This document shows positions 1 to 64,000 of a stretch of DNA of 64,000 nucleotides, one piece after another (positions within the stretch are counted from its first letter, which is position 1; the number at the start of each line of letters is the position of its first letter). The stretch lies in the NCBI RefSeq assembly GCF_044324875.1, contig NZ_CP172185.1; one strand, given 5' to 3'. The position numbers and the translations under genes are program-made. The notes beneath the pieces are model-generated. The model was not told where the DNA came from, did no database searches, and saw only the letters and a program-made list of their open reading frames with translations. The stretch comes from Escherichia coli. Lineage in GTDB: Bacteria > Pseudomonadota > Gammaproteobacteria > Enterobacterales > Enterobacteriaceae.

Positions 1-14
1 ACGTTCAGACAGAG

Positions 15-281
15 ATGCCATCTAGGTACTGTCAGGCAGACGAAGAGTGGATTCAGCAGCAGTTACAGGGGCTACCACCGTCACTGAGACGGAAGGTCGC
101 CCTGAAATATGCGGAGGTATACGAAATCACTTTTGACGCTGAGCCTGTTTCATTCCGCAAGGAGAACAGAGCAAGGCACGAAGCAAACACAAGGCTCCGC
201 TTGTTTGTGAGAAATCAGGGCAGAGCTTTACAGGGGTATGCAACTCAGCCGCCCCTGGCAGGAACGCAATCGCGCTCCTGA
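15..281 (+). CDS. Hypothetical phage protein, possibly the 3' part of a gene starting upstream of the window
   Basis: ORF in frame with the window edge (no stop in the first codons); no recognisable motif. Confidence 0.3.
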   Translation: MPSRYCQADEEWIQQQLQGLPPSLRRKVALKYAEVYEITFDAEPVSFRKENRARHEANTRLRLFVRNQGRALQGYATQPPLAGTQSRS

Positions 282-539
282 TTGGTACCGGGCTTAAAGG
301 TGTCCGGTGGCTGATTGAAAATGGTAAAAATATTTAGACGTCTATATGTCTGGATGTATTTACCACCCCCTAAATGTTTATGGGGGAAAGGGGGCGGTGT
401 TGATCTTTTAGCGCGAAGCGCTGGAACAGGCTTTTCCAAGAAGACGGGTACATAGGTTAGGTAGATCTCTGTAAAGGGGAAATACCAGAAGATGTGCGGA
501 CGCCTAGACGTCCAGATGTAAATGTTCAGAGGTGATTTT

Positions 540-1142
540 ATGGTTAACAGTTTTGATGGTGAAAAATGGCTTCCGGTTCCTGTTGCTCCGTATGGTGATG
601 CTTACCTCGTTAGCTCGGCGGGACGCATCCGTGGGGTTAATCGAATTGCTGAATCGGAATTTTTTATTCGCCAAATTCGTGGCGTGTTCCTCAAGGGAAG
701 AGTGCGCCGGGATGGATATAAAACCGTTAACCTGAGCTACAAACGTAATCGCCAAACTTTTGCCGTACACCGTCTGGTAGCGCTGGCTTTTTGCAGCAAC
801 CCTTACAACCACCCTGAAGTGAACCATAAGGACGGCAACAAGCTGAATAACCATGCATCCAATCTGGAGTGGGTTAGCCATAGCGAAAACATTCAGCATT
901 CTATTCACACCGGGCTGAATAATTCTCAGGGGGCGAACAACAAACAATTTAAGGGCCTGATTGTCGCCACAAATATTGCGACCAGGGAAGAGCAAACCTT
1001 TTGCGGGAAAAAGGCGCTAATTAGTGCCGGGTTTGATCACGGTAGTGTTTATGCTGTTATTGCTGGAAGAACAAAGTCTCATCGCGGTCACCATTTCAGG
1101 CGCCTCCCGCTGAACCATGGGGAGGCAGCACAATGCAGCTGA
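540..1142 (+). CDS. HNH homing endonuclease (NUMOD4/HNH type)
   Basis: Motif HPEVNHKDGNKLNNHASNLEWVSHSEN; SD GAGGTGA upstream of ATG 540 (ORF track 522..1142). Confidence 0.8.
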   Translation: MVNSFDGEKWLPVPVAPYGDAYLVSSAGRIRGVNRIAESEFFIRQIRGVFLKGRVRRDGYKTVNLSYKRNRQTFAVHRLVALAFCSNPYNHPEVNHKDGNKLNNHASNLEWVSHSENIQHSIHTGLNNSQGANNKQFKGLIVATNIATREEQTFCGKKALISAGFDHGSVYAVIAGRTKSHRGHHFRRLPLNHGEAAQCS

Positions 1143-2791
1143 CAATCACGCCGAATTTTGCACAGGAGCGAGCGCTAAACATGTTGCGCCGTGACTGGAA
1201 GGCAAACGACACCTTCATGGTTTACTCGCCAACAGGTAGCGGTAAAACGGGTCTGGCAGCCTTCATAGTTGCTGGTTTTGTCAGCCGTGGTATGCGCGTT
1301 CTGTTCTGTGTTCCGTACACCATCCTGATTGGTCAGACGGCTAATCGGTTCGTGCAGTATGGTTTACCTGGAGATGAAATCGGTTATATCTGGGCGGATC
1401 ACCCTAACTACGATCCGGACCGGAAAATTCAGATTGCCAGCGCTGACACGCTTATTCGTCGTGTTTTTCCTGAAAATATCGATCTGCTGATTATCGACGA
1501 AGCGCACCTGCGTAAAAAACGCATCCTGAAGGATATCGAACGTCTGCGCGGCAAAGGCGTAAAGGTGATTGGCCTGTCGGGTACTCCGTTTTCTCCGTTC
1601 CTGGGCAAATACTATGACCGACTGATTAAGCCGACCACCATCGGCGAGTTAATCCAGCGTGGCGATCTGAGTAAATACGAATTTTACGCGCCAACTAAGC
1701 CGGATCTGAAAGGTGTTAAAACCACATCTTCGCTTGAGTACGGCCGCGATTACAACGAAACACAGCTGGCTGAAATCATGTGCGGCTCTACGCTGGTGGG
1801 CGACATCGTACAGAACTGGCTGGAGAATGGTCGGGATCTACCTACCATCGCTTTCTGCGTCAACGTAGCTCATGCCAATTATCTGACAATCCAGTTTAAC
1901 CTGGCGGGTGTTAACGCTGAGGTAATGACCGCCGACACTCCGGTAGATGAGCGCCAGACCATCATTCACCGCTTTGAAACCGGTGCAACGAAAATCATCG
2001 TTAGTGTGGGCGTTCTGGTAGCCGGATTCGATAGTGACGTTCGTTGCATCATCTACGCCAGACCAACAAAAAGCGAAATTCGCTGGTTGCAGGCACTCGG
2101 GCGTGGACTTCGCACCGCACCGGGTAAAGAGTCCTGCCTTATCTTCGATCACAGCGGCACCGTGCACCGTCTGGGTTATCCGGATTCAATCGAGTACGAC
2201 GATCTTCCCGGTAAGTCTGACGGCATGGAGGAAAGCACGCGCCGCGCAGTTGAGGAACGGGCCGAAAAATTGCCACATGAATGCCCTCAATGCCACTACA
2301 TGAAGCCAGCTGGCGTCTATGTTTGCCCGAAATGTGGACACAAGCCGCTGCGAGGTGAAGACGTTGATACTGACACTAGCCGCAAACTTAATAAGCTGGG
2401 TAAAAATCAGCATCAGTCCACGAAGGCAGAGAAACAGGCCTGGTGGAGTCAGATCAAATTTTATCAGCGCCAGCGTGCCTCACTGGGGCGTCCAGTCAGT
2501 GATGGATGGTGCGCTCACACTTTCAGGGAGAAATTCGGTGAATGGCCTGATGGGTTGAGTAGTTTCCCGATGGAAATAAGCCCAGAGGTAAGTAACTACA
2601 TCAGACACAAGCTGATCCGGTTTGCTAAAGGTCGTGAACGGACACGGAGGATGACGAAAAACTCATCCGAAGTGCTTTCTCTGCCACTGGTTGTTGGTGG
2701 CCGGTATGTTCCACCGGAAGAAAGTGAGGCTTGGCACATTATGCAGGCAAAGCAACAATTCCAGAAAAATATAAACAGTCTGAGTCAGTAA
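1133..2791 (+). CDS. SF2 DEAD/DEAH-box helicase with C-terminal zinc ribbon (phage replication helicase)
   Basis: Walker A SPTGSGKT, motif II IIDEAH, C-terminal CPQCHY...CPKCGH; RBS GGGGAGG before ATG. Confidence 0.85.
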   Translation: MQLTITPNFAQERALNMLRRDWKANDTFMVYSPTGSGKTGLAAFIVAGFVSRGMRVLFCVPYTILIGQTANRFVQYGLPGDEIGYIWADHPNYDPDRKIQIASADTLIRRVFPENIDLLIIDEAHLRKKRILKDIERLRGKGVKVIGLSGTPFSPFLGKYYDRLIKPTTIGELIQRGDLSKYEFYAPTKPDLKGVKTTSSLEYGRDYNETQLAEIMCGSTLVGDIVQNWLENGRDLPTIAFCVNVAHANYLTIQFNLAGVNAEVMTADTPVDERQTIIHRFETGATKIIVSVGVLVAGFDSDVRCIIYARPTKSEIRWLQALGRGLRTAPGKESCLIFDHSGTVHRLGYPDSIEYDDLPGKSDGMEESTRRAVEERAEKLPHECPQCHYMKPAGVYVCPKCGHKPLRGEDVDTDTSRKLNKLGKNQHQSTKAEKQAWWSQIKFYQRQRASLGRPVSDGWCAHTFREKFGEWPDGLSSFPMEISPEVSNYIRHKLIRFAKGRERTRRMTKNSSEVLSLPLVVGGRYVPPEESEAWHIMQAKQQFQKNINSLSQ

Positions 2792-2792
2792 G

Positions 2793-3761
2793 ATGAAAAC
2801 AGCAGATGCAGCGAAAGGCCGTTGGCCTGAAATATTAGAGCACTTCGGTCTGCCGCCGATAACCGGAAAAAATCACTTTAAGGGTGAATGCCCGGTATGC
2901 GGTGCACGTGGCAAGTTCCGAATTGACGACCGCGACGGTGCAGGAACGTGGATCTGTGTATGTGGTAGTGGCGATGGTATGAAACTTGTCACCCTGACAC
3001 AGGCGAAGCCATTTAACGAGATTTGTACCGAAATAGACCGCCTGATCGGTAATGATTACCAACGGGTTAAAATCCCGGTAACCAGCAGCGCCACCAGCTT
3101 ACGCAAACGGGTATTGAGCAAGTTTTCAAAACTGGAGGCACTGCGTGGTACATCCGGCGCCGCGTATCTTAATTCTCGTGGAATATTCAGTCTTCCTGCT
3201 GAGGCGATCAGGTTCAATGCCAGGCAGAGACACAACGGGAGTGTGTTCCAGTCTCTTTATTCACTTGCTACGGACGATAAAGGGGAGCTGTGCTATCTGC
3301 ATCAGACCCTGCTTGATGGTGATAAAAAAGCAGATATCGGTAGCAGTGCAAAGCGCCTCAAATCCCTGCAGGAAGATAACTATCTGGATCACGCTCGTTC
3401 TGTAGCTATCCGCATGTTTCCTGTCGCCAGCACTCTGGGTATCGCCGAAGGCATCGAAACAGCGCTGTCAGCGCACCAGATTTATAACGTGAACACCTGG
3501 GCAACCATTAACAGCGGCTTTATGAAAAAGTTCCGTGTACCAGCTGGTGTTCTGCATCTGATTATTTTTGCTGACCGTGACGAGAACAGCGCCACCGGGC
3601 TGGCTGCGGCTTGCGAATGTGCTCATGCCAATCTGATGGCAAAGAATGACCTGCAGCGCGTGAGCGTGTACTGGCCGGATCACGATGATTTCAACAATAT
3701 GCTCATGAACGGTGATCAGGTTCGGGAGCTGGTTTTCCATAAGAAAAAGGCGGTTGCGTAA
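2793..3761 (+). CDS. DNA primase-like protein (N-terminal zinc ribbon + Toprim region)
   Basis: CPVCGARGKFRIDDRDGAGTWICVCG zinc-binding motif; acidic Toprim-like FADRDEN; immediately follows helicase. Confidence 0.7.
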   Translation: MKTADAAKGRWPEILEHFGLPPITGKNHFKGECPVCGARGKFRIDDRDGAGTWICVCGSGDGMKLVTLTQAKPFNEICTEIDRLIGNDYQRVKIPVTSSATSLRKRVLSKFSKLEALRGTSGAAYLNSRGIFSLPAEAIRFNARQRHNGSVFQSLYSLATDDKGELCYLHQTLLDGDKKADIGSSAKRLKSLQEDNYLDHARSVAIRMFPVASTLGIAEGIETALSAHQIYNVNTWATINSGFMKKFRVPAGVLHLIIFADRDENSATGLAAACECAHANLMAKNDLQRVSVYWPDHDDFNNMLMNGDQVRELVFHKKKAVA

Positions 3762-4621
3762 TGCGTACTGATAACAACGAACATAAAGTACTATTCACCA
3801 TCCCGACGGCAGCGTACAGCTCCGCCCTCGCAAACATCAAGCCCCTGCCAGAGCAACGGAGAATCACCGGGCATAAGCAGACTGATGCTTATCTTTGGGT
3901 GCTGGAGGTTATCCGTCTGAACGAACCCGCACATCTGGATGCTGCTGAGGCTGCGCTGGTGAAAATTAAAATTTCCCCAAAAGAGGCTCAGGAACGCTAT
4001 TCGCGTTATCTGCTGGCGAATGGTTACGAACCTTTCCAGGTTGCGTTCGGCATCATCGGCATGGATAACCCGGCACAGGCAATCAGTATCGCCCGGGAGA
4101 ATATCAAAAAAGCAGCATCAGTCAGGGCTACGTTTGGTAGCTATGAAGCAGCACTCGAAGATGTGGAAGCCGAGCGAGTGATCAAGTCTTCCCAGAAATT
4201 TATCGACGATCATCTCTGGGGCTGGACTGCAGCCGAGAAGAAAGCGGGCAGAATTGACGGCATCCGTATGAATGAAATTGATGATCAGCGTCGTGCATAT
4301 GTTGATGGCTATCGTGATGTACTGCCAGAGCCTCATACATTGTCAGACGTAGTTCGTGAGTTTGTTTACTGGGACTGGCTCTACAGTGTTCGCCACACTG
4401 CAACTAAAGAACAGGGCGATGAGTTTGGTTACTTTGAGCATCACGAATCGGTATATGACCGCGAGCGCTACCTTGAAAAATTGCTGATGACCATCAAACC
4501 GGTGACACGGGCTGAAGCCGTGGAGGTGTGTCGTTGGTTTTTGGCAAGCGGAAAGGGCGAATATATGAAAGACAATAGCGCTGCGGTCATACTCAATCTG
4601 GTTGGGGAGTGTGAGCAATGA
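3761..4621 (+). CDS. Hypothetical protein (286 aa) in nin-like region
   Basis: Uninterrupted ORF, start overlaps primase stop; no motif recognised. Confidence 0.55.
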   Translation: MRTDNNEHKVLFTIPTAAYSSALANIKPLPEQRRITGHKQTDAYLWVLEVIRLNEPAHLDAAEAALVKIKISPKEAQERYSRYLLANGYEPFQVAFGIIGMDNPAQAISIARENIKKAASVRATFGSYEAALEDVEAERVIKSSQKFIDDHLWGWTAAEKKAGRIDGIRMNEIDDQRRAYVDGYRDVLPEPHTLSDVVREFVYWDWLYSVRHTATKEQGDEFGYFEHHESVYDRERYLEKLLMTIKPVTRAEAVEVCRWFLASGKGEYMKDNSAAVILNLVGECEQ

Positions 4622-4739
4622 AGCAGGGCTGGAAAGTTTGAAAAACTGGTGAAGGAGTTTACTGCGTGATGGCTGAATTTTTTCTCTATTCTGCCACGCT
4701 TTTTTGCAACAGGTGTGACTGGGTGGAAGGAGGGGACAG

Positions 4740-5111
4740 ATGCGTCTGGAATTTGTTTTGCCTTACCCGCCGCCGGTGAACACTTACTGGCACCGTCGTG
4801 GTGGTAAGTATTTTGTATCAAAAGCGGGGGAACGTTATCGTCGTGATGTCAGGCTTATTGTTCGCCAGCAGCAACTGAGATTAAGGCTGACCGGAAGACT
4901 GGGTATAAAAATCATCGCAGACCCGCCAGACAACCGCCGCCGTGACCTGGACAACATACTGAAAGTACCGCTGGATGCGCTGACCCATGCGGGGCTGCTT
5001 ATTGATGACGAACAGTTTGATGAAATTTATATCGTGCGTGGCGTGTCAGTACCTGACGGGCGTCTGGGAGTGAAGATTTACGAAATTACAGGTGGTAACA
5101 ATGGCGCGTGA
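4740..5111 (+). CDS. rusA: Holliday junction resolvase RusA
   Basis: 123 aa; RusA-like sequence with conserved acidic residues ([16 protein letters not shown]); RBS GGAAGGAGGGGA upstream. Confidence 0.85.
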
Positions 5112-5526
5112 TATTCAGCAGGTTATGGAGCGATGGGGGGCATGGGTGGCGAATAACCACGAAGACGTGGAATGGTCATCCATTGCCGCCGGATTCAAGG
5201 GGCTGATACCGTCAAAAGTAAAATCGCGACCGCAGTGTTCCGATGATGACGCGATGATTATCTGTGGTTGTATGGCTCAACTGAACCGGAACAACAGTGA
5301 TTTGCATGAATTGCTGGTTGATTACTACGTGTGTGGGATGACGCTGATGAAGTTAGCAAGGAAACATGGATGTTCTGATACGCATATTGGAAAGCGTTTG
5401 CAAAAAGCTGAAGGAGTGGTTGATGGCATGTTGATGATGCTGGGAGTAAGACTTGAGATGGATCGGTATGTGAGCGTAAATTATTCGATGTGCCGTAAAA
5501 CTCCGTCCTTCAGGGCAGGGATATAA
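5101..5526 (+). CDS. Late-gene antiterminator Q-like protein
   Basis: About 141 aa, directly upstream of the tRNA/lysis region; N-terminus [15 protein letters not shown] resembles the short Q type of Stx-family lambdoid phages as recalled; Cys-rich. Confidence 0.6.
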
Positions 5527-5536
5527 GGCGTACAGG

Positions 5537-5566
5537 ATAAATAAAAGAACGGGCGCAAAGCGCCCA
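5537..5566 (-). terminator. Rho-independent terminator for the opposite-strand porin gene
   Basis: Hairpin GGGCGCAAAGCGCCC followed on the minus strand by a T-rich run. Confidence 0.55.
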
Positions 5567-5709
5567 AGTATAAACAACAAAAAACGGTAATAAATAACAG
5601 AAAGTCCGTTGGAAAAGTTAAGTACTGTCCAACGTTTTGCAGTGGCATGAGGGCACCACTTTATATGTCAGAAAAGTTTCACTCTCCCGACATATTCTTA
5701 CAAAACAAA

Positions 5710-6813
5710 TCAGAACTGATAAGTCAAACCAACAGCGACAATATCATCGGTTAATACATCAGTTCTTTCAGTGAATTGATTCTTATCAAGCAGGTTGATT
5801 TTATAGTCTACGTATGTAGACATATTTTTGTTGAAGTAATAAGCAGCACCGACTTCAATGAATTTTTCAATGTATCCGTCATTATGTTTTTCAGGGATAC
5901 CAGTTTTGGTGGAAAGGTCTTTGGCTTTCGACTGGATATAAGCAAGAGACGGGCGCAAACCAAAGTCGAACTGATACTGTGCAACTACAGCGAAATCTTC
6001 AGTTTTATTGGCTACACCGTTGTAGCCGCCGGGCGAGTACTTGATTGCGCGGGTATTACGTGTTTCACCATAAGTGGCTGCCAGGTACAGATTATTCGCG
6101 TCATATTTTACGCTGGTAGCCCACTGTTCAGCTTTTTTACCTTTACCAAAAGTCGTCGCTTCCTGTGCATTGGTGCGATCGGCTGCACCATATGCAGCTA
6201 CAAAACCAAAGCCTTCATATTCATAACTGACAGAGCCGCCAACACCGTCGCCGTTTGAAGTGCCTGCATTGTCACGCTCATTTTTACCCAGATACTGAAC
6301 CGCAAAGTTCAGTCCATCAACCAGACCGAAGAAGTCGGTATTACGGTAAGTGGCAACACCACCTACACGACCCACGAAGAAGTTATCCCCGTTAACAGAA
6401 CCAGGCCCAAATTCAGGGAGGACATCAGTATAGCTTAATGCGTCATACACCACGCCATAGTTACGACCATAATCCAGAGAGCCAATATTTTCTAGTTTCA
6501 GGCCAGCGTATGCCAGACGGGTTTTGTCTCCTGCAGAGCCATCTTTTTCTGCCTTGTTGCCTTTGAATTCATATTCCCATTGACCAAAACCAGTTAACTG
6601 ATTGTTGATTTGGGTTTCACCTTTGAATCCAAGACGGGCATAAGTTCCATCACCTTCTTCTTTGGCGTTAGAAGAAAAGTAATGTTTACCCACTACTTTG
6701 CCATATAAATCCAGTTTATTACTGTTTTTATTATATATTTCTGCTGCATTTGCAGACATTGCCAGAAATACTGATGCTGCTACAGCAGAAAGTGCCACTG
6801 TTAAATTTTTCAT
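5710..6813 (-). CDS. Outer membrane porin (OmpC/NmpC family) moron
   Basis: Signal peptide [29 protein letters not shown], porin-type beta-strand composition, C-terminal aromatic residue; same position and orientation as nmpC in DLP12-type prophages. Confidence 0.85.
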
Positions 6814-7411
6814 TTTTTATCCTCTGGTGGGAGTTAATTGGACGACAAAATGCTATCAGGATGAAAATTTAATTTCTGTGTATAATGTATACAAGGAAAA
6901 TTAAGGAGTCCGATTCTTTATATGTGACCACCATCACAAAATAAGAAGTCATGCAAGCTAATAAATAGATGGCTATCTTTCACTCAAAAAATTAAGATCA
7001 ATCTTTTTTATTAGAAGTGCTAAATATATTTAATTATTTGGGGTTGTGAGTTATTTATATAACCTTAATAAAGACATTACTTTTGAAGAAAAATACGTGC
7101 ATAGAAGAATGCATAATCTTTAATTACATCTTGCCAAGCGTCGCAACAATCCAGAGATTGTATGTGGGGTGAATCATGCAGCATGCAGGGTATGAACAAA
7201 CACTTTACGATCGTAAAAGTATGCATATCATGGTAAGAGTGGTTCCTACGCCACACAACTTAAACCCGCAGCCAGGCGGTTTTTTACATCGAAAATCTGC
7301 ACCGGACATTAAGCTCTTTGGCGGACCAGATAAGAGGTGCGCTTAGTTGGGTTTGTCGGGCTTTCTCTGAGATTTGCGGTATTAATCCCGTAACGTTATT
7401 ATGCTGCTCGA

Positions 7412-7487
7412 GGCCCTTTAGCTCAGTGGTGAGAGCGAGCGACTCATAATCGCAAGGGCGCTGGTTCAAATTCAGCAAGGGCCACCA
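7412..7487 (+). tRNA. tRNA with anticodon CAU, ileX/ileZ-like (tRNA-Ile2 reading AUA, or Met)
   Basis: Cloverleaf folds by hand: acceptor GGCCCTT/AAGGGCC, D-arm GCTC..GAGC, anticodon loop CTCATAA, T-arm GCTGG-TTCAAAT-TCAGC, 3' CCA; close to recalled E. coli ileX. Confidence 0.85.
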
Positions 7488-7488
7488 A

Positions 7489-7565
7489 CCGCTACTAGCT
7501 CATCAGGAAAGAGCGTCAACCCTTTAAGTTGAGTGCGCTAGGTTCGATTCCCCGCTGGCGGTCCA
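7489..7565 (+). tRNA. tRNA-like element, probably degenerate (arg-tRNA-like architecture)
   Basis: Acceptor 6/7 bp, good D-arm and perfect anticodon stem, canonical T-loop TTCGATT, but T-stem has 2 mismatches and loop CCTTTAA lacks U33; ends CCA. Confidence 0.35.
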
Positions 7566-7980
7566 GCGCCGACTTACCTCAGTCGGCAGAACAGTTTAGT
7601 TGTAACCATCAGGCCACCACTTCAATTCCGGTAGTCGGCACTAAATTTCCAAGCTCGTGCTCACGGCCTGCTTCATATCCGCGCCAGGTCCGTCGCGATT
7701 AAACCACAGGGCTTTTCAGGAGGGGCCACAGAGAGCGTCACACTGACCATTCCCTGTGGCTTGTGCTGAGATCCGGTCAGTGAAATTGTGCAAAGGGAAT
7801 CTTCGGGAGCTTTGGGCAGAATGTCAGTTATTGATGTTGACATCCTCCACACCCTGAAGGTCGGGGTTTTACGGCGCACTGGATAAAATACCTGAACAAA
7901 CAGCCTCTTCGTGCGGCTTTTTTATAACGAGATTCTGACTTGCTGCCGTCCGTAATGTCGGATGGCGGAGGTGAGGGACT

Positions 7981-8253
7981 ATGAGAATGGACGAACGATA
8001 CAGTAACGCTGCATACGGCAGCGCAGGACTTGTTGCGTTCTTTGCCAGCCTGTCACTGCAGGATTGGGGATTTATTATCGGCGTGGCGTTCAGTATCATT
8101 CTTGGCGTTCTTACTTATCGCCTTAACAAACGGGAGCAGGAAAAACGAACCCGCATATTGCTCGAAATTCTGGAACGAACTAATGCCGGTAATGTTCCGG
8201 CTACGGCACATGCTGTGGCTGAGATTGCGAAAAAGGCACCAAAAGAAATATGA
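7981..8253 (+). CDS. Holin (two predicted transmembrane segments; dual-start MRM motif)
   Basis: 90 aa, hydrophobic stretches LVAFFASLSL and FIIGVAFSIILGVLTY, charged C-terminus; SD GGAGGTGAGGG; immediately upstream of lysis genes. Confidence 0.6.
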   Translation: MRMDERYSNAAYGSAGLVAFFASLSLQDWGFIIGVAFSIILGVLTYRLNKREQEKRTRILLEILERTNAGNVPATAHAVAEIAKKAPKEI

Positions 8254-8409
8254 CGAATATCCCGGGAGTGAGGGGATAATATACCTTTTAACAAAATCCG
8301 GGAACATGAAACGCCCGGAACGTTTCATGAGGCATGCCCCGTGGGGAGCAGGGCATAACTGTGCGGAATAGCTTTCATTGTGATATCAATAATCACGGTA
8401 TTCAAAATA

Positions 8410-8787
8410 TTACGGGCCTGTGGGATCAGGTTGTTTTTTGTCTGATTCCAGAGGGAAGGGACGCTGTTTCGGTTCTCTGAACTTTAGTGATAATGAATTG
8501 AAAATCCTCATTTTTTGCTGCCATGCATAATGTCTGTCCCATGAACAGGGGGGGCTCAATTCTTCATTCACCCATGCGTTAATATCTTGTTTCAGGTGTT
8601 GAAGCATACGGGGTGTTAATGCACTCATAATAATATCCAGCGTTTTATGCGAGAGTTTACCGTAAGGGTCTGCAAGGATGCTGCTCGTTGCTTCGTTATT
8701 ATCCACCATAAGTGGAAGTAGCGCTGATTTAACTTTTTCTGTCATTAGTTGCAAAAATCTACTGCGCAAATTTTCTTTACTGTTCAT
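8410..8787 (-). CDS. Hypothetical protein (125 aa) on opposite strand between holin and endolysin
   Basis: Clean ORF in an otherwise plus-strand late operon; no recognised domain. Confidence 0.45.
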   Translation of the reverse strand: MNSKENLRSRFLQLMTEKVKSALLPLMVDNNEATSSILADPYGKLSHKTLDIIMSALTPRMLQHLKQDINAWVNEELSPPCSWDRHYAWQQKMRIFNSLSLKFREPKQRPFPLESDKKQPDPTGP

Positions 8788-8910
8788 TTCTGAAGCCTCA
8801 TCTGTTGTCGTTTGGTTTTCCTGAACGGGTATGTTTATGAGACATGCTGGTACTGGATTATATACCTGATATATCCAGGATTATAAACCTTTAGATCCTG
8901 ATAAATATAC

Positions 8911-9444
8911 ATGAACGCAAAAATCAGATACGGCCTGTCGGCTGCCGTTCTGGCGCTGATTGGTGCTGGCGCATCTGCTCCTCAGATACTTGATCAGTTT
9001 CTGGACGAAAAAGAGGGTAACCACACAACGGCATACCGCGATGGGTCCGGCATCTGGACCATCTGTCGGGGTGCCACGATGGTGGATGGAAAACCCGTTT
9101 TTCCCGGAATGAAGCTGTCGAAGGAAAAATGCGACCAGGTTAACGCTATTGAACGTGATAAGGCACTGGCATGGGTGGAGCGCAATATTAAAGTACCTCT
9201 GACCGAACCACAGAAAGCGGGTATTGCGTCATTCTGTCCCTATAACATTGGCCCCGGTAAGTGTTTCCCGTCGACGTTTTATAAGCGGCTTAATGCCGGT
9301 GATCGAAAAGGCGCCTGCGAGGCGATTCGCTGGTGGATAAAGGATGGTGGGCGTGACTGCCGTATCCGTTCAAATAACTGCTATGGACAGGTTATTCGTC
9401 GTGACCAGGAAAGCGCATTAGCCTGTTGGGGGATAGATCAGTGA
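8911..9444 (+). CDS. Endolysin, lysozyme with N-terminal signal-anchor-release (SAR) domain
   Basis: 177 aa; N-terminal hydrophobic [16 protein letters not shown]-x8-D-x5-T catalytic spacing ([16 protein letters not shown]). Confidence 0.85.
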
Positions 9445-9908
9445 GCAGAGTCGCCGCGATTATTTATGCTCTGGTTATCTGCATCATCGTCTGCCTGTCG
9501 TTGGCGGTCAATCATTACCGTGATAACGCCATAGCCTACAAAGAACAACGTGATAAAAAAGTCAGTGAGCTGAAGCAGGCGACCGCCACCATCGCTGACA
9601 TGCAGCAGCGTCAGCGTGATGTTGCTGCGCTCGATGCAAAATACACGAAGGAGTTAGCTGATGCGAAAGCTGAAAATGATGCTCTTCGGCGCAAGCTTGA
9701 TAATGGTGGCAGGGTGCTCGTCAAAGGAAAATGCCCTGTGCCATCCTCAGCCGAAACCTCCAGCGCCTCCGGCATGGGCAATGATGCCACCGTCGAACTC
9801 TCTCCAGTTGCTGGACGAAACGTTCTCGGTATCCGGGACGGAATTATCCGCGACCAGACAGCACTGAGAACGCTTCAGGAATACATCAGGACGCAATGCC
9901 TTCGATGA
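9441..9908 (+). CDS. Rz-like inner-membrane spanin (i-spanin)
   Basis: N-terminal TM segment [19 protein letters not shown] then coiled-coil-like region; probable GTG start overlapping endolysin stop. Confidence 0.65.
9661..9867 (+). CDS. Rz1-like outer-membrane lipoprotein spanin (o-spanin), embedded in Rz in +1 frame
   Basis: Lipobox MVAGCSS, proline-rich [11 protein letters not shown]; fully nested within Rz. Confidence 0.6.
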
Positions 9909-10082
9909 TAGCGATAATTTTACTCATCATCCTTCACATCTGGCTCTGTAGACAGGGTGGTGATCACTTCTGGAGTGAATCCAGATTAAACATCTCATTG
10001 CTGATGCTTGATATTGAGCATCTGGCGCGCGGTAAGGGGCTGCGTTGAGATAAGAGCCAGTCATTAAAAATACCTGGATTTA

Positions 10083-10108
10083 GCCTCGCATTCGCGGGGC
10101 TTTTTTAT
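10083..10108 (+). terminator. Rho-independent terminator downstream of Rz
   Basis: GCCTCGCATTCGCGGGGC hairpin followed by TTTTTTATT. Confidence 0.5.
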
Positions 10109-10540
10109 TGCCATTACAAAAGCCACTCCCTACAGAGTGGCTTTGATAATGGCTTATACCCTACACGGGATAACTTAACTGATATCCCTTTTAACGGATA
10201 AAGGTATTCAAGCCTGACACATCATGCGCTGTATCGTCGCTGTATTCCCGCATTAACCATGACCGTAGCCCGACGGGGAACTCCTTCTGCGCGAGTGTGC
10301 GGGAATAATCAAAAACGATGCACACCGGGTTTTTACCGCGCTAATGATTCGCGGGTTTGTCCCTCATGCTCGCCAGTCCGGTGCGATGGTGGAAGAAACC
10401 GGAAGCTGTATTACAGAAAGTGCTACTACTGTATCCTGATGCGATGTATGTAATGTGAGTCAGATAATGGCACAGGATGTGGTGATGTGGCAGTCTGGAA
10501 CACAGGATATATTGTCAGAATAAGACCCGTAGGAATAAAA

Positions 10541-10867
10541 ATGAAAAGACGCCTTTCACTACTTTTTCTGTTATCTGCCCTGGCAGTGGGATGCTCGCAG
10601 CAAAAAGCTGATGAGCCCCGGCAATTAGTGACGGTGTATCCACGATATCCGGAATATGCTGCAGCAAATTATATCAAGGGGCTGGTTGAGGTTAAGTTCG
10701 ATATTGGTGCTGACGGGACTGTGACACGGATCGTTTTTCTCCGCTCAGAGCCTCATAATTTGTTTCGTGATGAAGTGGTGAAGGCCATGGCGAAATGGAG
10801 ATTTGAAAAGAATAGTCCCCGTCAGGGAGTGAAGAGACAATTTATCTTTACGCCATCACGTCCCTGA
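10541..10867 (+). CDS. Lipoprotein with TonB C-terminal-like domain (moron)
   Basis: Signal/lipobox MKRRLSLLFLLSALAVGC; C-terminal region GLVEVKFDIGADGTVTRIVFLRSEPHNLFRDEVVKAMAKWRFE matches the TonB C-terminal pattern (compare E. coli TonB GQVKVKFDVTPDGRVDNVQIL...FEREVKNAMRRWRYE). Confidence 0.6.
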   Translation: MKRRLSLLFLLSALAVGCSQQKADEPRQLVTVYPRYPEYAAANYIKGLVEVKFDIGADGTVTRIVFLRSEPHNLFRDEVVKAMAKWRFEKNSPRQGVKRQFIFTPSRP

Positions 10868-11231
10868 TGCTTCCAGGTAGAGAGGGGCTGGAAGCAGGAG
10901 AAAAATGAAAGAGCCAGCGGTTATATTTTTGTCATGGCTGACGAGAAATGATGGAAGAAGGCGTTGTATGCCACACAACGCCTCACTGTTCATTTCTTCT
11001 TTTTCTCTGGTGTAACCCGATGAATAAGAGTTGCACTGGTTTCCGATGAGATGGCGATATGCTCGGGCAAAGTATGCTGGCAGTTTTCCAACTGGTCAAA
11101 AATACCTGCTCTCGTCTGTTGCAATGCCTGCAGCATGCGGCGGCAATGCGCCTTTGCTTTTGCTAACCATCTTTCCTTACTCTATCAGTCGCTGCGTGAA
11201 CTCATCATGGAATACCAGGTAAATGCGGATG

Positions 11232-11483
11232 TTATCGGTTTTGGCTACGCAGCATAGTACAAAACGGACAGGTGCATCCCGGAATGGGGGAGGCGTCACA
11301 TGTCCCTGTGATGGTTGTTCCGGGTAATGCACTGTGTGGGGCATAAAAATGTCCGATAATTTTACTTTCTACCGCAGTTAGTTGATTCGTTGGTCCTGGT
11401 AGCACATTGGGCGAGGGTTTAAATGCCAGGCAACTGAAGGATGATGTTGCAAGGGAGATAGCGAGAATATTTCTGATTTTCAT
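11232..11483 (-). CDS. Small secreted Cys-rich protein (83 aa), opposite strand
   Basis: Signal peptide MKIRNILAISLATSSFSCLA; convergent with upstream lipoprotein gene; function unknown. Confidence 0.4.
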   Translation of the reverse strand: MKIRNILAISLATSSFSCLAFKPSPNVLPGPTNQLTAVESKIIGHFYAPHSALPGTTITGTCDASPIPGCTCPFCTMLRSQNR

Positions 11484-11634
11484 TTGATGATGCCTCTGTG
11501 TGAAATGACGGTAAACGACGCACTTGTGCCGGCACATAATAGCAAGCATCAGAATAGATCAGATTCGATTCTTGCTGTAAGTGATAATTATTCTCGTTTT
11601 TTTCGGGTCCTTTCCGGCGATCCAACAGGTTACG

Positions 11635-11646
11635 GGGCGTCGACCT
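11635..11646 (+). other. cosN-like cohesive-end site
   Basis: ACGGGGCGTCGACCTCGCG differs at one base from recalled lambda cos ACGGGGCGGCGACCTCGCG; about 190 bp upstream of Nu1. Confidence 0.5.
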
Positions 11647-11838
11647 CGCGCAAAACAACTCCTTATGAAATTTTTACGGGAAATTCAGATCCGTTCTTCT
11701 TTCTTGTAAGTCATTGTGTATATTGAATTTTATTTGTTCTGAGAAAGGATCTGATAAGGCTTCGTTTCGCCTGAAAAGGCAGTTTTAAGATCCTTTCTTA
11801 AAAAAACGGGTCATTTTCTTGCTGGAGGGGATGCTGGT

Positions 11839-12387
11839 GTGAGGGTTAACAAGAAAAAGCTGGCTGAGATTTTTGATGTTGATGTGCGGACTATATCCAC
11901 CTGGCAAAATCAGGGGCTGCCGCTGATATCAGGCGGCGGGAAAGGGAATGAAGCGATTTTTGATACGGGAAAAGCGATTGAGTGGTTCGCTCAGCGTGAG
12001 GCCGACATTGAAAATGAAAAACTTCGTAAGGAAGTCGACGATATGCGCGTGGCTGCTGAGTCGGATCTGCAGCCCGGTACGATTGATTACGAACGCTACC
12101 GTCTCACAAAAGCACAGGCAGATGCGCAGGAACTGAAAAATGCTCGTGAGGAAGGGCTGGTTCTTGAAACGGAATTATTTACCTACATTTTTCAGCGAGT
12201 TGCGCAGAATATATCCGGGATCCTTGTTCGTGTTCCGCAGACACTGCAGCGTAAATACCCTGATATATCACCAGCACATCTTGATGCTGTGAAAACTGAA
12301 ATCGCGAAAGCATCCGATGTGGCTTCTGAATCAGGTGAGAATGTGTGCAGGTGGATTGATGATTTCAGACGAGCTGAGGGCGGCTAA
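11839..12387 (+). CDS. nu1: Terminase small subunit (lambda Nu1-like)
   Basis: [41 protein letters not shown] closely parallels lambda Nu1 N-terminus; GTG start. Confidence 0.85.
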
Positions 12388-14287
12388 CTCTACAGGAGCG
12401 ATAACGACTGGTCTCCTTGCGCTAAAAATTCCTGTACCCCTGACGACAGTTCAGTGGGCAGATCAACATTATTACCTGCCGAAAGAGTCGTCTTACACAC
12501 CAGGGCGGTGGGAAACATTGCCGTTTCAGGTTGCCATAATGAACAGTATGGGTAATGACCTGATCCGCACTGTTAATCTGATTAAATCTGCCCGTGTTGG
12601 TTATACAAAAATGCTGTTGGGAGTGGAGGCTTATTTTATTGAGCATAAATCCCGCAACAGTCTGCTTTTTCAGCCCACGGACTCAGCTGCTGAAGATTTT
12701 ATGAAATCTCATGTTGAGCCAACGATAAGGGATGTTCCTGCATTGCTGGAGCTGGCTCCATGGTTCGGAAGAAAACACCGCGATAATACGCTCACCCTGA
12801 AGCGTTTTTCCTCCGGTGTGGGGTTCTGGTGTCTGGGTGGTGCGGCAGCAAAAAATTACCGTGAAAAATCCGTGGATGTGGTCTGTTATGACGAGCTTTC
12901 CTCGTTCGAACCGGATGTTGAAAAAGAGGGCTCGCCAACCCTGCTGGGGGATAAGCGTATTGAGGGCTCTGTATGGCCAAAATCCATTCGCGGCTCGACG
13001 CCTAAAATCAAAGGCTCCTGCCAGATCGAAAAAGCCGCTAACGAGTCGGCACATTTCATGCGTTTTTATGTGCCCTGCCCGCACTGTGGGGAGGAGCAGT
13101 ATCTGAAATTTGGTGATGATGCCTCGCCTTTCGGTCTTAAGTGGGAGAAGGACAGCCCCGAAAGCGTTTTCTACCTTTGTGAGCATCATGGCTGTGTGAT
13201 CCATCAGTCTGAGCTTGACCAGAGTAACGGGCGGTGGATCTGTGAAAACACGGGGATGTGGACCCGTGACGGCCTGATGTTTTTCAGCGCCCGGGGTGAT
13301 GAAATTCCGCCGCCGCGCTCCATCACTTTCCATATCTGGACGGCGTACAGTCCGTTCACCACCTGGGTACAGATAGTCTATGACTGGCTGGATGCACTGA
13401 AAGATCCCAACGGCCTGAAAACCTTTGTGAACACCACGCTGGGCGAGACCTGGGAAGAGGCCGTGGGCGAAAAACTCGATCACCAGGTACTGATGGATAA
13501 GGTTGTGCGTTACACGGCGGCGGTGCCTGCCCGGGTGGTTTATCTGACGGCGGGCATTGACTCGCAGCGAAACCGTTTTGAGATGTATGTCTGGGGATGG
13601 GCTCCGGGAGAGGAAGCCTTTCTGGTGGATAAAATCATTATTATGGGGCGTCCCGATGAGGAAGAGACGCTGTTACGTGTGGATGCAGCGATCAACAAAA
13701 AATACTGCCATGCAGACGGAACCGAAATGACCATTTCCCGTGTCTGCTGGGACATCGGGGGGATCGATGGAGAAATCGTTTATCAGAGGTCAAAAAAACA
13801 CGGTGTTTTCCGGGTGCTGCCGGTAAAAGGCGCATCTGTCTATGGCAAGCCGGTGATCACCATGCCAAAAACCCGCAATCAGCGGGGCGTGTATCTGTGT
13901 GAAGTGGGCACGGACACCGCAAAAGAAATTCTCTATGCCCGTATGAAAGCCGCTCCCACGCCTGCGGATGAATCCACGTCGTATGCCATCCGTTTTCCTG
14001 ATGATCCGGAGATTTTTTCGCAGACAGAGGCGCAGCAACTGGTCGCGGAAGAGCTTGTGGAGAAGTGGGAAAAAGGAAAGATGCGTCTGCTGTGGGATAA
14101 CAAAAAGCGGCGTAACGAAGCGCTGGACTGCCTGGTGTATGCCTACGCGGCATTACGTGTGTCCGTGCAACGCTGGCAGCTTGATCTGGCTGTACTGGCA
14201 AAATCCCGGGAAGAAGAGACGACCCGGCCAACCCTTAAAGAACTGGCAGCGAAGCTGTCCGGAGGAGTGAATGGTTACAGTCGCTGA
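12359..14287 (+). CDS. A: Terminase large subunit (lambda gpA-like)
   Basis: Collinear with lambda A ([39 protein letters not shown]); start chosen by alignment (ORF track begins 12317). Confidence 0.9.
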
Positions 14288-14477
14288 ACTGCAGGCGCTG
14301 CGTCAGGCGCGCCTTGATTTATTAACCGGTAAACGGGTGGTGTCTGTCCAGAAAGATGGTCGCAGAATTGAATATACGGCGGCTTCTCTGGATGAGCTTA
14401 ACCGGGCGATCAATGATGCGGAGTCGGTACTGGGGACAACCCGACGTCGCCGTCGTCCGCTGGGAGTGAGGTTATGA
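14271..14477 (+). CDS. W: Head-tail joining protein (lambda gpW-like)
   Basis: 68 aa; LTGKRVVSVQKDGRRIEYT resembles lambda W. Confidence 0.85.
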   Translation: MVTVAELQALRQARLDLLTGKRVVSVQKDGRRIEYTAASLDELNRAINDAESVLGTTRRRRRPLGVRL

Positions 14478-16066
14478 AAAGAACGCCTGTCCTGATTGAT
14501 GTGAACGGCGTTCCGCTTCGTGAGAGTCTCAGCTACAACGGGGGCGGCGCAGGATTTGGCGGGCAAATGGCGGAGTGGTTGCCACCGGCGCAGAGTGTCG
14601 ATGCGGCCCTGCTGCCCGCGTTGCGTCTGGGGAATGCCCGGGCAGATGATCTGGTGCGCAATAACGGAATAGCGGCTAATGCGGTGGCCCTGCATAAGGA
14701 TCACATAGTCGGGCATATGTTTCTGATCAGCTACCGTCCGAACTGGCGCTGGCTGGGGATGCGGGAGACCGCAGCAAAAAGCTTTGTCGATGAGGTGGAG
14801 GCGGCCTGGTCGGAATACGCCGAAGGGATGTCTGGCGAGATCGACGTGGAAGGAAAACGCACGTTCACGGAATTTATCCGGGAAGGCGTGGGCGTTCATG
14901 CGTTTAACGGCGAAATCTTTGTGCAGCCGGTCTGGGATGCGGAGACTACGCAGCTGTTTCGTACGCGTTTTAAAGCCGTGAGTCCGAAACGGGTGGACAC
15001 GCCTGGACACGGTATGGGGAACCGCTTTCTGCGGGCCGGGGTGGAGGTCGATCGGCATGGACGGGCCGTTGCGTACCATATCTGTGAGGATGATTTTCCG
15101 CTCTCTGGTAGTGGACGATGGGAACGGATCCCGCGTGAACTTCCCACCGGGCGTCCGGCCATGCTGCATATTTTCGAGCCGGTTGAGGACGGGCAGACCC
15201 GTGGGGCTAATCAGTTTTACAGCGTCATGGAACGGCTGAAAATGCTCGATTCCCTGCAGGCAACACAGCTTCAGTCAGCCATAGTGAAGGCGATGTATGC
15301 AGCGACGATTGAAAGTGAACTTGATACCGAAAAGGCCTTTGAATATATCGCCGGTGCGCCGGAGGGGCAGAAGGATAATCCGCTTATTAATATTCTGGAG
15401 AAGTTCTCCAGCTGGTATGACACGAATAACGTGACACTGGGCGGTGTCAAAATTCCGCACCTTTTCCCCGGTGATGATCTGAAACTACAGACTGCGCAGG
15501 ATTCAGACAATGGATTTTCTGCGCTTGAACAGGCGCTGCTGCGGTATATCGCCGCCGGTCTTGGCGTTTCCTACGAACAGTTGTCCCGTGATTACTCGAA
15601 GGTCAGTTATTCAAGTGCCCGCGCCTCCGCCAATGAGTCGTGGCGCTATTTTATGGGGCGGCGAAAATTTATTGCGGCCCGGCTGGCCACGCAGATGTTT
15701 TCCTGCTGGCTGGAAGAGGCTCTTCTGCGGGGGATTATTCGTCCGCCACGGGCGCGTTTTGATTTTTATCAGGCGCGTTCATCCTGGTCACGGGCAGAGT
15801 GGATTGGAGCCGGAAGAATGGCCATTGACGGGCTCAAGGAGGTCCAGGAATCGGTGATGCGCATTGAGGCCGGACTGAGCACGTATGAGAAAGAGCTGGC
15901 GCTGATGGGTGAGGATTATCAGGACATTTTCCGCCAGCAGGTCAGGGAATCTGCAGAGCGGGAAAAAGCCGGACTCTCACGTCCGGTGTGGATAGCGCAG
16001 GCGTATCAGCAGCAGATAGCGGCGAGTCGCAGGCCGGAAGAGGAGACAACACCACGTGAGACGTAA
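14474..16066 (+). CDS. B: Portal protein (lambda gpB-like)
   Basis: 530 aa; position and size as lambda B. Confidence 0.9.
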   Translation: MKRTPVLIDVNGVPLRESLSYNGGGAGFGGQMAEWLPPAQSVDAALLPALRLGNARADDLVRNNGIAANAVALHKDHIVGHMFLISYRPNWRWLGMRETAAKSFVDEVEAAWSEYAEGMSGEIDVEGKRTFTEFIREGVGVHAFNGEIFVQPVWDAETTQLFRTRFKAVSPKRVDTPGHGMGNRFLRAGVEVDRHGRAVAYHICEDDFPLSGSGRWERIPRELPTGRPAMLHIFEPVEDGQTRGANQFYSVMERLKMLDSLQATQLQSAIVKAMYAATIESELDTEKAFEYIAGAPEGQKDNPLINILEKFSSWYDTNNVTLGGVKIPHLFPGDDLKLQTAQDSDNGFSALEQALLRYIAAGLGVSYEQLSRDYSKVSYSSARASANESWRYFMGRRKFIAARLATQMFSCWLEEALLRGIIRPPRARFDFYQARSSWSRAEWIGAGRMAIDGLKEVQESVMRIEAGLSTYEKELALMGEDYQDIFRQQVRESAEREKAGLSRPVWIAQAYQQQIAASRRPEEETTPRET

Positions 16067-17561
16067 TCTTTCACACATTATTGCCGCAGCATTCAATGAA
16101 CCGCTGCTTCTGGAGCCCGCCTATGCGCGGGTTTTCTTTTGCGCGCTCGGGCGCGAGATGGGGGCAGCAAGTCTTTCGGTACCACAACAGCAGGTACAGC
16201 TTGATGCTCCCGGAATGCTGGCTGAAACGGACGAGTACATGGCCGGAGGTAAACGACCGGCCCGTGTTTACCGGGTGGTGAACGGTATTGCTGTACTGCC
16301 GGTGACCGGCATGCTGGTGCACCGGCTGGGTGGTATGCGGCCATTTTCCGGAATGACAGGCTATGACGGCATTGTCGCCTGTCTTCAGCAGGCAATGGCG
16401 GACACCGCTGTCCGGGGCGTACTGCTGGACATTGACAGTCCGGGCGGGCAGGCCGCAGGCGCGTTTGACTGTGCTGACATGATTTACCGCCTCCGTCAGC
16501 AGAAGCCGGTCTGGGCACTGTGCAATGACACGGCCTGTTCTGCAGCCATGCTGCTGGCGTCGGCCTGCTCCCGACGGCTGGTTACCCAGACATCCCGTAT
16601 CGGCTCCATTGGCGTGATGATGAGCCATCTCAGCTATGCCGGTCATCTGGCGCAGGCCGGTGTGGATATCACGCTGATTTATGCCGGGGCGCACAAGGTG
16701 GATGGCAATCAGTTTGAAGCCTTACCGGAAGAGGTGCGTCAGGACATGCAGCAGCGCATTGATGCGGCACACCGGATGTTTGCCGAAAAAGTGGCGATGT
16801 ATACCGGGCTGTCTGTGGATGTGGTCACGGGAACAGAGGCCGCCGTTTTTGAAGGTCAGTCCGGCATTGAGGCCGGGCTGGCGGATGAATTAGTCAATGC
16901 GTCGGATGCCATCAGTGTGATGACCACGGCGCTGTACACACATGATACAGGAGGCACTATGCCGCAATTAACTGCAACGGAAGCCGCCGTGCAGGAGAAC
17001 CAGCGAGTGATGGGGATCCTGACGAGTAAGGAAGCGAAAGGACGTGAACAGCTTGCCACGATGCTGGCGGGACAACAGGGCATGAGCGTTGAACAGGCCC
17101 GGGAGATCCTGGCCGCGGCGGCACCACAGCAGCCGGTGGCATCCGCGCAGAGTGAAGCCGATCGCATTATGGCGTGTGAAGAGGCGAAAGGTCGTGAACA
17201 ACTGGCGGCAACGCTGGCGGCGATGCCGGAGATGACGGTGGAAAAAGCCCGCCCGATCCTGGCAGCTTCACCGCAGGCGGATGCCGGACCATCACTCCGT
17301 GATCAGATCATGGCCCTGGATGAGGCAAAAGGGGCTGAGGCGCAGGCTGAACAGCTGGCTGCCTGCCCGGGAATGACCGTGGAGAACGCCCGGGCTGTGC
17401 TGGCTGCGGGGTCAGGTAAGGCAGAACCGGTCTCTGCATCCACAACCGCCATGTTTGAACATTTCATGGCGAACCATTCACCGGCAGCGGTACAGGGTGG
17501 CGTGCCACAGACGTCAGCAGACGGTGATGCGGACGTGAAAATGCTCATGGCCATGCCATGA
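16056..17561 (+). CDS. C: Head maturation protease/scaffold (lambda gpC/Nu3-like, S49 family) with C-terminal tandem repeats
   Basis: 501 aa; ClpP/S49-like N-terminal half; C-terminus has three repeats EAKGREQLA...ILAA. Confidence 0.85.
   Translation: MRRNLSHIIAAAFNEPLLLEPAYARVFFCALGREMGAASLSVPQQQVQLDAPGMLAETDEYMAGGKRPARVYRVVNGIAVLPVTGMLVHRLGGMRPFSGMTGYDGIVACLQQAMADTAVRGVLLDIDSPGGQAAGAFDCADMIYRLRQQKPVWALCNDTACSAAMLLASACSRRLVTQTSRIGSIGVMMSHLSYAGHLAQAGVDITLIYAGAHKVDGNQFEALPEEVRQDMQQRIDAAHRMFAEKVAMYTGLSVDVVTGTEAAVFEGQSGIEAGLADELVNASDAISVMTTALYTHDTGGTMPQLTATEAAVQENQRVMGILTSKEAKGREQLATMLAGQQGMSVEQAREILAAAAPQQPVASAQSEADRIMACEEAKGREQLAATLAAMPEMTVEKARPILAASPQADAGPSLRDQIMALDEAKGAEAQAEQLAACPGMTVENARAVLAAGSGKAEPVSASTTAMFEHFMANHSPAAVQGGVPQTSADGDADVKMLMAMP
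17031..17420 (+). repeat. Three in-frame tandem repeats (about 147 nt) in C/Nu3 C-terminus
   Basis: Repeated peptide units EAKGREQLATMLAGQQGMSVEQAREILAAAAP / EAKGREQLAATLAAMPEMTVEKARPILAASPQ / EAKGAEAQAEQLAACPGMTVENARAVLAAGSG. Confidence 0.7.
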
Positions 17562-17597
17562 AGTCAGTGCTGACCATCAATATGAGGTTTTGACAAT

Positions 17598-17945
17598 ATG
17601 GTGACGAAAACCATCACTGAACAGCGTGCGGAAGTACGTATTTTTGCCGGTAATGATCCGGCTCACACCGCCACAGGCAGCAGCGGGATTTCCTCGGCAA
17701 CACCGGCACTGACGCCCCTGATGCTGGATGAAGCCACCGGGAAACTGGTGGTCTGGGACGGACAGAAAGCCGGAGGTGCGGTTGGCATACTGGTACTGCC
17801 GCTTGAAGGCACAGAGACGGTGCTGACGTATTACAAGTCGGGGACTTTTGCGACGGAGGCAATCCGCTGGCCTGACAGTGTGGATGAACACAAAAAGGCC
17901 AACGCCTTTGCCGGGAGTGCCCTGAGTCACGCGGCGCTGCCGTAA
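17598..17945 (+). CDS. D: Head decoration protein (lambda gpD-like)
   Basis: 115 aa; NDPAHTATGSSGISSATPALTPLMLD parallels lambda D. Confidence 0.85.
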   Translation: MVTKTITEQRAEVRIFAGNDPAHTATGSSGISSATPALTPLMLDEATGKLVVWDGQKAGGAVGILVLPLEGTETVLTYYKSGTFATEAIRWPDSVDEHKKANAFAGSALSHAALP

Positions 17946-18002
17946 CACGTTATCAGGCCACCGCGGTGGCCTGACTGATTTCAGAATGAAAGGAACTGAT
18001 TT

Positions 18003-19031
18003 ATGGGATTGTTTACGACCCGCCAGTTACTCGGTTATACCGAACAAAAAGTGAAATTTCGTGCGCTGTTTCTGGAGCTGTTTTTCCGCCGTACGGTGAA
18101 TTTCCATACCGAAGAGGTGATGCTGGACAAAATTACCGGAAAAACGCCGGTGGCGGCCTATGTCTCCCCGGTTGTTGAAGGAAAAGTGCTGCGTCATCGT
18201 GGTGGTGAAACCCGCGTCTTGCGTCCGGGCTACGTCAAGCCGAAACACGAATTTAATTCCCGGCAGGCGGTTGAGCGCCTTCCTGGTGAAGATCCGGCTC
18301 AACTGAACGATCCGGCTTACCGCCGTCTGCGTATCATTACCGATAACCTCAAACAGGAAGAGCACGCGATTGTCCAGGTGGAAGAAATGCAGGCGGTAAA
18401 TGCCGTGCTGTATGGCAAATACACCATGGAAGGAGACCAGTTCGAGAAAATTGAGGTCGATTTTGGCAGATCGCCGGCGAATAACATTACGCAGGCCAGT
18501 GGTAAAAAATGGTCTGAGCACGATCGTGACACGTTCGATCCTGCGCATGATATTGACCTCTACTGCGACCAGGCCAGCGGCCTTGTGAATATTGCCATTA
18601 TGGACGGTACCGTCTGGCGTCTGCTGAATGGTTTTAAGCTGTTCCGCGAAAAACTGGATACCCGTCGCGGTTCAAATTCGCAACTCGAAACGGCAGTGAA
18701 AGACCTGGGGGCGGTGGTGTCTTTCAAAGGGTATTACGGTGATCTGGCCATTGTGGTGGCGAAAACGTCTTATGTGGCAGAGGACGGTACCGAAAAACGT
18801 TATCTGCCAGACGGCACGCTGGTCCTGGGGAATACTGCTGCAGATGGGATCCGTTGTTACGGTGCCATTCAGGATGCACAGGCGTTGTCTGAAGGAGTGG
18901 TGGCCTCTTCCCGTTATCCGAAACACTGGCTGACGGTGGGGGATCCCGGCCGTGAATTTACCATGACGCAGTCCGCGCCGCTGATGGTGTTGCCGGACCC
19001 GGATGAGTTTGTGGTGGTACAGGTGAAATAA
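18003..19031 (+). CDS. E: Major capsid protein (lambda gpE-like)
   Basis: 342 aa; position and size as lambda E. Confidence 0.9.
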   Translation: MGLFTTRQLLGYTEQKVKFRALFLELFFRRTVNFHTEEVMLDKITGKTPVAAYVSPVVEGKVLRHRGGETRVLRPGYVKPKHEFNSRQAVERLPGEDPAQLNDPAYRRLRIITDNLKQEEHAIVQVEEMQAVNAVLYGKYTMEGDQFEKIEVDFGRSPANNITQASGKKWSEHDRDTFDPAHDIDLYCDQASGLVNIAIMDGTVWRLLNGFKLFREKLDTRRGSNSQLETAVKDLGAVVSFKGYYGDLAIVVAKTSYVAEDGTEKRYLPDGTLVLGNTAADGIRCYGAIQDAQALSEGVVASSRYPKHWLTVGDPGREFTMTQSAPLMVLPDPDEFVVVQVK

Positions 19032-19082
19032 TCCGTGAGCGGGGGCGAAATGCCCCCGTGTCTTTTTTCACAGGGGGCTGAT

Positions 19083-19445
19083 ATGGCAACGAAAGAGCAA
19101 AATCTGAAACGGCTTGATGAACTGGCCCGGATTCTGGGGCGTGAGCCGGATATATCCGGGAGTGCCGCAGAGATAGCGCAGCGGGTGGCGGAATGGGAAG
19201 AGGAAGCAGAGGACAAAAACCAGGAGAGTGATGAGAACGAAAGGCATTTGATGACGTATAGCTACTCCACTGGCGGGGATGAAATGAGCACTGTTCGTGT
19301 ACTCAAAACCCTGCATGTGGCGGGAAAACATCCGCATGATGACAGTGATATGGAGATTGTTGTTACAGGTATGACTGTCAGAGTTGATCCAGTGAATGTT
19401 GCGGAACTTGTCCTGGAGGGGCTTGTTACAGATGAAAGTTATTAA
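19083..19445 (+). CDS. DNA-packaging protein FI-like
   Basis: Position between E and FII; acidic middle region; ATG 19083 chosen over upstream starts. Confidence 0.5.
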   Translation: MATKEQNLKRLDELARILGREPDISGSAAEIAQRVAEWEEEAEDKNQESDENERHLMTYSYSTGGDEMSTVRVLKTLHVAGKHPHDDSDMEIVVTGMTVRVDPVNVAELVLEGLVTDESY

Positions 19446-19794
19446 TATCAGGGATAACGGTTTTGATACAGCCATTGCCCGGGCTGATGAAACGATACGC
19501 GGGCATATGGGAACGTCAGCCACCATTACATCCGGTGAGCAGCCCGGCGCAGTAATACGTGGTGTTTTTGATGACCCTGAAAATATCAGCTATGCCGGAC
19601 AGGGCGTGCGCGTTGAAGGCTCCAGCCCGTCCCTGTTTGTCCGGACTGATGATGTGCGGCAACTGCGGCGTGGAGACACGCTGACCATCGGTGAGGAAAA
19701 CTTCTGGATAGACCGGGTTTCGCCGGATGATGGCGGAAGCTGTCATCTGTGGCTGGAGCGGGGAGCGCCGCCTGCCACGGCGCGCCGACGCTGA
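19432..19794 (+). CDS. FII: Head-tail connector (lambda gpFII-like)
   Basis: TAIARADETIRGHMGTSATITSGEQPGAVIRGVFDDPENISYAGQGVRVEGSSPSLFVRTDDVRQLRRGDTLTIGEENFW nearly identical to recalled lambda FII. Confidence 0.85.
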   Translation: MKVINIRDNGFDTAIARADETIRGHMGTSATITSGEQPGAVIRGVFDDPENISYAGQGVRVEGSSPSLFVRTDDVRQLRRGDTLTIGEENFWIDRVSPDDGGSCHLWLERGAPPATARRR

Positions 19795-20114
19795 GGGAGT
19801 GAGTATGTATATCCGGGGTATGGAAAATGCCATTGAAAACCTGAGCCGTATTAACCGCAGTGCGGTACCCGGTGCGGCGGCGATGGCCTTAAACCGGCTG
19901 GGTTCTGCAGTCACTGCGCAATCGGCATCACAGGTATCCCGTGAGGTCAAAATCCCACGGAAATTTGTCCGTGAAAGGATGAAGCTAAAAAAGGCCACAC
20001 CAAAAAATCAGTCTGTCCGGATCTAGACTGGCCCCCTGAATCTCCAGACAACCAGTATCACTTAAATAAGTGATAGTCTTAATACTAGTTTTTAGACTAG
20101 TCATTGGAGAACAG

Positions 20115-20480
20115 ATGATTGATGTCTTAGGGCCGGAGAAACGCAGACGGCGTACCACACAGGAAAAGATCGCAATTGTTCAGCAGAGCTTTGAACCGGG
20201 GATGACGGTCTCCCTCGTTGCCCGGCAACATGGTGTAGCAGCCAGCCAGTTATTTCTCTGGCGTAAGCAATACCAGGAAGGAAGTCTTACTGCTGTCGCC
20301 GCCGGAGAACAGGTTGTTCCTGCCTCTGAACTTGCTGCCGCCATGAAGCAGATTAAAGAACTCCAGCGCCTGCTCGGCAAGAAAACGATGGAAAATGAAC
20401 TCCTCAAAGAAGCCGTTGAATATGGACGGGCAAAAAAGTGGATAGCGCACGCGCCCTTATTGCCCGGGGATGGGGAGTAA
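20115..20480 (+). CDS. insC: IS2 transposase OrfA (InsC)
   Basis: [26 protein letters not shown]... recognised as IS2 InsC. Confidence 0.85.
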
Positions 20481-21343
20481 GCTTAGTCAGCCGTTGTCTC
20501 CGGGTGTCGCGTGCGCAGTTGCACGTCATTCTCAGACGAACCGATGACTGGATGGATGGCCGCCGCAGTCGTCACACTGATGATACGGATGTGCTTCTCC
20601 GTATACACCATGTTATCGGAGAGCTGCCAACGTATGGTTATCGTCGGGTATGGGCGCTGCTTCGCAGACAGGCAGAACTTGATGGTATGCCTGCGATCAA
20701 TGCCAAACGTGTTTACCGGATCATGCGCCAGAATGCGCTGTTGCTTGAGCGAAAACCTGCTGTACCGCCATCGAAACGGGCACATACAGGCAGAGTGGCT
20801 GTGAAAGAAAGTAATCAGCGATGGTGCTCTGACGGGTTCGAGTTCCGCTGTGATAACGGAGAAAAACTGCGAGTCACGTTCGCGCTGGACTGCTGTGACC
20901 GTGAGGCACTGCACTGGGCGGTCACTACGGGCGGCTTCAACAGTGAAACAGTACAGGACGTCATGCTGGGAGCGGTGGAACGCCGCTTCGGCAACGAGCT
21001 TCCGGCGTCTCCAGTAGAGTGGCTGACGGATAATGGTTCATGCTACCGGGCTAATGAAACACGGCAGTTTGCCCGGATGTTGGGGCTTGAACCGAAGAGC
21101 ACGGCGGTGCGGAGTCCGGAGAGTAACGGCATAGCAGAGAGCTTCGTGAAAACGATAAAGCGTGACTACATCAGTGTCATGCCCAAACCAGACGGGTTAA
21201 CGGCAGCAAAGAACCTTGCAGAGGCGTTCGAGCATTATAACGAATGGCATCCGCATAGTGCACTGGGTTATCGCTCGCCACGGGAATATCTACGGCAGCA
21301 AGCCAGTAATGGGTTAAGTGATAACAGGTGTCTGGAAATATAG
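20438..21343 (+). CDS. insD: IS2 transposase OrfB (InsD), expressed by -1 frameshift from OrfA
   Basis: 301-aa ORF with integrase-core-like region; overlaps insC in -1 frame. Confidence 0.85.
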
Positions 21344-21718
21344 GGGCAAATCCAGGATCGTGGTTAACCGGGGCGATTTTCCGGTGATCAAACTGGGTAA
21401 CGCCAGACTGCGACTGTCCAGGCGTAAACGTCGTCGAAAGGGCGAGCGTTCAGCCGAGAAAGGCGGAGGAAGTGTTCTTGTCGTGGGGAACCGCCGTATT
21501 CCGGGGGCTTTTATCCAGAGACTTAAAAACGGTCGCTGGCATGTTATGCAGCGGGAAGCAGGCCGAAATCGTTATCCTATTGATGTGGTGAAAATACCGA
21601 TGCAGGCTCCGCTGACGTCAGGGGTGCAGGAGAATATCACACGGTTGTACAGGGATAAGTTTCCCGCAGAACTGGCTGCCGCACTGAAACAGAAGATACG
21701 AATGGAGGTGAAAAAGCG

Positions 21719-22114
21719 ATGAAGCATACTGATATCCGCAATGCCGTGCTGAATGCGCTGGAGGAGACTACCGAGGGTGTGACGCTGTATGACGGACTGC
21801 CCGCCGTTATCGAAGACGGGGATTTTCCGGTTATTGCCGTTTATATCACGGATGCTGCATATACAGGTGAGGTGCTTGATGCGGATACGTGGGAGGCCAC
21901 TCTGCATATTAATCTGTTTCTTCCGGTCCAGGTTCCTGATGCTGAACTGGATGACTGGATGGAAAAACGCATTTATCCGGCGATTGAAAATATCCCCGCT
22001 CTGGCCGGACTGATAACCACCATGGTACCGCAGGGCTATGATTACCAGCGTGATCAGGACATGGGGTCATGGAGTGCGGCAGATCTGACTTATACCATTA
22101 CATACGATATGTGA
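21719..22114 (+). CDS. U: Minor tail protein U (lambda gpU-like)
   Basis: 131 aa; MKHTDIRNAVLNALEE...DLTYTITYDM parallels lambda U. Confidence 0.85.
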   Translation: MKHTDIRNAVLNALEETTEGVTLYDGLPAVIEDGDFPVIAVYITDAAYTGEVLDADTWEATLHINLFLPVQVPDAELDDWMEKRIYPAIENIPALAGLITTMVPQGYDYQRDQDMGSWSAADLTYTITYDM

Positions 22115-22123
22115 GGCTGAATA

Positions 22124-22861
22124 ATGACAACACCGAATCCGGCAGCACCGGTAAAAGGTGCAGGAACCACGCTCTGGGTATACACCGGAAAAGGGGATCC
22201 GTATGCGAATCCACTGTCCGATGTTGACTGGGAGCGTCTGGCAAAAGTGAAGGATCTGGCTCCCGGTGATATGACCGCTGAGTATTATGATGATAATTAT
22301 CTTGATGACGACGATGCGGACTGGGTTTCCACAGGGCAGGGGCAGAAGTCAGCAGGAGATACCAGTTTTACGCTGGCATGGAAACCCGGCGAAAACGGGC
22401 AGCGAGGGTTACTGGCATGGTTCGATCAGGGGGATGTTCGTGCCTATAAAATCCGCTTTCCGAACGGCACGGTGGATGTTTTTCGTGGCTGGGTGAGCAG
22501 TATTGGCAAAGCGATTACTGCAAAGGATGTTATCACGCGTACTGTAAAAGTGACCAATGTCGGACGTCCGTCTCTGGCGGAAGATCAGGGCAGTGTTACG
22601 GCGCTCACCGGTATTACCCTGACACCATCCACTCATACCTTGGCGAAGAACAGCACTGTGGATCTGACCGTGGCACTCCAGCCTGCGCGGGCTACCGATA
22701 AAACTTTCCGTGCCATTTCCACCGACACATCAAAAGCGACGATCAGCGTTAATGATATGACCATCACAGTGAAGGGCATCGCTGCGGGTAAATCGCAGAT
22801 CCTGGCCATCAGTGGTGACGGTCAGTTTGCGGCTGTCGCAGAAATCAATGTTACGGGCTGA
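22124..22861 (+). CDS. V: Major tail protein V with C-terminal Ig-like domain
   Basis: 245 aa; position and size as lambda V. Confidence 0.9.
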
Positions 22862-22896
22862 TATCAGGCCTTTCTGCTTTTTCCGGAGTTTTACCG

Positions 22897-23301
22897 ATGT
22901 TTCTCAAAAATGAACCGTTTGAATATAACGGGCAGTCCGTCACGCTCACGGAACTGTCAGCCCTGCAGCGTATCAGCCACCTTGCCTTCCTGAAAGCGCG
23001 TGAAGAGGCTGAGGGGGGTGATGATATACAGGTGGCACTGGATGACACTATCCGGGAGGGGGCATACCTTGTGGCTATGTCACTGTGGCATACCCATCCT
23101 GTAAAGGGGACGCTGGGATCGCCGGAAGACGAAGAACGACAACTGATGAATGAGGTATTGCAGAGATGGCCGGTGGAGGCCATCTCTGCAGCATTCAGTC
23201 GTGTCATTGTTCTGTCGGGAATGGTGACCCCGGTACGGACCGCGCCGGAAGAGGAGGAGACTGAAGCGGTGACGGCGGGAAAGCCTTCGACAGTGAACTG
23301 A
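22897..23301 (+). CDS. G: Tail assembly chaperone G
   Basis: MFLKNEPFEYNGQSVTLTELSALQRISHLAF parallels lambda G. Confidence 0.8.
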   Translation: MFLKNEPFEYNGQSVTLTELSALQRISHLAFLKAREEAEGGDDIQVALDDTIREGAYLVAMSLWHTHPVKGTLGSPEDEERQLMNEVLQRWPVEAISAAFSRVIVLSGMVTPVRTAPEEEETEAVTAGKPSTVN

Positions 23302-23729
23302 ATTTTGTCCTGAGACTGGCGCGTGAGATGGGAAGACCCGACTGGCGCGCCATGCTGGCGGATATGTCATCAACGGAATATGCCGACTGGCATCAGTTTT
23401 ACCGTACGCATTATTTTCATGATGTGCTGCTGGATCAGCATTTTGCTGGGCTGACGTATACCGTGCTCAGCCTGTTTTTCAGCGATCCGGATATGCATCC
23501 GCTGGATTTCAGTCTGCTGAACCGGCGTGAGGCTGACGAAGAGCCTGAAGATGACGTGCTGATGCAGAAAGCAGCAGGGCTTGCCGGAGGGGTTCGTTTT
23601 GACCCTGCGGGGAATAAAGTCATCTGCATTGCCTCTGATGTGGAGGATATGACGGGGGATGGTGTCATGCTGATGACGATATCGGAAGGTATAGCAGGAG
23701 GTAGACGGTATGGCTCAACCGGTCAGTGA
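22897..23729 (+). CDS. Tail assembly chaperone G-T fusion via programmed -1 frameshift
   Basis: Slippery heptamer G GGA AAG at 23277-23283 in G frame; the -1 frame is open from there to 23729. Confidence 0.6.
23277..23283 (+). promoter_or_regulatory. Programmed -1 ribosomal frameshift slippery site GGGAAAG
   Basis: Same heptamer and frame register as the lambda G/GT site. Confidence 0.6.
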
Positions 23730-25077
23730 TCTTGTCGTTGATATGACGCTGGATGCCACCCGGTTCAGCGAACAGATCAAAAAGGTCAGGCAGCATTTTC
23801 AGCAGGTGGACAGTGATGCAGGAAAAACGGCTGTTGCTGTTGAGCAATCCATGTCCCGGCAGGCGGAAGCTGCCCGCCGTGCCGGGATATCCATCGGTCA
23901 GTATAAGGCTGCGATGCGCACTCTGCCCGCGCAGTTTACTGATATCGCCACGCAACTGGCCGGTGGTCAGAGTCCATGGCTGATCCTGTTGCAGCAGGGC
24001 GGTCAGGTGAAGGACTCCTTCGGCGGACTGATCCCCATGTTCCGGGGACTTGCGGGGGCCGTTTCGTTACCAGCTGTCGGGGTGGGGGCTTTGGCTGCAG
24101 CGACAGGAGCGCTGGCGTATGCCTGGTACCAGGGTGACTCAATCCTGTCTGATTTCAGTAAAACGCTCGTATTGTCCGGTAATCAGGCAGGACTGACGGC
24201 AGATCGTATGCTGGCCCTGTCCAGAGCCGGGCAGGCAGCAGGGCTGACGTTTAACCAGACCAGCGAATCACTCAGTGCACTGGTTAAGGCGGGGGTACGC
24301 GGTGAGGCTCAGATTGCATCCATCAGCCAGAGTGTGGCGCGTTTCTCCTCTGCATCCGGCGTGGAGGTGGACAGGGTCGCTGAAGCCTTCGGGAAGCTGA
24401 CCTCTGACCCGACATCGGGGCTGACGGCGATGGCGCGCCAGTTCCATAACGTGACGGCGGAGCAGATTGCGTATGTTGCTCAGTTGCAGCGTTCCGGCGA
24501 TGAAGCAGGGGCATTGCAGGCGGCAAACGAGGCCGCAACGAAAGGGTTTGATGACCAGACCCGTCGACTGAAAGAGAACATGGGCACACTGGAGACCTGG
24601 GCAGACAAAACTGCCGGAGCGTTCAGAAGCATGTGGGACGCTATTCTGGATATTGGTCGCCCGGAGTCCTCTGCTGACATACTGGATAAGGCGCAGAAAG
24701 CCTTTGATGAAGCAGATAAAAAATGGCAGTGGTATCAGAGCCGCAGTCACCGACGGGGTAAAACATCTTCATTTCGTGCGAATCTTCAGGGCGCGTGGGA
24801 TGACAGAGTAAATGCGCAACTGGGGCTTTCAGCGGCCACACTGCAGGCTGATCTTGAAAAAGCCAGTGAGATGGCTGCAAAATGGCATCTGAATCGATCG
24901 CAGTTTGGCATTCGAATCGATCATGATTTGGCATCCATCTCCGATCACAGTTTGGCATCACAATCGATCACGATTTGGCATGCTTCCGATCATTGATTGG
25001 CATCCTGCCAGTCACTCCGGGAATTAACTCTTTTCACCACAGTCTCCATTGCCGTGTTTAAACCAGTGGAGACGTCA

Positions 25078-26643
25078 ATGTCCAGAAAGAGAAAATCCAG
25101 GAGCACTATGGAAACCTGTTTTAAGATCCTTCAGCTCAAGTTCGACAAGAAGCTGACTAACCGTTGTATCGGACTGACGTTACACATCAGCGCCTCAACC
25201 GTTTTTGAGGTTCTTGCCCGCTTCAAAGCCTCTTCTCTGTCATGGCCATTACCTGCTGATATATCCCATGACACGCTGGAGAAACTCATTTTTCCGCCCA
25301 AAGACACCTTTGCATCAGAGCTTGTAATGCCTGACATGTTGTACTTCGATACGGAAATGAGAAAACCAGGTGTGACGCGGCAACTGTTGTGGATGGAATA
25401 CAAGGCACAGGCGGGTAACAAAGCGATGGGATACTCGCACTTCTGCCGTTGCTACCGGGAGTGGAAAAAAACGCGACGTCTCTCCATGCGCCAGGAGCAT
25501 CGTGCCGGCGAAAAGCTTTTTATCGACTTCTGTGGTCCTACGGTTCCTGTTATTAATCCGGACACCGGTGAGATACGCCGCGTGGCAATCTTCGTGGCCG
25601 TAATGGGGGCGTCCAACTATACCTACGTTGAAGCGTGCGAAGGTCAGGACATGATGTCATGGTTAAATGCCCACAGCCGTTGCCTGACCTTCCTGGGCGG
25701 CGTACCGAAGCTGCTCATCCCCGATAACCTCAGAAGCGCAGTGAAAAAGGCCGATCGATATGAGCCTGTCATCAACGACAGTTATCAGGCACTGGCTGAG
25801 CACTATGGCACGGTTATCATCCCGGCCCGACCACGCAAACCTAAAGATAAACCAAAAGCAGAAAACGGCGTCCTCATCGTTGAACGATGGCTTCTTGCCC
25901 GCATCCGTAATGAAACCTTCCACACGCTCAGGGCGCTGAATGCGCGCCTTAGGGAGTTACTGACAGACATGAATAACCGGCCAATGAAGGGGTACGGCAA
26001 TCAAACCCGTGCAGAACGCTTCCGCATACTGGATGCGCCAGCACTCTCTCCGCTGCCTCTGGCACCTTATGAATACACGGAATACAAAGCTGTGAAGGTT
26101 GGCCCTGACTACCACGTTGAATATGCCCGTCACTGGTACTCCGTTCCACACGAACTGGTCGGTCAGCGTCTGTCACTGAAGGCGGGGCAGTCGGTGGTAC
26201 AGCTCTGGCACAAGGGGCAGTGTGTGGCGCAACATCCGCGCAGCACACATGAATATAAACACACAACCAATCCGCTTCACATGCCAGAGCGCCACCGGCA
26301 GCACGGGACATGGACACCGGAACGCCTGATCGAGCAGGGAAAACGTACGGGCCCGTCCACAGGCCGGGTGGTTGAATCCATGCTGAAGGCAAAACCCCAT
26401 CCGGAACTGGCTTATCGTGCAGTTCTGGGGCTGCTGGCACTTCAGAAAAAATACGGCCCGGAACGGCTGGAAAAGGCCTGTTACGTTGCCCTGCACTATA
26501 ACGCCCCTGACAGACGCTTTATCGACAATCTGCTGCGTCACCATCGGGAGAACCTGGAGCTTCCATTATCCCGCCAGGGCGAACAACATCCGGCATATGC
26601 TTCAGAGCATGAAAACCTGCGTGGTCCGGGCTACTACCACTGA
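25078..26643 (+). CDS. istA: IS21-family transposase IstA
   Basis: N-terminal HTH-like region then integrase-core-like region; start uncertain (25078 or 25108). Confidence 0.8.
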   Translation: MSRKRKSRSTMETCFKILQLKFDKKLTNRCIGLTLHISASTVFEVLARFKASSLSWPLPADISHDTLEKLIFPPKDTFASELVMPDMLYFDTEMRKPGVTRQLLWMEYKAQAGNKAMGYSHFCRCYREWKKTRRLSMRQEHRAGEKLFIDFCGPTVPVINPDTGEIRRVAIFVAVMGASNYTYVEACEGQDMMSWLNAHSRCLTFLGGVPKLLIPDNLRSAVKKADRYEPVINDSYQALAEHYGTVIIPARPRKPKDKPKAENGVLIVERWLLARIRNETFHTLRALNARLRELLTDMNNRPMKGYGNQTRAERFRILDAPALSPLPLAPYEYTEYKAVKVGPDYHVEYARHWYSVPHELVGQRLSLKAGQSVVQLWHKGQCVAQHPRSTHEYKHTTNPLHMPERHRQHGTWTPERLIEQGKRTGPSTGRVVESMLKAKPHPELAYRAVLGLLALQKKYGPERLEKACYVALHYNAPDRRFIDNLLRHHRENLELPLSRQGEQHPAYASEHENLRGPGYYH

Positions 26644-26659
26644 CAGAAGGAACAACAGT

Positions 26660-27415
26660 ATGAGTGATAACCTGTTAAACAAACTGACCCAACTGAAACT
26701 CCCGGCGATGGCCGGGAGCCTGATACGGCAGCGGGAAACGCCTCAGACCTACGACGAACTGTCGTTCGAGGAAAGGCTGACGCTGCTGGTTGATGACGAG
26801 CTTCTGAGCAGGGAAAACAGCCGTGTGGCACGGTTGAGAAAAAATGCCGGCCTGAAATACCAGGCAACACCGGAAGGGCTGCGCTATCCGGCCTCAAGAG
26901 GTCTGCGGGCTGAACAGATGAGAGAACTGCTGAACGGCCACTACATAACCCACAGGAAAAACCTGCTGATAACCGGTCCGACAGGATGTGGCAAGAGCTG
27001 GATAGCCAATGCGCTGGGCGAACAGGCATGTCGACAGAAACACAGCGTCCGGTACTGTAGAACCGGGCGATTACTGGAACAACTGGCTCAGGGACGTGTT
27101 GATGGCAGCTGGCTGAAATATCTGAAACAGTTGCAAAAAATACAGGTTCTAATCCTGGACGATCTGGGGCTGGAACAGTTAAGTAACGCCCAGTGTAATG
27201 ACCTTCTGGAGCTCATAGAGGATCGTTACGGACAAAGCAGCACGATAGTGGTAAGCCAGTTCCCGGTAGATAAATGGCATGGTCTGATGGAGAACCCAAC
27301 AACAGCAGATGCCATCCTGGACAGACTGGTACATAACTCACACCGAGTGGTCCTTCAGGGAGAGTCACTGAGGAAAAATCCCCCGGTAGTGGAAAGCAGC
27401 GAAAAAACGCGTTAA
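26660..27415 (+). CDS. istB: IS21-family helper ATPase IstB
   Basis: Walker A GPTGCGKS, Walker B LILDDLG; 251 aa. Confidence 0.85.
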   Translation: MSDNLLNKLTQLKLPAMAGSLIRQRETPQTYDELSFEERLTLLVDDELLSRENSRVARLRKNAGLKYQATPEGLRYPASRGLRAEQMRELLNGHYITHRKNLLITGPTGCGKSWIANALGEQACRQKHSVRYCRTGRLLEQLAQGRVDGSWLKYLKQLQKIQVLILDDLGLEQLSNAQCNDLLELIEDRYGQSSTIVVSQFPVDKWHGLMENPTTADAILDRLVHNSHRVVLQGESLRKNPPVVESSEKTR

Positions 27416-28931
27416 AAAGCGGTAGAAAAAGTTAAGTTCCCGGTTGATCGAATGGATGCGAATCGCTGATCGGACTTCGATGCCAATCCGTGATCGAATA
27501 GAGCGGAATACGCAAGATGGCTGCAAAAGATCGTGCCGAATCAGAGGCTTCACGACTCAGGTACACTGAAGAGGCGCAGAAGGCTTACGAACGGCTGCAG
27601 ACACCGCTGGAAAAATATACCGCCCGTCAGGAAGAACTGAACAAGGCACTGAAAGACGGGAAAATCCTGCAGGCAGATTACAACACGCTGATGGCGGCGG
27701 CGAAAAAGGATTATGAAGCGACGCTGAAAAAGCCGAAACAGTCCGGCGTGAAGGTGTCTGCGGGCGATCGTCAGGAAGACAGTGCTCATGCTGCCCTGCT
27801 GACGCTTCAGGCTGAACTCCGGACGCTGGAGAAGCATGCCGGAGCAAATGAGAAAATCAGCCAGCAGCGCCGGGATTTGTGGAAGGCGGAGAGTCAGTTC
27901 GCGGTACTGGAGGAGGCGGCGCAACGTCGCCAGCTGTCTGCACAGGAGAAATCCCTGCTGGCGCATAAAGATGAGACGCTGGAGTACAAACGCCAGCTGG
28001 CGGAACTTGGCGATAAGATTGAACACCAGAAACGGCTGAACGAACTGGTACAGCAGGCGGAGAAATTCGCACAGCAGCAACGGGCAAAACGGGCCGCCAT
28101 TGATGCGAAAAGCCGGGGACTGACTGACCGGCAGGCAGCGCGGGAAGCCACGGAACAGCGCCTGAAGGAACAGTATGGCGATAATCCGCTGGCGCTGAAT
28201 AACGTCATGTCAGAGCAGAAAAAGACCTGGGCGGCTGAAGACCTGCTTCGCGGGAGCTGGATGGCAGGCCTGAAGTCCGGCTGGAGTGAGTGGGAAGAGA
28301 GCGCCACGGACAGTATGTCGCAGGTTAAAAGTGCTGCCACGCAGACCTTTGATGGTATTGCGCAGAATATGGCGGCGATGCTGACCGGCAGTGAACAGAA
28401 CTGGCGCAGCTTCACCCGCTCCGTGCTGTCCATGATGACAGAAATTCTGGTTAAGCAGGCAATGGTGGGGATTGTCGGGAGTATCGGCAGCGTCATTGGC
28501 GGTGCTGCCGGTGGTGGCGCATCAGTGTCAGGCGGTACAGCCATTCAGGCCGCTGCGGCAAAATTCCATTTTGCGACCGGGGGATTTACGGGAACCGGCG
28601 GCAAATATGAGCCAGCGGGGATTGTTCACCGTGGTGAATTTGTCTTCACGAAGGAGGCAACCAGCCGGATTGGTGTCGGCAACCTGTACCGCCTGATGCG
28701 GGGCTATGCGGAAGGTGGTTATGTGGGCGGTGCCGGAAGTCCGGCGCAGATGCGGCGGGCTGAAGGCATTAATTTTAATCAGAACAATCACGTGGTGATT
28801 CAGAACGACGGTACGAATGGTCTGCCAGGTCCACAGATGATGAAGGCAGTGTATGACATGGCCCGCAAGGGTGCCCGTGATGAAATTCAGGCACAGATGC
28901 GCGATGGTGGTCTGTTCTCCGGAGGTGGACG

Positions 28932-29261
28932 ATGAAAACCTTCCGCTGGAAAGTGAAACCCGGTATGGATGTGGCTTCGGCCCCTTCTGTAAGAAAGGTG
29001 CGCTTTGGTGATGGCTATTCCCAGCGAGCGCCTGCCGGGCTGAATGCCAACCTGAAAACGTACAGCGTGACGCTTTCTGTTCCCCGTTGGGAGGCCACGG
29101 CGCTGGAGTCGTTTCTGGCTGAGCACGGGGGCTGGAAGGCCTTTCTGTGGACGCCGCCTTATGAGTGGCGGCAGATAAAGGTGACCTGCGCAAAATGGTC
29201 GTCGCGGGTCAGTATGCTGCGTGTTGAGTTCAGCGCAGAGTTTGAACAGGTGGTGAACTGA
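28932..29261 (+). CDS. M: Minor tail protein M
   Basis: 109 aa; MKTFRWKVKPGMDVASAPSVRKVRFGDGYSQRAPAGLNANLKTYSVTL nearly identical to recalled lambda M. Confidence 0.9.
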   Translation: MKTFRWKVKPGMDVASAPSVRKVRFGDGYSQRAPAGLNANLKTYSVTLSVPRWEATALESFLAEHGGWKAFLWTPPYEWRQIKVTCAKWSSRVSMLRVEFSAEFEQVVN

Positions 29262-29959
29262 TGCAGGATATCCGGCAGGAAACACTGAATGAATGCACCC
29301 GTGCGGAGCAGTCGGCCAGCGTGGTGCTCTGGGAAATCGATCTGACAGAGGTCGGTGGCGAACGTTATTTTTTCTGTAATGAGCAGAACGAAAAAGGTGA
29401 GCCGGTCACCTGGCAGGAGCGGCAGTATCAGCCGTATCCCATTCAGGGGAGTGGTTTTGAACTGAATGGCAAAGGTACCAGTACGCGCCCCACGCTGACG
29501 GTTTCTAACCTGTACGGTATGGTCACCGGTATGGTGGAAGATATGCAGAGTCTGGTCGGCGGAACGGTGGTCCGGCGTAAAGTTTATGCCCGTTTTCTGG
29601 ATGCGGTGAACTTCGTCAACGGAAACCGTGACGCCGATCCGGAGCAGGAGGTGATCAGCCGCTGGCGCATCGAGCAGTGCAGTGATTTGACAGCGGTCAG
29701 CGCGACCTTTGTACTGGCCACGCCGACGGAAACGGACGGCGCTGTTTTTCCGGGACGTATTATGCTGGCCAACACCTGCACCTGGACCTATCGCGGCGAT
29801 GAGTGCGGTTATAGCGGTCCGGCGGTCGCGGATGAATATGACCAGCCGACGTCCGATATCACGAAGGATAAATGCAGCAAATGCCTGAGTGGCTGTAAGT
29901 TCCGCAATAACGTCGGCAACTTTGGCGGTTTTCTTTCCATTCACAAACTTTCGCAGTAA
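29261..29959 (+). CDS. L: Minor tail protein L
   Basis: 232 aa, same size as lambda L; Cys cluster CTWTYRGDECGYSG. Confidence 0.9.
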   Translation: MQDIRQETLNECTRAEQSASVVLWEIDLTEVGGERYFFCNEQNEKGEPVTWQERQYQPYPIQGSGFELNGKGTSTRPTLTVSNLYGMVTGMVEDMQSLVGGTVVRRKVYARFLDAVNFVNGNRDADPEQEVISRWRIEQCSDLTAVSATFVLATPTETDGAVFPGRIMLANTCTWTYRGDECGYSGPAVADEYDQPTSDITKDKCSKCLSGCKFRNNVGNFGGFLSIHKLSQ

Positions 29960-29963
29960 TTCC

Positions 29964-30707
29964 ATGACAGAGACAGAATCAGCGATTCTGGCGCACGCCC
30001 GGCGATGTGCGCCAGCGGAGTCGTGCGGCTTCGTGGTGAGAGCGCCGGAGGGGGAAAGATATTTCCCCTGCGTGAATATCTCCGGTGAGCCGGAGGCGTA
30101 TTTCCGGATGTCGCCGGAGGACTGGCTGCAGGCAGAGATGCAGGGTGAGATTGTGGCACTGGTCCACAGTCACCCCGGTGGTCTGCCCTGGCTGAGTTAG
30201 GCCGACCGGCGGCTGCAGGTGCAGAGTGATTTGCCGTGGTGGCTGGTCTGCCGGGGGGCGATTCACAAGTTCCGCTGTGTGCCGCATCTCACCGGGCGGT
30301 GCTTTGAGCACGGGGTGACGGACTGTTACACGCTGTTCCGGGATGCTTACCATCTGGCGGGAATTGAGATGCCGGATTTTCATCGCGGGGATGACTGGTG
30401 GCGTAACGGTCAGAATCTCTATCTTGACAATATGGAGGCGACTGGTTTTTACCGTGTCGCACTGACAGAGGCGCAGCCCGGCGACGTGCTGCTGTGCTGT
30501 TTTGGTTCATCGGTGCCGAATCATGCCGCCATTTACTGCGGCGACGGCGGGCTGCTGCACCATATTCCTGAACAACTGAGCAAACGAGAGAGGTATACCG
30601 ACAAATGGCAGCGACGCACACACTCCCTCTGGCGTCACCGGGCATGGCACGCATCTGCCTTTACGGGGATTTGCAACGATTTGGCCGCCGCATCGACCTT
30701 CGTGTGA
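29964..30707 (+). pseudogene. K: Tail tip assembly protein K with in-frame amber codon
   Basis: Aligns to lambda K throughout; TAG at 30198-30200 replaces the Glu codon in ...HPGGLPWLS*ADRRLQVQ...; frame continues unchanged after the stop. Confidence 0.8.
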
Positions 30708-31252
30708 AAACGGGAGCCGAAGCCATCCGGGCGCTGGCCACGCAGCTCCCTGCGTTTCGTCAGAAACTGAGCGACGGCTGGTATCAGGTGCGTATTGCCG
30801 GGCGTGATACAGGCGAAAACGAATTATCAGCCCGTCTTAATGAACCGCTGGCAAATGGTGCCGTGATCCACATCGTGCCGCGTCTGGCGGGAGCCAAACG
30901 TGGTGGTGTGTTTCAGGCAGTGCTGGGCGCGGCGCTGATTGCGGTGGCATGGTGGAACCCTGCAGGCTGGCTGGGGGCTGCGGCTTTATCGGGCATGTAT
31001 GCGGCAGGGGCCAGTATGGTGCTCGGTGGTGTGGCGCAGATGCTGGCACCGAAAGCCAAAACCCCCCGCACACAGACAACGGATAACGGCAAACAGAACA
31101 CCTATTTTTCTTCACTGGATAACATGGTTGCCCAGGGGAATGCTCTGCCCGTTCTGTACGGTGAAATGCGCGTGGGGTCACGGGTAATTTCGCAGGAGAT
31201 CAGCACAGCGGATGAGGGGGATGGCGTCCGGGTTGTGGTGATTGGTCGCTGA
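30605..31252 (+). CDS. I: Tail assembly protein I
   Basis: MAATHTLPLASPGMARICLYGDLQRFGRRIDLRVKTGAEAIRALATQ nearly identical to recalled lambda I N-terminus. Confidence 0.85.
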   Translation: MAATHTLPLASPGMARICLYGDLQRFGRRIDLRVKTGAEAIRALATQLPAFRQKLSDGWYQVRIAGRDTGENELSARLNEPLANGAVIHIVPRLAGAKRGGVFQAVLGAALIAVAWWNPAGWLGAAALSGMYAAGASMVLGGVAQMLAPKAKTPRTQTTDNGKQNTYFSSLDNMVAQGNALPVLYGEMRVGSRVISQEISTADEGDGVRVVVIGR

Positions 31253-31312
31253 TGCAAAATGTTTTATGTGAAACCGCCTCCGGGCGGTTTTGTCGTTTAT
31301 GGAGCGTGAGGA

Positions 31313-52989: not shown

Positions 52990-54078
52990 TCACGGCAGGC
53001 GGTGGCGAGCTTGATAATAAGCCTGCCAGTGAGCTTCTTTATGTGTAGCGACACGTTGTTCGAAGTAACGGCGCAGACGTGCGCGATCTTCTTCGTTATC
53101 TTTGACGATGGTTCCGGCAATACAGTCCACCAGGTCGGCAGGCTCCCCCGCGCGATTCGCTAAAAACCAGGCGCGGACACCCACAGCATGGGCCACGTTA
53201 ACGGCTTCAGCGGTGGACATAATCGCTGTCAGTGTATCCATTGACGTTTTCTTTTCGCCGTTGGCACGCAGATCGCGGAACGTGCGCACCAGTAATTCCA
53301 GTACCGCGTCAGGCACTTTATGCGGAATACCGCTATGGGCCAGCAAACGCGCCGAAGCACTGGCAACCAGTTCCAGCTCCTGGGCGAAATCCATAATCGG
53401 AAAGACAGTTTCAAAATCGAAGCGACGCTTTAGCGCAGCACTCATTTCATTGACGCCGCGATCGCGGGTATTGGCAGTGGCAATAATATTAAAGCCTTCC
53501 CGCGCATAGAGCTGACTGGCTTCACCAGTGAGTTCCGGCACCGTCATTACCCTGTCAGAAAGCATACCTAACAGACAGTCTTGTACTTCCAGCGGTGTAC
53601 GCGTTATCTCTTCAAAACGGACGATTTTGCCGTCGCGCATTCCCTGGTAAAGCGGGGCAGGGACCAGCGCTTCCGTTGATGGACCATGATTGATAAGCAG
53701 AGCGTAGTTCCAGCCGTACTTGATTTGATCTTCGGTGGTAGATGCGCCGCCCTGGATGGTTAACCCGGCATCGCCGCTAATAGCGGTTGCCAGTAATTCA
53801 GACAGGAGAGATTTTGCGGTGCCAGGTTCCCCCACCAACATCAAACCGCGCCCGGTAGCGAGAGTGACTAACATGCGTTCGACAGCGGAGGGACTGATCA
53901 CGACTTTACGGCTAATATTTTGCGCTTCGTCGCCAAGGATAAAAGCACGGGCCGCAGGCAAACTTAACTGCCAACCGGGCGGGCAAGGTGCGTTATCATT
54001 TTGTTTTAATTTTGCCAGTTCATCGGCGTATAACACAGCAGCAGGTGGACGCTGCAGATGATTATTCTGCGGTGACAT
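52990..54078 (-). CDS. yehL: YehL, MoxR-like AAA+ ATPase
   Basis: 362 aa from MSPQNNHLQ; Walker A GEPGTAKS, Walker B-like region. Confidence 0.85.
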   Translation of the reverse strand: MSPQNNHLQRPPAAVLYADELAKLKQNDNAPCPPGWQLSLPAARAFILGDEAQNISRKVVISPSAVERMLVTLATGRGLMLVGEPGTAKSLLSELLATAISGDAGLTIQGGASTTEDQIKYGWNYALLINHGPSTEALVPAPLYQGMRDGKIVRFEEITRTPLEVQDCLLGMLSDRVMTVPELTGEASQLYAREGFNIIATANTRDRGVNEMSAALKRRFDFETVFPIMDFAQELELVASASARLLAHSGIPHKVPDAVLELLVRTFRDLRANGEKKTSMDTLTAIMSTAEAVNVAHAVGVRAWFLANRAGEPADLVDCIAGTIVKDNEEDRARLRRYFEQRVATHKEAHWQAYYQARHRLP

Positions 54079-54510
54079 ATATTCATCCCTGAAATGTATT
54101 AATGAAATAAACGATATTTTACGCGCAATAAATGTTTGCCGCATTAGTTGTTTGAGCGAAAAATATCTGGAAAGCAGATCACAGTACATAAAAAAACCTG
54201 CTGGTGAGGCAGGTTCTTTTATTTACTATTTTCAGGCCCAACACCGCAGCCTGTGCAACATCGTGTTCCAACGAACGAATTATAACCATCGGTGGACCCC
54301 GTTGCAATTAAGATAATGAGATTTATAATCCAGACGGTTGGGACGTTGCGCCGGATCGGACCAATTTTAAGTCCTGGCTACCGGACGGGTGGTGCTGCAG
54401 GTGGTGCCCTGATCCGGAGTGCAACATCGTGGTCCAACATACGTAAACCAGTATCGACAGGCAGTGTAAGGGTAAGGTGCTGGTGTTGCGCTCCTTAATA
54501 AGGAGAGCGA

Positions 54511-54600
54511 ATGGACACGCTGACACAAAAGTTAACCGTGCTCATTGCTGTACTGGAGCTATTAGTGGCTCTGTTACGGTTGATTGATTTGTTGAAGTAA
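54511..54600 (+). CDS. zorO: 29-aa hydrophobic peptide, ZorO-like type I toxin (copy 1)
   Basis: ATG preceded by SD AAGGAGAG; encodes MDTLTQKLTVLIAVLELLVALLRLIDLLK; followed by 9-bp-stem hairpin AAGGGGGAA...TTCCCCCTT; too short for the ORF track; matches recalled ZorO of E. coli O157. Confidence 0.55.
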   Translation: MDTLTQKLTVLIAVLELLVALLRLIDLLK

Positions 54601-55118
54601 CGGGCAAATTGAAACGCATCTAAGGGGGAAAACCGCTTCCCCCTTTAATAAAATGATTACTGTTTTTATTAATTCATCATATAACTCATTTTTATTTATA
54701 AATTCATCGATTTTATATTCAACGTACCGTTTAACCGGGATGTGAATATTTATGGTGGGCTATTGGCAAAAAATATCTGGAAAGTAGATCGCAGAAAATA
54801 AAAAAACCTGCTGGTGAGGCAGGTTCTTTTATTTACTACTTTGATGTTAAGTTACTGATAGTGCAACATGGCATCTCAACGAACGAATTATAACCACCTC
54901 TGGACAGTGTTGCAATTAAGATAATGAGATTTATAATCCTGACTGTTGGGAAGTTGCGCCGGATCGAACCCATTTCAAGTCCTGGCTACCGGACGGGTGG
55001 TGCCGCAGGTAGTGCTCTGATCCGGAGTGCAACATGGCGACTCAACATACGTAAACCAGTATCGACAGGCAGCGTAAGGGTAAGGTGCTGGTGTTGCGCT
55101 CCTTAATAAGGAGAGCGG

Positions 55119-55208
55119 ATGGACACGCTGACACAAAAGTTAACCGTGCTCATTGCCGTACTGGAGTTATTAGTGGCTCTGTTACGGTTGATTGATTTGT
55201 TGAAGTAA
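55119..55208 (+). CDS. zorP: 29-aa hydrophobic peptide, ZorO/ZorP-like type I toxin (copy 2)
   Basis: Identical 29-aa product with synonymous substitutions; same SD and downstream hairpin; which copy is zorO versus zorP is arbitrary here. Confidence 0.5.
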   Translation: MDTLTQKLTVLIAVLELLVALLRLIDLLK

Positions 55209-55261
55209 CGGGCAAAGTGAAACGCATCTAAGGGGGAATACCGTTTCCCCCTTTAATAAAG

Positions 55262-55567
55262 CTATTTTTCTATTTCTTGGTTGAATATATTCTGTAGTTC
55301 GCGATTAAAAATTGCTATTACCGTTTCAGGTGATTCACCTCGTAATTTCCGCTCATCAATAAACTCATCTCTTATATAAATCAACGCATCATTTATTAGC
55401 GGGTCGGCATCATTAAATGTTGGATGTAGCTGGAACCGTTCCAGTCGGTAGACGGAACCTGTAAATAATTCAGAGCATTTATGGATCTCAAGTCTGAAGG
55501 AAAACGGATCTTCAGGTACAGGGACCTCATAATTGTAAATAGCGACCAGCTCTTTTTGCACGCTCAT
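55262..55567 (-). CDS. yehK: YehK-like small protein
   Basis: 101 aa at the position of yehK between yehL and yehI; name assigned mainly by synteny. Confidence 0.6.
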   Translation of the reverse strand: MSVQKELVAIYNYEVPVPEDPFSFRLEIHKCSELFTGSVYRLERFQLHPTFNDADPLINDALIYIRDEFIDERKLRGESPETVIAIFNRELQNIFNQEIEK

Positions 55568-55627
55568 CGCTTTTCCCGATGGTAAGTCGTGTTGATAACG
55601 GGCAGTCGCATCACTGCCCGTTGTGTT

Positions 55628-58600
55628 TTAATGGAAAATGACGTCGGGTGCGCTTAACGCCTCACTCAAATCAAACACATCAAGTTCGGCAAAAGTGACA
55701 GATTTATTGTCACGGTATACATGAAGAGAACGGAAGCTCATTAGCGCTTTGCTATCAACATTGTAGTGGTTAAAACCGGGTGAAAACTTAAGGACCAGCC
55801 GGTACGCACCCAGGTCATAGACAAATGCGTCCTCATAGCCTGACTCCCAGCCTTTGTATCGCATTCCCATCAGTTGCCCAACGGTAGCGGATTTACCTTC
55901 CCAGCGATTCAAACTATTACTGGCTGACTCGTCAGGTGTGAGCAGCACCGTACGCCGTGCCAACTGGCGAAAAGGCGGCATAATTTCGTAATCGTCAAAA
56001 AGCTGTGCAAATTCACTGCGCATTTCTGCTGCCATTTCTAACGGGTGGGCAATGCCAATCAGAGCATCGGCAGGCAAGTCAATTGGCTCATCTTGCGCAT
56101 TGCAGAACTCCCCCTCAGCGGCCACACGAAAGGCGTTGAGTAAACGACGCGGTTCATTTGCCGGATAAACACCCCATATCAATCGCTGAGTAACCAGGCG
56201 GGTAAAGGGATGATTAACAAACAGAGAATGAAAATCTGCCAGCGACCAGCGTCGGGTGGTGCGCAGGGCAGTTTCAAGACGCGGGAGCAGGTTTTTGCTC
56301 ACCTGAGTGGCATCTTTTTTTAGCCCTTTTAGTCGGGCCAGTGCCTCGGGTGCTTTCAGTTGATCGTCATCGGCGCGCAACCGGGGAACGCTTTTCTGGC
56401 GAACGTTTTGCTGATCAAAGATAACCGGGTTAAGGTTTTCATCGAAGCGAACGGTAAATTGCCGTGGACCAAAATCAAAAATCAACGCCTGCGGATCATC
56501 AAGACCCAGTGTTGGGACTAATCTGTCCGCTAACTGTTCCTGGCTTAGCCCGCGATTTTCTGCGACCACCTGAAGAAATTCCGCCGCGTTATCACGTAAG
56601 GGGCGGGATTTCGCCCGTTGCGATATATGATGCAGCTGTATCAGTGCCATATCATTATTCATCTGAGTAAGGATGTTCAGGCCGCTGACGGCACGGGCAG
56701 ATTTGCCTTCCTGTGGCCAGGCAAGGATCTGTGTCGTCAGATCCCGTGCCGTGCTTTCGTCGCCAAAGAGACTTAACGCCAGAAATGCCCAGTTGTCTTT
56801 TGCGGGAGCACCAGCTTGTTGCCACGCGGTGAAAAGATCCCAGGCAAAGGCTGCCAGCGTTTGCGGCTGGCAAAACGTTTTCAGCTGTTCCAGTCCGCTA
56901 TAAAAACGTCCGCCCTGGGTAAAGCGCAGCATTTCGCCGATAATTTCCAGAGCGTCATCAGTAACTGGTTGATTATTCGTGATAAGGCGCGGCCTGGACC
57001 ACATTGCCGGCTGCCAGAAATCAGGGGCTTTTGGAATGCGTGTCGGGTAAATCTCTATTGGACTCTGTTTAAGTAATTGCTCCAGGGCAGGCCATACATC
57101 TGTACGCTGCCAGCGGTTTGCCACGGTTTGCAGTAACTCGCCATGTCCCTGTTCGTAAAGTAAACGCAGGGCAAGTAATGCAGCTTCGCTATTATCGCTG
57201 GATTTGGTGAAGACAAGAGGGATAAGTGCAGTAGCCGTATGTTCCGGCCACTGTAAAATCCACTGGCGGGCCAGATCACGCTGCGCCGCGAAACGTCGCC
57301 AGACGCGGGCAACGGGCAGGGCCAGTTCGGTTGCGCCGAAATGAATTAGCAGCGGAAATATCTCTTTTGGATGTCGGGCAAAGGCGGTGTTTAATCCAGG
57401 CAAAGCATCAGTGCCCAGCACACTTAACAGATATTCCACCCCGGTGTAATGAAAATCAGCCGCAACAATTTGTTGCCAGCACGATACCGCCATTTCGCGC
57501 GGCATTTGCGCGATAAGGTACAGATTCCATATCCCCCAACGCTTTTCATTACCATAGTAAAATCCGTGCTGAAAAGTTCGCCACCCTTCCATCAACGCAA
57601 TGCTATCTTGTACCAATAATGCTTTGGTGGCTTCTTCCCGGTACTGTTTAGATTTGGCCTGATGCGCGTAATAAGTACGCAATAGTCCTATTGATGTGTA
57701 TTCTTGCAGTTGCTGAGCATCAAAGGCATCCAACTGTCCATTAAGAAGACGCTTATTAAATTCCAGGCTATGAACGTCAAAGCCTAATTCCCGCAAGAAT
57801 GTATCCGCTCCTCTCTTAGCAAGACGTTCGTCAAAAGACATGGCGCTAAAATGGTCAATTGCAGTTTGCTGTTCCGGCGTCCAGTGTTCCTGGGACGACC
57901 TGCACGCTTGCGTTGCAAGTGTAAGTTCAGGCAGCGAAAAGTGAGGTATGGAAGTCTTTTTCCTGCCACGCCACGGTGGTGAAACGAGGATTTCAGGCAG
58001 ACTGCTGTTATCGGTGCAATCTATAACCGGTTTTGACGATGCCGATAAATAACTCTTCACCACTGCCCGGGCTTGAGTACTTAACCACGGCATCACCTCT
58101 TCTGCCAGTTGTGGCTGCGATGCCATCAGCGTTTGTAACAGCGTACGCCAGTATTCATCACGTGCTTTTTGCTGTGCAGGCAGCTTTTTGTCTTCGATGA
58201 TTGGATAACCAGGGCGTGCAGGCGGTTCTTTTAACGCCAGAAGCTCTGCCAGTGCGGCAAGCGTCGCATGGGGGAAATTTTTACTGTATTTAGCTACACG
58301 TTGCAGGCTGGGTTTGTTTTTATCAGCAACTAACAGCAGGGTGCGGATGACCTGCGGATGGTTAATTTGTACCAGCAGACTGCCGCAATCTTCTTTATGG
58401 GCATACATTGCCAGGCGTGGAACGGCTGCCAGTCCTTGTTCGCGCAAAAGGGCGGCGCAGGCCGCGTAGCCGAAGTGGTTTTCATGCGACATGTAGCTGG
58501 CTTCCCGATCGCTAAATATATCCTGGCTCCAGTAGCGTTCGAGTTTTTTCACCGCTCTGGGGTCATTAGCAACAACTTTTAACCACTCCTTAGAATGAAA

Positions 58601-59272
58601 ATGAGTCCGCGGGCATTCAAGGCCTACCAACTCATTGGCGATTTCTGGTTTTTCCGGGAGGATCAGCGCAATAAAAGGGCGGCGAACTTTGGTTATTCCT
58701 GGCAGTGCGGCAATGAGTTTGTCGGCGCAACGCTGCCAGCTGCTTTCCTCTGCCAGAGAGAGATGCTTACGCAGTCGGAGATCGAATTCGTTATAGGTTT
58801 CTGATCGATAACCATAGCCATAATCCTCGTTCTGATACTGCAATGTCACTAGCAGAGGATCACTCTCATAACACCGTGCAATAAACTGGCGTGCAATCAC
58901 CACCTCAGTCGCATATTCCAGTCCCTCTTGTTGGACGATTTCGTCGAGCAACTGTTGGCTATCATTTTGCGCGATACAGGCTAGCGCCGCCATTGTCCGG
59001 GCCGGAACTGAGGGTTTGTGTTCTCCGATCAAGTTGATGGCCTGCGTAATGGCCGACTGCCACTCCAGTGAAAAATTTTCATAACGCCAGACAATGTTTT
59101 TTTTCTTCTCAGCTTTTTGTAGCAATTCATCACCCAGTGTCTGGATGAGGCTTTCAGTGATAACAGGCACCGGTTCGCCCGGCCAACTGCGATGGCTGAG
59201 CGGCGTTTTGCCTTTTTTATATTTCAGTTCCACTTGGGCGTTATCCGCCAGCCACGGTAATTCCTTGTCCAT
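55628..59272 (-). CDS. yehI: YehI-like large protein (DUF4132 family)
   Basis: 1214 aa; C-terminal region shares DFGPRQFTV.FDE...LKKD...RRW...HP..R.L.RRLIWGVY with the two adjacent paralogues. Confidence 0.8.
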   Translation of the reverse strand: MDKELPWLADNAQVELKYKKGKTPLSHRSWPGEPVPVITESLIQTLGDELLQKAEKKKNIVWRYENFSLEWQSAITQAINLIGEHKPSVPARTMAALACIAQNDSQQLLDEIVQQEGLEYATEVVIARQFIARCYESDPLLVTLQYQNEDYGYGYRSETYNEFDLRLRKHLSLAEESSWQRCADKLIAALPGITKVRRPFIALILPEKPEIANELVGLECPRTHFHSKEWLKVVANDPRAVKKLERYWSQDIFSDREASYMSHENHFGYAACAALLREQGLAAVPRLAMYAHKEDCGSLLVQINHPQVIRTLLLVADKNKPSLQRVAKYSKNFPHATLAALAELLALKEPPARPGYPIIEDKKLPAQQKARDEYWRTLLQTLMASQPQLAEEVMPWLSTQARAVVKSYLSASSKPVIDCTDNSSLPEILVSPPWRGRKKTSIPHFSLPELTLATQACRSSQEHWTPEQQTAIDHFSAMSFDERLAKRGADTFLRELGFDVHSLEFNKRLLNGQLDAFDAQQLQEYTSIGLLRTYYAHQAKSKQYREEATKALLVQDSIALMEGWRTFQHGFYYGNEKRWGIWNLYLIAQMPREMAVSCWQQIVAADFHYTGVEYLLSVLGTDALPGLNTAFARHPKEIFPLLIHFGATELALPVARVWRRFAAQRDLARQWILQWPEHTATALIPLVFTKSSDNSEAALLALRLLYEQGHGELLQTVANRWQRTDVWPALEQLLKQSPIEIYPTRIPKAPDFWQPAMWSRPRLITNNQPVTDDALEIIGEMLRFTQGGRFYSGLEQLKTFCQPQTLAAFAWDLFTAWQQAGAPAKDNWAFLALSLFGDESTARDLTTQILAWPQEGKSARAVSGLNILTQMNNDMALIQLHHISQRAKSRPLRDNAAEFLQVVAENRGLSQEQLADRLVPTLGLDDPQALIFDFGPRQFTVRFDENLNPVIFDQQNVRQKSVPRLRADDDQLKAPEALARLKGLKKDATQVSKNLLPRLETALRTTRRWSLADFHSLFVNHPFTRLVTQRLIWGVYPANEPRRLLNAFRVAAEGEFCNAQDEPIDLPADALIGIAHPLEMAAEMRSEFAQLFDDYEIMPPFRQLARRTVLLTPDESASNSLNRWEGKSATVGQLMGMRYKGWESGYEDAFVYDLGAYRLVLKFSPGFNHYNVDSKALMSFRSLHVYRDNKSVTFAELDVFDLSEALSAPDVIFH

Positions 59273-59281
59273 GCTCTTTCC

Positions 59282-62200
59282 TTATTCAAACAGGGCTTCA
59301 ATATCGTTAATGAGTTCGCTGGCGGTGATGGCATCGAGTACGGAGAACTGCGCTTCCTGTGTTGAATTACTCCCCCAGCCATAGCTTTCCGCTTTGCCTT
59401 CCCATAGCCACAGCTTGCTTAAGAGTTGCTCGGCACTGAGTTCGGCTGGCGACATGCCGACCGCAAAACCTTCATCGATTTCCATGATTAACGACCAGCG
59501 GCCCAGAGGTTTGATCATCCAGCCGATCCAGCCACCGTCCTGCGGTTCACCACGCATCCAGCCTTTATTCGCCAGCCCCATTACCCGACCGCTCGGGCAT
59601 TTTCTGCCTGCCCAGCGGATCAATTCGCTGGCATTGCGCTCGGTTTCTGTCAGGGCGTAACTGTTACGGTCGAGCTGGCGGAACGGCGGTAACAGTTCGT
59701 AGTCGGCAAAAAGCTGACCAAAGGCAGCGGCATCCGTGGGTGATATTTCCAGAACGTGAGGAATGCCAACAGAGATATCGCCTTCTGGCAGGGTGAAAAG
59801 ATCATCGTCAGCGGTGCTGTAGCTGTTATCTTCCGCCACCCGAAAGCAAGCCAGTAGCTTGTTTTCGGCGCTATAAACGCCCCAAATCAGACGGCGGGTT
59901 AAGTGGCGAACCAGCGGGTGTTCAACCAGGAAGAGCTGAAAGTTTTCCGGCGACCAGCGGCGGCGCAGGCACATGGCGGATTCAAGCCTTGTCACCTGCT
60001 GGGCGGCGACGGTACGCGTATCTTTTTTCAGGAGTTTGTAGCGGTTTACCGCCTCATCAGCCCGCGATTCATCATCGCTTTTGTTTGGTTTGGGCAGGTC
60101 TTTCAGGCGGCTGCCGGAAGCATCGCGCACAAACGGTTTTAAGGTTTCATCAAAGCTGACGGTGAACTGACGTGGGCCAAAATCCAGCAGCAGCGAACCG
60201 TTATCATCCAGTCCCAGATCCGGGGCCAGGCGATCTTCAAGCTCCGCTACCGTGAGTTCGCGGCTTTCGGCAATGTCGGCAATTTTCTCTTTCGCCCGCT
60301 CCTGTAAGGCTTTGAATTTCAGTTTCTGGGCGATGCCGTTAAGCTGCATCAGGGCGATATCGCTGCTGATAGCGGCGAGGATATCAAGCCCGACGGTGGC
60401 GCGTTTATGCTGGGATTCGCCAGGCCAGGCGCGAATCAAAGGCGTCAGTTTGCGGGCGGTGTCATCGTTGCCGAGAACACCTAACGCAGTGAATGCCCAG
60501 CTTTCTTTAGACGGTGCGCCAGCGGTCTGCCAGGCGGTAAACAGATCCCAGGCAAATTCAGCCAGTGAGTCGGCGGTACAGGCGGCTTTCACCTGCAATA
60601 ATCCCGGATACAGTGCCTCTTCCTGAGGGAAGCGGAGCATTTCACCGAGGCGTAGGAGGGCGCTATCTGGCAGTGATTGGGCATTTGCTTTTAATACCGG
60701 GCGGGTCCAGAGCGATGGCTGATAAAAGGCCGGAAGAGTGGGGATTTTTGTCGGGTGATTATCTAAGGCATCGAGCGCAAGCAGAGCGTTCACCGCATCG
60801 GTTACTTCCGGCTGGTTATAACGCCGGGCGATTTCTTGCAGTAATGGCTGATGACCGTTTTCGGTAAGCATACGCAAGGCAGCGCGGGCGTTATCCTGGG
60901 CTTCACCGGCTTTGCCGAGCGCCGCGGGCAGCAGGCCGGTAATGGCGTGTTCCGGGTATTTCAGCAGCCAGCTACGGGCGTCTTGTCGTAGGGTTTTGAG
61001 TTTGTTGAAGGCGCGGGCGATCAGTGGCGCTAATTCGATAGCCGCAAAATATTGTGCTACAGGCAGAGCTTCTTGTGGATAGCGTGAAAAGGAGTGAATA
61101 AAACCCTGTAACCCAGCGAGTTGCAGGTGCGTCATGACAAACTCGACACCGACGTGTGGCTCTTTACTGAGGACATTCCACGCCTGCGCTGTTTTTTCGA
61201 TAGGCAGGGCGGCTAACATGTAAAGTTGCCATTCCCGTTGATAGGAGTGCCAGAAGGTTTTAAATTCGCTGATTAGCGCAGAATAATCTCCCCTCTGCCA
61301 GAGTTCTACAACAGCATCAGACGCTTTCATATACTGGCCATTATTCCAGCGATTGAAACCCAGACGTGTCAGGTAGTTCTGAATATCCTCTTTTTGGCCG
61401 ATGTCTATTTGATGTGCGTGCCAGCGATGCCTTGCATGAATCTCTTTTTCTGCCGTCTCGGTCAATGTGCAGCATGACTCCAGCGGTAATGGCGTTAAAT
61501 CCAATACCGGCATTACAGATTTTTTCTTTTTCGAAAGCCAGGGCGGTGAGACTAATATGGCTGGCAGCATATCGGCGCTGGCATGGTTTGAGGGCTGTTT
61601 CAGTTGTTGCTGGCATGATTTCAGTACGGCAACTGCGGGTGTCGAGAGCCAGGGAATGACCTGTTCTGCTAGTATCGGTTGCGAGATAAGCATCGTCATT
61701 AGCATCATGCGCCAGCGCTTTTCATCTTTTTGTGCCAGAAGTTCTGCTAATGCCGCCAGCGCTGCGTGTGGGAAGCGAACGAAAGCCTTTGTCATGCGAT
61801 CGTGGCAACGCTTTCCTTGCTCGCTTGCATGGATAAGTAGTGTAAGTGCCTGCGGGTGGTTGATATGCATCAACACTTCACCACATGTGTCACCAGTAGC
61901 GTAATGGGCAAAACGGGCCAGCGCAGTGACTCCTTGCTCCTGGAGTGCTGTCGCACACCAGATGTTACCGCCATAGTAATCATCAAATACCTGCCCAGGC
62001 TGTCCTGGATAGTATTTTTCCAGGTCTGCTAATACCTGAGCATCGGTGACCGTCAGTTTTAGCCATTCCAGCGCATATAACCCTTTTTGCCCGCAAAAAT
62101 GTCTGGCAATCTCATGAGCTACTTCTGGTTTTTCCGGCAACAATAGTGCAACCAGCGGCTGGTGCCAGGCGGGCATGTTTCCGAGAGCGGCAATCAGTTT

Positions 62201-63043
62201 GTCGGCGCAGCGCTGCCATACATCGTCATTTGCAAGTGAGAAATGCTTACGCAGGCGCATTTCAACCGAGGCAAAGCGCAACAGATAGCCAGGCTGCCTG
62301 TCATCCGGGGTGAACGTAATAAGATGGGCATCATAATCCCAGTCGAAGCGGATGAATTGCAGTGCAATGACAACCTCAGTGGCATATTCCAGACCACCTT
62401 CCTGGACAATTTGATCCATTAACTCTTCGTGATCGTTACGATTGAAGCCTTGTTCCAGCGCAACCAGTACCGCCAGAACCATCGGTGGTAGCGTGGTGCT
62501 AATCGGCGAGTCGATAAGGCCCACTGCTTGTGTTATCGCCTGCTGCCAGTCCAGTGAACAGGTGCTGTAATCGAAGGTGATCACCTTTTTAAAACGTCGG
62601 TGAGTATTCGCGGCGACGGAGCGTAGCAGAGTTAATTCATTCTCCTGTGGCACAGGATCGCCAGGCCAGCGTCGATGACTTAGTGTGGTTGGCGCAACCT
62701 CTGTCGGTAAAATGATTTGGGCGTCGTCTGCCAGCCAGGGGAGGTTGTCTCCAACAAATACTGGTTTGTCTTGTGGCAAAGGGGCTATTTCGGGGCATTC
62801 GATAACCTGGACGGGGACAGATGTCGGTGTTATCACGGATACTTCTTCTACGTAGCCCTTTTTTGTTTTCTCCGCAATCAACTTCAGTTCCGCTTTTTCC
62901 GCCGCCGCAGCATCAGCAAAGCTTTTTACCTGACTTTGCCCGTTGGTGCTGACTTTACCCCAGCTAATATGCAGCTCGTTTCCCTGCTGCTCCACCGCCC
63001 AGAATTTATGTGATTTTTCGTCCTGATAAATATAGGTTTTCAT
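59282..63043 (-). CDS. molR: MolR-like large protein, N-terminal WGR domain plus DUF4132-type C-terminus (intact)
   Basis: 1253 aa; N-terminus MKTYIYQDEKSHKFWAVEQQGNELHISWGKV is a WGR motif; paralogous to yehI-like neighbour. Confidence 0.8.
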   Translation of the reverse strand: MKTYIYQDEKSHKFWAVEQQGNELHISWGKVSTNGQSQVKSFADAAAAEKAELKLIAEKTKKGYVEEVSVITPTSVPVQVIECPEIAPLPQDKPVFVGDNLPWLADDAQIILPTEVAPTTLSHRRWPGDPVPQENELTLLRSVAANTHRRFKKVITFDYSTCSLDWQQAITQAVGLIDSPISTTLPPMVLAVLVALEQGFNRNDHEELMDQIVQEGGLEYATEVVIALQFIRFDWDYDAHLITFTPDDRQPGYLLRFASVEMRLRKHFSLANDDVWQRCADKLIAALGNMPAWHQPLVALLLPEKPEVAHEIARHFCGQKGLYALEWLKLTVTDAQVLADLEKYYPGQPGQVFDDYYGGNIWCATALQEQGVTALARFAHYATGDTCGEVLMHINHPQALTLLIHASEQGKRCHDRMTKAFVRFPHAALAALAELLAQKDEKRWRMMLMTMLISQPILAEQVIPWLSTPAVAVLKSCQQQLKQPSNHASADMLPAILVSPPWLSKKKKSVMPVLDLTPLPLESCCTLTETAEKEIHARHRWHAHQIDIGQKEDIQNYLTRLGFNRWNNGQYMKASDAVVELWQRGDYSALISEFKTFWHSYQREWQLYMLAALPIEKTAQAWNVLSKEPHVGVEFVMTHLQLAGLQGFIHSFSRYPQEALPVAQYFAAIELAPLIARAFNKLKTLRQDARSWLLKYPEHAITGLLPAALGKAGEAQDNARAALRMLTENGHQPLLQEIARRYNQPEVTDAVNALLALDALDNHPTKIPTLPAFYQPSLWTRPVLKANAQSLPDSALLRLGEMLRFPQEEALYPGLLQVKAACTADSLAEFAWDLFTAWQTAGAPSKESWAFTALGVLGNDDTARKLTPLIRAWPGESQHKRATVGLDILAAISSDIALMQLNGIAQKLKFKALQERAKEKIADIAESRELTVAELEDRLAPDLGLDDNGSLLLDFGPRQFTVSFDETLKPFVRDASGSRLKDLPKPNKSDDESRADEAVNRYKLLKKDTRTVAAQQVTRLESAMCLRRRWSPENFQLFLVEHPLVRHLTRRLIWGVYSAENKLLACFRVAEDNSYSTADDDLFTLPEGDISVGIPHVLEISPTDAAAFGQLFADYELLPPFRQLDRNSYALTETERNASELIRWAGRKCPSGRVMGLANKGWMRGEPQDGGWIGWMIKPLGRWSLIMEIDEGFAVGMSPAELSAEQLLSKLWLWEGKAESYGWGSNSTQEAQFSVLDAITASELINDIEALFE

Positions 63044-63055
63044 TGCTAAATCCTT

Positions 63056-64000: not shown

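Follow-up and report, generated by a model that had tools for sequence, protein, structure and literature searches.

We analysed a 64,000-nucleotide stretch of the Escherichia coli contig NZ_CP172185.1 (henceforth the window; all coordinates are given along its full length), which holds a lambdoid prophage of the helicase/toprim/porin type beside the yeh locus. The porin gene (5710–6813, − strand) lies between Q and the lysis genes, and is followed by two tRNA genes on the + strand (7412–7487 and 7489–7565; CAT anticodon and Lys-TTT, respectively) and by a gene for a protein with a TonB C-terminal domain (10487–10867, + strand) just upstream of the packaging region. That region, which takes in the cosQ, cosN and cosB elements typical of cohesive-end phages, precedes the small and large terminase genes, after which come W and then the genes for the portal, the protease and the capsid; these three and both terminase genes are intact.

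The packaging region begins with the cosQ heptamer GGGTCCT (11605–11611, + strand), which is identical in lambda and phage 21 and corresponds to the packaging-termination signal (PMC4669245). It lies exactly 30 bp upstream of bp 1 of the cohesive end, the same distance as in lambda. By alignment to lambda and 21, cosN together with the CG on either side occupies 11633–11648 (+ strand) and contains the cohesive-end 12-mer GGGCGTCGACCT at 11635–11646 (+ strand). Eleven of its 12 bases match lambda's GGGCGGCGACCT, the sole mismatch being at bp 6 (position 11640, + strand), where the window has T and lambda, 21, phi80-type phages and most relatives have G. The 12-mer is directly preceded by GTTACG and directly followed by CGCG, as seen in alignments with the annotated cos of phage 21 (M81255) and with lambda taken from a DE3 record. 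By homology, the top strand is predicted to be nicked at 11634/11635 and the bottom strand at 11646/11647, which would leave 5'-GGGCGTCGACCT overhangs. The 12-mer alone is not enriched, as the window contains 5 matches with at most 2 mismatches against 5.9 expected by chance. Homology is instead demonstrated by the surroundings of the 12-mer (i.e., cosQ spacing, CG nick sites, I2 core, R boxes and terminase genes), and identity to annotated cos sites extends over more than 60 bp of flanking sequence. A second copy of the lambda 12-mer with one mismatch (GGGCGGCGAACT, at 58677–58688) is found in host DNA; we rejected it as a chance match, since cos-like flanks are absent there. We likewise rejected the idea of a rotational symmetry about a centre shifted by 1 bp (a GTCGAC palindrome), as the competing models were not discriminated.

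Rightward of cosN, differences from lambda as well as from phage 21 set in. The left part of I2 (11651–11662, + strand; bp 17–28) is replaced, reading CAAAACAACTCC versus the widely conserved GGTTTTCGCTAT; the I2 core TATGAA (11664–11669, + strand; bp 30–35) is conserved, and the A/T tract beside it is also retained. In lambda, bp 18–29 can be replaced with no effect on growth, while replacement of bp 30–35 is lethal (PMC4856287). Three R boxes then follow in the lambda arrangement of R3, inverted R2 and R1. Specifically, a predicted TerS-binding box TCAGATCCGTTCT (11685–11697, + strand; bp 51–63) aligns with R3 of lambda (bp 50–65 in that phage), 21 and Gifsy-1; an R2-like box lies inverted at 11742–11754 (− strand; the + strand reads AGAAAGGATCTGA); and an R1-like box TAAGATCCTTTCT, placed by alignment at 11786–11798 (+ strand), forms an inverted-repeat arm that pairs with R2. 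A repeat finder also recovered R3 and R2 as an inverted repeat with 92% complementarity. Between R3 and R2, a consensus scan yielded a candidate IHF site I1 (11707–11719, − strand), which matches 7 of 9 consensus positions (weak when taken alone) and aligns with the position of I1 in lambda. The core of all three R boxes is AGATCC, and neither the CGTTTCC of lambda nor the CATGTCGG of phage 21. The distance from cosN to R3 is 1 bp shorter than in lambda, 21, Gifsy-1 and the prophage L129, and because spacing changes can displace nicks (PMC4856287), the actual ends could differ from those predicted.

These alignments of cosQ, cosN and cosB to lambda and 21, which had been proposed as a check of the original prediction, established that the match is not coincidental and that cosB elements are present. 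The prediction of a cos site differing by a single base from lambda cosN was thus borne out by the T at 11640 between homologous flanks, and the span given for it (11600–11838) correctly covers cosQ through cosB. The suggestion that this is lambda's own cos bar one base holds for the 12-mer, but is not supported right of cosN, where bp 17–28, the R boxes and the R3 spacing all differ.

The small terminase gene (TerS, Nu1/gp1 family; 11839–12387, + strand) has a GTG start, encodes 182 amino acids and is recognised by the Pfam profile Phage_Nu1 with E=7e-83. As anticipated from the sequence, the cos lies in the expected position upstream of this Nu1-family gene, whose reading frame starts 192 bp downstream of the 12-mer. 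The large terminase gene (TerL, gpA/gp2 family; 12359–14287, + strand) encodes a full-length protein of 642 amino acids with the Pfam domains GpA_ATPase and GpA_nuclease, so the claim that both terminase genes are intact also stands. TerL aligns without gaps to phage 21 gp2 at 97% identity, and is equally close (97%, gap-free) to the TerL of a prophage with canonical cosN; no special nuclease is therefore implied by the variant base. TerS is composite: residues 1–101 are identical to the TerS of a satellite described below, and residues 102–182 are of phage 21 type. Among named phages, residues 1–101 are closest to PhiR5_1 (84%, the maximum), followed by Gifsy-1 (81%) and 21 (78%). The recognition helix reads RTISTWQNQ, as opposed to RTIQNWQEQ in lambda, and is unlike those of lambda, 21 and Gifsy-1.

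We compared the whole arrangement with three of its closest described counterparts. Phage 21 (M81255; terminase gp1/gp2) has the same order of elements (cosQ-cosN-I2-R3-I1-R2-R1-gene 1-gene 2), a near-identical cosQ side and left cosN flank, and a TerS in which 65 of 79 positions over residues 102–180 match and which shares the C-terminal, TerL-binding tail. It differs in having G at bp 6, R boxes of the CATGTCGG type rather than AGATCC, a different recognition helix in its TerS DNA-binding domain, the conserved bp 17–28 that are replaced in the window, and an R3 that is 1 bp further from cosN. The Salmonella phage Gifsy-1 (NC_010392) has the same R-box core in R3, inverted R2 and R1 (CAGATCCGTTCTTCTT, AAAGGATCTG and CAGATCCTTTC) and the same spacer motif ACTCCTTATGA, together with a similar TerS DNA-binding domain, but differs in host genus, in cosN (GGGCGGCAGCGT, with differences at bp 8, 9 and 11, and G at bp 6), and in the recognition helix VRTVTAWQSQ, several residues of which are unlike the window helix. 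Lambda has the same architecture, cosQ, CG nick flanks, I2 core and R3 position as well as all but one of the cohesive-end bases, and differs in its cosB R boxes and in TerS, where only 64 of 101 N-terminal and 23 of 79 C-terminal positions match.

Because both the R boxes and TerS differ, neither the cosB specificity nor the TerS-TerL pairing would be lambda's. The original suggestion that lambda packaging specificity may be retained is thus not supported, given R boxes of the Gifsy-1 class and a TerS recognition helix different from that of Nu1. Phage 21 specificity fares no better: R boxes and the gp1 helix differ here too, and only TerL and the C-terminal domain of TerS are of 21 type. Judged from these alignments, the system joins a TerL and a TerS C-terminal domain of 21 type to a recognition module putatively of the Gifsy-1 class, and its predicted specificity is not that of lambda.

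The composite nature of TerS is matched by a mosaic structure of the DNA around it. From the left up to position 11650, the window is near-identical to both L129 and phage 21, the only differences from either being at 11617 and 11640. From 11629 to approximately 12134 (+ strand), it shares a cassette with a PICI-type satellite (L127/L130) at 99.6% identity, i.e., with 2 differences in 506 bp, located at 11640 and 11703. This cassette comprises cosN, I2, cosB and TerS codons 1 to about 99. The 21-like and satellite-like tracts overlap only in a 22-bp cosN core, with the variant base inside the overlap; the right joint is at TerS residue 101, within a conserved stretch of 26 residues. Compared in this way, the site is best described as a recombinant that joins a 21-like cosQ side to a cassette of the Gifsy-1 R-box class, which is also found in a PICI-type satellite.

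The satellite L130 is an island of about 10 kb (NZ_CP033635, 1593993–1603467) with cspD/yljB on one side and clpS on the other. Its gene content comprises an Arm-type integrase, AlpA, a D5-type primase, SSB, PerC, ProQ and a Nu1-family TerS of 194 amino acids, besides a cos; annotation and Pfam searches revealed no structural genes in it and no TerL downstream of its cos. By this layout it is a PICI-type satellite. E. coli cos-PICIs such as EcCICFT073 are known to combine phage-like cosQ and cosN with a cosB of their own, read by Rpp, which has a Nu1-like winged-helix domain (PMC6739421, PMC9026076). L130 differs from the EcCICFT073 type in that it has a full-length TerS with its own C-terminal domain instead of a short Rpp. 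Its cosB is tripartite (R3/R2/R1), and a complete phage (the window's) has an identical cosB and TerS DNA-binding domain. The C-terminal domain of its TerS matches lambda at 33 of 79 positions and 21 at 27 of 79, and domains of this type are common in clpS-adjacent satellites, where they occur with other N-terminal domains. The cassette of cosB and TerS DNA-binding domain therefore appears, from these comparisons, to be portable between full phage and satellite and to pair with different TerL-binding domains.

The distribution of the variant base across the cassette is itself mixed: the L127 cassette carries G at bp 6, another island (L128) carries T together with a 1-nt insertion, and prophages carry the T-bearing cassette on two different left flanks. 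We tentatively entertain the possibility that packaging specificity was exchanged directly and recently between a helper phage and its parasite, leaving the 506-bp cassette as a record, with joints in the 22-bp cosN core and in the conserved TerS hinge. The joint in the cosN core possibly arose when cohesive ends of two different packaged molecules were joined, the bp-6 mismatch segregating afterwards. An origin of the window phage by recombination between the ECCNB12-2 prophage and the resident satellite L127 was not supported: that prophage differs from the window over 9.7–12.4 kb, including the whole of terS, and already has T on a different cosB.

Several further loci were encountered alongside these. 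In NZ_CP127316, the cos of L128 (approximately 3040–3060; GGGCGTCGAACCT) has T at bp 6 and the 1-nt insertion within the cohesive end, lies beside a truncated terS, and may be either decayed or the source of a 13-nt end. The same record holds a PICI-type island next to tRNA-Ile and mug (L131) in which terS survives only as a truncated fragment, and a PICI-type island next to clpS in NZ_CP026755 (L133) encodes a Nu1-family TerS with the C-terminal type of L130. Both L131 and L133 encode a lambda E-like major capsid protein and a D-like decoration protein, with neither TerL nor portal; L130, L131 and L133 are all unlike the Rpp-type PICIs of the papers cited above. Another group, consisting of L134, L137, L146, L148, L152 and about 40 other IMG/VR loci, has two inverted lambda-type cos sites 500–870 bp apart, resembling the reported cos1/cos2 pair of EcCICFT073, and a few of these loci have T at bp 6 in both. 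Finally, a prophage in NZ_CP033635 (L291) also carries GGGCGTCGACCT (positions 18694–18705 of that locus), with a 169-amino-acid TerS of another type and a cosB of the CATGTCCGG class; it has the early region and head genes of the window prophage, and its strain also carries the satellite L127.

We then asked how common T at bp 6 is. The least biased view came from scanning with no anchor other than cosQ, GTTACG and CGC, and 226 sites were covered. The first five bases of the cohesive end were invariant in all 226, and bp 6 was G in 215, T in 6 and A in 5 of them, counts which carry the caveat that the samples were partly biased by earlier targeted scans. Among the 52 loci first met in the flank-anchored scan, the corresponding numbers were 47 (G), 1 (T) and 4 (A). 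With sites classed as phage by the presence of a TerL gene downstream, T was found in phage loci L136, L200, L203 and L291 and in the window's family, spanning several cosB classes, and A in L250, L252, L259 and L264, the last of which has A beside lambda's own cosB. Both alleles are also present in satellites, and at least four further cosB types, in phages and satellites alike, have T as well. T was additionally seen on 13 genuine cos-bearing metagenome contigs. It is concentrated in one left-flank lineage (5 T versus 1 G). We considered whether the left flank CCCGTTACG is specific to satellites, and rejected this since the ECCNB12-2 prophage and other TerL-bearing loci carry it. In IMG/VR, no T was found with the phage 21/lambda left flank, compared with at least 120 matches for G. 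The T-bearing core was absent from 100,044 species-representative genomes (one genome per species), and no curated record of an isolated phage matched the T-bearing 81-nt cos core at 99% or more. A full-text search retrieved no phage paper with the T or A 12-mers (the cosN survey of Vahanian et al. 2017 was outside its scope).

Natural variation of the cohesive end has been documented at bp 7–12, namely at bp 9 and 12 in N15 and phiD326, and at bp 8, 9 and 11 in Gifsy-1 (PMC4669245, Feiss laboratory), and the cohesive end GGGCGGCGCGCT of mEp213/LLS is another documented natural variant (PMC12315714). In the documented variants at bp 7–12 the packaging system is kept; the window variant differs from them in that it falls at bp 6, within the nominally conserved left half. 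By our counts, variability in cosN starts at bp 6, where T is uncommon (a few per cent) but recurrent.

The T-bearing cassette is 98–100% conserved in 14 complete E. coli records, which trace to France, Ecuador, China and Germany and represent some six or seven strains, and a 66-nt stretch including the T is 100% identical in 14 complete E. coli genome records. As these records agree and the T variant is also present in metagenome contigs, the T is not a sequencing error. Many of the T carriers are poultry isolates. At least three unrelated prophage backbones, at different integration sites, carry the cassette: besides the window's, these are a DNA-polymerase type beside yfhH/tadA and a Rac-like type at ompW. 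In the prophage of E. coli F1022 (NZ_OY754357), for which the annotation shows an uninterrupted late operon, only the cos-head region is related to the window (99% identity), with the early, lysis and tail regions being different. The same record (NZ_OY754357.1) has a second place matching cos-region queries, including the 66-mer, which is not a full island of the L127/L128 type.

The window prophage itself is damaged outside the head region. An IS21-family element (approximately 24882–27514; IstA 24997–26643, IstB 26417–27415, with multiple terminal repeats near 24890–25010) splits a lambda-type tape-measure gene into reading frames at 23710–24996 and 27517–28935. An IS3-family element (approximately 19897–21350, ends approximate; transposase reading frames 20070–20480 and 20438–21343) is found inside a Z-like tail-completion gene, at the point where a related prophage ceases to be collinear; the C-terminal part of this gene resumes at approximately 21318–21722, and the gene thus appears to be split as well. 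Given these two insertions, the prophage is probably tail-defective, and the check put forward with the original prediction, in which virion DNA ends are sequenced after induction, would probably not succeed with this strain in its present state. Other carriers are also damaged, namely LR-31 (a head-to-tail deletion) and strain 135 (an IS66 in J). Downstream of the tail-fibre genes, the window has an IS66-family element with transposase, TnpB-like and TnpA-like reading frames (38287–40620, − strand), and related prophages have IS66 copies at other positions.

Taking these observations together, we conclude with a probability of roughly 80% that this is the cohesive-end site for packaging in a lambdoid prophage whose terminase is of phage 21 type, and that T in place of G at bp 6 is a natural allele which the site tolerates. 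That it is a genuine lambda-type cos of a phage 21-like E. coli prophage follows, on alignment, from its flanks. The observed anatomy, homology, mosaic boundaries and allele distribution suggest how such a site would work, with nicks, protein binding and activity predicted by analogy to the described systems. TerS dimers would occupy R3 and the inverted R2 on either side of a bend assisted by IHF, with an accessory role for R1; the bound TerS would position TerL to nick the two strands 12 bp apart at cosN, leaving 5'-GGGCGTCGACCT ends; and cosQ, 30 bp upstream, would serve termination. T at bp 6 leaves both ends mutually complementary. All elements known to be critical are present (cosQ, CG nick flanks, bp 1–5, I2 bp 30–35 and R3), and the replaced bp 17–28 lie in the part of I2 that can be substituted in lambda without effect (PMC4856287). 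Lambda terminase and N15-hybrid terminases give equal yields with the cosN of lambda and that of N15, and mismatched cohesive ends are viable (both PMC4669245). On this reading, T at bp 6 marks neither a new terminase nor a broken site.

One could argue that the cos is instead decaying and poorly or non-functional, with damage accounting for the altered bp 6, the replaced part of I2 and the 1-bp shift in spacing alike. The insertion sequences in two tail genes of the window prophage and the damage in two of its relatives would fit such a picture, as would the reports that mutations within cosN's left half can lower yield (PMC4669245) and that cosN-cosB spacing is critical in lambda. We nevertheless regard decay as unlikely, since the three features are near-unchanged across 18 genomes, metagenome contigs and a packaging-dependent satellite, T recurs with the other cosB types listed above, bp 17–28 are dispensable in lambda (PMC4856287), and no damage is seen in the terminase, portal, protease or capsid genes. 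The insertions are later events, as they are absent from relatives such as the F1022 prophage.

A further alternative is that T is adaptive, either because its carriers form a cohesive-end compatibility group and join less readily with canonical lambdoid genomes, or because it changes the efficiency with which particular terminases cut. Nearest-neighbour estimates, to be read only in relative terms, give a drop of about 4.5 °C relative to the canonical duplex when T is matched, and of 10–20 °C for mixed T/G ends with a T.C or G.A mismatch; the concentration of T in a single left-flank lineage also points in this direction. We find adaptation improbable to a considerable degree, given that TerL is so close to the TerLs of phages with canonical cos, that lambda and N15-hybrid terminases lack cosN specificity and mismatched ends are infectious (PMC4669245), and that T, A and G are found together on many combinations of flanks, the pattern that a near-neutral polymorphism would give. 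Lastly, the notion that the 12-mer is no cos element, but a chance resemblance or a sequencing error, draws on its lack of enrichment over shuffled sequence and can be practically dismissed, as the first is refuted by the aligned flanks, cosQ spacing, R boxes and adjacent terminase genes, and the second by identical sequence in many independent assemblies.

Nothing in the cos and cassette findings would surprise a specialist, and they come from sequence alone. With a tolerated natural allele at bp 6 as the preferred reading, they do refine a rule in the literature: it appears to be bp 1–5, and not bp 1–6, of the cohesive end that is invariant, with G, T and A all occurring at bp 6 in nature. 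They also indicate that cos sites of the lambda type can be called from their flanks (cosQ, GTTACG and CGC) despite a non-canonical 12-mer. The portable cassette is relevant to the way in which packaging specificity passes between satellites and helpers. If the exchange between helper and parasite that we tentatively propose were true, phages of the window's family would be either natural helpers of these satellites or escapees using a satellite recognition module, and the alleles at bp 6 would be markers of cos-mediated joints.

What the first reader, a model, noticed from the sequence alone, without database searches (positions are those of the whole stretch)
17031..17420. Three tandem 49-aa repeats extending the C/Nu3 scaffold region
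The protein is about 60 aa longer than lambda C because of three Ala/Glu-rich repeat units at the C-terminus. Repeat-number variation could alter scaffold or capsid assembly.
Basis: seen in the sequence. Interest (0 to 1): 0.3.

Follow-up and report, generated by a model that had tools for sequence, protein, structure and literature searches.

The report
Phage 21 scaffold "Tri box" repeats
The three repeats are real, but they are the long-annotated "Tri boxes" of the phage 21 head protease/scaffold gene, which is carried by prophages in about a third of complete E. coli genomes, so the finding is correct but ordinary.

Summary
Observation confirmed. ORF 16056-17561 (501 aa) is an S49 prohead protease followed by a scaffold segment. 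That segment holds three diverged copies of a ~40-aa module at aa 316-358, 366-407 and 413-453, spaced 50 and 47 aa apart. Pairwise scores lie 11-14 SD above composition-preserving shuffles.

It is not new. The gene is 96.3% identical in DNA to phage 21 gene 5. GenBank M81255.1 annotates the nested scaffold gene 6 and three repeat_regions, "Tri1 box / Tri box / Tri3 box" (function unknown). These map to window 17026-17129, 17166-17276 and 17307-17420.

Lambda C/Nu3 has one copy. So do 132 of the 146 representatives counted, taken from the best 150 of 842 matching protein clusters.

The triplication is old. Units match their positional counterparts in E. coli and Salmonella relatives and two unassigned ones (62-89%) better than each other (43-59%). 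DNA identity between units is 58-68%, so this is neither an assembly artefact nor a DNA tandem repeat.

The 603-nt gene-6 region occurs in 1869 of 5426 complete E. coli genomes. Rare alleles with 2, about 2.5 and possibly 4 units exist in this lineage; a related lineage has a partial protein with four.

Each unit is predicted to be a small three-helix module joined by flexible linkers. It most likely acts as a protein-binding module of the scaffold; this is inferred, not shown.

The parts
16056..17561 (+). Homologue of phage 21 gene 5 (lambda C): a 501-aa prohead protease fused in frame to the scaffold segment. GTG start.
   Evidence: ORF listed. 96.3% nt identity over its full length to phage 21 gene 5 in M81255.1 and OL657228.1. 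25 aa differences from phage 21 gp5. phrog_53 'head maturation protease', E = 3.6e-223.
16491..16928 (+). S49 (SppA-type) serine peptidase domain, aa 146-291.
   Evidence: Pfam PF01343, E = 6.4e-36. NCBIfam SppA domain model TIGR00706 matched at E = 1.6e-31, but its 109.6 bits are below the curated cut-off of 155.45, so this is a domain-level resemblance only.
16950..16954 (+). GGAGG ribosome-binding site for the nested scaffold gene.
   Evidence: Read directly. M81255.1 annotates a putative RBS that maps to window 16948-16952, overlapping this GGAGG; OL657228.1 also annotates an RBS at this place.
16959..17561 (+). Nested in-frame gene 6 (Nu3-type scaffolding protein), 200 aa, identical to the C-terminal 200 aa of the protease.
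   Evidence: ATG at 16959. Maps onto the annotated phage 21 gene 6 CDS. Hits phrog_8399 'head scaffolding protein' and phrog_8940 'capsid assembly protein'. Translation from this start is inferred here, not tested.
17001..17129 (+). Repeat unit 1 (Tri1 box; GenBank feature maps to 17026-17129), aa 316-358. It is the only unit with the longer RVMGIL N-terminal helix, and it gives the highest alignment score to lambda's single unit.
   Evidence: Unit profile hit of 62.8 bits. 28/49 identity to the lambda unit, z = 18.8. Tri box mapping.
17151..17276 (+). Repeat unit 2 (Tri box; GenBank feature maps to 17166-17276), aa 366-407.
   Evidence: Unit profile hit of 75.1 bits. This is the unit lost or truncated in the 451-, 452- and 482-aa alleles. 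AlphaFold2 with a 101-sequence alignment predicts three short helices.
17292..17414 (+). Repeat unit 3 (Tri3 box; GenBank feature maps to 17307-17420), aa 413-453. It has Ala in place of the nearly invariant Arg of the EAKGR motif.
   Evidence: Unit profile hit of 68.4 bits. Arg is nearly invariant (at least 90%) in alignments A1 and A2. The sequence reads EAKGAE.
17415..17558 (+). Non-repeat C-terminal tail, aa 454-501: a short predicted helix (TTAMFEHFMANHS) followed by a low-confidence segment ending in MLMAMP.
   Evidence: Helix at gp6 residues 160-173 and pLDDT below 50 for residues 174-200. Similar tails (F-x-x-FM ... LLMSMP/LLMSIP) occur in the E. coli and Salmonella relatives P0033 and P0032.

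Best explanation
The region encodes three tandem, anciently diverged copies of the conserved ~40-aa core module of lambda-type Nu3 scaffolding proteins.

The module lies in the part of the ORF that two products share. One is the full-length S49 prohead protease (gene 5 of phage 21, C of lambda). The other is the nested scaffolding protein made from an internal start (gene 6, Nu3 of lambda).

Each copy most likely folds into an independent small three-helix module, and the copies are joined by flexible Pro/Gln/Ala linkers. The modules most likely mediate the protein-protein contacts of the scaffold: with itself, and with the major capsid protein and/or the portal. Because the protease carries the same segment, it would be drawn into the prohead by the same contacts. 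It would later degrade the scaffold.

On this reading, three modules make a multivalent scaffold where lambda and most relatives have a monovalent one.

Shown here: the identity with the phage 21 Tri boxes, the copy numbers, the age of the triplication, and how widespread the module is.
Inferred: the fold, the binding role, and any effect of valency on assembly.
For: Identity:
- 96.3% nt identity to phage 21 gene 5.
- The nested gene 6 and the Tri1/Tri/Tri3 repeat_regions of M81255.1 map onto the window units.

Repeats are real: z = 11-14 against shuffles, and three stretches are matched by each of three PHROG scaffold profiles.

A conserved module, not low-complexity filler:
- A 42-position unit profile finds 842 protein clusters at E <= 0.001 among 1.84 billion representatives.
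- Nearly invariant positions are I, E, A, G, R, A, L, A, A, L.
- The module occurs near the C-terminus of S49 protease-scaffold fusions that are very diverged from the enterobacterial ones, and in small stand-alone proteins.

One copy is the norm: 132 of the 146 representatives counted have one copy, as does lambda.

Old and maintained:
- Units are closer to their positional counterparts in relatives (U1 74-86%, U2 70-89%, U3 62-73%) than to each other (43-59%).
- Only about half of the codons for shared residues are identical.
- The region is exactly 603 nt in 58 of the 60 listed rows of an even sample of 1874 complete-genome records.

Structure:
- A single-sequence model shows three helical modules separated by linkers with pLDDT below 50, and pTM 0.24.
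- A unit model built from the alignment shows three helices, with pLDDT 79.5 and pTM 0.58.

Literature on lambda: Nu3 interacts with itself, with C and with E in two-hybrid assays and is needed for portal incorporation; C may degrade Nu3 (PMC3224144).
Against: - No experiment or solved structure links the module itself to any partner. There is no sequence match in the PDB and no significant fold match.
- A paper title cited in PMC11922011 and PMC11565965 describes lambda gpNu3 as intrinsically disordered. The predicted three-helix fold may therefore form only on binding, or not at all.
- Lambda works with one unit.
- A two-unit allele sits in a head module that looks intact, with a full-length capsid gene (L006). 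Three copies may not be needed.
- Unit 3 of the phage 21 type has lost the nearly invariant Arg, so it may be partly degenerate.
Confidence: 0.6

Rival explanations
1. The extra units are a tolerated, functionally neutral length expansion. They act as spacers in a largely disordered scaffold. The real contact sites lie in one unit only, or in the C-terminal tail.
For: - Lambda and 132 of the 146 representatives counted manage with one unit.
- Alleles with two units, or with a truncated unit 2, occur in nature. One is in a head module that looks intact.
- Unit 3 lacks the nearly invariant Arg.
- Lambda gpNu3 is reported as intrinsically disordered (paper title cited).
Against: - Each unit is conserved at its own position across E. 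coli and Salmonella relatives and other, unassigned ones, which argues for purifying selection on all three.
- Deletion alleles are a small minority: about 2 of 60 evenly sampled complete-genome records.
- One two-unit allele lies in a degraded prophage whose capsid gene is truncated (L007).
Confidence: 0.25
2. The repeat is an assembly artefact or an unstable DNA tandem repeat, whose copy number in this window is unreliable.
For: The 551-aa four-unit allele in L009 carries an ambiguous base (N) at both junctions of its extra 150 nt. That particular variant may be an assembly problem.
Against: - The units are 58-68% identical in DNA, with no shared exact run longer than 9 nt in register, and Tandem Repeats Finder reports nothing in the repeat span.
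- The same three-unit arrangement is present in the phage 21 head-operon record M81255.1, in the independent complete phage 21 genome OL657228.1, and in 1869 complete E. coli genomes.
Confidence: 0.02
3. The repetition is maintained for a DNA- or RNA-level function, such as regulatory protein binding sites or RNA structure inside the gene, rather than for the protein.
For: The complete phage 21 record annotates two pattern-matched 'CII binding sites' on the opposite strand inside gene 6.
Against: - Conservation is at the amino-acid level, with synonymous divergence. Only 7-11 of the 17-21 shared residues per unit pair use the same codon.
- The module is conserved as protein in very diverged S49 fusion proteins as well.
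- The annotated CII sites are simple matches to ttgyN6ttgy, and they do not recur once per unit.
Confidence: 0.03

Closest known systems
Phage 21 genes 5 and 6 with their 'Tri1 box / Tri box / Tri3 box' repeat regions (GenBank M81255.1; complete genome OL657228.1)
   Same: The same gene at 96.3% nt identity and the same 501-aa length. It has the same nested start with GGAGG, the same three units at the same positions, and the same neighbours: portal upstream, shp/decoration and major capsid genes downstream.
   Different: 25 amino-acid substitutions, nine of them between the nested start and the end of unit 3. Here the gene sits in a prophage in an E. coli-like chromosome rather than in the phage 21 isolate.
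Lambda C / Nu3 (nested prohead protease and scaffolding protein, NC_001416 4418-5737)
   Same: Homologous S49 protease domain, in-frame nested scaffold, one copy of the same module (lambda C aa 364-400), and a similar C-terminal tail. The neighbouring capsid protein is 61% identical.
   Different: Lambda has one unit, not three. It has a Ser/Thr-rich linker about 32 aa longer before the unit. RefSeq places the nu3 start at Met-239, whereas the phage 21 gene 6 start aligns with lambda Met-308.
P22 scaffolding protein C-terminal helix-turn-helix coat-binding domain
   Same: A small helical module near the C-terminus of a largely flexible scaffold, which in P22 is the coat-binding element (PMC11565965). 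This is the functional analogy behind the proposed mechanism.
   Different: No sequence or fold match was found. The unit here is predicted as three helices, it is repeated, and it is followed by a further 48-aa tail.
Herpesvirus-type scaffolds, where a C-terminal helical region contacts the capsid protein
   Same: [quoted passage not shown] From my own knowledge, not tested here: the herpesvirus protease and scaffold are also in-frame nested products (UL26/UL26.5) that share a C-terminus.
   Different: Unrelated protease family, no homology, and no repeated module. This is an analogy only.

Membership tests
Lambda-type nested protease/scaffold gene pair (C/Nu3; phage 21 genes 5/6) | N-terminal S49 (SppA-type) serine peptidase domain | tested here: met
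   Pfam PF01343, E = 6.4e-36, aa 146-291. phrog_53 head maturation protease, E = 3.6e-223.
Lambda-type nested protease/scaffold gene pair (C/Nu3; phage 21 genes 5/6) | In-frame internal start with its own ribosome-binding site, giving a scaffold identical to the protease C-terminus | tested here: met
   GGAGG at 16950-16954 and ATG at 16959. This coincides with the annotated phage 21 gene 6 CDS start, and the annotated putative RBS overlaps the GGAGG. Actual translation from this start cannot be tested with these tools.
Lambda-type nested protease/scaffold gene pair (C/Nu3; phage 21 genes 5/6) | Position in the head operon between the portal gene and the decoration and major capsid genes | tested here: met
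   Portal ORF 14474-16066, decoration ORF 17598-17945 and capsid ORF 18003-19031. The same order is annotated in E. coli strain 135 and in phage 21.
Lambda-type nested protease/scaffold gene pair (C/Nu3; phage 21 genes 5/6) | Scaffold is required for prohead assembly and is removed by the protease | not testable with these tools
   Known for lambda from the literature (PMC3224144; PMC10695390). Not tested for this prophage.
Phage 21 Tri-box repeats | Three units in gene 6 at the annotated positions | tested here: met
   The M81255.1 repeat_regions map to window 17026-17129, 17166-17276 and 17307-17420. The unit profile finds three hits at aa 316-358, 366-407 and 413-453.
DNA tandem repeat / variable-number locus | Head-to-tail copies similar enough in DNA for slippage or homologous unequal exchange | tested here: not met
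   Tandem Repeats Finder reports nothing in the repeat span. The units are 58-68% identical in DNA, with a longest exact run of 9 nt. The rare deletion alleles have microhomology junctions.
P22-type scaffolding coat-binding helix-turn-helix domain | Sequence or structural similarity to the solved P22 domain | tested here: not met
P22-type scaffolding coat-binding helix-turn-helix domain | Direct binding to the major capsid protein | not testable with these tools
   The only available evidence is a two-hybrid Nu3-E interaction for whole lambda Nu3 (PMC3224144).

The most novel reading that the evidence does not exclude
The ~40-aa module may be an undescribed, widespread scaffold domain. It has no Pfam family, yet it matches 842 protein clusters. 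Its copy number (1 in lambda; 2, 3 and possibly 4 in phage 21-type alleles; 4 in a related E. coli lineage) could set the scaffold-to-capsid stoichiometry or the fidelity of T=7 head-size determination. If so, natural copy-number alleles would be a ready-made series for testing how scaffold valency controls capsid assembly.
Probability: 0.15. Interest if true: 0.45.

Novelty: already known. Interest (0 to 1): 0.15.

Why it matters
For annotation it matters little. This is the standard head protease/scaffold gene of phage 21-type prophages, and the repeats were recorded in GenBank decades ago with 'function unknown'.

Three things from this analysis have modest value:
- The repeated unit is a discrete, widely conserved module that no Pfam model covers.
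- One copy is the norm, and the triplication is an old state that has been maintained in one lineage.
- Natural alleles with 2 and about 2.5 units, and possibly 4, exist.

If the module is the scaffold's binding element, these alleles would allow a simple genetic test of how scaffold valency affects lambda-type capsid assembly, a process that is still poorly understood mechanistically.

Tried and rejected
- Tandem Repeats Finder on 15000-19000 found nothing in the repeat. The repeat is visible only in protein.
- Pfam and NCBIfam have no model for the unit.
- A PDB sequence search with gp6 gave no hit.
- The first homologue search, using the 200-aa scaffold, returned mostly contig-end fragments. 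The full-length query was more useful.
- The 64-nt junction probes meant to count deletion alleles in complete genomes were uninformative. The tool joins the two half-matches that flank the deleted segment, so three-unit alleles also score as full coverage. I fell back on reading match spans in evenly sampled rows.
- Genomic context of two stand-alone two-unit proteins was uninformative. P0122 lies on an 897-nt contig and P0120 lies beside a transposase.
- Three papers could not be read: Medina 2010, Medina 2011 on gpNu3, and the phage 21 head-gene paper. The first two are not held, and the search for the third found nothing. My attribution of the Tri boxes to Smith and Feiss (Gene, 1993) is from memory. 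Only the GenBank features are verified.
- I considered and rejected chance low-complexity similarity (shuffles), an assembly artefact, and a DNA-level regulatory role. See the rival explanations.

Full report
**1. What is there**

The finding lies inside ORF 16056-17561 on the + strand (501 aa, GTG start). The ORF is flanked upstream by a 530-aa portal ORF (14474-16066). Downstream lie a 115-aa decoration-protein ORF (17598-17945) and a 342-aa major capsid ORF (18003-19031).

Residues 146-291 match Pfam Peptidase_S49 (E = 6.4e-36). The whole protein matches phrog_53, 'head maturation protease' (E = 3.6e-223).

Inside the ORF and in the same frame, an ATG at 16959 is preceded by GGAGG at 16950-16954. 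It would give a 200-aa product identical to the C-terminus of the protease.

**2.

The motif EAKG recurs at aa 327, 377 and 424, so the spacing is 50 and 47 aa.

- Pairwise local alignments of the three segments score 78-102. Composition-preserving shuffles average about 25-26 with SD about 5. This gives z = 10.9-14.1, and 0 of 2000 shuffles reach the observed score.
- Three PHROG profiles match three separate stretches each: phrog_8399 'head scaffolding protein', phrog_8940 'capsid assembly protein' and phrog_17040.
- A 42-position profile built from 17 units (alignment A1) places the copies at aa 316-358, 366-407 and 413-453. These correspond to nt 17001-17129, 17151-17276 and 17292-17414.

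In DNA the units are only 58-68% identical. The longest shared exact run in register is 9 nt, and only about half of the codons for shared residues are the same. This explains why Tandem Repeats Finder reports nothing in the repeat span. An assembly artefact is therefore not a realistic explanation for this window.

**3. It is already annotated**

The ORF is 96.3% identical in DNA, over its full length, to gene 5 of phage 21 (M81255.1 and OL657228.1). It differs from phage 21 gp5 by 25 amino acids.

M81255.1 annotates the nested gene 6 with its ribosome-binding site. With the offset between that locus and the window (+13555), these map to 17026-17129, 17166-17276 and 17307-17420.

The complete phage 21 genome labels the two products 'capsid protease/scaffolding protein' and 'scaffolding protein'.

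From memory, the Tri boxes were described by Smith and Feiss (Gene, 1993). I could not retrieve that paper, so only the GenBank features count as verified here.

**4. Comparison with lambda**

Lambda C (439 aa) aligns along the protease domain and carries a single unit at aa 364-400. Unit 1 gives the highest alignment score to it (28/49 identical, z = 18.8).

The 62-aa length difference breaks down as follows:
- two additional units with their linkers add about 95 aa;
- the tail is 9 aa longer;
- the linker between the protease and the first unit is about 32 aa shorter.

The repeats are not terminal, because a 48-aa tail follows them. The neighbouring capsid protein is 61% identical to lambda E.

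**5. How common, and how variable**

A profile search of 1.84 billion representative proteins found 842 clusters at E <= 0.001. I counted units in 146 proteins: 144 of the best 150, plus the window protein and lambda C.
- 132 have one unit, 9 have two and 5 have three.
- Units occur near the C-terminus of S49 fusions (63 proteins with one unit). They also occur in proteins of 260 aa or less without an S49 domain; some of these are contig-end or chimeric fragments rather than true stand-alone scaffolds.
- The S49 fusions include proteins very diverged from the enterobacterial ones, such as P0127 and P0146.

The three-unit state is confined to the phage 21-like, Salmonella and related cluster.

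Units resemble their positional counterparts in other proteins more than each other: U1-U1 74-86%, U2-U2 70-89% and U3-U3 62-73%, against 43-59% within the protein. The triplication therefore predates the divergence of these lineages and has been maintained. A separate E. coli lineage (P0033, a partial protein) has four units, of which three are 78-89% alike, which indicates a younger amplification.

In complete E. coli genomes the gene 6 region is found in 1869 of 5426 genomes, with up to 5 copies per genome. In an even sample of the 1874 matching records, 58 of the 60 listed rows were exactly 603 nt. The other two were a 546-nt deletion allele and a truncated copy.

Variant alleles among close homologues:

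| Length | Units | Notes |
|---|---|---|
| 451 aa | U1/U2 hybrid + U3 | L006; head module looks intact |
| 452 aa | U1 + U3 | L007; degraded prophage, capsid gene cut to 88 aa |
| 482 aa | U2 truncated | 57-nt deletion between CTGGCGGC and CTGGCAGC |
| 551 aa | four units | L009; ambiguous base at both junctions, possibly artefactual |
| 657 aa | about five and a half units (five full, one truncated) | 156-aa duplication; a single genome, unverified |

The 482-aa allele is the best match in 2 of 60 evenly sampled records, which is roughly 3%. One 482-aa sequence was seen on at least 1000 contigs. The deletion junctions show short microhomologies, as expected from the low DNA identity between units.

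**6. Structure and likely mechanism**

A single-sequence AlphaFold2 model of gp6 has three helical modules separated by linkers with pLDDT below 50 (residues 57-61, 104-110 and 154-158). A fourth helix follows and the end has low confidence. The pTM of 0.24 means there is no fixed arrangement between the modules.

Known lambda biology from the literature:
- Nu3 is essential (PMC10695390).
- Nu3 interacts with itself, with C and with E in two-hybrid assays, and is needed for portal incorporation; C may degrade it (PMC3224144).
- gpNu3 is reported as intrinsically disordered (paper title cited in PMC11922011 and PMC11565965).

Taken together, the best-supported reading is that each unit is a binding module of the scaffold. 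The modules are shared with the protease, so that both products are recruited into the prohead. The phage 21 lineage would then have a trivalent scaffold. The binding role, the partner and any consequence of valency are inferences. The main rival is that the extra units are tolerated spacers, which fits lambda's single unit and the natural two-unit alleles.

**7. Verdict**

It is also very common and stable. Interest is low.

The residual value lies in three points:
- no Pfam model covers the conserved module;
- the triplication is an old, maintained state of one lineage;
- a natural series of copy-number alleles exists that could be used experimentally.

Noticed in passing
L003 2533-2545 (lambda NC_001416 about 5332-5344), compared with window 16950-16961: The phage 21-type gene 6 start (GGAGG, then ATG) aligns with lambda C Met-308. 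That codon is preceded by its own strong AGGAGGG site. The RefSeq nu3 start (lambda 5132, Met-239 of C) has no counterpart here, because the aligned residue is Ile-234. Lambda may make a shorter scaffold product of about 132 aa, or the RefSeq nu3 start may be misplaced.
   Followed up: partly
L009 (LS992828.1), gene at 3001-4656: The 551-aa four-unit allele has an ambiguous base (N) at both junctions of its extra 150-nt segment. This apparent repeat expansion may be an assembly or consensus artefact rather than a real allele. A second 551-aa protein (P0233) exists but was not examined at DNA level.
   Followed up: partly
L007 (CP038421.1, E. coli O157:H7) 4801-5789: In the prophage carrying the 452-aa two-unit allele, the major capsid gene is cut to 88 aa and is followed directly by tail genes. 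This copy-number variant therefore sits in a defective prophage under relaxed selection.
   Followed up: no
window 5713-6813 (- strand): A 367-aa Gram-negative porin (Pfam Porin_1, E = 2.7e-127) is encoded on the opposite strand inside the prophage, between the replication module and the tRNA/lysis region. It looks like a prophage-borne outer-membrane porin cargo gene.
   Followed up: no
window 7412-7565: Two adjacent tRNA genes lie upstream of the lysis genes. ARAGORN calls them tRNA-Met (CAT) and tRNA-Lys (TTT). The same position in the closely related prophage of E. coli strain 135 is annotated tRNA-Ile and tRNA-Arg. The CAT-anticodon gene may therefore be a tRNA-Ile2-type gene, and the second call differs between the tools or the alleles.
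   Followed up: no
window 38290-39825 (- strand): An IS66-family transposase (512 aa; DDE_Tnp_IS66, E = 9.4e-107) lies just after the tail-fibre region, near the prophage end. The related prophage in strain 135 also carries IS66 copies, one of which interrupts the J tail-tip gene.
   Followed up: no
window 47577-63994 (- strand): Beyond the prophage lies a cluster of very large ORFs. Two are paralogous DUF4132 proteins (1214 and 1253 aa, the second with a WGR domain). There is also a DUF5682 protein (806 aa) and a SWIM zinc-finger protein (674 aa). A 5TMR-LYT histidine kinase is at 44013-45710. These look like host chromosomal genes of largely unknown function that flank the integration site.
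   Followed up: no
window 1133-3758: The prophage replication module encodes a ResIII/DEAD-type helicase (552 aa) and a Toprim/zinc-ribbon primase (322 aa), rather than lambda O/P-type proteins.
   Followed up: no
P0231 (657 aa; E. coli, on a 5.59-Mb contig): One homologue carries a 156-aa internal duplication. It runs from the end of the protease domain through units 1-2 and the start of unit 3, giving about five and a half units. It was seen in a single genome and not verified at DNA level.
   Followed up: no

Follow-up and report, generated by a model that had tools for sequence, protein, structure and literature searches.

Recent disruption of three tail genes in a lambda-like prophage integrated at mlrA of Escherichia coli

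Results

Gene content and setting of the prophage

We have analyzed a stretch of 64,000 nucleotides of an Escherichia coli genome (GCF_044324875.1, contig NZ_CP172185.1), hereafter the window, which contains the late half of a lambda-like prophage. The prophage is inserted in mlrA (yehV), adjoining btsS, in a chromosome of the E. coli or Shigella type. The gene mlrA codes for a curli regulator. The right junction of the prophage was located where the alignment to E. coli C4 picks up again, within mlrA and beside btsS. Strain LH50-c carries a related prophage likewise at mlrA, and this gene has been described as an integration site for lambdoid prophages (PMC2669165). The prophage genes judged here are those in the window, the early region (int, repressor) lying outside it. 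Their order is that of lambda, FII-Z-U-V-G-T-H-M-L-K-I-J, and the features considered are the following.

19805–20023, + strand, 5' fragment of Z (lambda minor tail protein Z), codons 1–73
20024–21354, + strand, IS2 (IS3 family), identified by its ends, inverted repeats, profiles and the empty site in relatives
21360–21722, + strand, 3' fragment of Z, codons 74–193
21719–22114, + strand, U, intact
22124–22861, + strand, V, intact
22897–23301, + strand, G, intact
23283–23729, + strand, T frame, intact
23710–24875, + strand, 5' fragment of H (tape measure), codons 1–388 and two bases of codon 389
24876–27514, + strand, ISSso4-like IS21-family element, identified by annotated copies, profiles and the empty site
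27522–28935, + strand, 3' fragment of H, identified by an in-frame ORF and a record match
28932–29261, + strand, M, intact
29261–29959, + strand, L, intact
29964–30707, + strand, K (JAB/MPN and NlpC/P60 tail-tip assembly protein), 247 codons, TAG at 30198–30200
30704–31252, + strand, I, intact
31313–34855, + strand, J, intact
38250–40691, − strand, IS66-family element, 2442 bp, with complete tnpA, tnpB and tnpC
41926–41928, + strand, TAA nonsense codon replacing Tyr at codon 260 of 408 in an adhesin gene

The packaging, head and head-tail joining genes (Nu1/A-like terminase, W, portal, protease, D, E, FI and FII) are intact, the head genes having no indels with respect to near-identical relatives. 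Holin, endolysin, Rz and Rz1 gave full-length profile matches, and Q, the porin gene and the genes for replication are untruncated compared to a related prophage. The first-pass annotation, which had described Q, porin, lysis, terminase and capsid genes as retained, was right in this respect. The GGGAAAG slippery site of G/T is kept, and the whole U-V-G-T stretch (21719–23729) has zero differences from one of the relatives described below (L007). No stx or T3SS effector genes were seen in the window, and the product of J was without a record in the exact-product look-up.

None of the 5,426 complete RefSeq genomes of E. coli covered 80% or more of the region. For the greater part of its length, the segment from Z' to H reaches at most about 80% identity to the tails found in these genomes, where matches of 90–99% were restricted to short pieces. 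For the segment between the two insertion sequences, the genomes with any match had a median of two matching places.

An IS2 in Z

IS2 elements measure about 1.33 kb, have imperfect terminal inverted repeats, generate a 5-bp target duplication and contain two overlapping ORFs, TnpA (InsC) and TnpB (InsD), with a DDE domain. The element that splits Z is a complete IS2 of 1331 bp, of the IS3 family, and fits in size, ends, duplication and both ORFs. It runs from TAGACTGG to GCAAATCCA, with inverted arms of 33 nt that are imperfect (79% complementary), and is flanked by GGATC at 20019–20023 and 21355–21359. In comparisons with NCBIfam profiles, TnpA matched NF006928 over 121/121 positions (276 bits, cut-off 229) and TnpB matched NF006918 over 301/301 (713 bits, cut-off 597). 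The 5' fragment of Z stops at a TAG contributed by the first bases of the IS2, and Pfam PF06763 is recorded on its 73-aa product. Joining 19805–20023 to 21360–21722 gives an in-frame Z of 582 nt and 193 aa, the length also called for Z in relatives, and the site is free of IS2 in seven of their contigs (L006–L009, L011, L014 and L015).

The insertion is found outside the window in at least three other assemblies. The same 73-aa product followed by IS2 TnpA is present in three of them; GCA_958430965.1 has both junctions, the left one on contig L027 and the right one on L010, and the left junction also appears in two further assemblies (L028, L029). A 1-nt gap against relatives within 21351–24882 was considered as a possible frameshift and rejected, the gap being produced by the alignment at the edge of the IS2.

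An ISSso4-like element in H

The IS21 family is defined by a transposase gene, istA, and a helper ATPase gene, istB, in tandem. The 2639-bp element that splits H has both, istA at 25108–26643 (NCBIfam NF033546, 285 bits, cut-off 160) and istB at 26660–27415 (NF038214, 258 bits, cut-off 200). It is an ISSso4-like member of this family by its tandem genes, ends, target duplication and identity, which is 99.6–99.8% over 2639 bp to ISSso4 copies in two E. coli genomes. Its limits were fixed by two annotated ISSso4 copies, the three different flanks being in agreement, and correspond to TGCAAAATGG and GAATACGCA, that is, TG...CA, with CGATC-N-TTGGCAT motifs repeated at the ends. A 7-bp target duplication, AGATGGC, lies at 24869–24875 and 27515–27521; elsewhere the ISSso4 duplication was of 7 bp (L004) or 6 bp (L003). 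A longer duplication of 14 bp at this site (AGATGGCTGCAAAA) was discarded after aligning the two other ISSso4 copies, which gave 7 bp. The next seven nucleotides of the target (TGCAAAA) happen to be identical to the left terminus of the element.

The 5' fragment of H continues 40 codons into the element and ends at 24996, and the resulting fusion ORF had no record in the exact-product look-up. On the other side, an in-frame ORF of 472 aa opens at an ATG (27517) within the duplicated AGATGGC, and exactly this product is on record at the end of contig L005. Joining 23710–24875 to 27522–28935 gives an in-frame H of 2580 nt and 859 aa, and the site is free of the element in contigs L006–L011 and L014. 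Some IS21 matches were linked in the search with tail modules of E700025 and SLK172; these are unrelated insertions located elsewhere in the prophages of those strains.

An amber codon in K

The third lesion is a single G-to-T change at 30198, which creates a TAG at codon 79 of the 247 of K, within the stretch HSHPGGLPWLS-E-AD. All six relatives that cover the position have GAG (Glu). This base is the only difference between the K gene of the window and that of L006, whose 247-aa product has the Pfam families PF14464 and PF00877 on record. The amber allele was found in no other record: the 78-aa K products of three assemblies are truncations at contig ends, which carry or precede the G, and they were ruled out as amber alleles. 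The window contains no amber-suppressor tRNA, its only tRNAs having anticodons CAT and TTT.

Being a single-base difference that is G in the six covering relatives, in a truncated form found in no other record, the T could be a sequencing or consensus error, which would leave two real lesions instead of three. The otherwise complete identity of contig L005 to the window over 3,024 nt points in the same direction. Against this, substitution errors are uncommon in finished assemblies, and the nonsense codon in the adhesin gene and other private SNPs of the same prophage fit real mutations under relaxed selection. We regard an artefact here as improbable.

Comparison with intact relatives

As comparison set we used draft-genome contigs carrying near-identical copies of the prophage; intact copies are found, for example, in GCA_958305075.1 and GCA_022937845.1. 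Against these contigs we aligned a healed version of the window, from which both elements had been taken out together with one of the two copies of each duplication. Contigs L006–L009, L011, L014 and L015 were colinear with it, with zero indels and identities of 99.80–99.99% (99.92–99.99% in seven of eight contigs, the exception being L014 with 99.80%). Healing restored Z and H exactly, with the same 193 and 859 aa found in the colinear contigs and with zero differences from L007 in either gene. K is called with 247 aa in L006 and with 199 aa, from a downstream Met49, in L007, L010 and L011; in L008 and L009 it is cut by the contig end. On the 193-, 859- and 247-aa products of the relatives the recorded Pfam domains are Minor_tail_Z, TMP_2 with Tape_meas_lam_C, and Prok-JAB with NLPC_P60, respectively. 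The presence of exact empty sites in near-identical, colinear contigs argues that the lesions are not due to chance.

Comparison with related intact prophages had been suggested in the first-pass annotation, and near-identical contigs do have intact Z, H and K. Its description of the lesions is confirmed by these data, with minor changes to the coordinates. It had proposed an IS2 with a clean GGATC duplication in Z, now supported by ends, profiles and empty sites; an IS21-family element of 2.6 kb in H, which measures 2639 bp and is missing from relatives; and one TAG in place of a Glu codon in K, where the relatives have GAG. Also the statement that these are three independent lesions in genes otherwise full length and in frame holds, both on healing and against the relatives.

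The distribution of the lesions among assemblies is nested rather than simply parallel. GCA_958430965.1 has the IS2 in Z, but its H is not interrupted and its K reads GAG. In GCA_049006665.1, contig L005 begins 1 nt beyond the right end of ISSso4, a contig break that suggests the same insertion in H, and it differs from the window in one base over the 3,024 nt mentioned above, precisely position 30198. This pattern would place the IS2 in Z before the ISSso4-like element in H, and the amber codon of K last.

Further lesions in the same prophage

Two more lesions were detected to the right of the tail genes. An IS66-family element, flanked by an 8-bp duplication (GTTTCATG) at 38242–38249 and 40692–40699, sits between a DUF4376 gene and an adhesin gene. 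The latter (41149–42375) codes for a YadA-type adhesin with a YadA anchor, carried by the prophage as cargo, and holds the TAA codon listed above. The picture drawn in the first-pass annotation, of damaged tail genes beside intact head and lysis genes, is incomplete, as it leaves out this insertion and this nonsense codon. The two of them agree better with IS activity in general and with relaxed selection than with a targeting of the tail.

Discussion

IS- and mutation-damaged lambdoid prophages are already well documented in E. coli, and in O157 Sakai insertion sequences, frameshifts and deletions are common in the morphogenesis genes of these elements (PMC2669165). The element described here is a defective (cryptic) prophage in the same sense, integrated at mlrA and with three tail genes disrupted, its loss of function being deduced by analogy to lambda.

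In lambda, Z is the tail-completion protein, H the tape measure and K, which has JAB and NlpC/P60 domains, a protein of tail-tip assembly. The assembly of tails depends on H and K, and their infectivity on Z. By this analogy the prophage should be unable to make functional tails of its own, and each lesion alone should abolish the production of infectious particles from its own genes. We think it very probable that this is a lambdoid prophage in the first steps of neutral decay. A copy of IS2 would have transposed into Z; an ISSso4-like element would then have entered H; and finally a G-to-T change would have put an amber codon in place of Glu79 in K. With Z already broken, selection on the remaining tail genes would be relaxed and more hits could accumulate in them. 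The near-identical intact copies in other isolates date the lesions as very recent, and the head, packaging, lysis, Q and replication genes would be intact because there has been too little time for them to decay and not because of selection. We infer the neutrality of the process, as we do the order of events.

The first-pass annotation had left the choice between a domesticated and a decaying element. The second term agrees with the recent lesions; the first does not, as relatives keep Z, H and K intact. Domestication would mean that the host lineage has been selected to keep a tail-less element competent for lysis and packaging, the tail lesions being adaptive or tolerated, with the release of cargo or toxin, tail-less heads filled with DNA or a lysis that benefits kin as examples of a use. 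Three of the five recent lesions are in tail genes and none in the replication, Q, lysis or head genes. Besides, all five are confined to the right-hand 47% of the healed prophage sequence that the window contains, with a probability of about 0.02 under uniform hits in a test made post hoc; this might be a sign of purifying selection acting on the left half. A selected loss of tails, in an element that keeps Q, lysis, packaging and heads and either lives as a parasite on the tails of other lambdoid prophages in the cell or is used by the host for lysis or DNA release, would account for lesions that spare this half; we find such selection very hard to believe. Domestication in general seems equally remote. 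Relatives 99.80–99.99% identical have the three genes intact, so the tail-less state is very young and not conserved; the amber codon is unique to the window and the IS2 in Z is present in few assemblies. Tail loss gives the carrier cell no protection from induction, and if decay were of benefit to the host, one would look for it in the lysis, Q or replication genes. The adhesin carried as cargo has also been inactivated. A domesticated element would be conserved across a clade with purifying selection on the retained genes; what we found is a state confined to few isolates, lacking the known hallmarks (loss of replication or excision genes, host regulation, conservation across strains), and nothing in the analysis indicated a use of the remnant by the host.

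A different possibility is that the prophage is dependent but still mobile, its missing Z, H and K products, or complete tails, being provided in trans by co-resident lambdoid prophages. In lambda, heads and tails are built independently before they are joined, and here the genes for packaging, heads and head-tail joining are intact. An E. coli genome typically has several related tail modules, as the median of two matching places reflects. Complementation by other prophages allows defective lambdoid prophages of O157 Sakai to be packaged and, in some cases, transferred (PMC2669165). Were the same to occur here, the lesions would have little effect on transmission. On the other hand, only one prophage is visible within the window, and the fit of foreign tails to this FII/U interface is uncertain given the identity of at most about 80% between the segment from Z' to H and the tails of complete genomes. 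We consider this dependence rather unlikely, although a better candidate than domestication. Neutral decay is the reading we prefer.

The case is of value as a clean and datable example of the stepwise immobilisation of a lambdoid prophage, by an IS2, then an IS21-family element, then a nonsense mutation, in which intact sister copies, mostly at least 99.9% identical, serve as controls. The lesion junctions could act as lineage markers of the host clone. For the phenotype of the host, the interruption of mlrA by the prophage may weigh more than the tail lesions. Otherwise its significance is mostly one of annotation, and no new mechanism is opened.

Among known systems, the Sp prophages of O157:H7 Sakai and other cryptic lambdoid prophages of E. 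coli and Shigella are similar in their lambda-type late operon and in having morphogenesis genes hit by insertion sequences, frameshifts or nonsense mutations, with the other modules left intact. The prophage described here differs in the lack of stx or T3SS effector genes in the window, in lesions datable as very recent, and in a segment from Z' to H that for most of its length is at most about 80% identical to anything in complete E. coli RefSeq genomes. Both insertions resemble those described for IS2 and ISSso4, with complete elements, canonical ends, duplications of 5 and 7 bp and full-length genes, the sole oddity being the TGCAAAA that follows the ISSso4 duplication and matches the left terminus. 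Gene transfer agents and tailocins also have only a subset of structural modules functional, but they are conserved and regulated by the host, whereas the tail-less state here is private to few isolates, and tailocins keep the tails and lose the heads, the reverse of what we find. The same three genes are known from the conditional-lethal (amber) mutants of lambda Z, H and K, and the lesion in K is literally an amber. The difference is that these are natural lesions of a prophage, two of them insertional, with phenotypes read from lambda genetics.

Prophage layout and integration site

The annotation, based on an ORF listing and on tblastn against the related prophage at mlrA of E. coli LH50-c (L002), revealed a late region of the lambda type on the plus strand, with these features:

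1-5526: replication genes, RusA, Q
5710-6813, minus strand: porin gene
7412-7565: two tRNAs
7981-9908: holin, endolysin, Rz, Rz1
11839-19794: terminase, W, portal, S49 protease, D, E, FI, FII
19805-34855: Z, U, V, G, T, H, M, L, K, I, J
20024-21354: IS2 in Z, 1331 bp, GGATC flanking both sides
24876-27514: ISSso4-like IS21-family element in H, 2639 bp, 7-bp duplication AGATGGC
29964-30707: K, reading CTG AGT TAG GCC GAC, stop at codon 79 of 247
downstream of J, by gene order in the window: tail-fibre genes, adhesin, small regulator, DinI
38250-40691, minus strand: complete IS66-family element (tnpA, tnpB, tnpC), 8-bp duplication GTTTCATG
41149-42375: YadA-anchor (Eib-like) adhesin cargo gene, 408 codons, in-frame TAA at 41926-41928

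Homology to the E. coli chromosome restarts at about 43739, within mlrA and beside btsS, so the window holds the right-hand two thirds of a lambdoid prophage integrated at mlrA/yehV, and the side with int and the repressor lies beyond it. Only the btsS-proximal end of the interrupted mlrA (yehV) adjoins the right end of the prophage. This gene is a regulator of curli and biofilm, and its interruption may alter the host phenotype whatever the state of the prophage. The tRNA pair was called Met(CAT) and Lys(TTT), while Ile, Arg and Thr are found at the same place in L002.

Three lesions in the tail genes

The insertions in Z and H and the amber codon in K described in the first-pass annotation were all confirmed. 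The junctions of IS2 read GTCCGGATC/TAGACTGGCCCCC and GGGGCAAATCCA/GGATCGTGG, and its ORFs match the NCBIfam models over 121/121 (TnpA) and 301/301 (TnpB) positions, each above the cut-off. The limits of the element in H could be set because two annotated ISSso4 copies (L003 and L004, 99.6-99.8% identical to it) share the same ends within different flanks; by profile match, IstA and IstB are both complete. Removing each element with one copy of its duplication restores Z (193 aa) and H (859 aa) in frame. IS2 and ISSso4 are both known elements, and they behave canonically here.

Right after the ISSso4 target duplication come 7 nt, TGCAAAA, that repeat the left terminus of the element itself (its first 7 nt), which gives an apparent 14-bp direct repeat (24869-24882 and 27515-27528). 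The match may be a coincidence, for which the odds at a fixed position are about 1 in 16,000, or hint at a transposase preference for end-like targets; it was absent at the two other ISSso4 copies examined. An in-frame ATG within the duplicated AGATGGC turns what follows of H, its 3' part, into a free-standing ORF of 472 aa (27517-28935), and this exact product is recorded at the end of a contig of GCA_049006665.1 (L005).

The TAG of K falls within the JAB domain, in its HSHPGGLPWLSEAD stretch. Base 30198 is G in all six relatives that cover it, and the TAG could be a consensus error. Neither of the two tRNAs of the window is an amber suppressor. Products of K of 78 aa in three assemblies were considered as amber alleles and rejected, being contig-end cuts.

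Comparison with relatives and order of the lesions

This locus was absent from the 5,426 complete E. coli RefSeq genomes searched. The assembly collection lists the V protein in 90 blocks, and an exact-product look-up with this protein led to ten contigs (L006-L015), the contigs read being draft assemblies. Eight of them (L006-L011, L014, L015) were aligned base by base to the window healed of its IS elements, with 0 indels and 1-15 substitutions (99.92-99.99% identity; L014 lower, 99.80%). Wherever these eight reach the genes in question, Z is called with 193 aa and H with 859 aa. The alignments thus show true empty sites, and the insertions are real and recent. K is called with 247 aa in L006 and with 199 aa, from Met49, in L007, L010 and L011; in L008 and L009 the contig stops within K. 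The shorter call is an annotation choice, because the K DNA of those three contigs differs from the window nowhere but at base 30198.

For the segment between the two insertions, from the 3' part of Z through U, V, G and T to the 5' part of H (21360-24875), the complete genomes gave no match that exceeded ~80% identity across the greater part of the segment, whereas the flanking head genes and the part from the 3' end of H to J had matches of 94-100%. The tail module is therefore mosaic.

GCA_958430965.1 carries both the left (L027) and the right (L010) junction of the IS2 insertion, with H uninterrupted and GAG in K, and the same left junction was found in two more assemblies (L028, L029). 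L005 starts 1 nt past the right end of ISSso4, a typical assembler break at a repeat, from which we infer that its genome has the insertion in H. Over 3,024 nt it differs from the window only by G/T at 30198. The most parsimonious order is IS2, then ISSso4, then the amber codon. Only two things stand out, and mildly: such exceptionally clean dating of three steps, and the 7-nt match beside ISSso4.

The rest of the prophage

The head and lysis genes had been described as apparently intact, and our analysis agrees: only a few substitutions separate the head and packaging genes from their colinear counterparts in the relatives, and the PHROG profiles of holin, endolysin, Rz and Rz1 are each matched over their whole length. 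Comparison with L002 shows Q, porin, RusA and the replication genes to be of full length, and the G/T slippery site GGGAAAG is kept. Two further recent changes had been overlooked. The IS66-family element (ends GTAAGCG...CGCTTAC) has the adhesin gene on one side and a tail-fibre-associated DUF4376 gene on the other, and adhesin codon 260 is TAA in the window versus Tyr in the 98.8% identical relative L021, a second nonsense mutation of the same prophage. In locus L016, the interval between these DUF4376 and adhesin genes contains transposase genes of the IS2 type, with products of 121 aa and 301 aa.

The 3' part of J (34007-34332) contains two units of ~152 nt, 174 nt apart and 92% identical, and an 11-residue peptide is likewise duplicated. 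The substitutions separating the relatives cluster in this region, which suggests exchange between the repeats.

Decay or domestication

In lambda, H and K are needed for tail building and Z for infectious tails. On the basis of lambda genetics, then, the prophage's own genes should be unable to yield infectious virions. A realistic caveat is that co-resident prophages might supply the missing functions in trans; in O157 Sakai, such help allows defective lambdoid prophages to be packaged and, in some cases, transferred (PMC2669165).

The first-pass annotation had left a choice between a decaying and a domesticated element. The former stands: the evidence fits a decay that is neutral and proceeds step by step, in a genome whose IS elements are active. 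The tail-lesion state is confined to a few isolates, its last step to this genome, and the cargo adhesin gene is knocked out as well. Domestication is unsupported, since the intact head and lysis genes are no sign of selection when sister copies, mostly at least 99.9% identical, are fully intact; little elapsed time alone would account for them. Of the 37.3 kb of healed prophage, all five lesions lie in the right-hand 47% (P ~0.02 for uniform hits), only a weak lead because the test was post hoc.

As tail genes of the lambda family, Z, H and K are ordinary. Lambdoid prophages damaged by IS elements and mutation have been well documented, at mlrA/yehV as well as elsewhere (PMC2669165), and the feature is of an already known kind.

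Follow-up and report, generated by a model that had tools for sequence, protein, structure and literature searches.

The window, i.e., the entire stretch of 64,000 nucleotides of Escherichia coli DNA analyzed in the current study, contains a prophage whose tail genes follow the lambda order Z-U-V-G-T-H, with the G/T pair flanked by V (tail tube) and H (tape measure). Gene G (positions 22897 to 23301, plus strand) encodes a 134-aa homologue of the tail assembly chaperone gpG, which is the zero-frame product of the locus. Its ORF matches the Pfam profile PF06894 (Phage_TAC_2) with an E value of 1.7e-40 over 123 of 126 profile positions, starts with an ATG codon and is preceded by a GGAG Shine-Dalgarno (SD) motif 9 nt upstream. 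The protein is 52% identical to lambda gpG (E=2e-43) and 6 residues shorter than its lambda counterpart. The T segment (23283 to 23729, plus strand) lies in the -1 frame relative to G and represents the C-terminal part of a predicted 277-aa GT fusion; its ORF is assigned to PF06223 (gpT; E=3.6e-15) and is 85% identical to lambda gpT. Both segments fall into PHROG phrog_32165, a G-T fusion model of 290 positions (E=6.9e-65 for the -1 ORF), in which the G ORF covers positions 1 to 134 and the -1 ORF positions 136 to 289.

Upstream of G, gene V (22124 to 22861, plus strand; PF16461, E=1.1e-67; PF02368; 74% identity to lambda gpV) encodes the major tail tube protein, whose C-terminal domain is of the Big_2 type, and is in turn preceded by gene U (PF06141). 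Downstream of T, the tape measure gene H is present in two parts, a 5' part (23710 to 24882, plus strand; PF06791, E=2.1e-69) that is 77% identical to the N-terminal part of lambda gpH and a 3' part (27529 to 28935, plus strand; PF09718, Tape_meas_lam_C, E=1.5e-21), and a strong AGGAGG SD motif of H lies within the end of T. The succession V-G-T-H and the overlap of T with the start of H are common to the window and lambda. The V-G intergenic region harbors a terminator-like hairpin with a T-run (GGGCTGATATCAGGCCT TTCTGCTTTTT; 22855 to 22880) that overlaps the V stop codon and might attenuate read-through from the abundantly expressed V into G, T, and H.

The gpG allele of the window is rare in public data. 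The nearest protein (99% identity) is encoded on a 600-bp metagenome contig of the ENA, followed by homologues from Citrobacter sp. Cb027 (81%) and Klebsiella pneumoniae (70%). No gpG match of at least 90% was found among the complete genomes of E. coli, for which the best band was 80 to 90% with partial coverage, and an exact 39-mer around the slip site discussed below had no match in the GTDB representative genomes. Megablast similarity to lambda (86%) begins at position 23275, i.e., 2 nt before the slippery heptamer, and the gpT alignment to lambda starts 2 residues after it. A divergent G module has therefore been joined to a lambda-like T essentially at the slip site, which indicates that the G|T boundary is a mosaic joint and that slip site and module junction coincide. 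The combination of a rare G allele and a lambda-like T, fused exactly at this position, illustrates modular exchange at the G|T boundary.

Slippery heptamer in the G/T overlap

A sequence-only reading of this DNA had proposed a GGGAAAG frameshift signal in the correct register near the end of G, between positions 23270 and 23290, together with a -1 frame that is open through T. Recomputation of the reading frames placed the heptamer at 23277 to 23283 on the plus strand, where the codons of G (GCG GGA AAG CCT TCG ACA GTG AAC TGA) split it as G GGA AAG and thus in the X XXY YYZ register. Its lysine codon is located 6 codons ahead of the UGA stop of G (23299 to 23301). The last upstream stop in the -1 frame is found at 23262 to 23264, and from 23265 this frame is open up to 23729, with its stop codon at 23727 to 23729. 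The -1 stop before T that could have contradicted the proposal was looked for again and is absent; from the slip site onwards, this frame runs without a stop until T ends. The +1 frame at the site is shut after 8 codons. The zero and -1 frames are both open in a stretch of 37 nt (23265 to 23301, plus strand), and only a -1 shift within this overlap can join G to T. G GGA AAG is the sole slippery heptamer of the overlap that stands in register, and the predicted GT fusion of 277 aa has the junction AVTAGK|AFDSELN.

The heptamer sequence itself is not rare. Five copies of GGGAAAG occur on the plus strand of the 64-kb window and one on the minus strand, which is close to the random expectation of about 4 per strand. 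It is the placement inside the overlap that is improbable: with 12 in-register positions available within the 37 nt, the expected count is 0.05 for any XXXYYYZ heptamer, 0.007 for XXXAAAR and 0.0009 for GGGAAAG.

The comparison with lambda, which had also been part of the initial proposal, was borne out at every level. The lambda genome (J02459) contains the identical nonamer GCGGGAAAG in the same register, its UGA likewise follows 6 codons after AAG, and the G and T protein families and the gene order agree. The overlap of both frames comprises 37 nt in the window versus 64 nt in lambda.

The assertion that the signal is conserved requires a more differentiated view, because the position and the lysine codon in the A site are indeed maintained, whereas the heptamer varies across the family. 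Relatives of the predicted fusion are encoded at 56 IMG/VR loci; GGGAAAG stands in register within the G/T overlap of 53 of them and AAAAAAG in that of one, and the other two contained only part of the region. DNA of eight diverged homologues was retrieved for an examination of the junction. In all nine diverged loci, including homologues with G identities of 45 to 81%, the equivalent position is occupied by GGGAAAG, GGGAAAA, AAAAAAG, or GGAAAAG, and T is always found in the -1 frame. G GGA AAG is present in Citrobacter (81% G identity), Klebsiella (70%), and the metagenome contig, G GGA AAA in Salmonella, A AAA AAG in C. freundii, E. coli A8, and one IMG/VR locus (L055), and G GAA AAG in Kluyvera, Rahnella, and Leclercia, whose G proteins are about 45 to 55% identical. 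A scan based on the T-domain alignment extended this survey to 139 loci with 41 distinct junction sequences, all of which fit the slippery-site pattern. The conserved feature is hence a lysine A-site codon that is prone to shifting and located within a short overlap, as would be expected as the signature of a selected recoding site. At the level of sequence comparison, the conservation of the same position in diverged homologues is a stronger argument than the chance counts and settles the matter.

One related IMG/VR locus (UViG_2695420576_000005; L002, 1833 to 1975) exhibits a rearranged 3' end of G with a premature stop upstream of GGGAAAG. It was considered as a natural in-frame G-T fusion and rejected on account of this stop, which prevents ribosomes in the G frame from reaching the heptamer; either the copy is defective or the sequence was misassembled.

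A probable programmed frameshift in a disrupted tail module

With the anatomy of the junction, the register, the open -1 frame, homology, synteny, and slippery-site conservation established by direct observation, we regard it as very likely that this lambda-like prophage carries a programmed -1 ribosomal frameshift signal of the lambda G/GT type. The signal is accordingly the already known one and not novel. The lambda G/GT frameshift was described by Levin, Hendrix and Casjens in 1993 (as cited in PMC5009743 and PMC3296357), and we infer the occurrence and the rate of slippage in the window from homology with this system. Most ribosomes translating G would pass G GGA AAG and stop at the UGA at 23299, thus producing the 134-aa gpG. 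If lambda is taken as a guide, a few per cent of them would slip back by one base with tRNA-Gly and tRNA-Lys on GGA-AAG; tandem re-pairing from GGA-AAG to GGG-AAA would then allow translation to go on in the -1 frame up to 23729, resulting in the 277-aa GT.

Slippage in lambda takes place on GGGAAAG, where about 96% of decoding events remain in the zero frame (PMC3296357). In E. coli, G_GGA_AAG has a strong tendency to shift that does not require stimulators (PMC5009743, PMC6815119). A single tRNA-Lys (mnm5s2UUU) decodes both AAG and AAA, and its hypomodification leads to more slippage (PMC3296357; PMC7618472). The balance between gpG and gpGT, at about 30:1, is critical (PMC5009743), and both proteins are needed for tail assembly (PMC3296357, PMC5009743): the tape measure protein gpH is coated by many gpG and few gpGT molecules, with gpGT binding gpH through its G part and recruiting the tail tube protein gpV through its T part, and both chaperones are absent from the virion (PMC5009743).

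The G/GT arrangement is widely conserved among long-tailed phages (PMC5009743), and comparable chaperone frameshifts in other long-tailed phages were reported by Xu, Hendrix and Duda in 2004 (cited in PMC5009743). The shared features are two overlapping ORFs between the major tail and tape measure genes and, towards the 3' end of the first of them, a slippery site that allows a low-level shift. However, these systems mostly lack sequence similarity and rely on diverse heptamers, or on shifts of +1 or -2, whereas the locus of the window is, unlike most of these cases, a direct sequence homologue of lambda's own genes. Tandem -1 slippage with tRNA-Lys on AAG in the A site likewise underlies the frameshifts of the E. 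coli dnaX gene (tau/gamma) and the OrfA/OrfAB pair of IS3-family elements, which fall into this bacterial class but have the heptamer A AAA AAG instead of G GGA AAG.

Unlike lambda, the prophage of the window is disrupted by insertion sequences. A 1,331-bp IS2 (20024 to 21354, plus strand), recognized by inverted repeats, a 5-bp target duplication (GGATC), and the HTH_Tnp_1 and rve domains of its ORFs, is located in the minor tail gene Z and separates the Z fragments 19727 to 20023 and 21355 to 21722, which match positions 1 to 71 and 68 to 190 of the Pfam Minor_tail_Z profile. The element brings its own -1 heptamer A AAA AAG (20432 to 20438), which stands in the register of orfA with orfB in the -1 frame and represents a second programmed-frameshift site in the window. 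Gene H is interrupted by ISSso4 (24883 to 27528, plus strand), a 2,646-bp member of the IS21 family with istA and istB (Pfam rve and IstB_IS21) that is 99.8% identical to E. coli ISSso4 copies; a flanking direct repeat of 14 nt (AGATGGCTGCAAAA) at 24869 and 27515 leaves its exact ends ambiguous. A third insertion sequence of the same prophage, an IS66-family element (38287 to 40620, minus strand) comprising a DDE_Tnp_IS66 transposase of 511 aa and two small upstream ORFs, is found in or next to the tail-fibre region. To the right, the prophage is flanked by yehQ and yehP, with 98.1% identity to E. coli chromosomes, and its replication region reaches up to 99.4% identity to E. coli prophages; the host genome is therefore of the Escherichia/Shigella type.

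Since H is split by ISSso4 and Z by IS2, no tails should be formed without complementation or IS excision, and the frameshift signal is probably intact but idle in the present genome. It is therefore likely that we are dealing with an inert relic, i.e., an intact sequence without present work in an inactivated tail module whose late genes are silent or useless. The two interrupted genes fit such a state particularly well, as H encodes the very substrate of gpG and gpGT, and the third element in the tail-fibre region points in the same direction. This assessment, however, concerns the present use of the signal and does not compete with the frameshift mechanism. Both insertions are clean: the in-silico removal of the 2,646 bp of ISSso4 restores an uninterrupted H of 859 aa, compared with 853 aa in lambda, and that of IS2 an uninterrupted Z ORF with a 220-aa reading. 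G, T, and V are free of frameshifts and premature stops. The decay is therefore recent and the signal itself undamaged; it could regain a productive role if the elements were excised precisely or if a lambdoid phage in the same cell provided complementation. The locus also exemplifies the intact survival of a recoding signal after a very recent inactivation of its prophage by insertion sequences.

Stimulatory elements and the downstream hairpin

High-efficiency frameshifting in dnaX and many IS elements depends on an upstream SD-like element and a close hairpin or pseudoknot, neither of which is present at canonical spacing around the heptamer of the G/T overlap. A canonical stimulator, either a structure 5 to 9 nt downstream or an SD-like sequence 10 to 14 nt upstream of the heptamer, was not found at the locus, and an Rfam scan of positions 19000 to 29000 at E<=1 yielded no match. 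This outcome is consistent with reviews of the low-level shift of lambda, which name no stimulator (PMC5009743, PMC6815119). Two candidates were discarded. The SD-like sequence GAGGAGGAG within G (23251 to 23259) ends 17 nt upstream of the heptamer and is absent from lambda and the other homologues, which speaks against a conserved stimulator. Slippage stimulated by ribosome collision at the UGA has its optimum with a stop 8 to 10 codons away (PMC6815119), but the A-site-to-A-site spacing in the window amounts to 6 codons. The distance between A site and stop is not conserved either, with only 2 codons in the Rahnella and Leclercia homologues.

The only stable and conserved structure 3' of the heptamer is a GC-rich hairpin at 23317 to 23352 (plus strand) with an 8-bp stem (UGGCGCGU/GCGCGCCA) and an inner stem. 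Folding of positions 23284 to 23373 resulted in a minimum free energy of -34.3 kcal/mol (z=-3.1). The hairpin follows the G stop at a distance of 15 nt, and the first AUG of the T frame (23328) lies within it. It was rejected as a classical -1 stimulator, because it starts 33 nt from the heptamer and is thus too distant; a stable structure of the dnaX or IS3 type, beginning about 5 to 9 nt downstream, is lacking.

The same hairpin emerged as the RNAalifold consensus structure of 13 diverse homologues and is retained in those of Rahnella, Leclercia, and Kluyvera. In 30 distinct junction sequences, pairing is possible in 98.1% of the cells, compared with 21 to 49% in slid controls. The covariation signal is small: 8 pairs are invariant, a compensatory change was detected in one pair only, and 13 of 500 shuffles show as much. 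At the protein level, the codons of the stem specify LARE...DWRAM, the best conserved peptide of T, and a comparison of five stem codons with the remainder of T revealed no significant reduction of synonymous diversity in the stem (Mann-Whitney p=0.078). It is hence unlikely that the hairpin is a functional RNA element of lambda-type G/T junctions that has so far escaped notice; its conservation may instead be a by-product of protein conservation and codon preference. If an RNA element did exist, it could suppress internal initiation or re-initiation in the T frame, modulate termination at the G stop, or shield the sparsely translated T segment from Rho and RNases while H is still expressed.

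Routes into T and annotation of the predicted fusion

An ATG-initiated ORF at 23328 to 23729 could in principle be translated on its own into a T protein of 133 aa, and the heptamer would then merely encode an incidental Gly-Lys dipeptide without any frameshift. A separate T CDS is indeed recorded in RefSeq for a homologous E. coli locus and in the original lambda record. The RefSeq entry, however, reflects an annotation convention and is not evidence of independent translation, and several observations render this explanation very unlikely. First, no SD motif was found before ATG 23328, whereas G and H are equipped with GGAG and AGGAGG, respectively, at proper spacing, and this start codon is enclosed by the stable conserved hairpin described above. 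Second, the conservation of the T-frame protein reaches 15 codons beyond the ATG up to the heptamer. The peptide K-A-F-D-S-E-L-N-F-V-L-R-L-A-R-E, encoded between the heptamer and ATG 23328, is conserved across homologues, and the underlying pattern K-x-F/L-x-x-E-L-x-F-x-L-x-LARE starts at the slip site. Third, the ATG is replaced by a phenylalanine codon (TTC or TTT) in three homologues (Rahnella, Kluyvera, and Leclercia; L061 to L063), none of which offers an alternative start. Finally, PHROG 32165 treats G and T as a single protein of 290 residues, and the expression of T in lambda is ascribed to the frameshift (PMC3296357, PMC5009743). The missing SD motif, the upstream conservation of the T frame, and the loss of the ATG in homologues therefore argue for G as the only route into T.

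Homopolymer runs can also make RNA polymerase slip, so that a base added or dropped in GGGAAA during transcription, rather than a shift of the ribosome, could fuse G to T, and the AAAAAAG variants of some homologues do contain six A's. Appreciable transcriptional slippage needs runs of roughly 7 to 9, however (reviewed in PMC5009743), and the three G's and three A's of the locus are far below this length; conservation concerns the lysine codon in the A site and the X XXY YYZ register of the codons but not the run length. As the modification of tRNA-Lys moreover alters the G:GT ratio in lambda, which points to the ribosome (PMC3296357), polymerase slippage is an extremely unlikely source of the fusion.

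With ribosomal slippage as the favored route, T should be annotated as joined with G (22897..23283, 23283..23729) to encode the 277-aa GT protein and not as a free-standing gene of 133 aa. Beyond this correction the importance of the locus is small, as it adds one more case of textbook recoding. Some phage records annotate the product as "tail assembly protein GT."

What the first reader, a model, noticed from the sequence alone, without database searches (positions are those of the whole stretch)
24868..27530. IS21-family element in H with unusually long identical flanks (up to 14 bp)
AGATGGCTGCAAAA occurs on both sides (24869-24882 and 27515-27528). IS21-family elements usually give 4-8 bp duplications, so either part of this repeat is IS terminal sequence or the duplication is atypical. 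Multiple subterminal TTTGGCAT...GATC repeats are visible at both ends.
Basis: seen in the sequence. Interest (0 to 1): 0.3.

Follow-up and report, generated by a model that had tools for sequence, protein, structure and literature searches.

The report
Ordinary ISSso4 insertion, 7-bp duplication
A known mobile element (ISSso4, IS21 family) has jumped into a prophage tail-length gene, making a normal 7-bp duplication; the flanks look 14 bp long only because the next 7 bases of the gene happen to match the element's own first 7 bases.

Summary
The 14-bp repeat AGATGGCTGCAAAA is real (24869-24882 and 27515-27528), but it is not a 14-bp target duplication. In 40 of 42 independent sequence contexts, the same element carries TGCAAAA directly before TGGCATC. 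The element therefore starts at 24876, not 24883, and ends at 27514 (...GGAATACGCA). It is 2,639 bp long, has 5'-TG...CA-3' ends, and is identical to a copy in E. coli strain 3R.

Six uninterrupted alleles of the tape-measure gene carry one copy of AGATGGCTGCAAAA, with identical sequence for about 120 nt on each side. The duplication is therefore AGATGGC (7 bp). The right-hand TGCAAAA is native gene sequence (codons Ala-Ala-Lys).

Among 19 independent ISSso4 insertions with clean duplications, the lengths are 4 bp (1), 5 bp (2), 6 bp (8) and 7 bp (8), so 7 bp is typical. In 67 other right flanks, end-like sequence beside the insertion is no more common than at control offsets. The heptamer match is best read as coincidence.

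The subterminal repeats are confirmed: six units on the left and three on the right, about 23 bp apart, as is typical for IS21-family ends. The insertion splits an otherwise intact 859-codon tape-measure gene. This is a known element behaving normally, so interest is low.

The parts
23710..24875 (+). 5' part of the prophage tail tape-measure gene (lambda H type), 388 codons plus 2 nt. As it stands, the reading frame runs into the IS and stops at 24996.
   Evidence: ORF list; Pfam TMP_2, 1.7e-69; collinear with intact 859-aa homologues P0001-P0004; read-through peptide ...EMAAKWHLNRS...DH*.
24869..24875 (.). Left copy of the 7-bp target-site duplication, AGATGGC.
   Evidence: Uninterrupted alleles have a single AGATGGC. 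The element's left end was fixed at 24876 from independent copies.
24876..27514 (+). Complete ISSso4-type IS21-family insertion sequence, 2,639 bp, with ends TGCAAAATGGCATC...GGAATACGCA (5'-TG...CA-3').
   Evidence: 0 mismatches over 2,639 bp to the copy in E. coli 3R (L001), and 1-8 mismatches to seven other copies. RefSeq annotates the matching copies as 'IS21 family transposase' and 'IS21-like element ISSso4 family helper ATPase IstB'. 2,639 bp is the modal length in the survey.
24876..25014 (+). Left terminal repeat array: six direct units of about 23 bp (7 nt + TGGCAT + about 10 nt ending in GATC), with spacings of 23, 23, 24, 23 and 22 bp. TGCAAAA is the first 7 nt of the outermost unit. 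These are presumed IstA binding sites.
   Evidence: Family precedent for multiple direct repeats spaced 23 bp apart: PMC10122671.
25108..26643 (+). istA, a DDE transposase of 511 aa. Residues D140, D206 and E252 align with the catalytic D124, D187 and E233 of IS5376 IstA.
   Evidence: Pfam and NCBIfam; alignment to PDB 8q4d/8b4h; residue positions; catalytic residues of IS5376 named in PMC10122671.
26660..27415 (+). istB, an AAA+ helper ATPase of 251 aa, with Walker A GPTGCGKS at residue 106 and Walker B LILDDLG at residue 164.
   Evidence: Pfam IstB_IS21, 1e-60; NCBIfam IS21_help_AAA; motifs.
27445..27514 (-). Right terminal repeat array: three units in inverted orientation, with spacings of 22 and 24 bp. 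The outermost unit reads TGCGTATTCCGCTCTATTCGATC on the - strand.
27515..27521 (.). Right copy of the 7-bp target-site duplication, AGATGGC.
27522..27528 (+). Native TGCAAAA of the tape-measure gene (part of codons GCT GCA AAA). It is identical by coincidence to the IS's first heptamer and is the reason the flanks look 14 bp long.
   Evidence: Present once, in the same place, in six uninterrupted alleles L011-L016. Other insertions show no enrichment of such matches.
27515..28935 (+). 3' part of the tape-measure gene. An in-frame ATG at 27517 gives a 472-aa ORF, with no evidence that it is expressed.
   Evidence: Pfam Tape_meas_lam_C. Joining the two fragments while removing the IS and one duplication copy gives an open 859-codon gene.

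Best explanation
A complete, apparently active copy of the known IS21-family element ISSso4 (2,639 bp, 24876-27514) transposed into the tail tape-measure gene (lambda H type) of a lambdoid prophage. By analogy with IS5376, IstA made staggered cuts 7 bp apart in target DNA prepared by IstB. Repair of the gaps duplicated AGATGGC (24869-24875 and 27515-27521). The 7 nt of the gene just downstream of the duplicated segment are TGCAAAA, which happens to equal the first 7 nt of the element. The left junction therefore reads AGATGGC+TGCAAAA (target then IS), and the right junction reads AGATGGC+TGCAAAA (target then target), giving an apparent 14-bp repeat. The insertion splits the gene, so the prophage should be unable to build a normal tail. 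Shown here: the element's ends, the single-copy empty site, the 7-bp duplication, and the lack of a general end-like target bias. Inferred: the cutting mechanism, that the event is recent, and the phenotype.
For: (1) The left end is fixed by independent copies. All 9 E. coli copies fetched have TGCAAAA directly before TGGCATC while the flanks diverge immediately outside it. Across all fetched DNA, 52 of 54 left-end occurrences and 40 of 42 distinct contexts have it; the search pattern did not include the heptamer. (2) Empty site: six uninterrupted alleles from at least five assemblies (L011-L016) have exactly one AGATGGCTGCAAAA, with no mismatch to the window within about 120 nt on either side. 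A 90%-identical allele has the homologous single site GAGATGGCaGCAAAgGA. (3) A 7-bp duplication is normal for this element. Nineteen independent insertions with clean duplications give 4 bp x1, 5 bp x2, 6 bp x8 and 7 bp x8. (4) With TGCAAAA included, the ends are 5'-TG...CA-3' and the outermost left unit has the full length of about 23 bp, like the other five units. This matches the family description: terminal CA, and direct repeats 23 bp apart (PMC10122671). (5) Coincidence test: in 68 distinct right flanks, the best match to TGCAAAA at offsets 4-7 is 7/7 only in the window and 6/7 once. The distribution otherwise equals that at control offsets. About 0.36 flanks with at least 6/7 are expected by chance among 67. 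(6) The element is identical over 2,639 bp to the copy in strain 3R, and the reconstructed gene is open for 859 codons, consistent with a recent event.
Against: A 7/7 match in one fixed register has a prior probability of about 6e-5 per insertion. Calling it coincidence relies on the selection effect: the finding was flagged because of the match. It also relies on a modest survey of 67 other flanks, which would miss a weak bias. Sequence alone cannot formally separate 'full IS plus 7-bp duplication' from 'IS lacking its first 7 nt plus 14-bp duplication', because both give the same string. No isogenic strain without the insertion was found; the closest empty alleles are 94-95% identical over the whole gene, although identical around the site. 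The curated ISfinder entry for ISSso4 could not be consulted.
Confidence: 0.93

Rival explanations
1. The heptamer match is not chance. ISSso4 (IstA/IstB) is drawn to, or integrates more efficiently beside, target sequence that resembles its own terminal heptamer, or microhomology favoured this event. The anatomy is the same (7-bp duplication) but the site choice is biased.
For: The a priori chance of 7/7 in register is about 6e-5. One further flank, L055, has 6/7 (CGCAAAA) at offset 6. The 19 target sites show some non-random composition: G at position -3 in 13 of 19, and 5 of 8 seven-bp duplications end in GC.
Against: The other 67 distinct right flanks show the same distribution of matches to TGCAAAA as control offsets in the same flanks. 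The single 6/7 is within expectation (0.36). None of 39 distinct left flanks has more than 4/7 matches to the right-end heptamer ATACGCA. Published work on IS5376 reports no strong target sequence specificity, and describes IstB as marking flexible sites away from the transposon sequence (PMC10122671, PMC11208146). The finding was selected because of the match.
Confidence: 0.05
2. There is a genuine, atypical 14-bp target duplication made by an element whose left end is TGGCATC (24883).
For: The 14-bp direct repeat abuts TGGCATC on the left and ...ACGCA on the right. The resulting sequence is formally the same as under the main explanation.
Against: TGCAAAA precedes TGGCATC in 40 of 42 unrelated contexts, so it belongs to the element. 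No other insertion has a duplication longer than 7 bp. An end at TGGCATC would shorten the outermost repeat unit from about 23 to 16 bp. This reading needs the same 7-nt coincidence plus loss of the terminal heptamer.
Confidence: 0.015
3. The structure is an assembly or recombination artefact, for example a mis-join at a repeated IS, rather than a simple insertion.
For: ISs are common sites of mis-assembly. This exact junction was not found in 5,426 complete E. coli genomes or in the other loci fetched.
Against: Both junctions are precise. Removing the IS and one duplication copy restores an open 859-codon gene collinear with intact homologues. A perfect duplication is the signature of transposition, not of a mis-join.
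Confidence: 0.005

Closest known systems
ISSso4 (IS21 family; name as used by RefSeq/NCBI annotation and ISfinder, first described in Shigella sonnei)
   Same: It is 100% identical over 2,639 bp to a copy whose istB RefSeq annotates as 'IS21-like element ISSso4 family helper ATPase IstB'. It has the same two genes, the same ends and the same 4-7-bp duplications as copies in E. coli chromosomes, plasmids and gut-metagenome contigs.
   Different: Nothing in the element itself differs. Only the insertion site is particular to this window: a prophage tape-measure gene, next to a native TGCAAAA. The ISfinder reference entry could not be consulted, so the name rests on the RefSeq annotation.
IS21 / IS5376 (prototype and structurally characterised members of the IS21 family)
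   Same: It has an istA-istB operon, a conserved DDE triad, an AAA+ helper, terminal 5'-TG...CA-3', ends built of direct repeats about 23 bp apart, and short duplications set by staggered cuts.
   Different: IstA is only distantly related to IS5376 IstA (phmmer E-value 6e-14). It has six left and three right repeat units, rather than the 'usually at least two' described per end. Duplications are mostly 6-7 bp and variable, rather than the fixed 5 bp reported for IS5376.
Phage lambda gpH (tail tape-measure protein)
   Same: The interrupted gene has the TMP_2 and Tape_meas_lam_C domains. It sits between the tail-assembly chaperone genes (G/T type) and the M/L/K/I/J-type tail genes, as in lambda.
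   Different: The allele is diverged around the insertion site. GenBank phages and most E. coli prophages are about 85-90% identical there.

Membership tests
IS21 family | Two consecutive genes: istA (DDE transposase) followed by istB (AAA+ helper ATPase). | tested here: met
   istA 25108-26643: NCBIfam transpos_IS21, 284.7 bits (cut-off 160). istB 26660-27415: NCBIfam IS21_help_AAA, 257.8 bits (cut-off 200); Pfam IstB_IS21, 1e-60.
IS21 family | Catalytic DDE triad in IstA. | tested here: met
   D140, D206 and E252 align with D124, D187 and E233 of IS5376 IstA (PDB 8q4d/8b4h). Those catalytic residues are named in PMC10122671.
IS21 family | Element ends 5'-TG...CA-3'. | tested here: met
   The ends, defined by divergence of flanks among independent copies, are TGCAAAA...ACGCA.
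IS21 family | Terminal inverted repeats composed of multiple direct repeats about 23 bp apart. | tested here: met
   Six units on the left and three on the right, with spacings of 22-24 bp. The motif is absent from the rest of the window. Family description in PMC10122671.
IS21 family | Short target-site duplication (4-8 bp according to ISfinder, from my own knowledge; 5 bp for IS5376). | tested here: met
   7 bp (AGATGGC) here, shown by the empty-site alleles. The range is 4-7 bp in 19 independent insertions.
IS21 family | Transposition through IstB-dependent strand transfer, or reactive IRR-IRL junctions. | not testable with these tools
   This needs in vivo or in vitro transposition assays. 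It is inferred only by homology.
ISSso4 (specific element) | Near-identity over the full length to the reference element. | tested here: inconclusive
   It is identical to copies that RefSeq labels as ISSso4 family. The ISfinder reference sequence itself was not available for comparison.
Lambda-H-type tail tape-measure gene (the target) | TMP_2 and Tape_meas_lam_C domains, and a position between the tail chaperone genes and the M/L genes. | tested here: met

The most novel reading that the evidence does not exclude
ISSso4 may have a weak, previously undescribed target bias. The candidate signals are G three bases outside the duplication, GC at the IRL-proximal end of 7-bp duplications, and possibly an attraction to sequence that mimics its own terminal heptamer. 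Under this reading the 14-bp identity would be an extreme example of the bias rather than pure chance.
Probability: 0.06. Interest if true: 0.2.

Novelty: already known. Interest (0 to 1): 0.07.

Why it matters
It matters little beyond annotation. The result fixes the true ends of this IS copy (24876-27514) and its 7-bp duplication. It shows that the prophage's tape-measure gene was recently disrupted, so the prophage is probably tail-defective. It also illustrates a general pitfall: when target sequence next to an insertion happens to match the element's terminus, direct repeats look too long and the ends are mis-called. The small survey also gives a usable duplication-length profile for ISSso4: 6 and 7 bp are about equally common, with 4-5 bp occasional.

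Tried and rejected
(1) I searched for the exact predicted empty-site 23-mer in viral contigs and found 0 hits. (2) I searched for near-identical empty sites in complete E. coli genomes and GenBank phages. Only 85-90% identical alleles cover the site. This was solved through a protein search followed by look-up of the encoding contigs. (3) A scan of representative genomes for the IS left end gave 0 hits. (4) I looked for the same insertion junction elsewhere and found none, either in complete E. coli genomes or in the fetched loci. (5) The ISSso4 literature has no statement on its ends or duplication. (6) I considered whether blast matches extending 8-15 bp beyond the IS end pointed to a longer element. 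Inspection showed that these are chance extensions into flanks that differ from each other. (7) I considered a 14-bp duplication, an end-directed target preference and an assembly artefact; all were rejected or down-weighted, as set out under the rival explanations. (8) Seven loci that contain both ends lack a clean duplication (0-1 bp). These include L004 (next to an IS30) and some short metagenome contigs. I treated them as rearranged or variant copies and left them out of the length distribution.
Full report
**Observation.** The 14-mer AGATGGCTGCAAAA occurs exactly twice in the window, at 24869-24882 and 27515-27528. No dinucleotide-preserving shuffle out of 100 reached two matches. The sequence between the copies encodes two genes. 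One is an IstA-type DDE transposase (25108-26643). The other is an IstB-type AAA+ ATPase (26660-27415) (Pfam; NCBIfam: transpos_IS21 at 284.7 bits against a cut-off of 160, and IS21_help_AAA at 257.8 bits against 200). The gene on either side is a lambda-H-type tail tape-measure gene, with TMP_2 on the left fragment and Tape_meas_lam_C on the right. It lies in a lambdoid prophage that also has a terminase, a major capsid protein E, a tail tube protein and a J-type tip protein.

**Where the element really ends.** A megablast of 24883-27514 against 5,426 complete E. coli genomes found full-length copies at 98.6-100% identity on chromosomes and plasmids. RefSeq annotates them as 'IS21 family transposase' and 'IS21-like element ISSso4 family helper ATPase IstB'. 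I fetched nine copies from unrelated contexts: a dynamin-family gene, repB, a KAP NTPase gene, ardA, yeaE, a vgrG-type gene, an IS66 and others.
- In all nine, the seven bases left of TGGCATC are TGCAAAA, and the sequences diverge immediately outside that heptamer. On the right they diverge immediately after ...GGAATACGCA.
- To avoid bias, I scanned for the left end with a pattern that excludes the heptamer. Nine viral-contig loci, in six distinct contexts, again all carry TGCAAAA.
- Over everything fetched, 52 of 54 left-end occurrences and 40 of 42 distinct contexts have it. The two exceptions are single-base variants, AGCAAAA and TGCAAATA.
- The element therefore spans 24876-27514. It is 2,639 bp long, which is the modal length in the survey, and has 5'-TG...CA-3' ends. 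It is identical at every position to the copy in E. coli strain 3R, and differs by 1-8 positions from seven other copies.

**What the target looked like before insertion.** Joining the two gene fragments, with one copy of the 14-mer, gives an open 859-codon gene.
- A protein search found intact 859-aa tape-measure proteins that are 94-95% identical and contain exactly the predicted junction peptide, EKASEMAAKDRAESEASRLRY.
- Their DNA, from six contigs of at least five assemblies, has one copy of AGATGGC TGCAAAA. It has no difference from the window within about 120 nt on either side, and no IS.
- A more distant allele (90% identical) has the homologous single site GAGATGGCaGCAAAgGA.

The native sequence is therefore ...GTG AGATGGC TGCAAAA GATCG.... 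The insertion duplicated only AGATGGC (24869-24875 and 27515-27521). The TGCAAAA at 27522-27528 belongs to the gene (codons GCT GCA AAA, Ala-Ala-Lys). It merely equals the first seven bases of the element.

**Is 7 bp normal for this element?** I scanned viral and metagenome contigs for the right terminus and combined the hits with the E. coli copies. This gave 68 distinct right flanks, of which 26 loci contain both ends. Nineteen of those have a clean duplication: 4 bp (1), 5 bp (2), 6 bp (8) and 7 bp (8). None is longer than 7 bp. The other seven (0-1 bp) are copies next to other ISs, variants, or short contigs. A 7-bp duplication is therefore typical for ISSso4 and falls within the 4-8 bp I recall ISfinder listing for the family. 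IS5376 gives 5 bp (PMC10122671 and PMC11208146).

**Coincidence or target preference?** The chance of a 7/7 match in a fixed register is about 6e-5, so I tested for a general tendency.
- In the 68 distinct right flanks, I took the best match to TGCAAAA at offsets 4-7 after the element. It is 7/7 only in the window, 6/7 once (L055, CGCAAAA), and at most 5/7 elsewhere.
- The distribution is the same as at three sets of control offsets in the same flanks, one of which also gave a 6/7.
- About 0.36 flanks with at least 6/7 are expected among 67.
- On the other side, none of 39 distinct left flanks has more than 4/7 matches to the right-end heptamer.
- Published biochemistry on IS5376 reports no strong target sequence specificity. 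It describes IstB as selecting deformable DNA 'away from the transposon sequence'.

I conclude that the match is a rare coincidence that came to attention because it makes the flanks look unusual. A weak bias cannot be excluded with this sample size; I put it at about 5%.

**Subterminal repeats.**
- The left end has six direct units, with TGGCAT anchors at 24883, 24906, 24929, 24953, 24976 and 24998 (spacings 23, 23, 24, 23, 22 bp).
- The right end has three inverted units, with anchors at 27507, 27485 and 27461.
- The motif CGATCNNNNWTTGGCAT, allowing up to 1 mismatch, is found 7 times, all inside the element. Shuffles gave 0.29 on average and never reached 7.
- Each unit is 7 nt + TGGCAT + about 10 nt. 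TGCAAAA occupies the 7-nt slot of the outermost unit, which is independent structural support for the end at 24876.
- This matches the family architecture described for IS21 and IS5376: ends composed of direct repeats L1/L2 and R1/R2, spaced 23 bp apart, bound by the IstA HTH domains, with a terminal CA carrying the reactive 3'-OH (PMC10122671). ISSso4 simply has more units on the left.

**Mechanism (inferred by homology).** IstA (D140, D206 and E252 align with the catalytic D124, D187 and E233 of IS5376 IstA) synapses the two ends. IstB (Walker A GPTGCGKS, Walker B LILDDLG) bends the target DNA and activates strand transfer. Staggered attacks 7 bp apart, followed by gap repair, produce the duplication.

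**Consequence.** The tape-measure gene is split after codon 388. The upstream frame reads 'AAK' from IS sequence (the same residues as the native protein, because of the coincidence), then 36 foreign residues, and stops at 24996. Both the IS and the gene fragments are otherwise intact, which suggests a recent event. The prophage should be unable to assemble normal tails; this was not tested.

**Verdict.** This is a known element (ISSso4, IS21 family) with canonical ends, a canonical 7-bp duplication and canonical terminal repeats, inserted into a prophage gene. The 'unusually long flanks' come from a coincidental heptamer match. Novelty: already known. Interest is low.

Noticed in passing
Target sites of 19 ISSso4 insertions (window 24854-24875 / 27515-27536; loci L001-L010, L033, L041, L042, L052, L054, L057, L070, L082, L088, L095): The target sites may show a weak consensus. 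G sits three bases outside the duplication on the IRL side in 13 of 19 sites (binomial 8e-5, not corrected for the roughly 64 position-base combinations examined). Five of eight 7-bp duplications end in GC. CAGTG lies directly upstream of the duplication in the window, L052 and L054.
   Followed up: partly
L055 (metagenome contig Ga0233370_1000308), right flank of the IS: This is a second near-coincidence. The right flank reads TACAGT CGCAAAA, a 6/7 match to the IS's first heptamer at offset 6. The left end is not on the contig. The match is within chance expectation (0.36 among 67 flanks).
   Followed up: yes
L109 1501-1602 (E. coli 95-3192, next to terW and an IS66) and L110 1501-1702 (E. 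coli E67); many more: More than a thousand complete E. coli genomes, including O157:H7, O103 and O111 strains, carry unannotated 100-200-bp fragments that are 94-96% identical to the left repeat array of this IS. In the two examined, the fragments sit among other IS fragments and pseudogenes, so they look like remnants of truncated ISSso4-like copies.
   Followed up: partly
window 38287-39825 (-): This ORF encodes a 512-aa IS66-family transposase (DDE_Tnp_IS66, 9e-107). It lies just beyond the prophage tail-fibre region, so the window holds a second insertion sequence.
   Followed up: no
window 54190-54265 and 54800-54873 (-): There are two OrzO-P antitoxin sRNA matches (Rfam RF02083, 101 and 92 bits against a gathering score of 60). 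This indicates a tandem zor-orz type I toxin-antitoxin locus in the chromosomal part of the window.
   Followed up: no
window 7412-7484 and 7489-7562 (+); 5710-6813 (-): Two adjacent tRNA genes lie next to a Gram-negative porin gene (Porin_1, 3e-127), upstream of the prophage structural genes. The second tRNA scores only just above the threshold, at 31.2 bits against 29.
   Followed up: no
L067 and L076 (metagenome contigs), left end of the IS: These are two variants of the terminal heptamer: AGCAAAA in L067 and TGCAAATA in L076. They are the only exceptions among 42 distinct contexts. L076 also lacks a clean duplication.
   Followed up: no

What the first reader, a model, noticed from the sequence alone, without database searches (positions are those of the whole stretch)
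29964..30707. Single amber codon in otherwise intact K
One nucleotide change (GAG to TAG as inferred from the lambda alignment) is the only lesion. In a host with an amber suppressor this gene would be expressed, similar to laboratory sus mutants.
Basis: partly seen in the sequence, partly recalled or inferred. Interest (0 to 1): 0.3.

Follow-up and report, generated by a model that had tools for sequence, protein, structure and literature searches.

The report
Amber stop in prophage tail gene K
A single G-to-T change puts a premature stop codon in tail-assembly gene K of a lambda-like prophage that is already broken by two insertion sequences, so it is ordinary prophage decay rather than a conditional "sus"-type switch.

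Summary
The ORF at 29964-30707 (+) is a 247-codon homologue of lambda tail tip assembly gene K (Prok-JAB plus NlpC/P60 domains). It has an in-frame TAG at 30198-30200, which is codon 79. The closest E. coli allele differs from it by this one base only (GAG to TAG), inside a 957-bp block that is otherwise identical.

The stop falls between Ser78 and Asp81 of the JAMM zinc-binding motif. The product therefore loses that Asp and the whole NlpC/P60 domain.

The comparison with a laboratory sus mutant does not hold, for three reasons:
- IS2 sits in tail gene Z of the same prophage.
- An ISSso4-like IS21-family element sits in the tape-measure gene H.
- The window has no suppressor tRNA.

The TAG allele was found in no other public sequence searched. 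Every other conserved gene checked in the window is intact, so the assembly is clean and there is no general TAG recoding.

Verdict: a private nonsense mutation in a decaying prophage integrated in mlrA (yehV). A base-call error cannot be excluded without reads. Interest is low.

The parts
29964..30707 (+). Tail tip assembly gene K (Prok-JAB + NlpC/P60, 247 codons), a pseudogene because of one nonsense codon
   Evidence: With codon 79 restored, Pfam gives Prok-JAB at residues 4-98 (52.3 bits, cut-off 25) and NLPC_P60 at 114-224 (45.3 bits, cut-off 23). It is 99.9% identical to the intact RefSeq 'C40 family peptidase' genes.
30198..30200 (+). Amber codon TAG (codon 79), GAG in all relatives; the mutated base is T at 30198
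   Evidence: The exact 26-mer with TAG has 0 hits in viral, genome-representative and metagenome collections. The GAG version has 97 viral-contig hits.
29964..30200 (+). Predicted truncated product of 78 aa: an incomplete JAB domain that keeps E19, H68, H70 and S78 but lacks D81
30219..30707 (+). Downstream in-frame ORF (GTG start, 162 aa) holding the whole NlpC/P60 domain with C121, H187 and H199. It would be made only by re-initiation. Its Shine-Dalgarno match is weak.
29261..29959 (+). Gene L (minor tail protein), intact. Its stop lies 4 nt before the K start, and K has no Shine-Dalgarno sequence of its own.
30605..31252 (+). Gene I (tail assembly protein, ubiquitin-like N-terminal domain), intact. 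It overlaps the 3' end of K and has its own strong Shine-Dalgarno sequence.
20024..21354 (+). IS2 (1331 bp) inserted in tail gene Z, flanked by the 5-bp duplication GGATC. The Z fragments lie at 19805-20023 and 21355-21716.
   Evidence: NCBIfam 'IS2 transposase TnpB' 713 bits. RefSeq copies are named 'IS3-like element IS2 family'.
24867..27515 (+). IS21-family element (ISSso4-like; istA and istB) inserted in the tape-measure gene H. The H fragments lie at 23710-24866 and about 27516-28935.
   Evidence: It is 99.7% identical over 2650 nt to a copy in E. coli MS 200-1 whose istB is annotated 'IS21-like element ISSso4 family'.

Best explanation
This is a spontaneous G-to-T transversion at 30198 that turned Glu79 (GAG) of the tail tip assembly gene K into an amber stop.

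Shown:
- The gene lies in the L-K-I-J tail-tip block of a lambda-like prophage integrated in the host gene mlrA (yehV).
- The stop falls inside the N-terminal JAB/MPN+ metalloprotease domain, between Ser78 and Asp81 of the H-x-H-x7-S-x2-D motif.
- Two other essential tail genes of the same prophage are broken: Z by IS2 and H by an IS21-family element.
- The TAG allele is private to this genome among everything searched.

Inferred:
- Translation ends after 78 residues. The product lacks a zinc ligand and the whole C-terminal NlpC/P60 (C40) peptidase domain, so it is a null or near-null allele.
- Lambda gpK is a non-virion factor required for tail assembly, so on its own this lesion would block tail formation in a suppressor-free host.
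- Selection on tail function is already gone or going, so the nonsense change is neutral decay.
- Any residual K function for this element would have to come from co-resident lambdoid prophages or from low-level read-through.
For: - Single-base difference from an otherwise identical, widely distributed intact allele.
- Domain architecture and position of the stop.
- E19, H68, H70, S78, D81, C121, H187 and H199 are invariant or nearly so in 51 homologues of 33-59% identity.
- Full-length two-domain proteins of 220-270 aa are the rule among distant relatives and in isolated, viable lambdoid phages.
- 78 of 79 full-length K copies in IMG/VR proviruses are uninterrupted.
- Every head and tail gene from nu1 to J is full length against NZ_OY754357.1, except Z (split), H (split) and K (one stop).
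- IS identities. A third IS, of the IS66 family, lies at 38287-39825.
- Neither IS junction occurs in any of 5,426 complete E. coli genomes, and the TAG 26-mer occurs nowhere else.
- The assembly looks clean. Ten complete host genes (btsS to the DUF4132 gene at 59285-63043) and the early and lysis genes align end to end without frameshift or stop.
- gpK is required for tail assembly but absent from virions (PMC12617516, PMC10721106).
- Lambdoid prophages of E. coli commonly carry frameshifts, deletions and IS insertions, and their morphogenetic defects can be complemented by co-resident prophages (PMC2669165). E. coli genomes carry a median of 3 K homologues.
Against: - No read data, so a consensus base error cannot be excluded.
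- The order of the three tail lesions is unknown. If the K mutation came first it would have been the inactivating event rather than neutral decay.
- The source genome was not found in any collection, so the allele could not be checked in sister isolates.
- Loss of K function is inferred from domain logic and classical lambda genetics, not measured.
Confidence: 0.8

Rival explanations
1. Sequencing or assembly artefact: the true base at 30198 is G and K is intact.
For: The change is a single base that occurs in no other public sequence. The flanking 957 bp are identical to intact alleles. K is a multi-copy repeat in E. coli genomes (median 3 copies), and assemblers do break inside it: contigs L003-L005 end at codon 78/79. 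Mis-polishing from a paralogue is therefore conceivable.
Against: No known paralogue carries T here that could have been mis-mapped: the GAG 26-mer has 97 viral-contig hits and the TAG 26-mer none, so cross-mapping would yield G, not T. The site is not in a homopolymer. The rest of the window shows no indel or stop noise in more than 35 genes compared with relatives.
Confidence: 0.1
2. Suppressor-dependent (sus-like) gene: the host carries an amber suppressor tRNA, so full-length K is made and the TAG is tolerated or nearly neutral.
For: Position 79 tolerates many residues, including Ser, Gln, Leu and Lys, so a suppressed protein should work. A TAG also occurs in a dubious 58-codon ORF at 10341-10343 on the minus strand.
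Against: The window has no CTA-anticodon tRNA. The second TAG lies in an ORF that carries TAA in other strains and is not annotated there, so it is not evidence. No other conserved gene in the window has an in-frame TAG. Even with K restored, the phage lacks Z and H, so nothing selects for conditional expression.
Confidence: 0.03
3. Functional split: ribosomes terminating at 30200 re-initiate at GTG 30219, 16 nt beyond the stop codon, and make a 162-aa NlpC/P60-only K that still supports tail-tip assembly. This would resemble the NlpC/P60-only K versions seen in some prophages.
For: The ORF at 30219-30707 holds the whole NlpC/P60 domain with its catalytic C121, H187 and H199. The restart codon is close to the stop. 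Iyer et al. 2006 report K versions that have only the NlpC/P60 domain (PMC1779556).
Against: The Shine-Dalgarno match before GTG 30219 is weak (-5.0 kcal/mol, against -6.8 to -10.8 for I, L, J and M). The two-domain form is conserved down to about 35% identity. Independent re-sequencing shows that real lambda also has the full JAB domain. Iyer et al. themselves suggest the NlpC/P60-only versions are degenerate prophage forms. With Z and H broken there is no tail assembly left to support.
Confidence: 0.05
4. Programmed read-through or reassignment of TAG in this phage.
For: None beyond the presence of the codon. None of the eleven late-gene stop codons inspected is TAG, which is not significant.
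Against: Only one of more than 20 conserved prophage genes carries an in-frame TAG. All relatives have GAG. There is no suppressor tRNA. The host is E. coli, which uses the standard code.
Confidence: 0.01

Closest known systems
Bacteriophage lambda gene K / gpK (tail tip assembly protein K; TAPK of Iyer, Burroughs and Aravind 2006; RefSeq 'C40 family peptidase')
   Same: Same position between L and I in the tail-tip block. About 88-91% protein identity to lambda and 94.7% DNA identity to lambda-like isolates. Same JAB + NlpC/P60 architecture with all motif residues encoded.
   Different: Interrupted by TAG at codon 79, so the predicted product is a 78-aa fragment. The lambda reference record annotates only 199 aa because it lacks one G, but re-sequenced lambda strains have the full 247-codon frame.
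Laboratory suppressor-sensitive (sus/amber) mutants of lambda, e.g. K amber mutants from Campbell's sus collection (own knowledge)
   Same: One UAG in an essential late gene, at a position where the residues inserted by suppressors should be tolerated.
   Different: It is not in an otherwise viable phage: Z and H are disrupted by IS elements. There is no evidence of a suppressor host. It arose in a chromosomal prophage rather than by selection for conditional lethality.
Defective lambdoid prophages of E. coli, such as the Sp prophages of O157:H7 Sakai (PMC2669165)
   Same: A lambda-like morphogenesis block, integration at mlrA/yehV (a known lambdoid site, PMC8309913), and multiple independent lesions: IS insertions plus a point mutation. 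Head, packaging, lysis and replication genes are kept.
   Different: A different prophage and host lineage. No stx or effector gene was seen in the window. The particular lesions are private to this genome.

Membership tests
Lambda gpK / TAPK family (Prok-JAB + NlpC/P60 tail tip assembly protein) | N-terminal Prok-JAB (MPN+) domain above the Pfam gathering score | tested here: met
   PF14464, 52.3 bits against cut-off 25, residues 4-98, on the conceptual translation with codon 79 restored
Lambda gpK / TAPK family (Prok-JAB + NlpC/P60 tail tip assembly protein) | C-terminal NlpC/P60 (C40) domain above the Pfam gathering score, with the Cys-His-His catalytic residues | tested here: met
   PF00877, 45.3 bits against cut-off 23, residues 114-224. 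C121, H187 and H199 are encoded, and they are invariant (H187, H199) or nearly so (C121, 50 of 51) in 51 homologues.
Lambda gpK / TAPK family (Prok-JAB + NlpC/P60 tail tip assembly protein) | JAMM motif E...H-x-H-x7-S-x2-D | tested here: met
   E19, H68, H70, S78 and D81 are all encoded in frame, but D81 lies beyond the stop
Lambda gpK / TAPK family (Prok-JAB + NlpC/P60 tail tip assembly protein) | Gene order M-L-K-I-J in a lambda-type tail module | tested here: met
   tblastn with lambda and E. coli prophage proteins; Pfam Phage_tail_L and Lambda_tail_I on the neighbours
Lambda gpK / TAPK family (Prok-JAB + NlpC/P60 tail tip assembly protein) | Uninterrupted reading frame, i.e. a functional member | tested here: not met
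   TAG at codon 79. By descent it is a member of the family, but as a pseudogene.
Suppressor-sensitive (sus/amber) conditional-lethal phage mutant | A single UAG in an essential gene at a position that tolerates substitution | tested here: met
Suppressor-sensitive (sus/amber) conditional-lethal phage mutant | The rest of the phage genome is functional, so that suppression restores growth | tested here: not met
   IS2 in Z and an IS21-family element in H
Suppressor-sensitive (sus/amber) conditional-lethal phage mutant | A host or phage tRNA with anticodon CUA | tested here: inconclusive
   None in the 64-kb window: only tRNA-Met/Ile(CAT) and tRNA-Lys(TTT). The rest of the host genome is not available.
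Suppressor-sensitive (sus/amber) conditional-lethal phage mutant | Plating on su+ hosts but not on su- hosts | not testable with these tools
   Requires an experiment
Phage with reassigned or recoded TAG | Many in-frame TAG codons across conserved genes, plus a suppressor tRNA | tested here: not met
   Only K among more than 20 conserved prophage genes has one. There is no CTA tRNA.
IS2 (IS3 family) | 1331-bp element, 5-bp target duplication, imperfect terminal inverted repeats, IS2 transposase | tested here: met
   Element at 20024-21354 flanked by GGATC. Inverted repeat 20033-20065 / 21314-21346. NCBIfam IS2 TnpB 713 bits against cut-off 597.
IS21 family (ISSso4-like) | istA transposase plus istB helper ATPase between terminal repeats, with near-identity to annotated copies | tested here: met
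   NCBIfam transpos_IS21 284 bits against cut-off 160. Pfam IstB_IS21 204 bits. 99.7% identity over 2650 nt to an annotated ISSso4-family copy. The target duplication could not be defined.

The most novel reading that the evidence does not exclude
The source strain carries a natural amber suppressor tRNA, or supports efficient re-initiation at GTG 30219. In that case the amber K allele would still supply K function, for example in trans to other lambdoid prophages of the cell, and would be a naturally occurring conditional tail-assembly allele rather than a dead gene.
Probability: 0.04. Interest if true: 0.3.

Novelty: already known. Interest (0 to 1): 0.07.

Why it matters
It matters little beyond annotation. 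K should be flagged as a pseudogene and the prophage as defective in tail formation, with three independent lesions in Z, H and K. This is one more example of how lambdoid prophages in E. coli decay through IS insertion and point mutation while their head, packaging, lysis and replication genes stay intact. If the strain were shown to carry an amber suppressor, this would be a small natural analogue of laboratory sus genetics, but nothing here points that way.

Tried and rejected
1. Finding the source assembly or sister strains by exact-protein look-up.
- The 78-aa N-terminal fragment found only K genes cut off by contig ends, and where those contigs reach the codon they begin it with G (GA-/G-), as in GAG, not T.
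- The 162-aa C-terminal ORF, the H 5' fragment and J are not on record.
- The I protein led to a collapsed contig with an intact K.
- Many of my longest-ORF look-ups of host proteins probably failed only because of start-codon choice.

2. Searching for the TAG allele elsewhere. There were 0 hits in viral, genome-representative and metagenome collections.

3. Searching for genomes that share the H::IS21 or Z::IS2 junction, to find close relatives. There were none among 5,426 complete E. coli genomes.

4. A second in-frame TAG (10341-10343, minus strand) briefly suggested a suppressor background. It was rejected: the 58-codon ORF has AAA, TAA or TAG at that codon in different strains and is unannotated in the TAA strains.

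5. The idea that lambda itself lacks the N-terminal part of the JAB domain, which would have made the domain dispensable. It was rejected: the 1982 reference lacks one G that independently sequenced lambda strains have.

6. TAG recoding was rejected.

7. The exact target duplication of the IS21-family element could not be settled.

Full report
**1. The observation**

The + strand has ATG at 29964, directly after the TAA of the upstream gene (29957-29959), and an ORF frame that runs to TGA at 30705-30707 (744 nt, 247 codons). Its only internal stop is TAG at 30198-30200, codon 79.

A megablast against 5,426 complete E. coli genomes found K homologues in 4,373 of them, with a median of 3 copies per genome. 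All the best hits are annotated as an intact 'C40 family peptidase'. The best hit, NZ_CM148325.1 (protein WP_072721459.1), differs from the window by one base in 744, G instead of T at 30198, so GAG(Glu) became TAG. That base is also the only difference across 29962-30918, whereas the flanks are about 96% identical.

About 4% of all possible single-base changes in this gene create a stop and 2% create TAG, so one such event is not statistically remarkable.

**2. What the gene is**

- With codon 79 restored, the protein matches Pfam Prok-JAB (residues 4-98) and NLPC_P60 (114-224), both above their gathering scores.
- Its neighbours are Phage_tail_L upstream and Lambda_tail_I downstream. tblastn with lambda proteins lays out nu1-A-W-B-C-D-E-FII-Z-U-V-G-T-H-M-L-K-I-J in lambda order.
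- It is therefore the homologue of lambda tail tip assembly gene K.
- According to recent structural papers, gpK is required for tail assembly but is not detected in virions (PMC12617516, PMC10721106).
- A search of 1.84 billion representative proteins gave 2,774 relatives. Those at 35-60% identity are almost all 220-270 aa and align over both domains.
- In an alignment of 51 of them, H68, H70, D81, H187 and H199 are invariant, and E19, S78 and C121 are nearly so.

**3. What the stop does**

Codon 79 lies between S78 and D81 of the JAMM motif (HSHPGGLPWLS-E-AD). Termination there gives a 78-residue fragment without the Asp ligand and without the whole NlpC/P60 domain. By inference this is a null allele.

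Position 79 itself is free to vary: the 51 homologues show E, D, S, P, G, T, I, N, Q, M, L, A, H, K and C. Insertion of Ser, Gln, Leu or Lys by a classical amber suppressor should therefore give an active protein.

K has no Shine-Dalgarno sequence of its own and starts 4 nt after the stop of L, so it is probably translated by coupling. The nearest in-frame restart codon after the stop is GTG 30219. It has only a weak Shine-Dalgarno match (-5.0 kcal/mol, against -6.8 to -10.8 for I, L, J and M). A 162-aa NlpC/P60-only product is possible but unlikely to be abundant. Gene I (30605-31252) has its own strong ribosome-binding site, so it should not depend on translation of K. That last point is inference.

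**4. Context: the prophage is not otherwise intact**

I compared every late gene with an intact relative, NZ_OY754357.1. Genes nu1, A, W, B, C, D, E, FI, FII, U, V, G, T, M, L, I and J align end to end without stops. There are three exceptions.

- **Z is split** (19805-20023 and about 21351-21716) by a 1331-bp IS2 at 20024-21354. The element is flanked by the 5-bp duplication GGATC and has imperfect terminal inverted repeats. Its transposase scores 713 bits on the NCBIfam IS2 TnpB model.
- **H, the tape-measure gene, is split** (23710-24866 and about 27516-28935) by a 2.65-kb IS21-family element with istA and istB. It is 99.7% identical to a copy in E. coli MS 200-1 whose istB is annotated as ISSso4 family.
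- **K carries the amber codon.**

A third IS, an IS66-family transposase at 38287-39825 on the minus strand, lies beyond the tail-fibre genes.

The replication, antitermination and lysis genes in 1-10400 are intact. The prophage ends at about 43740 inside the host gene mlrA (yehV), of which only codons 1-22 remain (43806-43741). The ten complete host genes checked after that point, btsS to the DUF4132 gene at 59285-63043, are full length with no frameshift or stop. yehV is a known lambdoid integration site (PMC8309913).

So the assembly is clean, and the element is a typical multiply defective lambdoid prophage of the kind catalogued in E. coli O157 Sakai. In that strain frameshifts, deletions and IS insertions are common, and morphogenetic defects can be complemented by co-resident prophages (PMC2669165).

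**5. Is the allele seen anywhere else?**

- The 26-mer CCCTGGCTGAGTTAGGCCGACCGGCG has no match in IMG/VR, in one genome for each of 100,044 species, or in JGI metagenome contigs. The GAG version matches 97 IMG/VR contigs.
- In those contigs, 78 of 79 full-length K copies are uninterrupted. These loci were selected through the GAG pattern, so they say nothing about variation at codon 79.
- Isolated, viable lambdoid phages also carry the intact 744-nt gene.
- Neither IS junction exists in any complete E. coli genome.
- All three tail lesions are therefore private to the source lineage, which I could not locate in the collections.

**6. Suppressor and recoding**

ARAGORN finds two tRNA genes in the window: CAT at 7412-7487, which is annotated tRNA-Ile in a relative, and TTT (Lys) at 7489-7565. 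Neither has a CTA anticodon. No other conserved gene has an in-frame TAG.

One further TAG (10341-10343, minus strand) interrupts a 58-codon 'hypothetical protein' ORF. Other strains have AAA or TAA at that codon, and the TAA strains have no gene annotated there. The ORF is dubious and that TAG carries no weight.

**7. Verdict**

The most likely reading (about 0.8) is a genuine, recent, private nonsense mutation in a prophage whose tail module is already wrecked by, or decaying alongside, two IS insertions. In other words it is neutral decay.

A consensus base error remains possible (about 0.1) and needs reads to exclude. It is not favoured: no known paralogue has T at this site, and the window shows no other sequence noise.

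A suppressor-dependent or re-initiation-dependent functional K is not excluded but has no positive support.

Its interpretation is partly supported: K would be suppressible, but this is not a sus-like conditional phage. The finding is ordinary, and its novelty is 'already known'.

**8. Side result**

The lambda reference (J02459 / NC_001416) annotates K as 199 aa. The record reads GGAGGC-TATTTCC where this window, all relatives and several independently sequenced lambda stocks have GGAGGCGTATTTCC (KT232076, LC730321, PV340536, DE3, lambda imm21 and imm434). This puts the first 47 codons of the JAB domain out of frame in the reference. It looks like an error in the 1982 sequence rather than biology. 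It affects codon numbering in any 'lambda alignment'.

Noticed in passing
window 20024-21354 (Z fragments at 19805-20023 and 21355-21716): A complete 1331-bp IS2 with the 5-bp target duplication GGATC interrupts tail gene Z. This junction is absent from 5,426 complete E. coli genomes. The copy is only about 98% identical to the best-ranked IS2 matches listed.
   Followed up: yes
window 24867-27515 (H fragments at 23710-24866 and about 27516-28935): An ISSso4-like IS21-family element (istA, istB) interrupts the tape-measure gene H. The 14 nt AGATGGCTGCAAAA at the left tip of the IS (24869-24882) recur in H immediately right of the IS (27515-27528). The exact border and target duplication are therefore ambiguous. 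The insertion may have landed in a sequence that resembles the element's own end.
   Followed up: partly
window 38287-39825 (-): An IS66-family transposase (457 bits) lies just beyond the tail-fibre assembly gene. It is the third IS in the prophage. Its borders, and what it interrupts, were not determined.
   Followed up: no
window 43741-43806 (-): Only codons 1-22 of the host regulator gene mlrA (yehV) remain next to btsS. The prophage is integrated in mlrA, a classical lambdoid (Stx-phage) attachment site. The left end with the integrase lies outside the window.
   Followed up: partly
L006 (lambda NC_001416) about 14265-14270, aligned to window 30094-30100: The lambda reference lacks one G present in this window, in all relatives and in independently sequenced lambda stocks. 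This puts the first 47 codons of K out of frame and explains the 199-aa annotation. It is probably an error in the 1982 sequence.
   Followed up: partly
window 10341-10343 (-), in the ORF at 10191-10367 (-): There is a second in-frame TAG, at codon 9 of a 58-codon 'hypothetical protein' ORF between the lysis genes and nu1. Other strains have AAA or TAA there, and the TAA strains carry no annotation. It is probably not a real gene.
   Followed up: yes
window 7412-7565 (+): Two adjacent phage-borne tRNA genes lie upstream of the lysis genes: CAT (annotated tRNA-Ile in a relative) and TTT (Lys). By my reading, the Lys tRNA anticodon loop is CCTTTAA, with C rather than the usual U at position 33.
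   Followed up: no
window 5710-6813 (-): A prophage-encoded OmpF/OmpC-like porin (367 aa) sits between the Q-like antiterminator and the tRNAs. It is only 79% identical to the porin of the otherwise closest prophage and falls below the NCBIfam equivalog cut-offs.
   Followed up: no
L003 10001-10236, L004 10001-10234, L005 404-638: Three unrelated public contigs end within 2 nt of codon 78/79 of K. This is explained by assembly breaks inside a multi-copy prophage gene, together with the exact-sequence look-up selecting exactly such fragments. Where the codon's first base is present it is G, not T.
   Followed up: yes
window 34007-34332 (within J, 31313-34855) and 36117-37445: The C-terminal third of J contains two direct repeats of about 152 nt (34007-34158 and 34181-34332) and a duplicated [11 protein letters not shown] peptide. 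The side tail-fibre gene is full of collagen-like repeats.
   Followed up: no

Follow-up and report, generated by a model that had tools for sequence, protein, structure and literature searches.

Evidence for a two-copy zor/orz type I toxin-antitoxin locus with P-type and Q-type units between yehL and yehK of Escherichia coli

Introduction

What is encoded in the 1.2-kb interval between yehL and yehK of Escherichia coli? In a stretch of 64,000 nucleotides of E. coli DNA (contig NZ_CP172185.1; hereafter the window), this interval contains a tandem repeat, and the RefSeq/PGAP annotation of the interval is empty in 12 of the 12 genomes inspected. The original prediction, made from the letters of the sequence, described a tandemly duplicated type I toxin-antitoxin-like locus resembling zorO/zorP that the open-reading-frame track had missed. 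The empty annotation is consistent with the last point.

The zor/orz system was discovered in 2010 and dissected between 2014 and 2024 (Fozo 2010; Wen 2014, 2017; Shore 2024), and has been reported only in E. coli, Shigella and E. fergusonii. In E. coli O157:H7 EDL933, the zorP/orzP pair corresponds to z3290 and sRNA-2 (Fozo 2010, PMC2887945; Wen 2014) and zorO/orzO to z3289 and sRNA-1. [quoted passage not shown] 2024, PMC11264685), and its common protein variant is ZorQ (A20S) (PMC11264685).

Here, we analyzed the repeated interval at the levels of DNA, RNA and protein. The region is almost certainly the two-copy form, common in E. coli, of the chromosomal zor/orz type I toxin-antitoxin locus, and here it consists of one P unit and one Q unit; no sequence feature speaks against this reading.

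Organization and genomic position of the locus

The interval holds two direct tandem units of about 495 bp that are about 91% identical, with a period of 608-610 bp (window 54156-55258). This agrees with the tandem duplication of roughly 500-bp units that had been proposed. Two repeat families were detected, 54156-54232/54766-54842 (92% identity) and 54253-54552/54861-55160 (91% identity), and pairwise alignment placed the limits of homology at 54156 to ~54650 and 54766 to ~55258. Beyond these limits, the identity between the copies drops to 20% in the left flank and 52% in the right flank. Thus, the conserved unit comprises ~495 bp, whereas the period is ~609 bp. A 495-bp repeat at 91% identity together with the two Rfam matches described below is far beyond chance. 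The features of both units are summarized in Table 1.

The alignment of the copies loses homology in an AT-rich spacer, which is kept in two-copy strains. This spacer is the presumed zone of convergent termination for the zor mRNA of unit 1 and the Orz RNA of unit 2. A 30-codon ORF within it differs from O157 by non-synonymous changes and is probably spurious.

The position between yehL and yehK is common to O157 and 11 other complete genomes, and the z3289/z3290 repeat family was found at this site by Fozo et al. 2010 (PMC2887945). By megablast, the interval found a match in 5,234 of the 5,426 complete genomes of E. coli.

Table 1 Coordinates of the features of the yehL-yehK interval in the window.
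Feature	Position	Strand	Remarks
yehL	52990-54078	-	Left flanking gene
Unit 1 orzP-type sRNA gene	54188-54272	-	~83-85 nt; 5' end GUUGGAACACGAUGUUGCAC; V1 (+9..+11) = ACG
Unit 1 orzP-type terminator hairpin	54195-54215	-	Intrinsic, followed by a U-run
Unit 1 divergent promoter block	54279-54329		Both promoters; one -35 hexamer for both directions
Unit 1 orz -10 TATAAT	54284-54279	-	Promoter consensus scan
Unit 1 palindromic -35 TTGCAA	54302-54307	both	Serves zor and orz
Unit 1 zor -10 TATAAT	54324-54329	+	Promoter consensus scan
Unit 1 zorP-type 5' UTR	54337-54510	+	174 nt; first 28 nt are the cis-inhibitory segment
Unit 1 EAP region	54409-54438	+	+73..+102; Orz target 54418-54438
Unit 1 SD AAGGAG	54500-54505	+	+164..+169, within the CUCCUU/AAGGAG hairpin
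Unit 1 toxin ORF	54511-54600	+	29 codons and stop; ZorO protein sequence
Unit 1 zor 3' hairpin, presumed terminator	54622-54645	+	9-bp, G/C-rich, -14.6 kcal/mol; AAGGGGGAAAACCGCUUCCCCCUU, then UAAUA
Spacer between units	54651-54765		AT-rich, ~115 nt, unrepeated
Unit 2 orzQ-type sRNA gene	54798-54880	-	~81-83 nt; 5' end GUUGAGAUGCCAUGUUGCAC; V1 = GCC
Unit 2 orzQ-type terminator hairpin	54805-54825	-	z-score of the unit 2 orz fold, -4.4
Unit 2 divergent promoter block	54887-54937		orz -10 54892-54887 (-), zor -10 54932-54937 (+)
Unit 2 palindromic -35 TTGCAA	54910-54915	both	Common to zor and orz
Unit 2 zorQ-type 5' UTR	54945-55118	+	174 nt; EAP region 55017-55046
Unit 2 Orz target	55026-55046	+	AGUGCAACAUGGCGACUCAAC
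Unit 2 SD AAGGAG	55108-55113	+	+164..+169
Unit 2 toxin ORF	55119-55208	+	29 codons and stop; ZorO sequence, Ala20 rather than the A20S ZorQ variant
Unit 2 zor 3' hairpin, presumed terminator	55230-55253	+	9-bp, G/C-rich, -15.3 kcal/mol
yehK	55262-55567	-	Right flanking gene, convergent; stop codon 9 nt from the unit 2 3' hairpin

Both units encode the ZorO peptide

Each unit was expected to end in an SD sequence, a 29-codon ORF encoding the same peptide and a hairpin, and all of these were located in both units. Both ORFs translate to MDTLTQKLTVLIAVLELLVALLRLIDLLK, a hydrophobic peptide of 29 residues. An exact look-up identified this peptide as UniProt ZORO_ECO57, 'Small toxic protein ZorO' (100% identity), so the comparison with the ZorO family, which had been named as a check, gave the ZorO sequence itself. 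The peptide is also the synthetic ZorO peptide of Otsuka et al. (PMC6669753). A scan of the 29 residues with NCBIfam HMMs returned no family, the peptide being too short or unmodelled there.

Comparison of the two ORFs over their 90 nt showed 2 differences, each of them synonymous (GCT/GCC at Ala13 and CTA/TTA at Leu17). The original prediction was right that the substitutions are synonymous; its further step to selection on the peptide is weak on two changes, because the neighbouring 72 nt of non-coding sequence (UTR +103..+174) are conserved between the copies as well as the ORF is (97.2% and 97.8% identity, respectively). Homogenisation or an RNA-level constraint therefore fits equally well. 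In a small cross-strain sample, the ORF showed four synonymous and four non-synonymous sites (T3S, T9I, A20S, and R23Q), a pattern that may fit moderate purifying selection and is no strong proof of it. The function of the ZorO protein is established by experiment and is independent of the argument from synonymous changes.

Orz sRNA genes and divergent promoters

We searched the window with Rfam models. The OrzO-P family (RF02083) matched the minus strand of unit 1 at 54190-54265 with 101.3 bits and that of unit 2 at 54800-54873 with 91.7 bits, the gathering score being 60; the whole-window E values were 1e-15 and 1e-13, respectively. When the Orz transcriptional start site (TSS) was set at 54272, the published V1 numbering was obtained for the O157 units (GAA in OrzO and ACG in OrzP), and the sRNAs were 83-85 nt long, compared with the published ~85 nt (PMC2887945). 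These minus-strand matches bear out the divergent orz-like sRNA that had been predicted, with one correction: Orz does not overlap zor as a true antisense RNA would but is divergent from it, and it pairs via ~20 nt at its 5' end. Other matches of Rfam models to the orz terminators (Thr/Trp leaders, STnc370, and mir-374) were sub-threshold and were rejected as generic likeness between terminator hairpins.

A promoter consensus scan detected one divergent pair per unit; in unit 1, the zor and orz promoters each had 10/12 matches. The zor promoter reads TTGCAA-N16-TATAAT on the plus strand (54302-54329 and 54910-54937), and the orz promoter reads TTGCAA-N17-TATAAT on the minus strand (54307-54279 and 54915-54887). 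The conserved -35 TTGCAA and -10 TATAAT of both genes and the RBS AAGGAG were present in both units; the same promoter hexamers are >99% conserved (Shore 2024 Table 3, PMC11264685).

Structure of the zor 5' UTR

The zor TSS was set 7 nt after the -10 element, at the G of 54337 and 54945. The UTR length of 174 nt, the position of the SD, and the end of the Orz target at +102 then agreed with published values. The best Orz-complementary 21-mer was found at +82..+102, 73-93 nt upstream of the ATG, and the published Orz target lies 72-92 nt upstream of the ATG (PMC2887945). Between the zor TSS and the end of the 3' hairpin lie ~310 nt; published zor transcripts are ~310 nt in full length and ~280 nt in the Delta28 form. 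The 3' hairpin of unit 1 was left unflagged by a consensus terminator scan because its U-tract is short.

When the unit 1 mRNA was folded by minimum free energy (z = -2.3), +1..+27 paired with +66..+102, and the SD was sequestered in CUCCUU/AAGGAG. The RNAalifold consensus of 14 distinct UTRs paired +1..+22 with +74..+102 and retained the SD hairpin. The fold of the unit 2 mRNA was not significantly stabler than those of shuffled sequences (z = -1.3). In the UTR consensus fold, double compensatory changes were seen in 0 of 54 pairs, the changes being wobble-compatible or located in loops. The folds computed here reproduce the published pairing of the 5' end with the EAP region and the published SD hairpin; the data are compatible with this structure, whose proof is the published structure probing. 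The structured 5' UTR that had been anticipated was recovered, with its 174 nt, its sequestered SD and the published positions.

The conserved UTR might itself be taken to code for protein, as 60-68 aa plus-strand ORFs (54292-54498 and 54924-55106) or 53-aa minus-strand ORFs that occur in both copies and in O157, but this reading is hardly credible and was rejected: the differences between the copies are mostly non-synonymous (8 non-synonymous and 5 synonymous codons in the plus frame, 7 and 2 in the minus frame), the shared plus-frame ATG (54316/54924) lies between -35 and -10 and upstream of the mapped TSS, the ORFs are without an SD, and published primer extension and probing define the region as UTR.

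Assignment of the units to the P and Q types

Typing of 19 units, taken from the window and from 12 genomes, gave three clusters; it drew on the 5' end of Orz, the target in the UTR, the peptide, and identity over the whole unit. At the RNA level, these comparisons assign unit 1 to the zorP/orzP type and unit 2 to the zorQ/orzQ type; the Q label, although indirect, is well supported. The label of zorO/zorP-like given at the outset therefore holds for the kind of system, type I zor/orz with the ZorO peptide, and is to be corrected at the RNA level from O and P to P and Q.

Across the stretch running from orz to the stop codon of zor, unit 1 shared 96.4% identity with the zorP/orzP unit of EDL933. 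They agreed in the first 24 nt of Orz (V1 = ACG), the UTR target, the geometry and the yehL-proximal position. The two differ in the peptide, as unit 1 encodes Thr3 (the ZorO protein) and the EDL933-type ZorP has Ser3.

Unit 2 clustered apart from the O and P types. Its Q assignment was made with the W24 unit encoding ZorQ A20S as a proxy for the query of Shore 2024. Unit 2 is 99.0% identical to this second unit of W24 over 412 nt, with no difference in the 5' end of Orz or in the UTR target. The W24 ZorQ has Ser20, whereas unit 2 has Ala20, as in the ZorO protein. Because this Q-type unit carries Ala20, the same ZorO protein is encoded by both units. The 63-nt 5' region of the Q-type orz was found in 855 of 5,426 complete genomes, E24377A included. 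We found no experiments on a Q-type pair in the literature; the Q class is defined bioinformatically.

We also considered an arrangement exactly like that of EDL933, with zorO/orzO beside zorP/orzP. Both ORFs encode the ZorO protein, and the place of unit 2, next to yehK, is that of zorO/orzO in O157; the protein, architecture, promoters, UTR length, SD, and target position of EDL933 zorO/orzO are as in the window. The pairing module differs (OrzO GUUGGUACGAAAUGUUGC and target GCAACGUUUCGUACCAAC in EDL933). Identity to the EDL933 zorO/orzO unit was 88.8% for unit 2 and 87.4% for unit 1, compared with the 99.0% that unit 2 shares with the ZorQ A20S unit. The V1 of the unit 2 Orz is GCC and not the GAA that characterizes OrzO, and +5..+8 differ as well. 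O157 OrzO was predicted to pair only weakly with the unit 2 target (16/20, longest run 9, -23.4 kcal/mol). Identity, V1, and pairing led us to reject zorO/orzO for unit 2 at the RNA level, and the EDL933-like arrangement is very improbable as a whole.

The divergent, limited-pairing type I systems tisB/istR-1, shoB/ohsC, and dinQ/agrB of E. coli are of similar design. In these, too, the 5' end of the divergent sRNA base-pairs with ~18-21 nt in the long 5' UTR of the toxin, and 5' processing and a standby-type site are likewise required for translation. Their toxins are unrelated and lie at other loci, and zor/orz is without known SOS control. These pairs are functional analogues of zor/orz, not family members. 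The Rfam model of ohsC gave a weak, sub-threshold match to the unit 2 orz (33.6 bits; gathering score, 50).

Pairing and specificity of the Orz RNAs

We predicted the duplexes between the Orz RNAs and the UTR targets. In both units, 19/20 positions of the cognate duplex were paired, arranged as 6(1)13, and the predicted energies were -34.0 and -34.4 kcal/mol. The crossed P/Q pairs had a longest run of 9 and predicted energies of -21.3 and -22.6 kcal/mol. According to Wen 2014, at least 15 contiguous pairs, or at least 17 nt interrupted by a single internal mismatch, are sufficient; by this rule the pairing of the cognate RNAs is sufficient and that of the crossed pairs is not. Both cognate duplexes are mismatched at Orz +7. 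In experiments, OrzO lost its function when a single mismatch was placed at certain positions (8(1)9).

Divergence between the copies is concentrated in the pairing modules. Identity between unit 1 and unit 2 was 75% in Orz +1..+20 and 83% in the EAP target, compared with the values above 97% given for the downstream UTR and the ORF. From strain to strain, changes at the 5' end of orz go together with changes in the UTR target, and the combinations fall into three classes. Such joint change of the two sides of the duplex supports an RNA-RNA interaction and variation against cross-talk, an idea already voiced by Shore et al. (PMC11264685).

From the predicted duplexes, we infer that each Orz may control only its own neighbour, which would give two orthogonally regulated copies of one toxin. 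A wider joint reading of the pairing and folding models is possible, although we would place it somewhat short of probable. The P and Q modules would be orthogonal classes, and the variable core of the target (+93..+97) would lie in the unpaired loop of the cis helix, a placement that would let the O, P, and Q specificities diversify. The constant flanks GCAAC/CCAAC would be common to the cis lock and to Orz, so that the mRNA 5' end, GUUGGGAnGUUGC, would be a built-in, specificity-free mimic of Orz. In the same joint reading, the single palindromic -35 could make initiation of toxin and antitoxin transcription mutually exclusive.

The mismatch in both cognate duplexes might also be read as decay, with one or both units being relics comparable to the orz-only remnant of K-12. 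Orz-only remnants occur in ~30% of E. coli genomes, and the K-12-like locus in our set (L012) is without the ORF. In the window, both promoters, the Orz terminator, the UTR, the SD, the ORF, and the 3' hairpin are intact in both units. The P pair of EDL933 has the same mismatch, and the pairing lies within a criterion that judges 99.8% of loci competent. Because every scorable element is intact, unlike in the L012 remnant, decay of either unit is highly unlikely.

Proposed mechanism

With both units read as intact P and Q pairs, their mode of action can be outlined from experiments on EDL933 zorO/orzO (PMC3919570, PMC5397157, PMC6669753, and PMC2887945). Overproduction of the EDL933 ZorO led to growth stasis, a depolarised and permeabilised membrane, and hydroxyl radicals (PMC6669753 among the sources). 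In its full-length form, zorO mRNA was poorly translated, and removal of the first 28 nt opened the EAP region and raised translation. OrzO bound at the EAP region blocked translation; rescue by OrzO was exerted via its first 18 nt and required RNase III, not Hfq. For the P pair, toxicity (Z3290) and expression of the sRNA were demonstrated (PMC2887945).

In the window, the two divergent sigma-70 promoters of each unit would yield a ~310-nt zor mRNA and a ~85-nt Orz sRNA. The first ~28 nt of the 174-nt zor UTR would pair with the EAP region (+73..+102), and the primary zor transcript would be poorly translated because a local hairpin closes off the SD. Loss of the first 28 nt would expose the EAP region and promote ribosome loading, and the 29-residue ZorO would be made, enter the inner membrane and depolarise it. 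The first ~20 nt of Orz would base-pair with the 3' portion of the EAP region, leading to a block of translation and to RNase III-dependent decay, for which Hfq would not be needed.

Prevalence and significance

The locus is ordinary for E. coli, and the system, the duplication, the sRNAs, the UTR mechanism, and the third type are already known from publications. More E. coli assemblies have two copies (42%) than any other number. The practical value of the analysis lies in the annotation gap, as the 1.2-kb interval left empty by RefSeq/PGAP contains a pair of toxin genes and a pair of sRNA genes despite existing Rfam and UniProt entries. The presence of these genes indicates that a scan that flags the interval works correctly. 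The window also offers a clean natural case in which P and Q, as two different RNA 'locks', act on a single toxin protein, and the P/Q allele, carried for example by Ecol_316 and E24377A, is usable for testing the rules of sRNA specificity and cross-talk.

The wider neighbourhood contains a lambdoid prophage ~10 kb from the zor/orz locus and unrelated to it. Collinearity with the closest backbone (Ecol_316) starts at window 43739, 68 nt inside mlrA. Left of this mlrA junction, the prophage carries phage-21-like head genes, gpJ, and tail-fibre genes, and the same region contains an IS66-family element and a tRNA-Met/tRNA-Lys pair.

Divergent promoters and 5′ ends of zor and orz

Each zor/orz unit contains a single palindromic − 35 hexamer, TTGCAA (54302-54307 in unit 1 and 54910-54915 in unit 2), which is common to the zor and orz promoters. 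The spacers measured from this hexamer are 16 nt for zor and 17 nt for orz. Because one TTGCAA would serve both directions, the promoter sequences suggest that RNA polymerase can occupy only one of the two divergent promoters at a time, never both. The zor/orz papers give an identical − 35 hexamer for both genes; no discussion of a common zor/orz hexamer was found in the text searched.

The 5′ end of the zor mRNA, GUUGGGAnGUUGC (54337-54349), is similar to the Orz 5′ end, GUUGG...GUUGC (54253-54272), and the equivalents in unit 2 are likewise similar. The constant flanks of the Orz target in the EAP region of the zor 5′ UTR, CCAAC and GCAAC, are pairing partners of both the zor mRNA 5′ end and the Orz 5′ end. 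In the consensus cis helix, formed by the zor mRNA 5′ end and the EAP region, the target core that varies among the O, P and Q types (UTR about + 93 to + 97) is predicted to be single-stranded.

Variant zor/orz loci in other strains

E. coli JA0265 carries a single-copy locus whose unit (about 496-900 of the extracted locus) shares 95.6% identity with the Q reference unit; a fourth Orz 5′ variant, GUUGGGGCGCCAUGUUGCAU, was found there opposite a Q-type UTR target. In the K-12-like strain 9FA, an OrzP-type gene is present with its promoters, all intact, without the zor ORF (401-721 of the extracted locus). This orz-only remnant matches the orphan antitoxin OrzPmg of the literature. Unit 1 of strain TB06051 is intact, apart from the loss of 6 nt (+ 130 to + 135) from its P-type zor UTR, which is thereby 168 nt long.

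Genes flanking the locus

OrzP is transcribed toward yehL (54190-54078, minus strand), and only ~ 110 nt separate the end of its terminator from the downstream start codon annotated for yehL (54078). Judging from this arrangement, we speculate that OrzP read-through might add to yeh operon transcription.

On the yehK side, the zorO terminator hairpin of O157 AR-0428 is separated from the stop codon of yehK by an additional 53 nt (roughly 3665-3717 of its extracted locus), an insertion that is missing from the window at about 55260. The two YehK proteins also differ in length (105 aa in O157, 101 aa in the window) and show an internal indel. Three tandem DUF4132-family genes (55628-64000, minus strand) adjoin yehK, encoding 1214 aa, 1253 aa and a third product truncated by the window end. 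The first is the yehI counterpart, annotated as frameshifted in Ecol_316, the closest backbone genome.

Prophage to the left of the locus

Positions 1-43738 appear to be a lambdoid prophage inserted in mlrA (yehV); collinearity with Ecol_316 begins at 43739, 68 nt within mlrA. From the tandem tRNA pair up to the large ORF that follows at 8911, no ORF of at least 150 aa was detected; thus, an stx operon is unlikely at that place. The ORFs of the IS66-family element (512, 115 and 133 aa) resemble TnpC, TnpB and TnpA, respectively.

Features of the prophage region
Feature	Position	Strand	Location
tRNA-Met(CAT) and tRNA-Lys(TTT), tandem pair	7412-7565	+	within prophage
Phage-21-like terminase, portal and capsid genes	~9.4-19.2 kb		prophage
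gpJ and tail-fibre genes	~30-37 kb		prophage
IS66-family element	38287-40620	-	prophage tail/accessory region
YadA/Eib-like ORFs	41095-42375		prophage region
DinI-like ORF	43276-43524		prophage region
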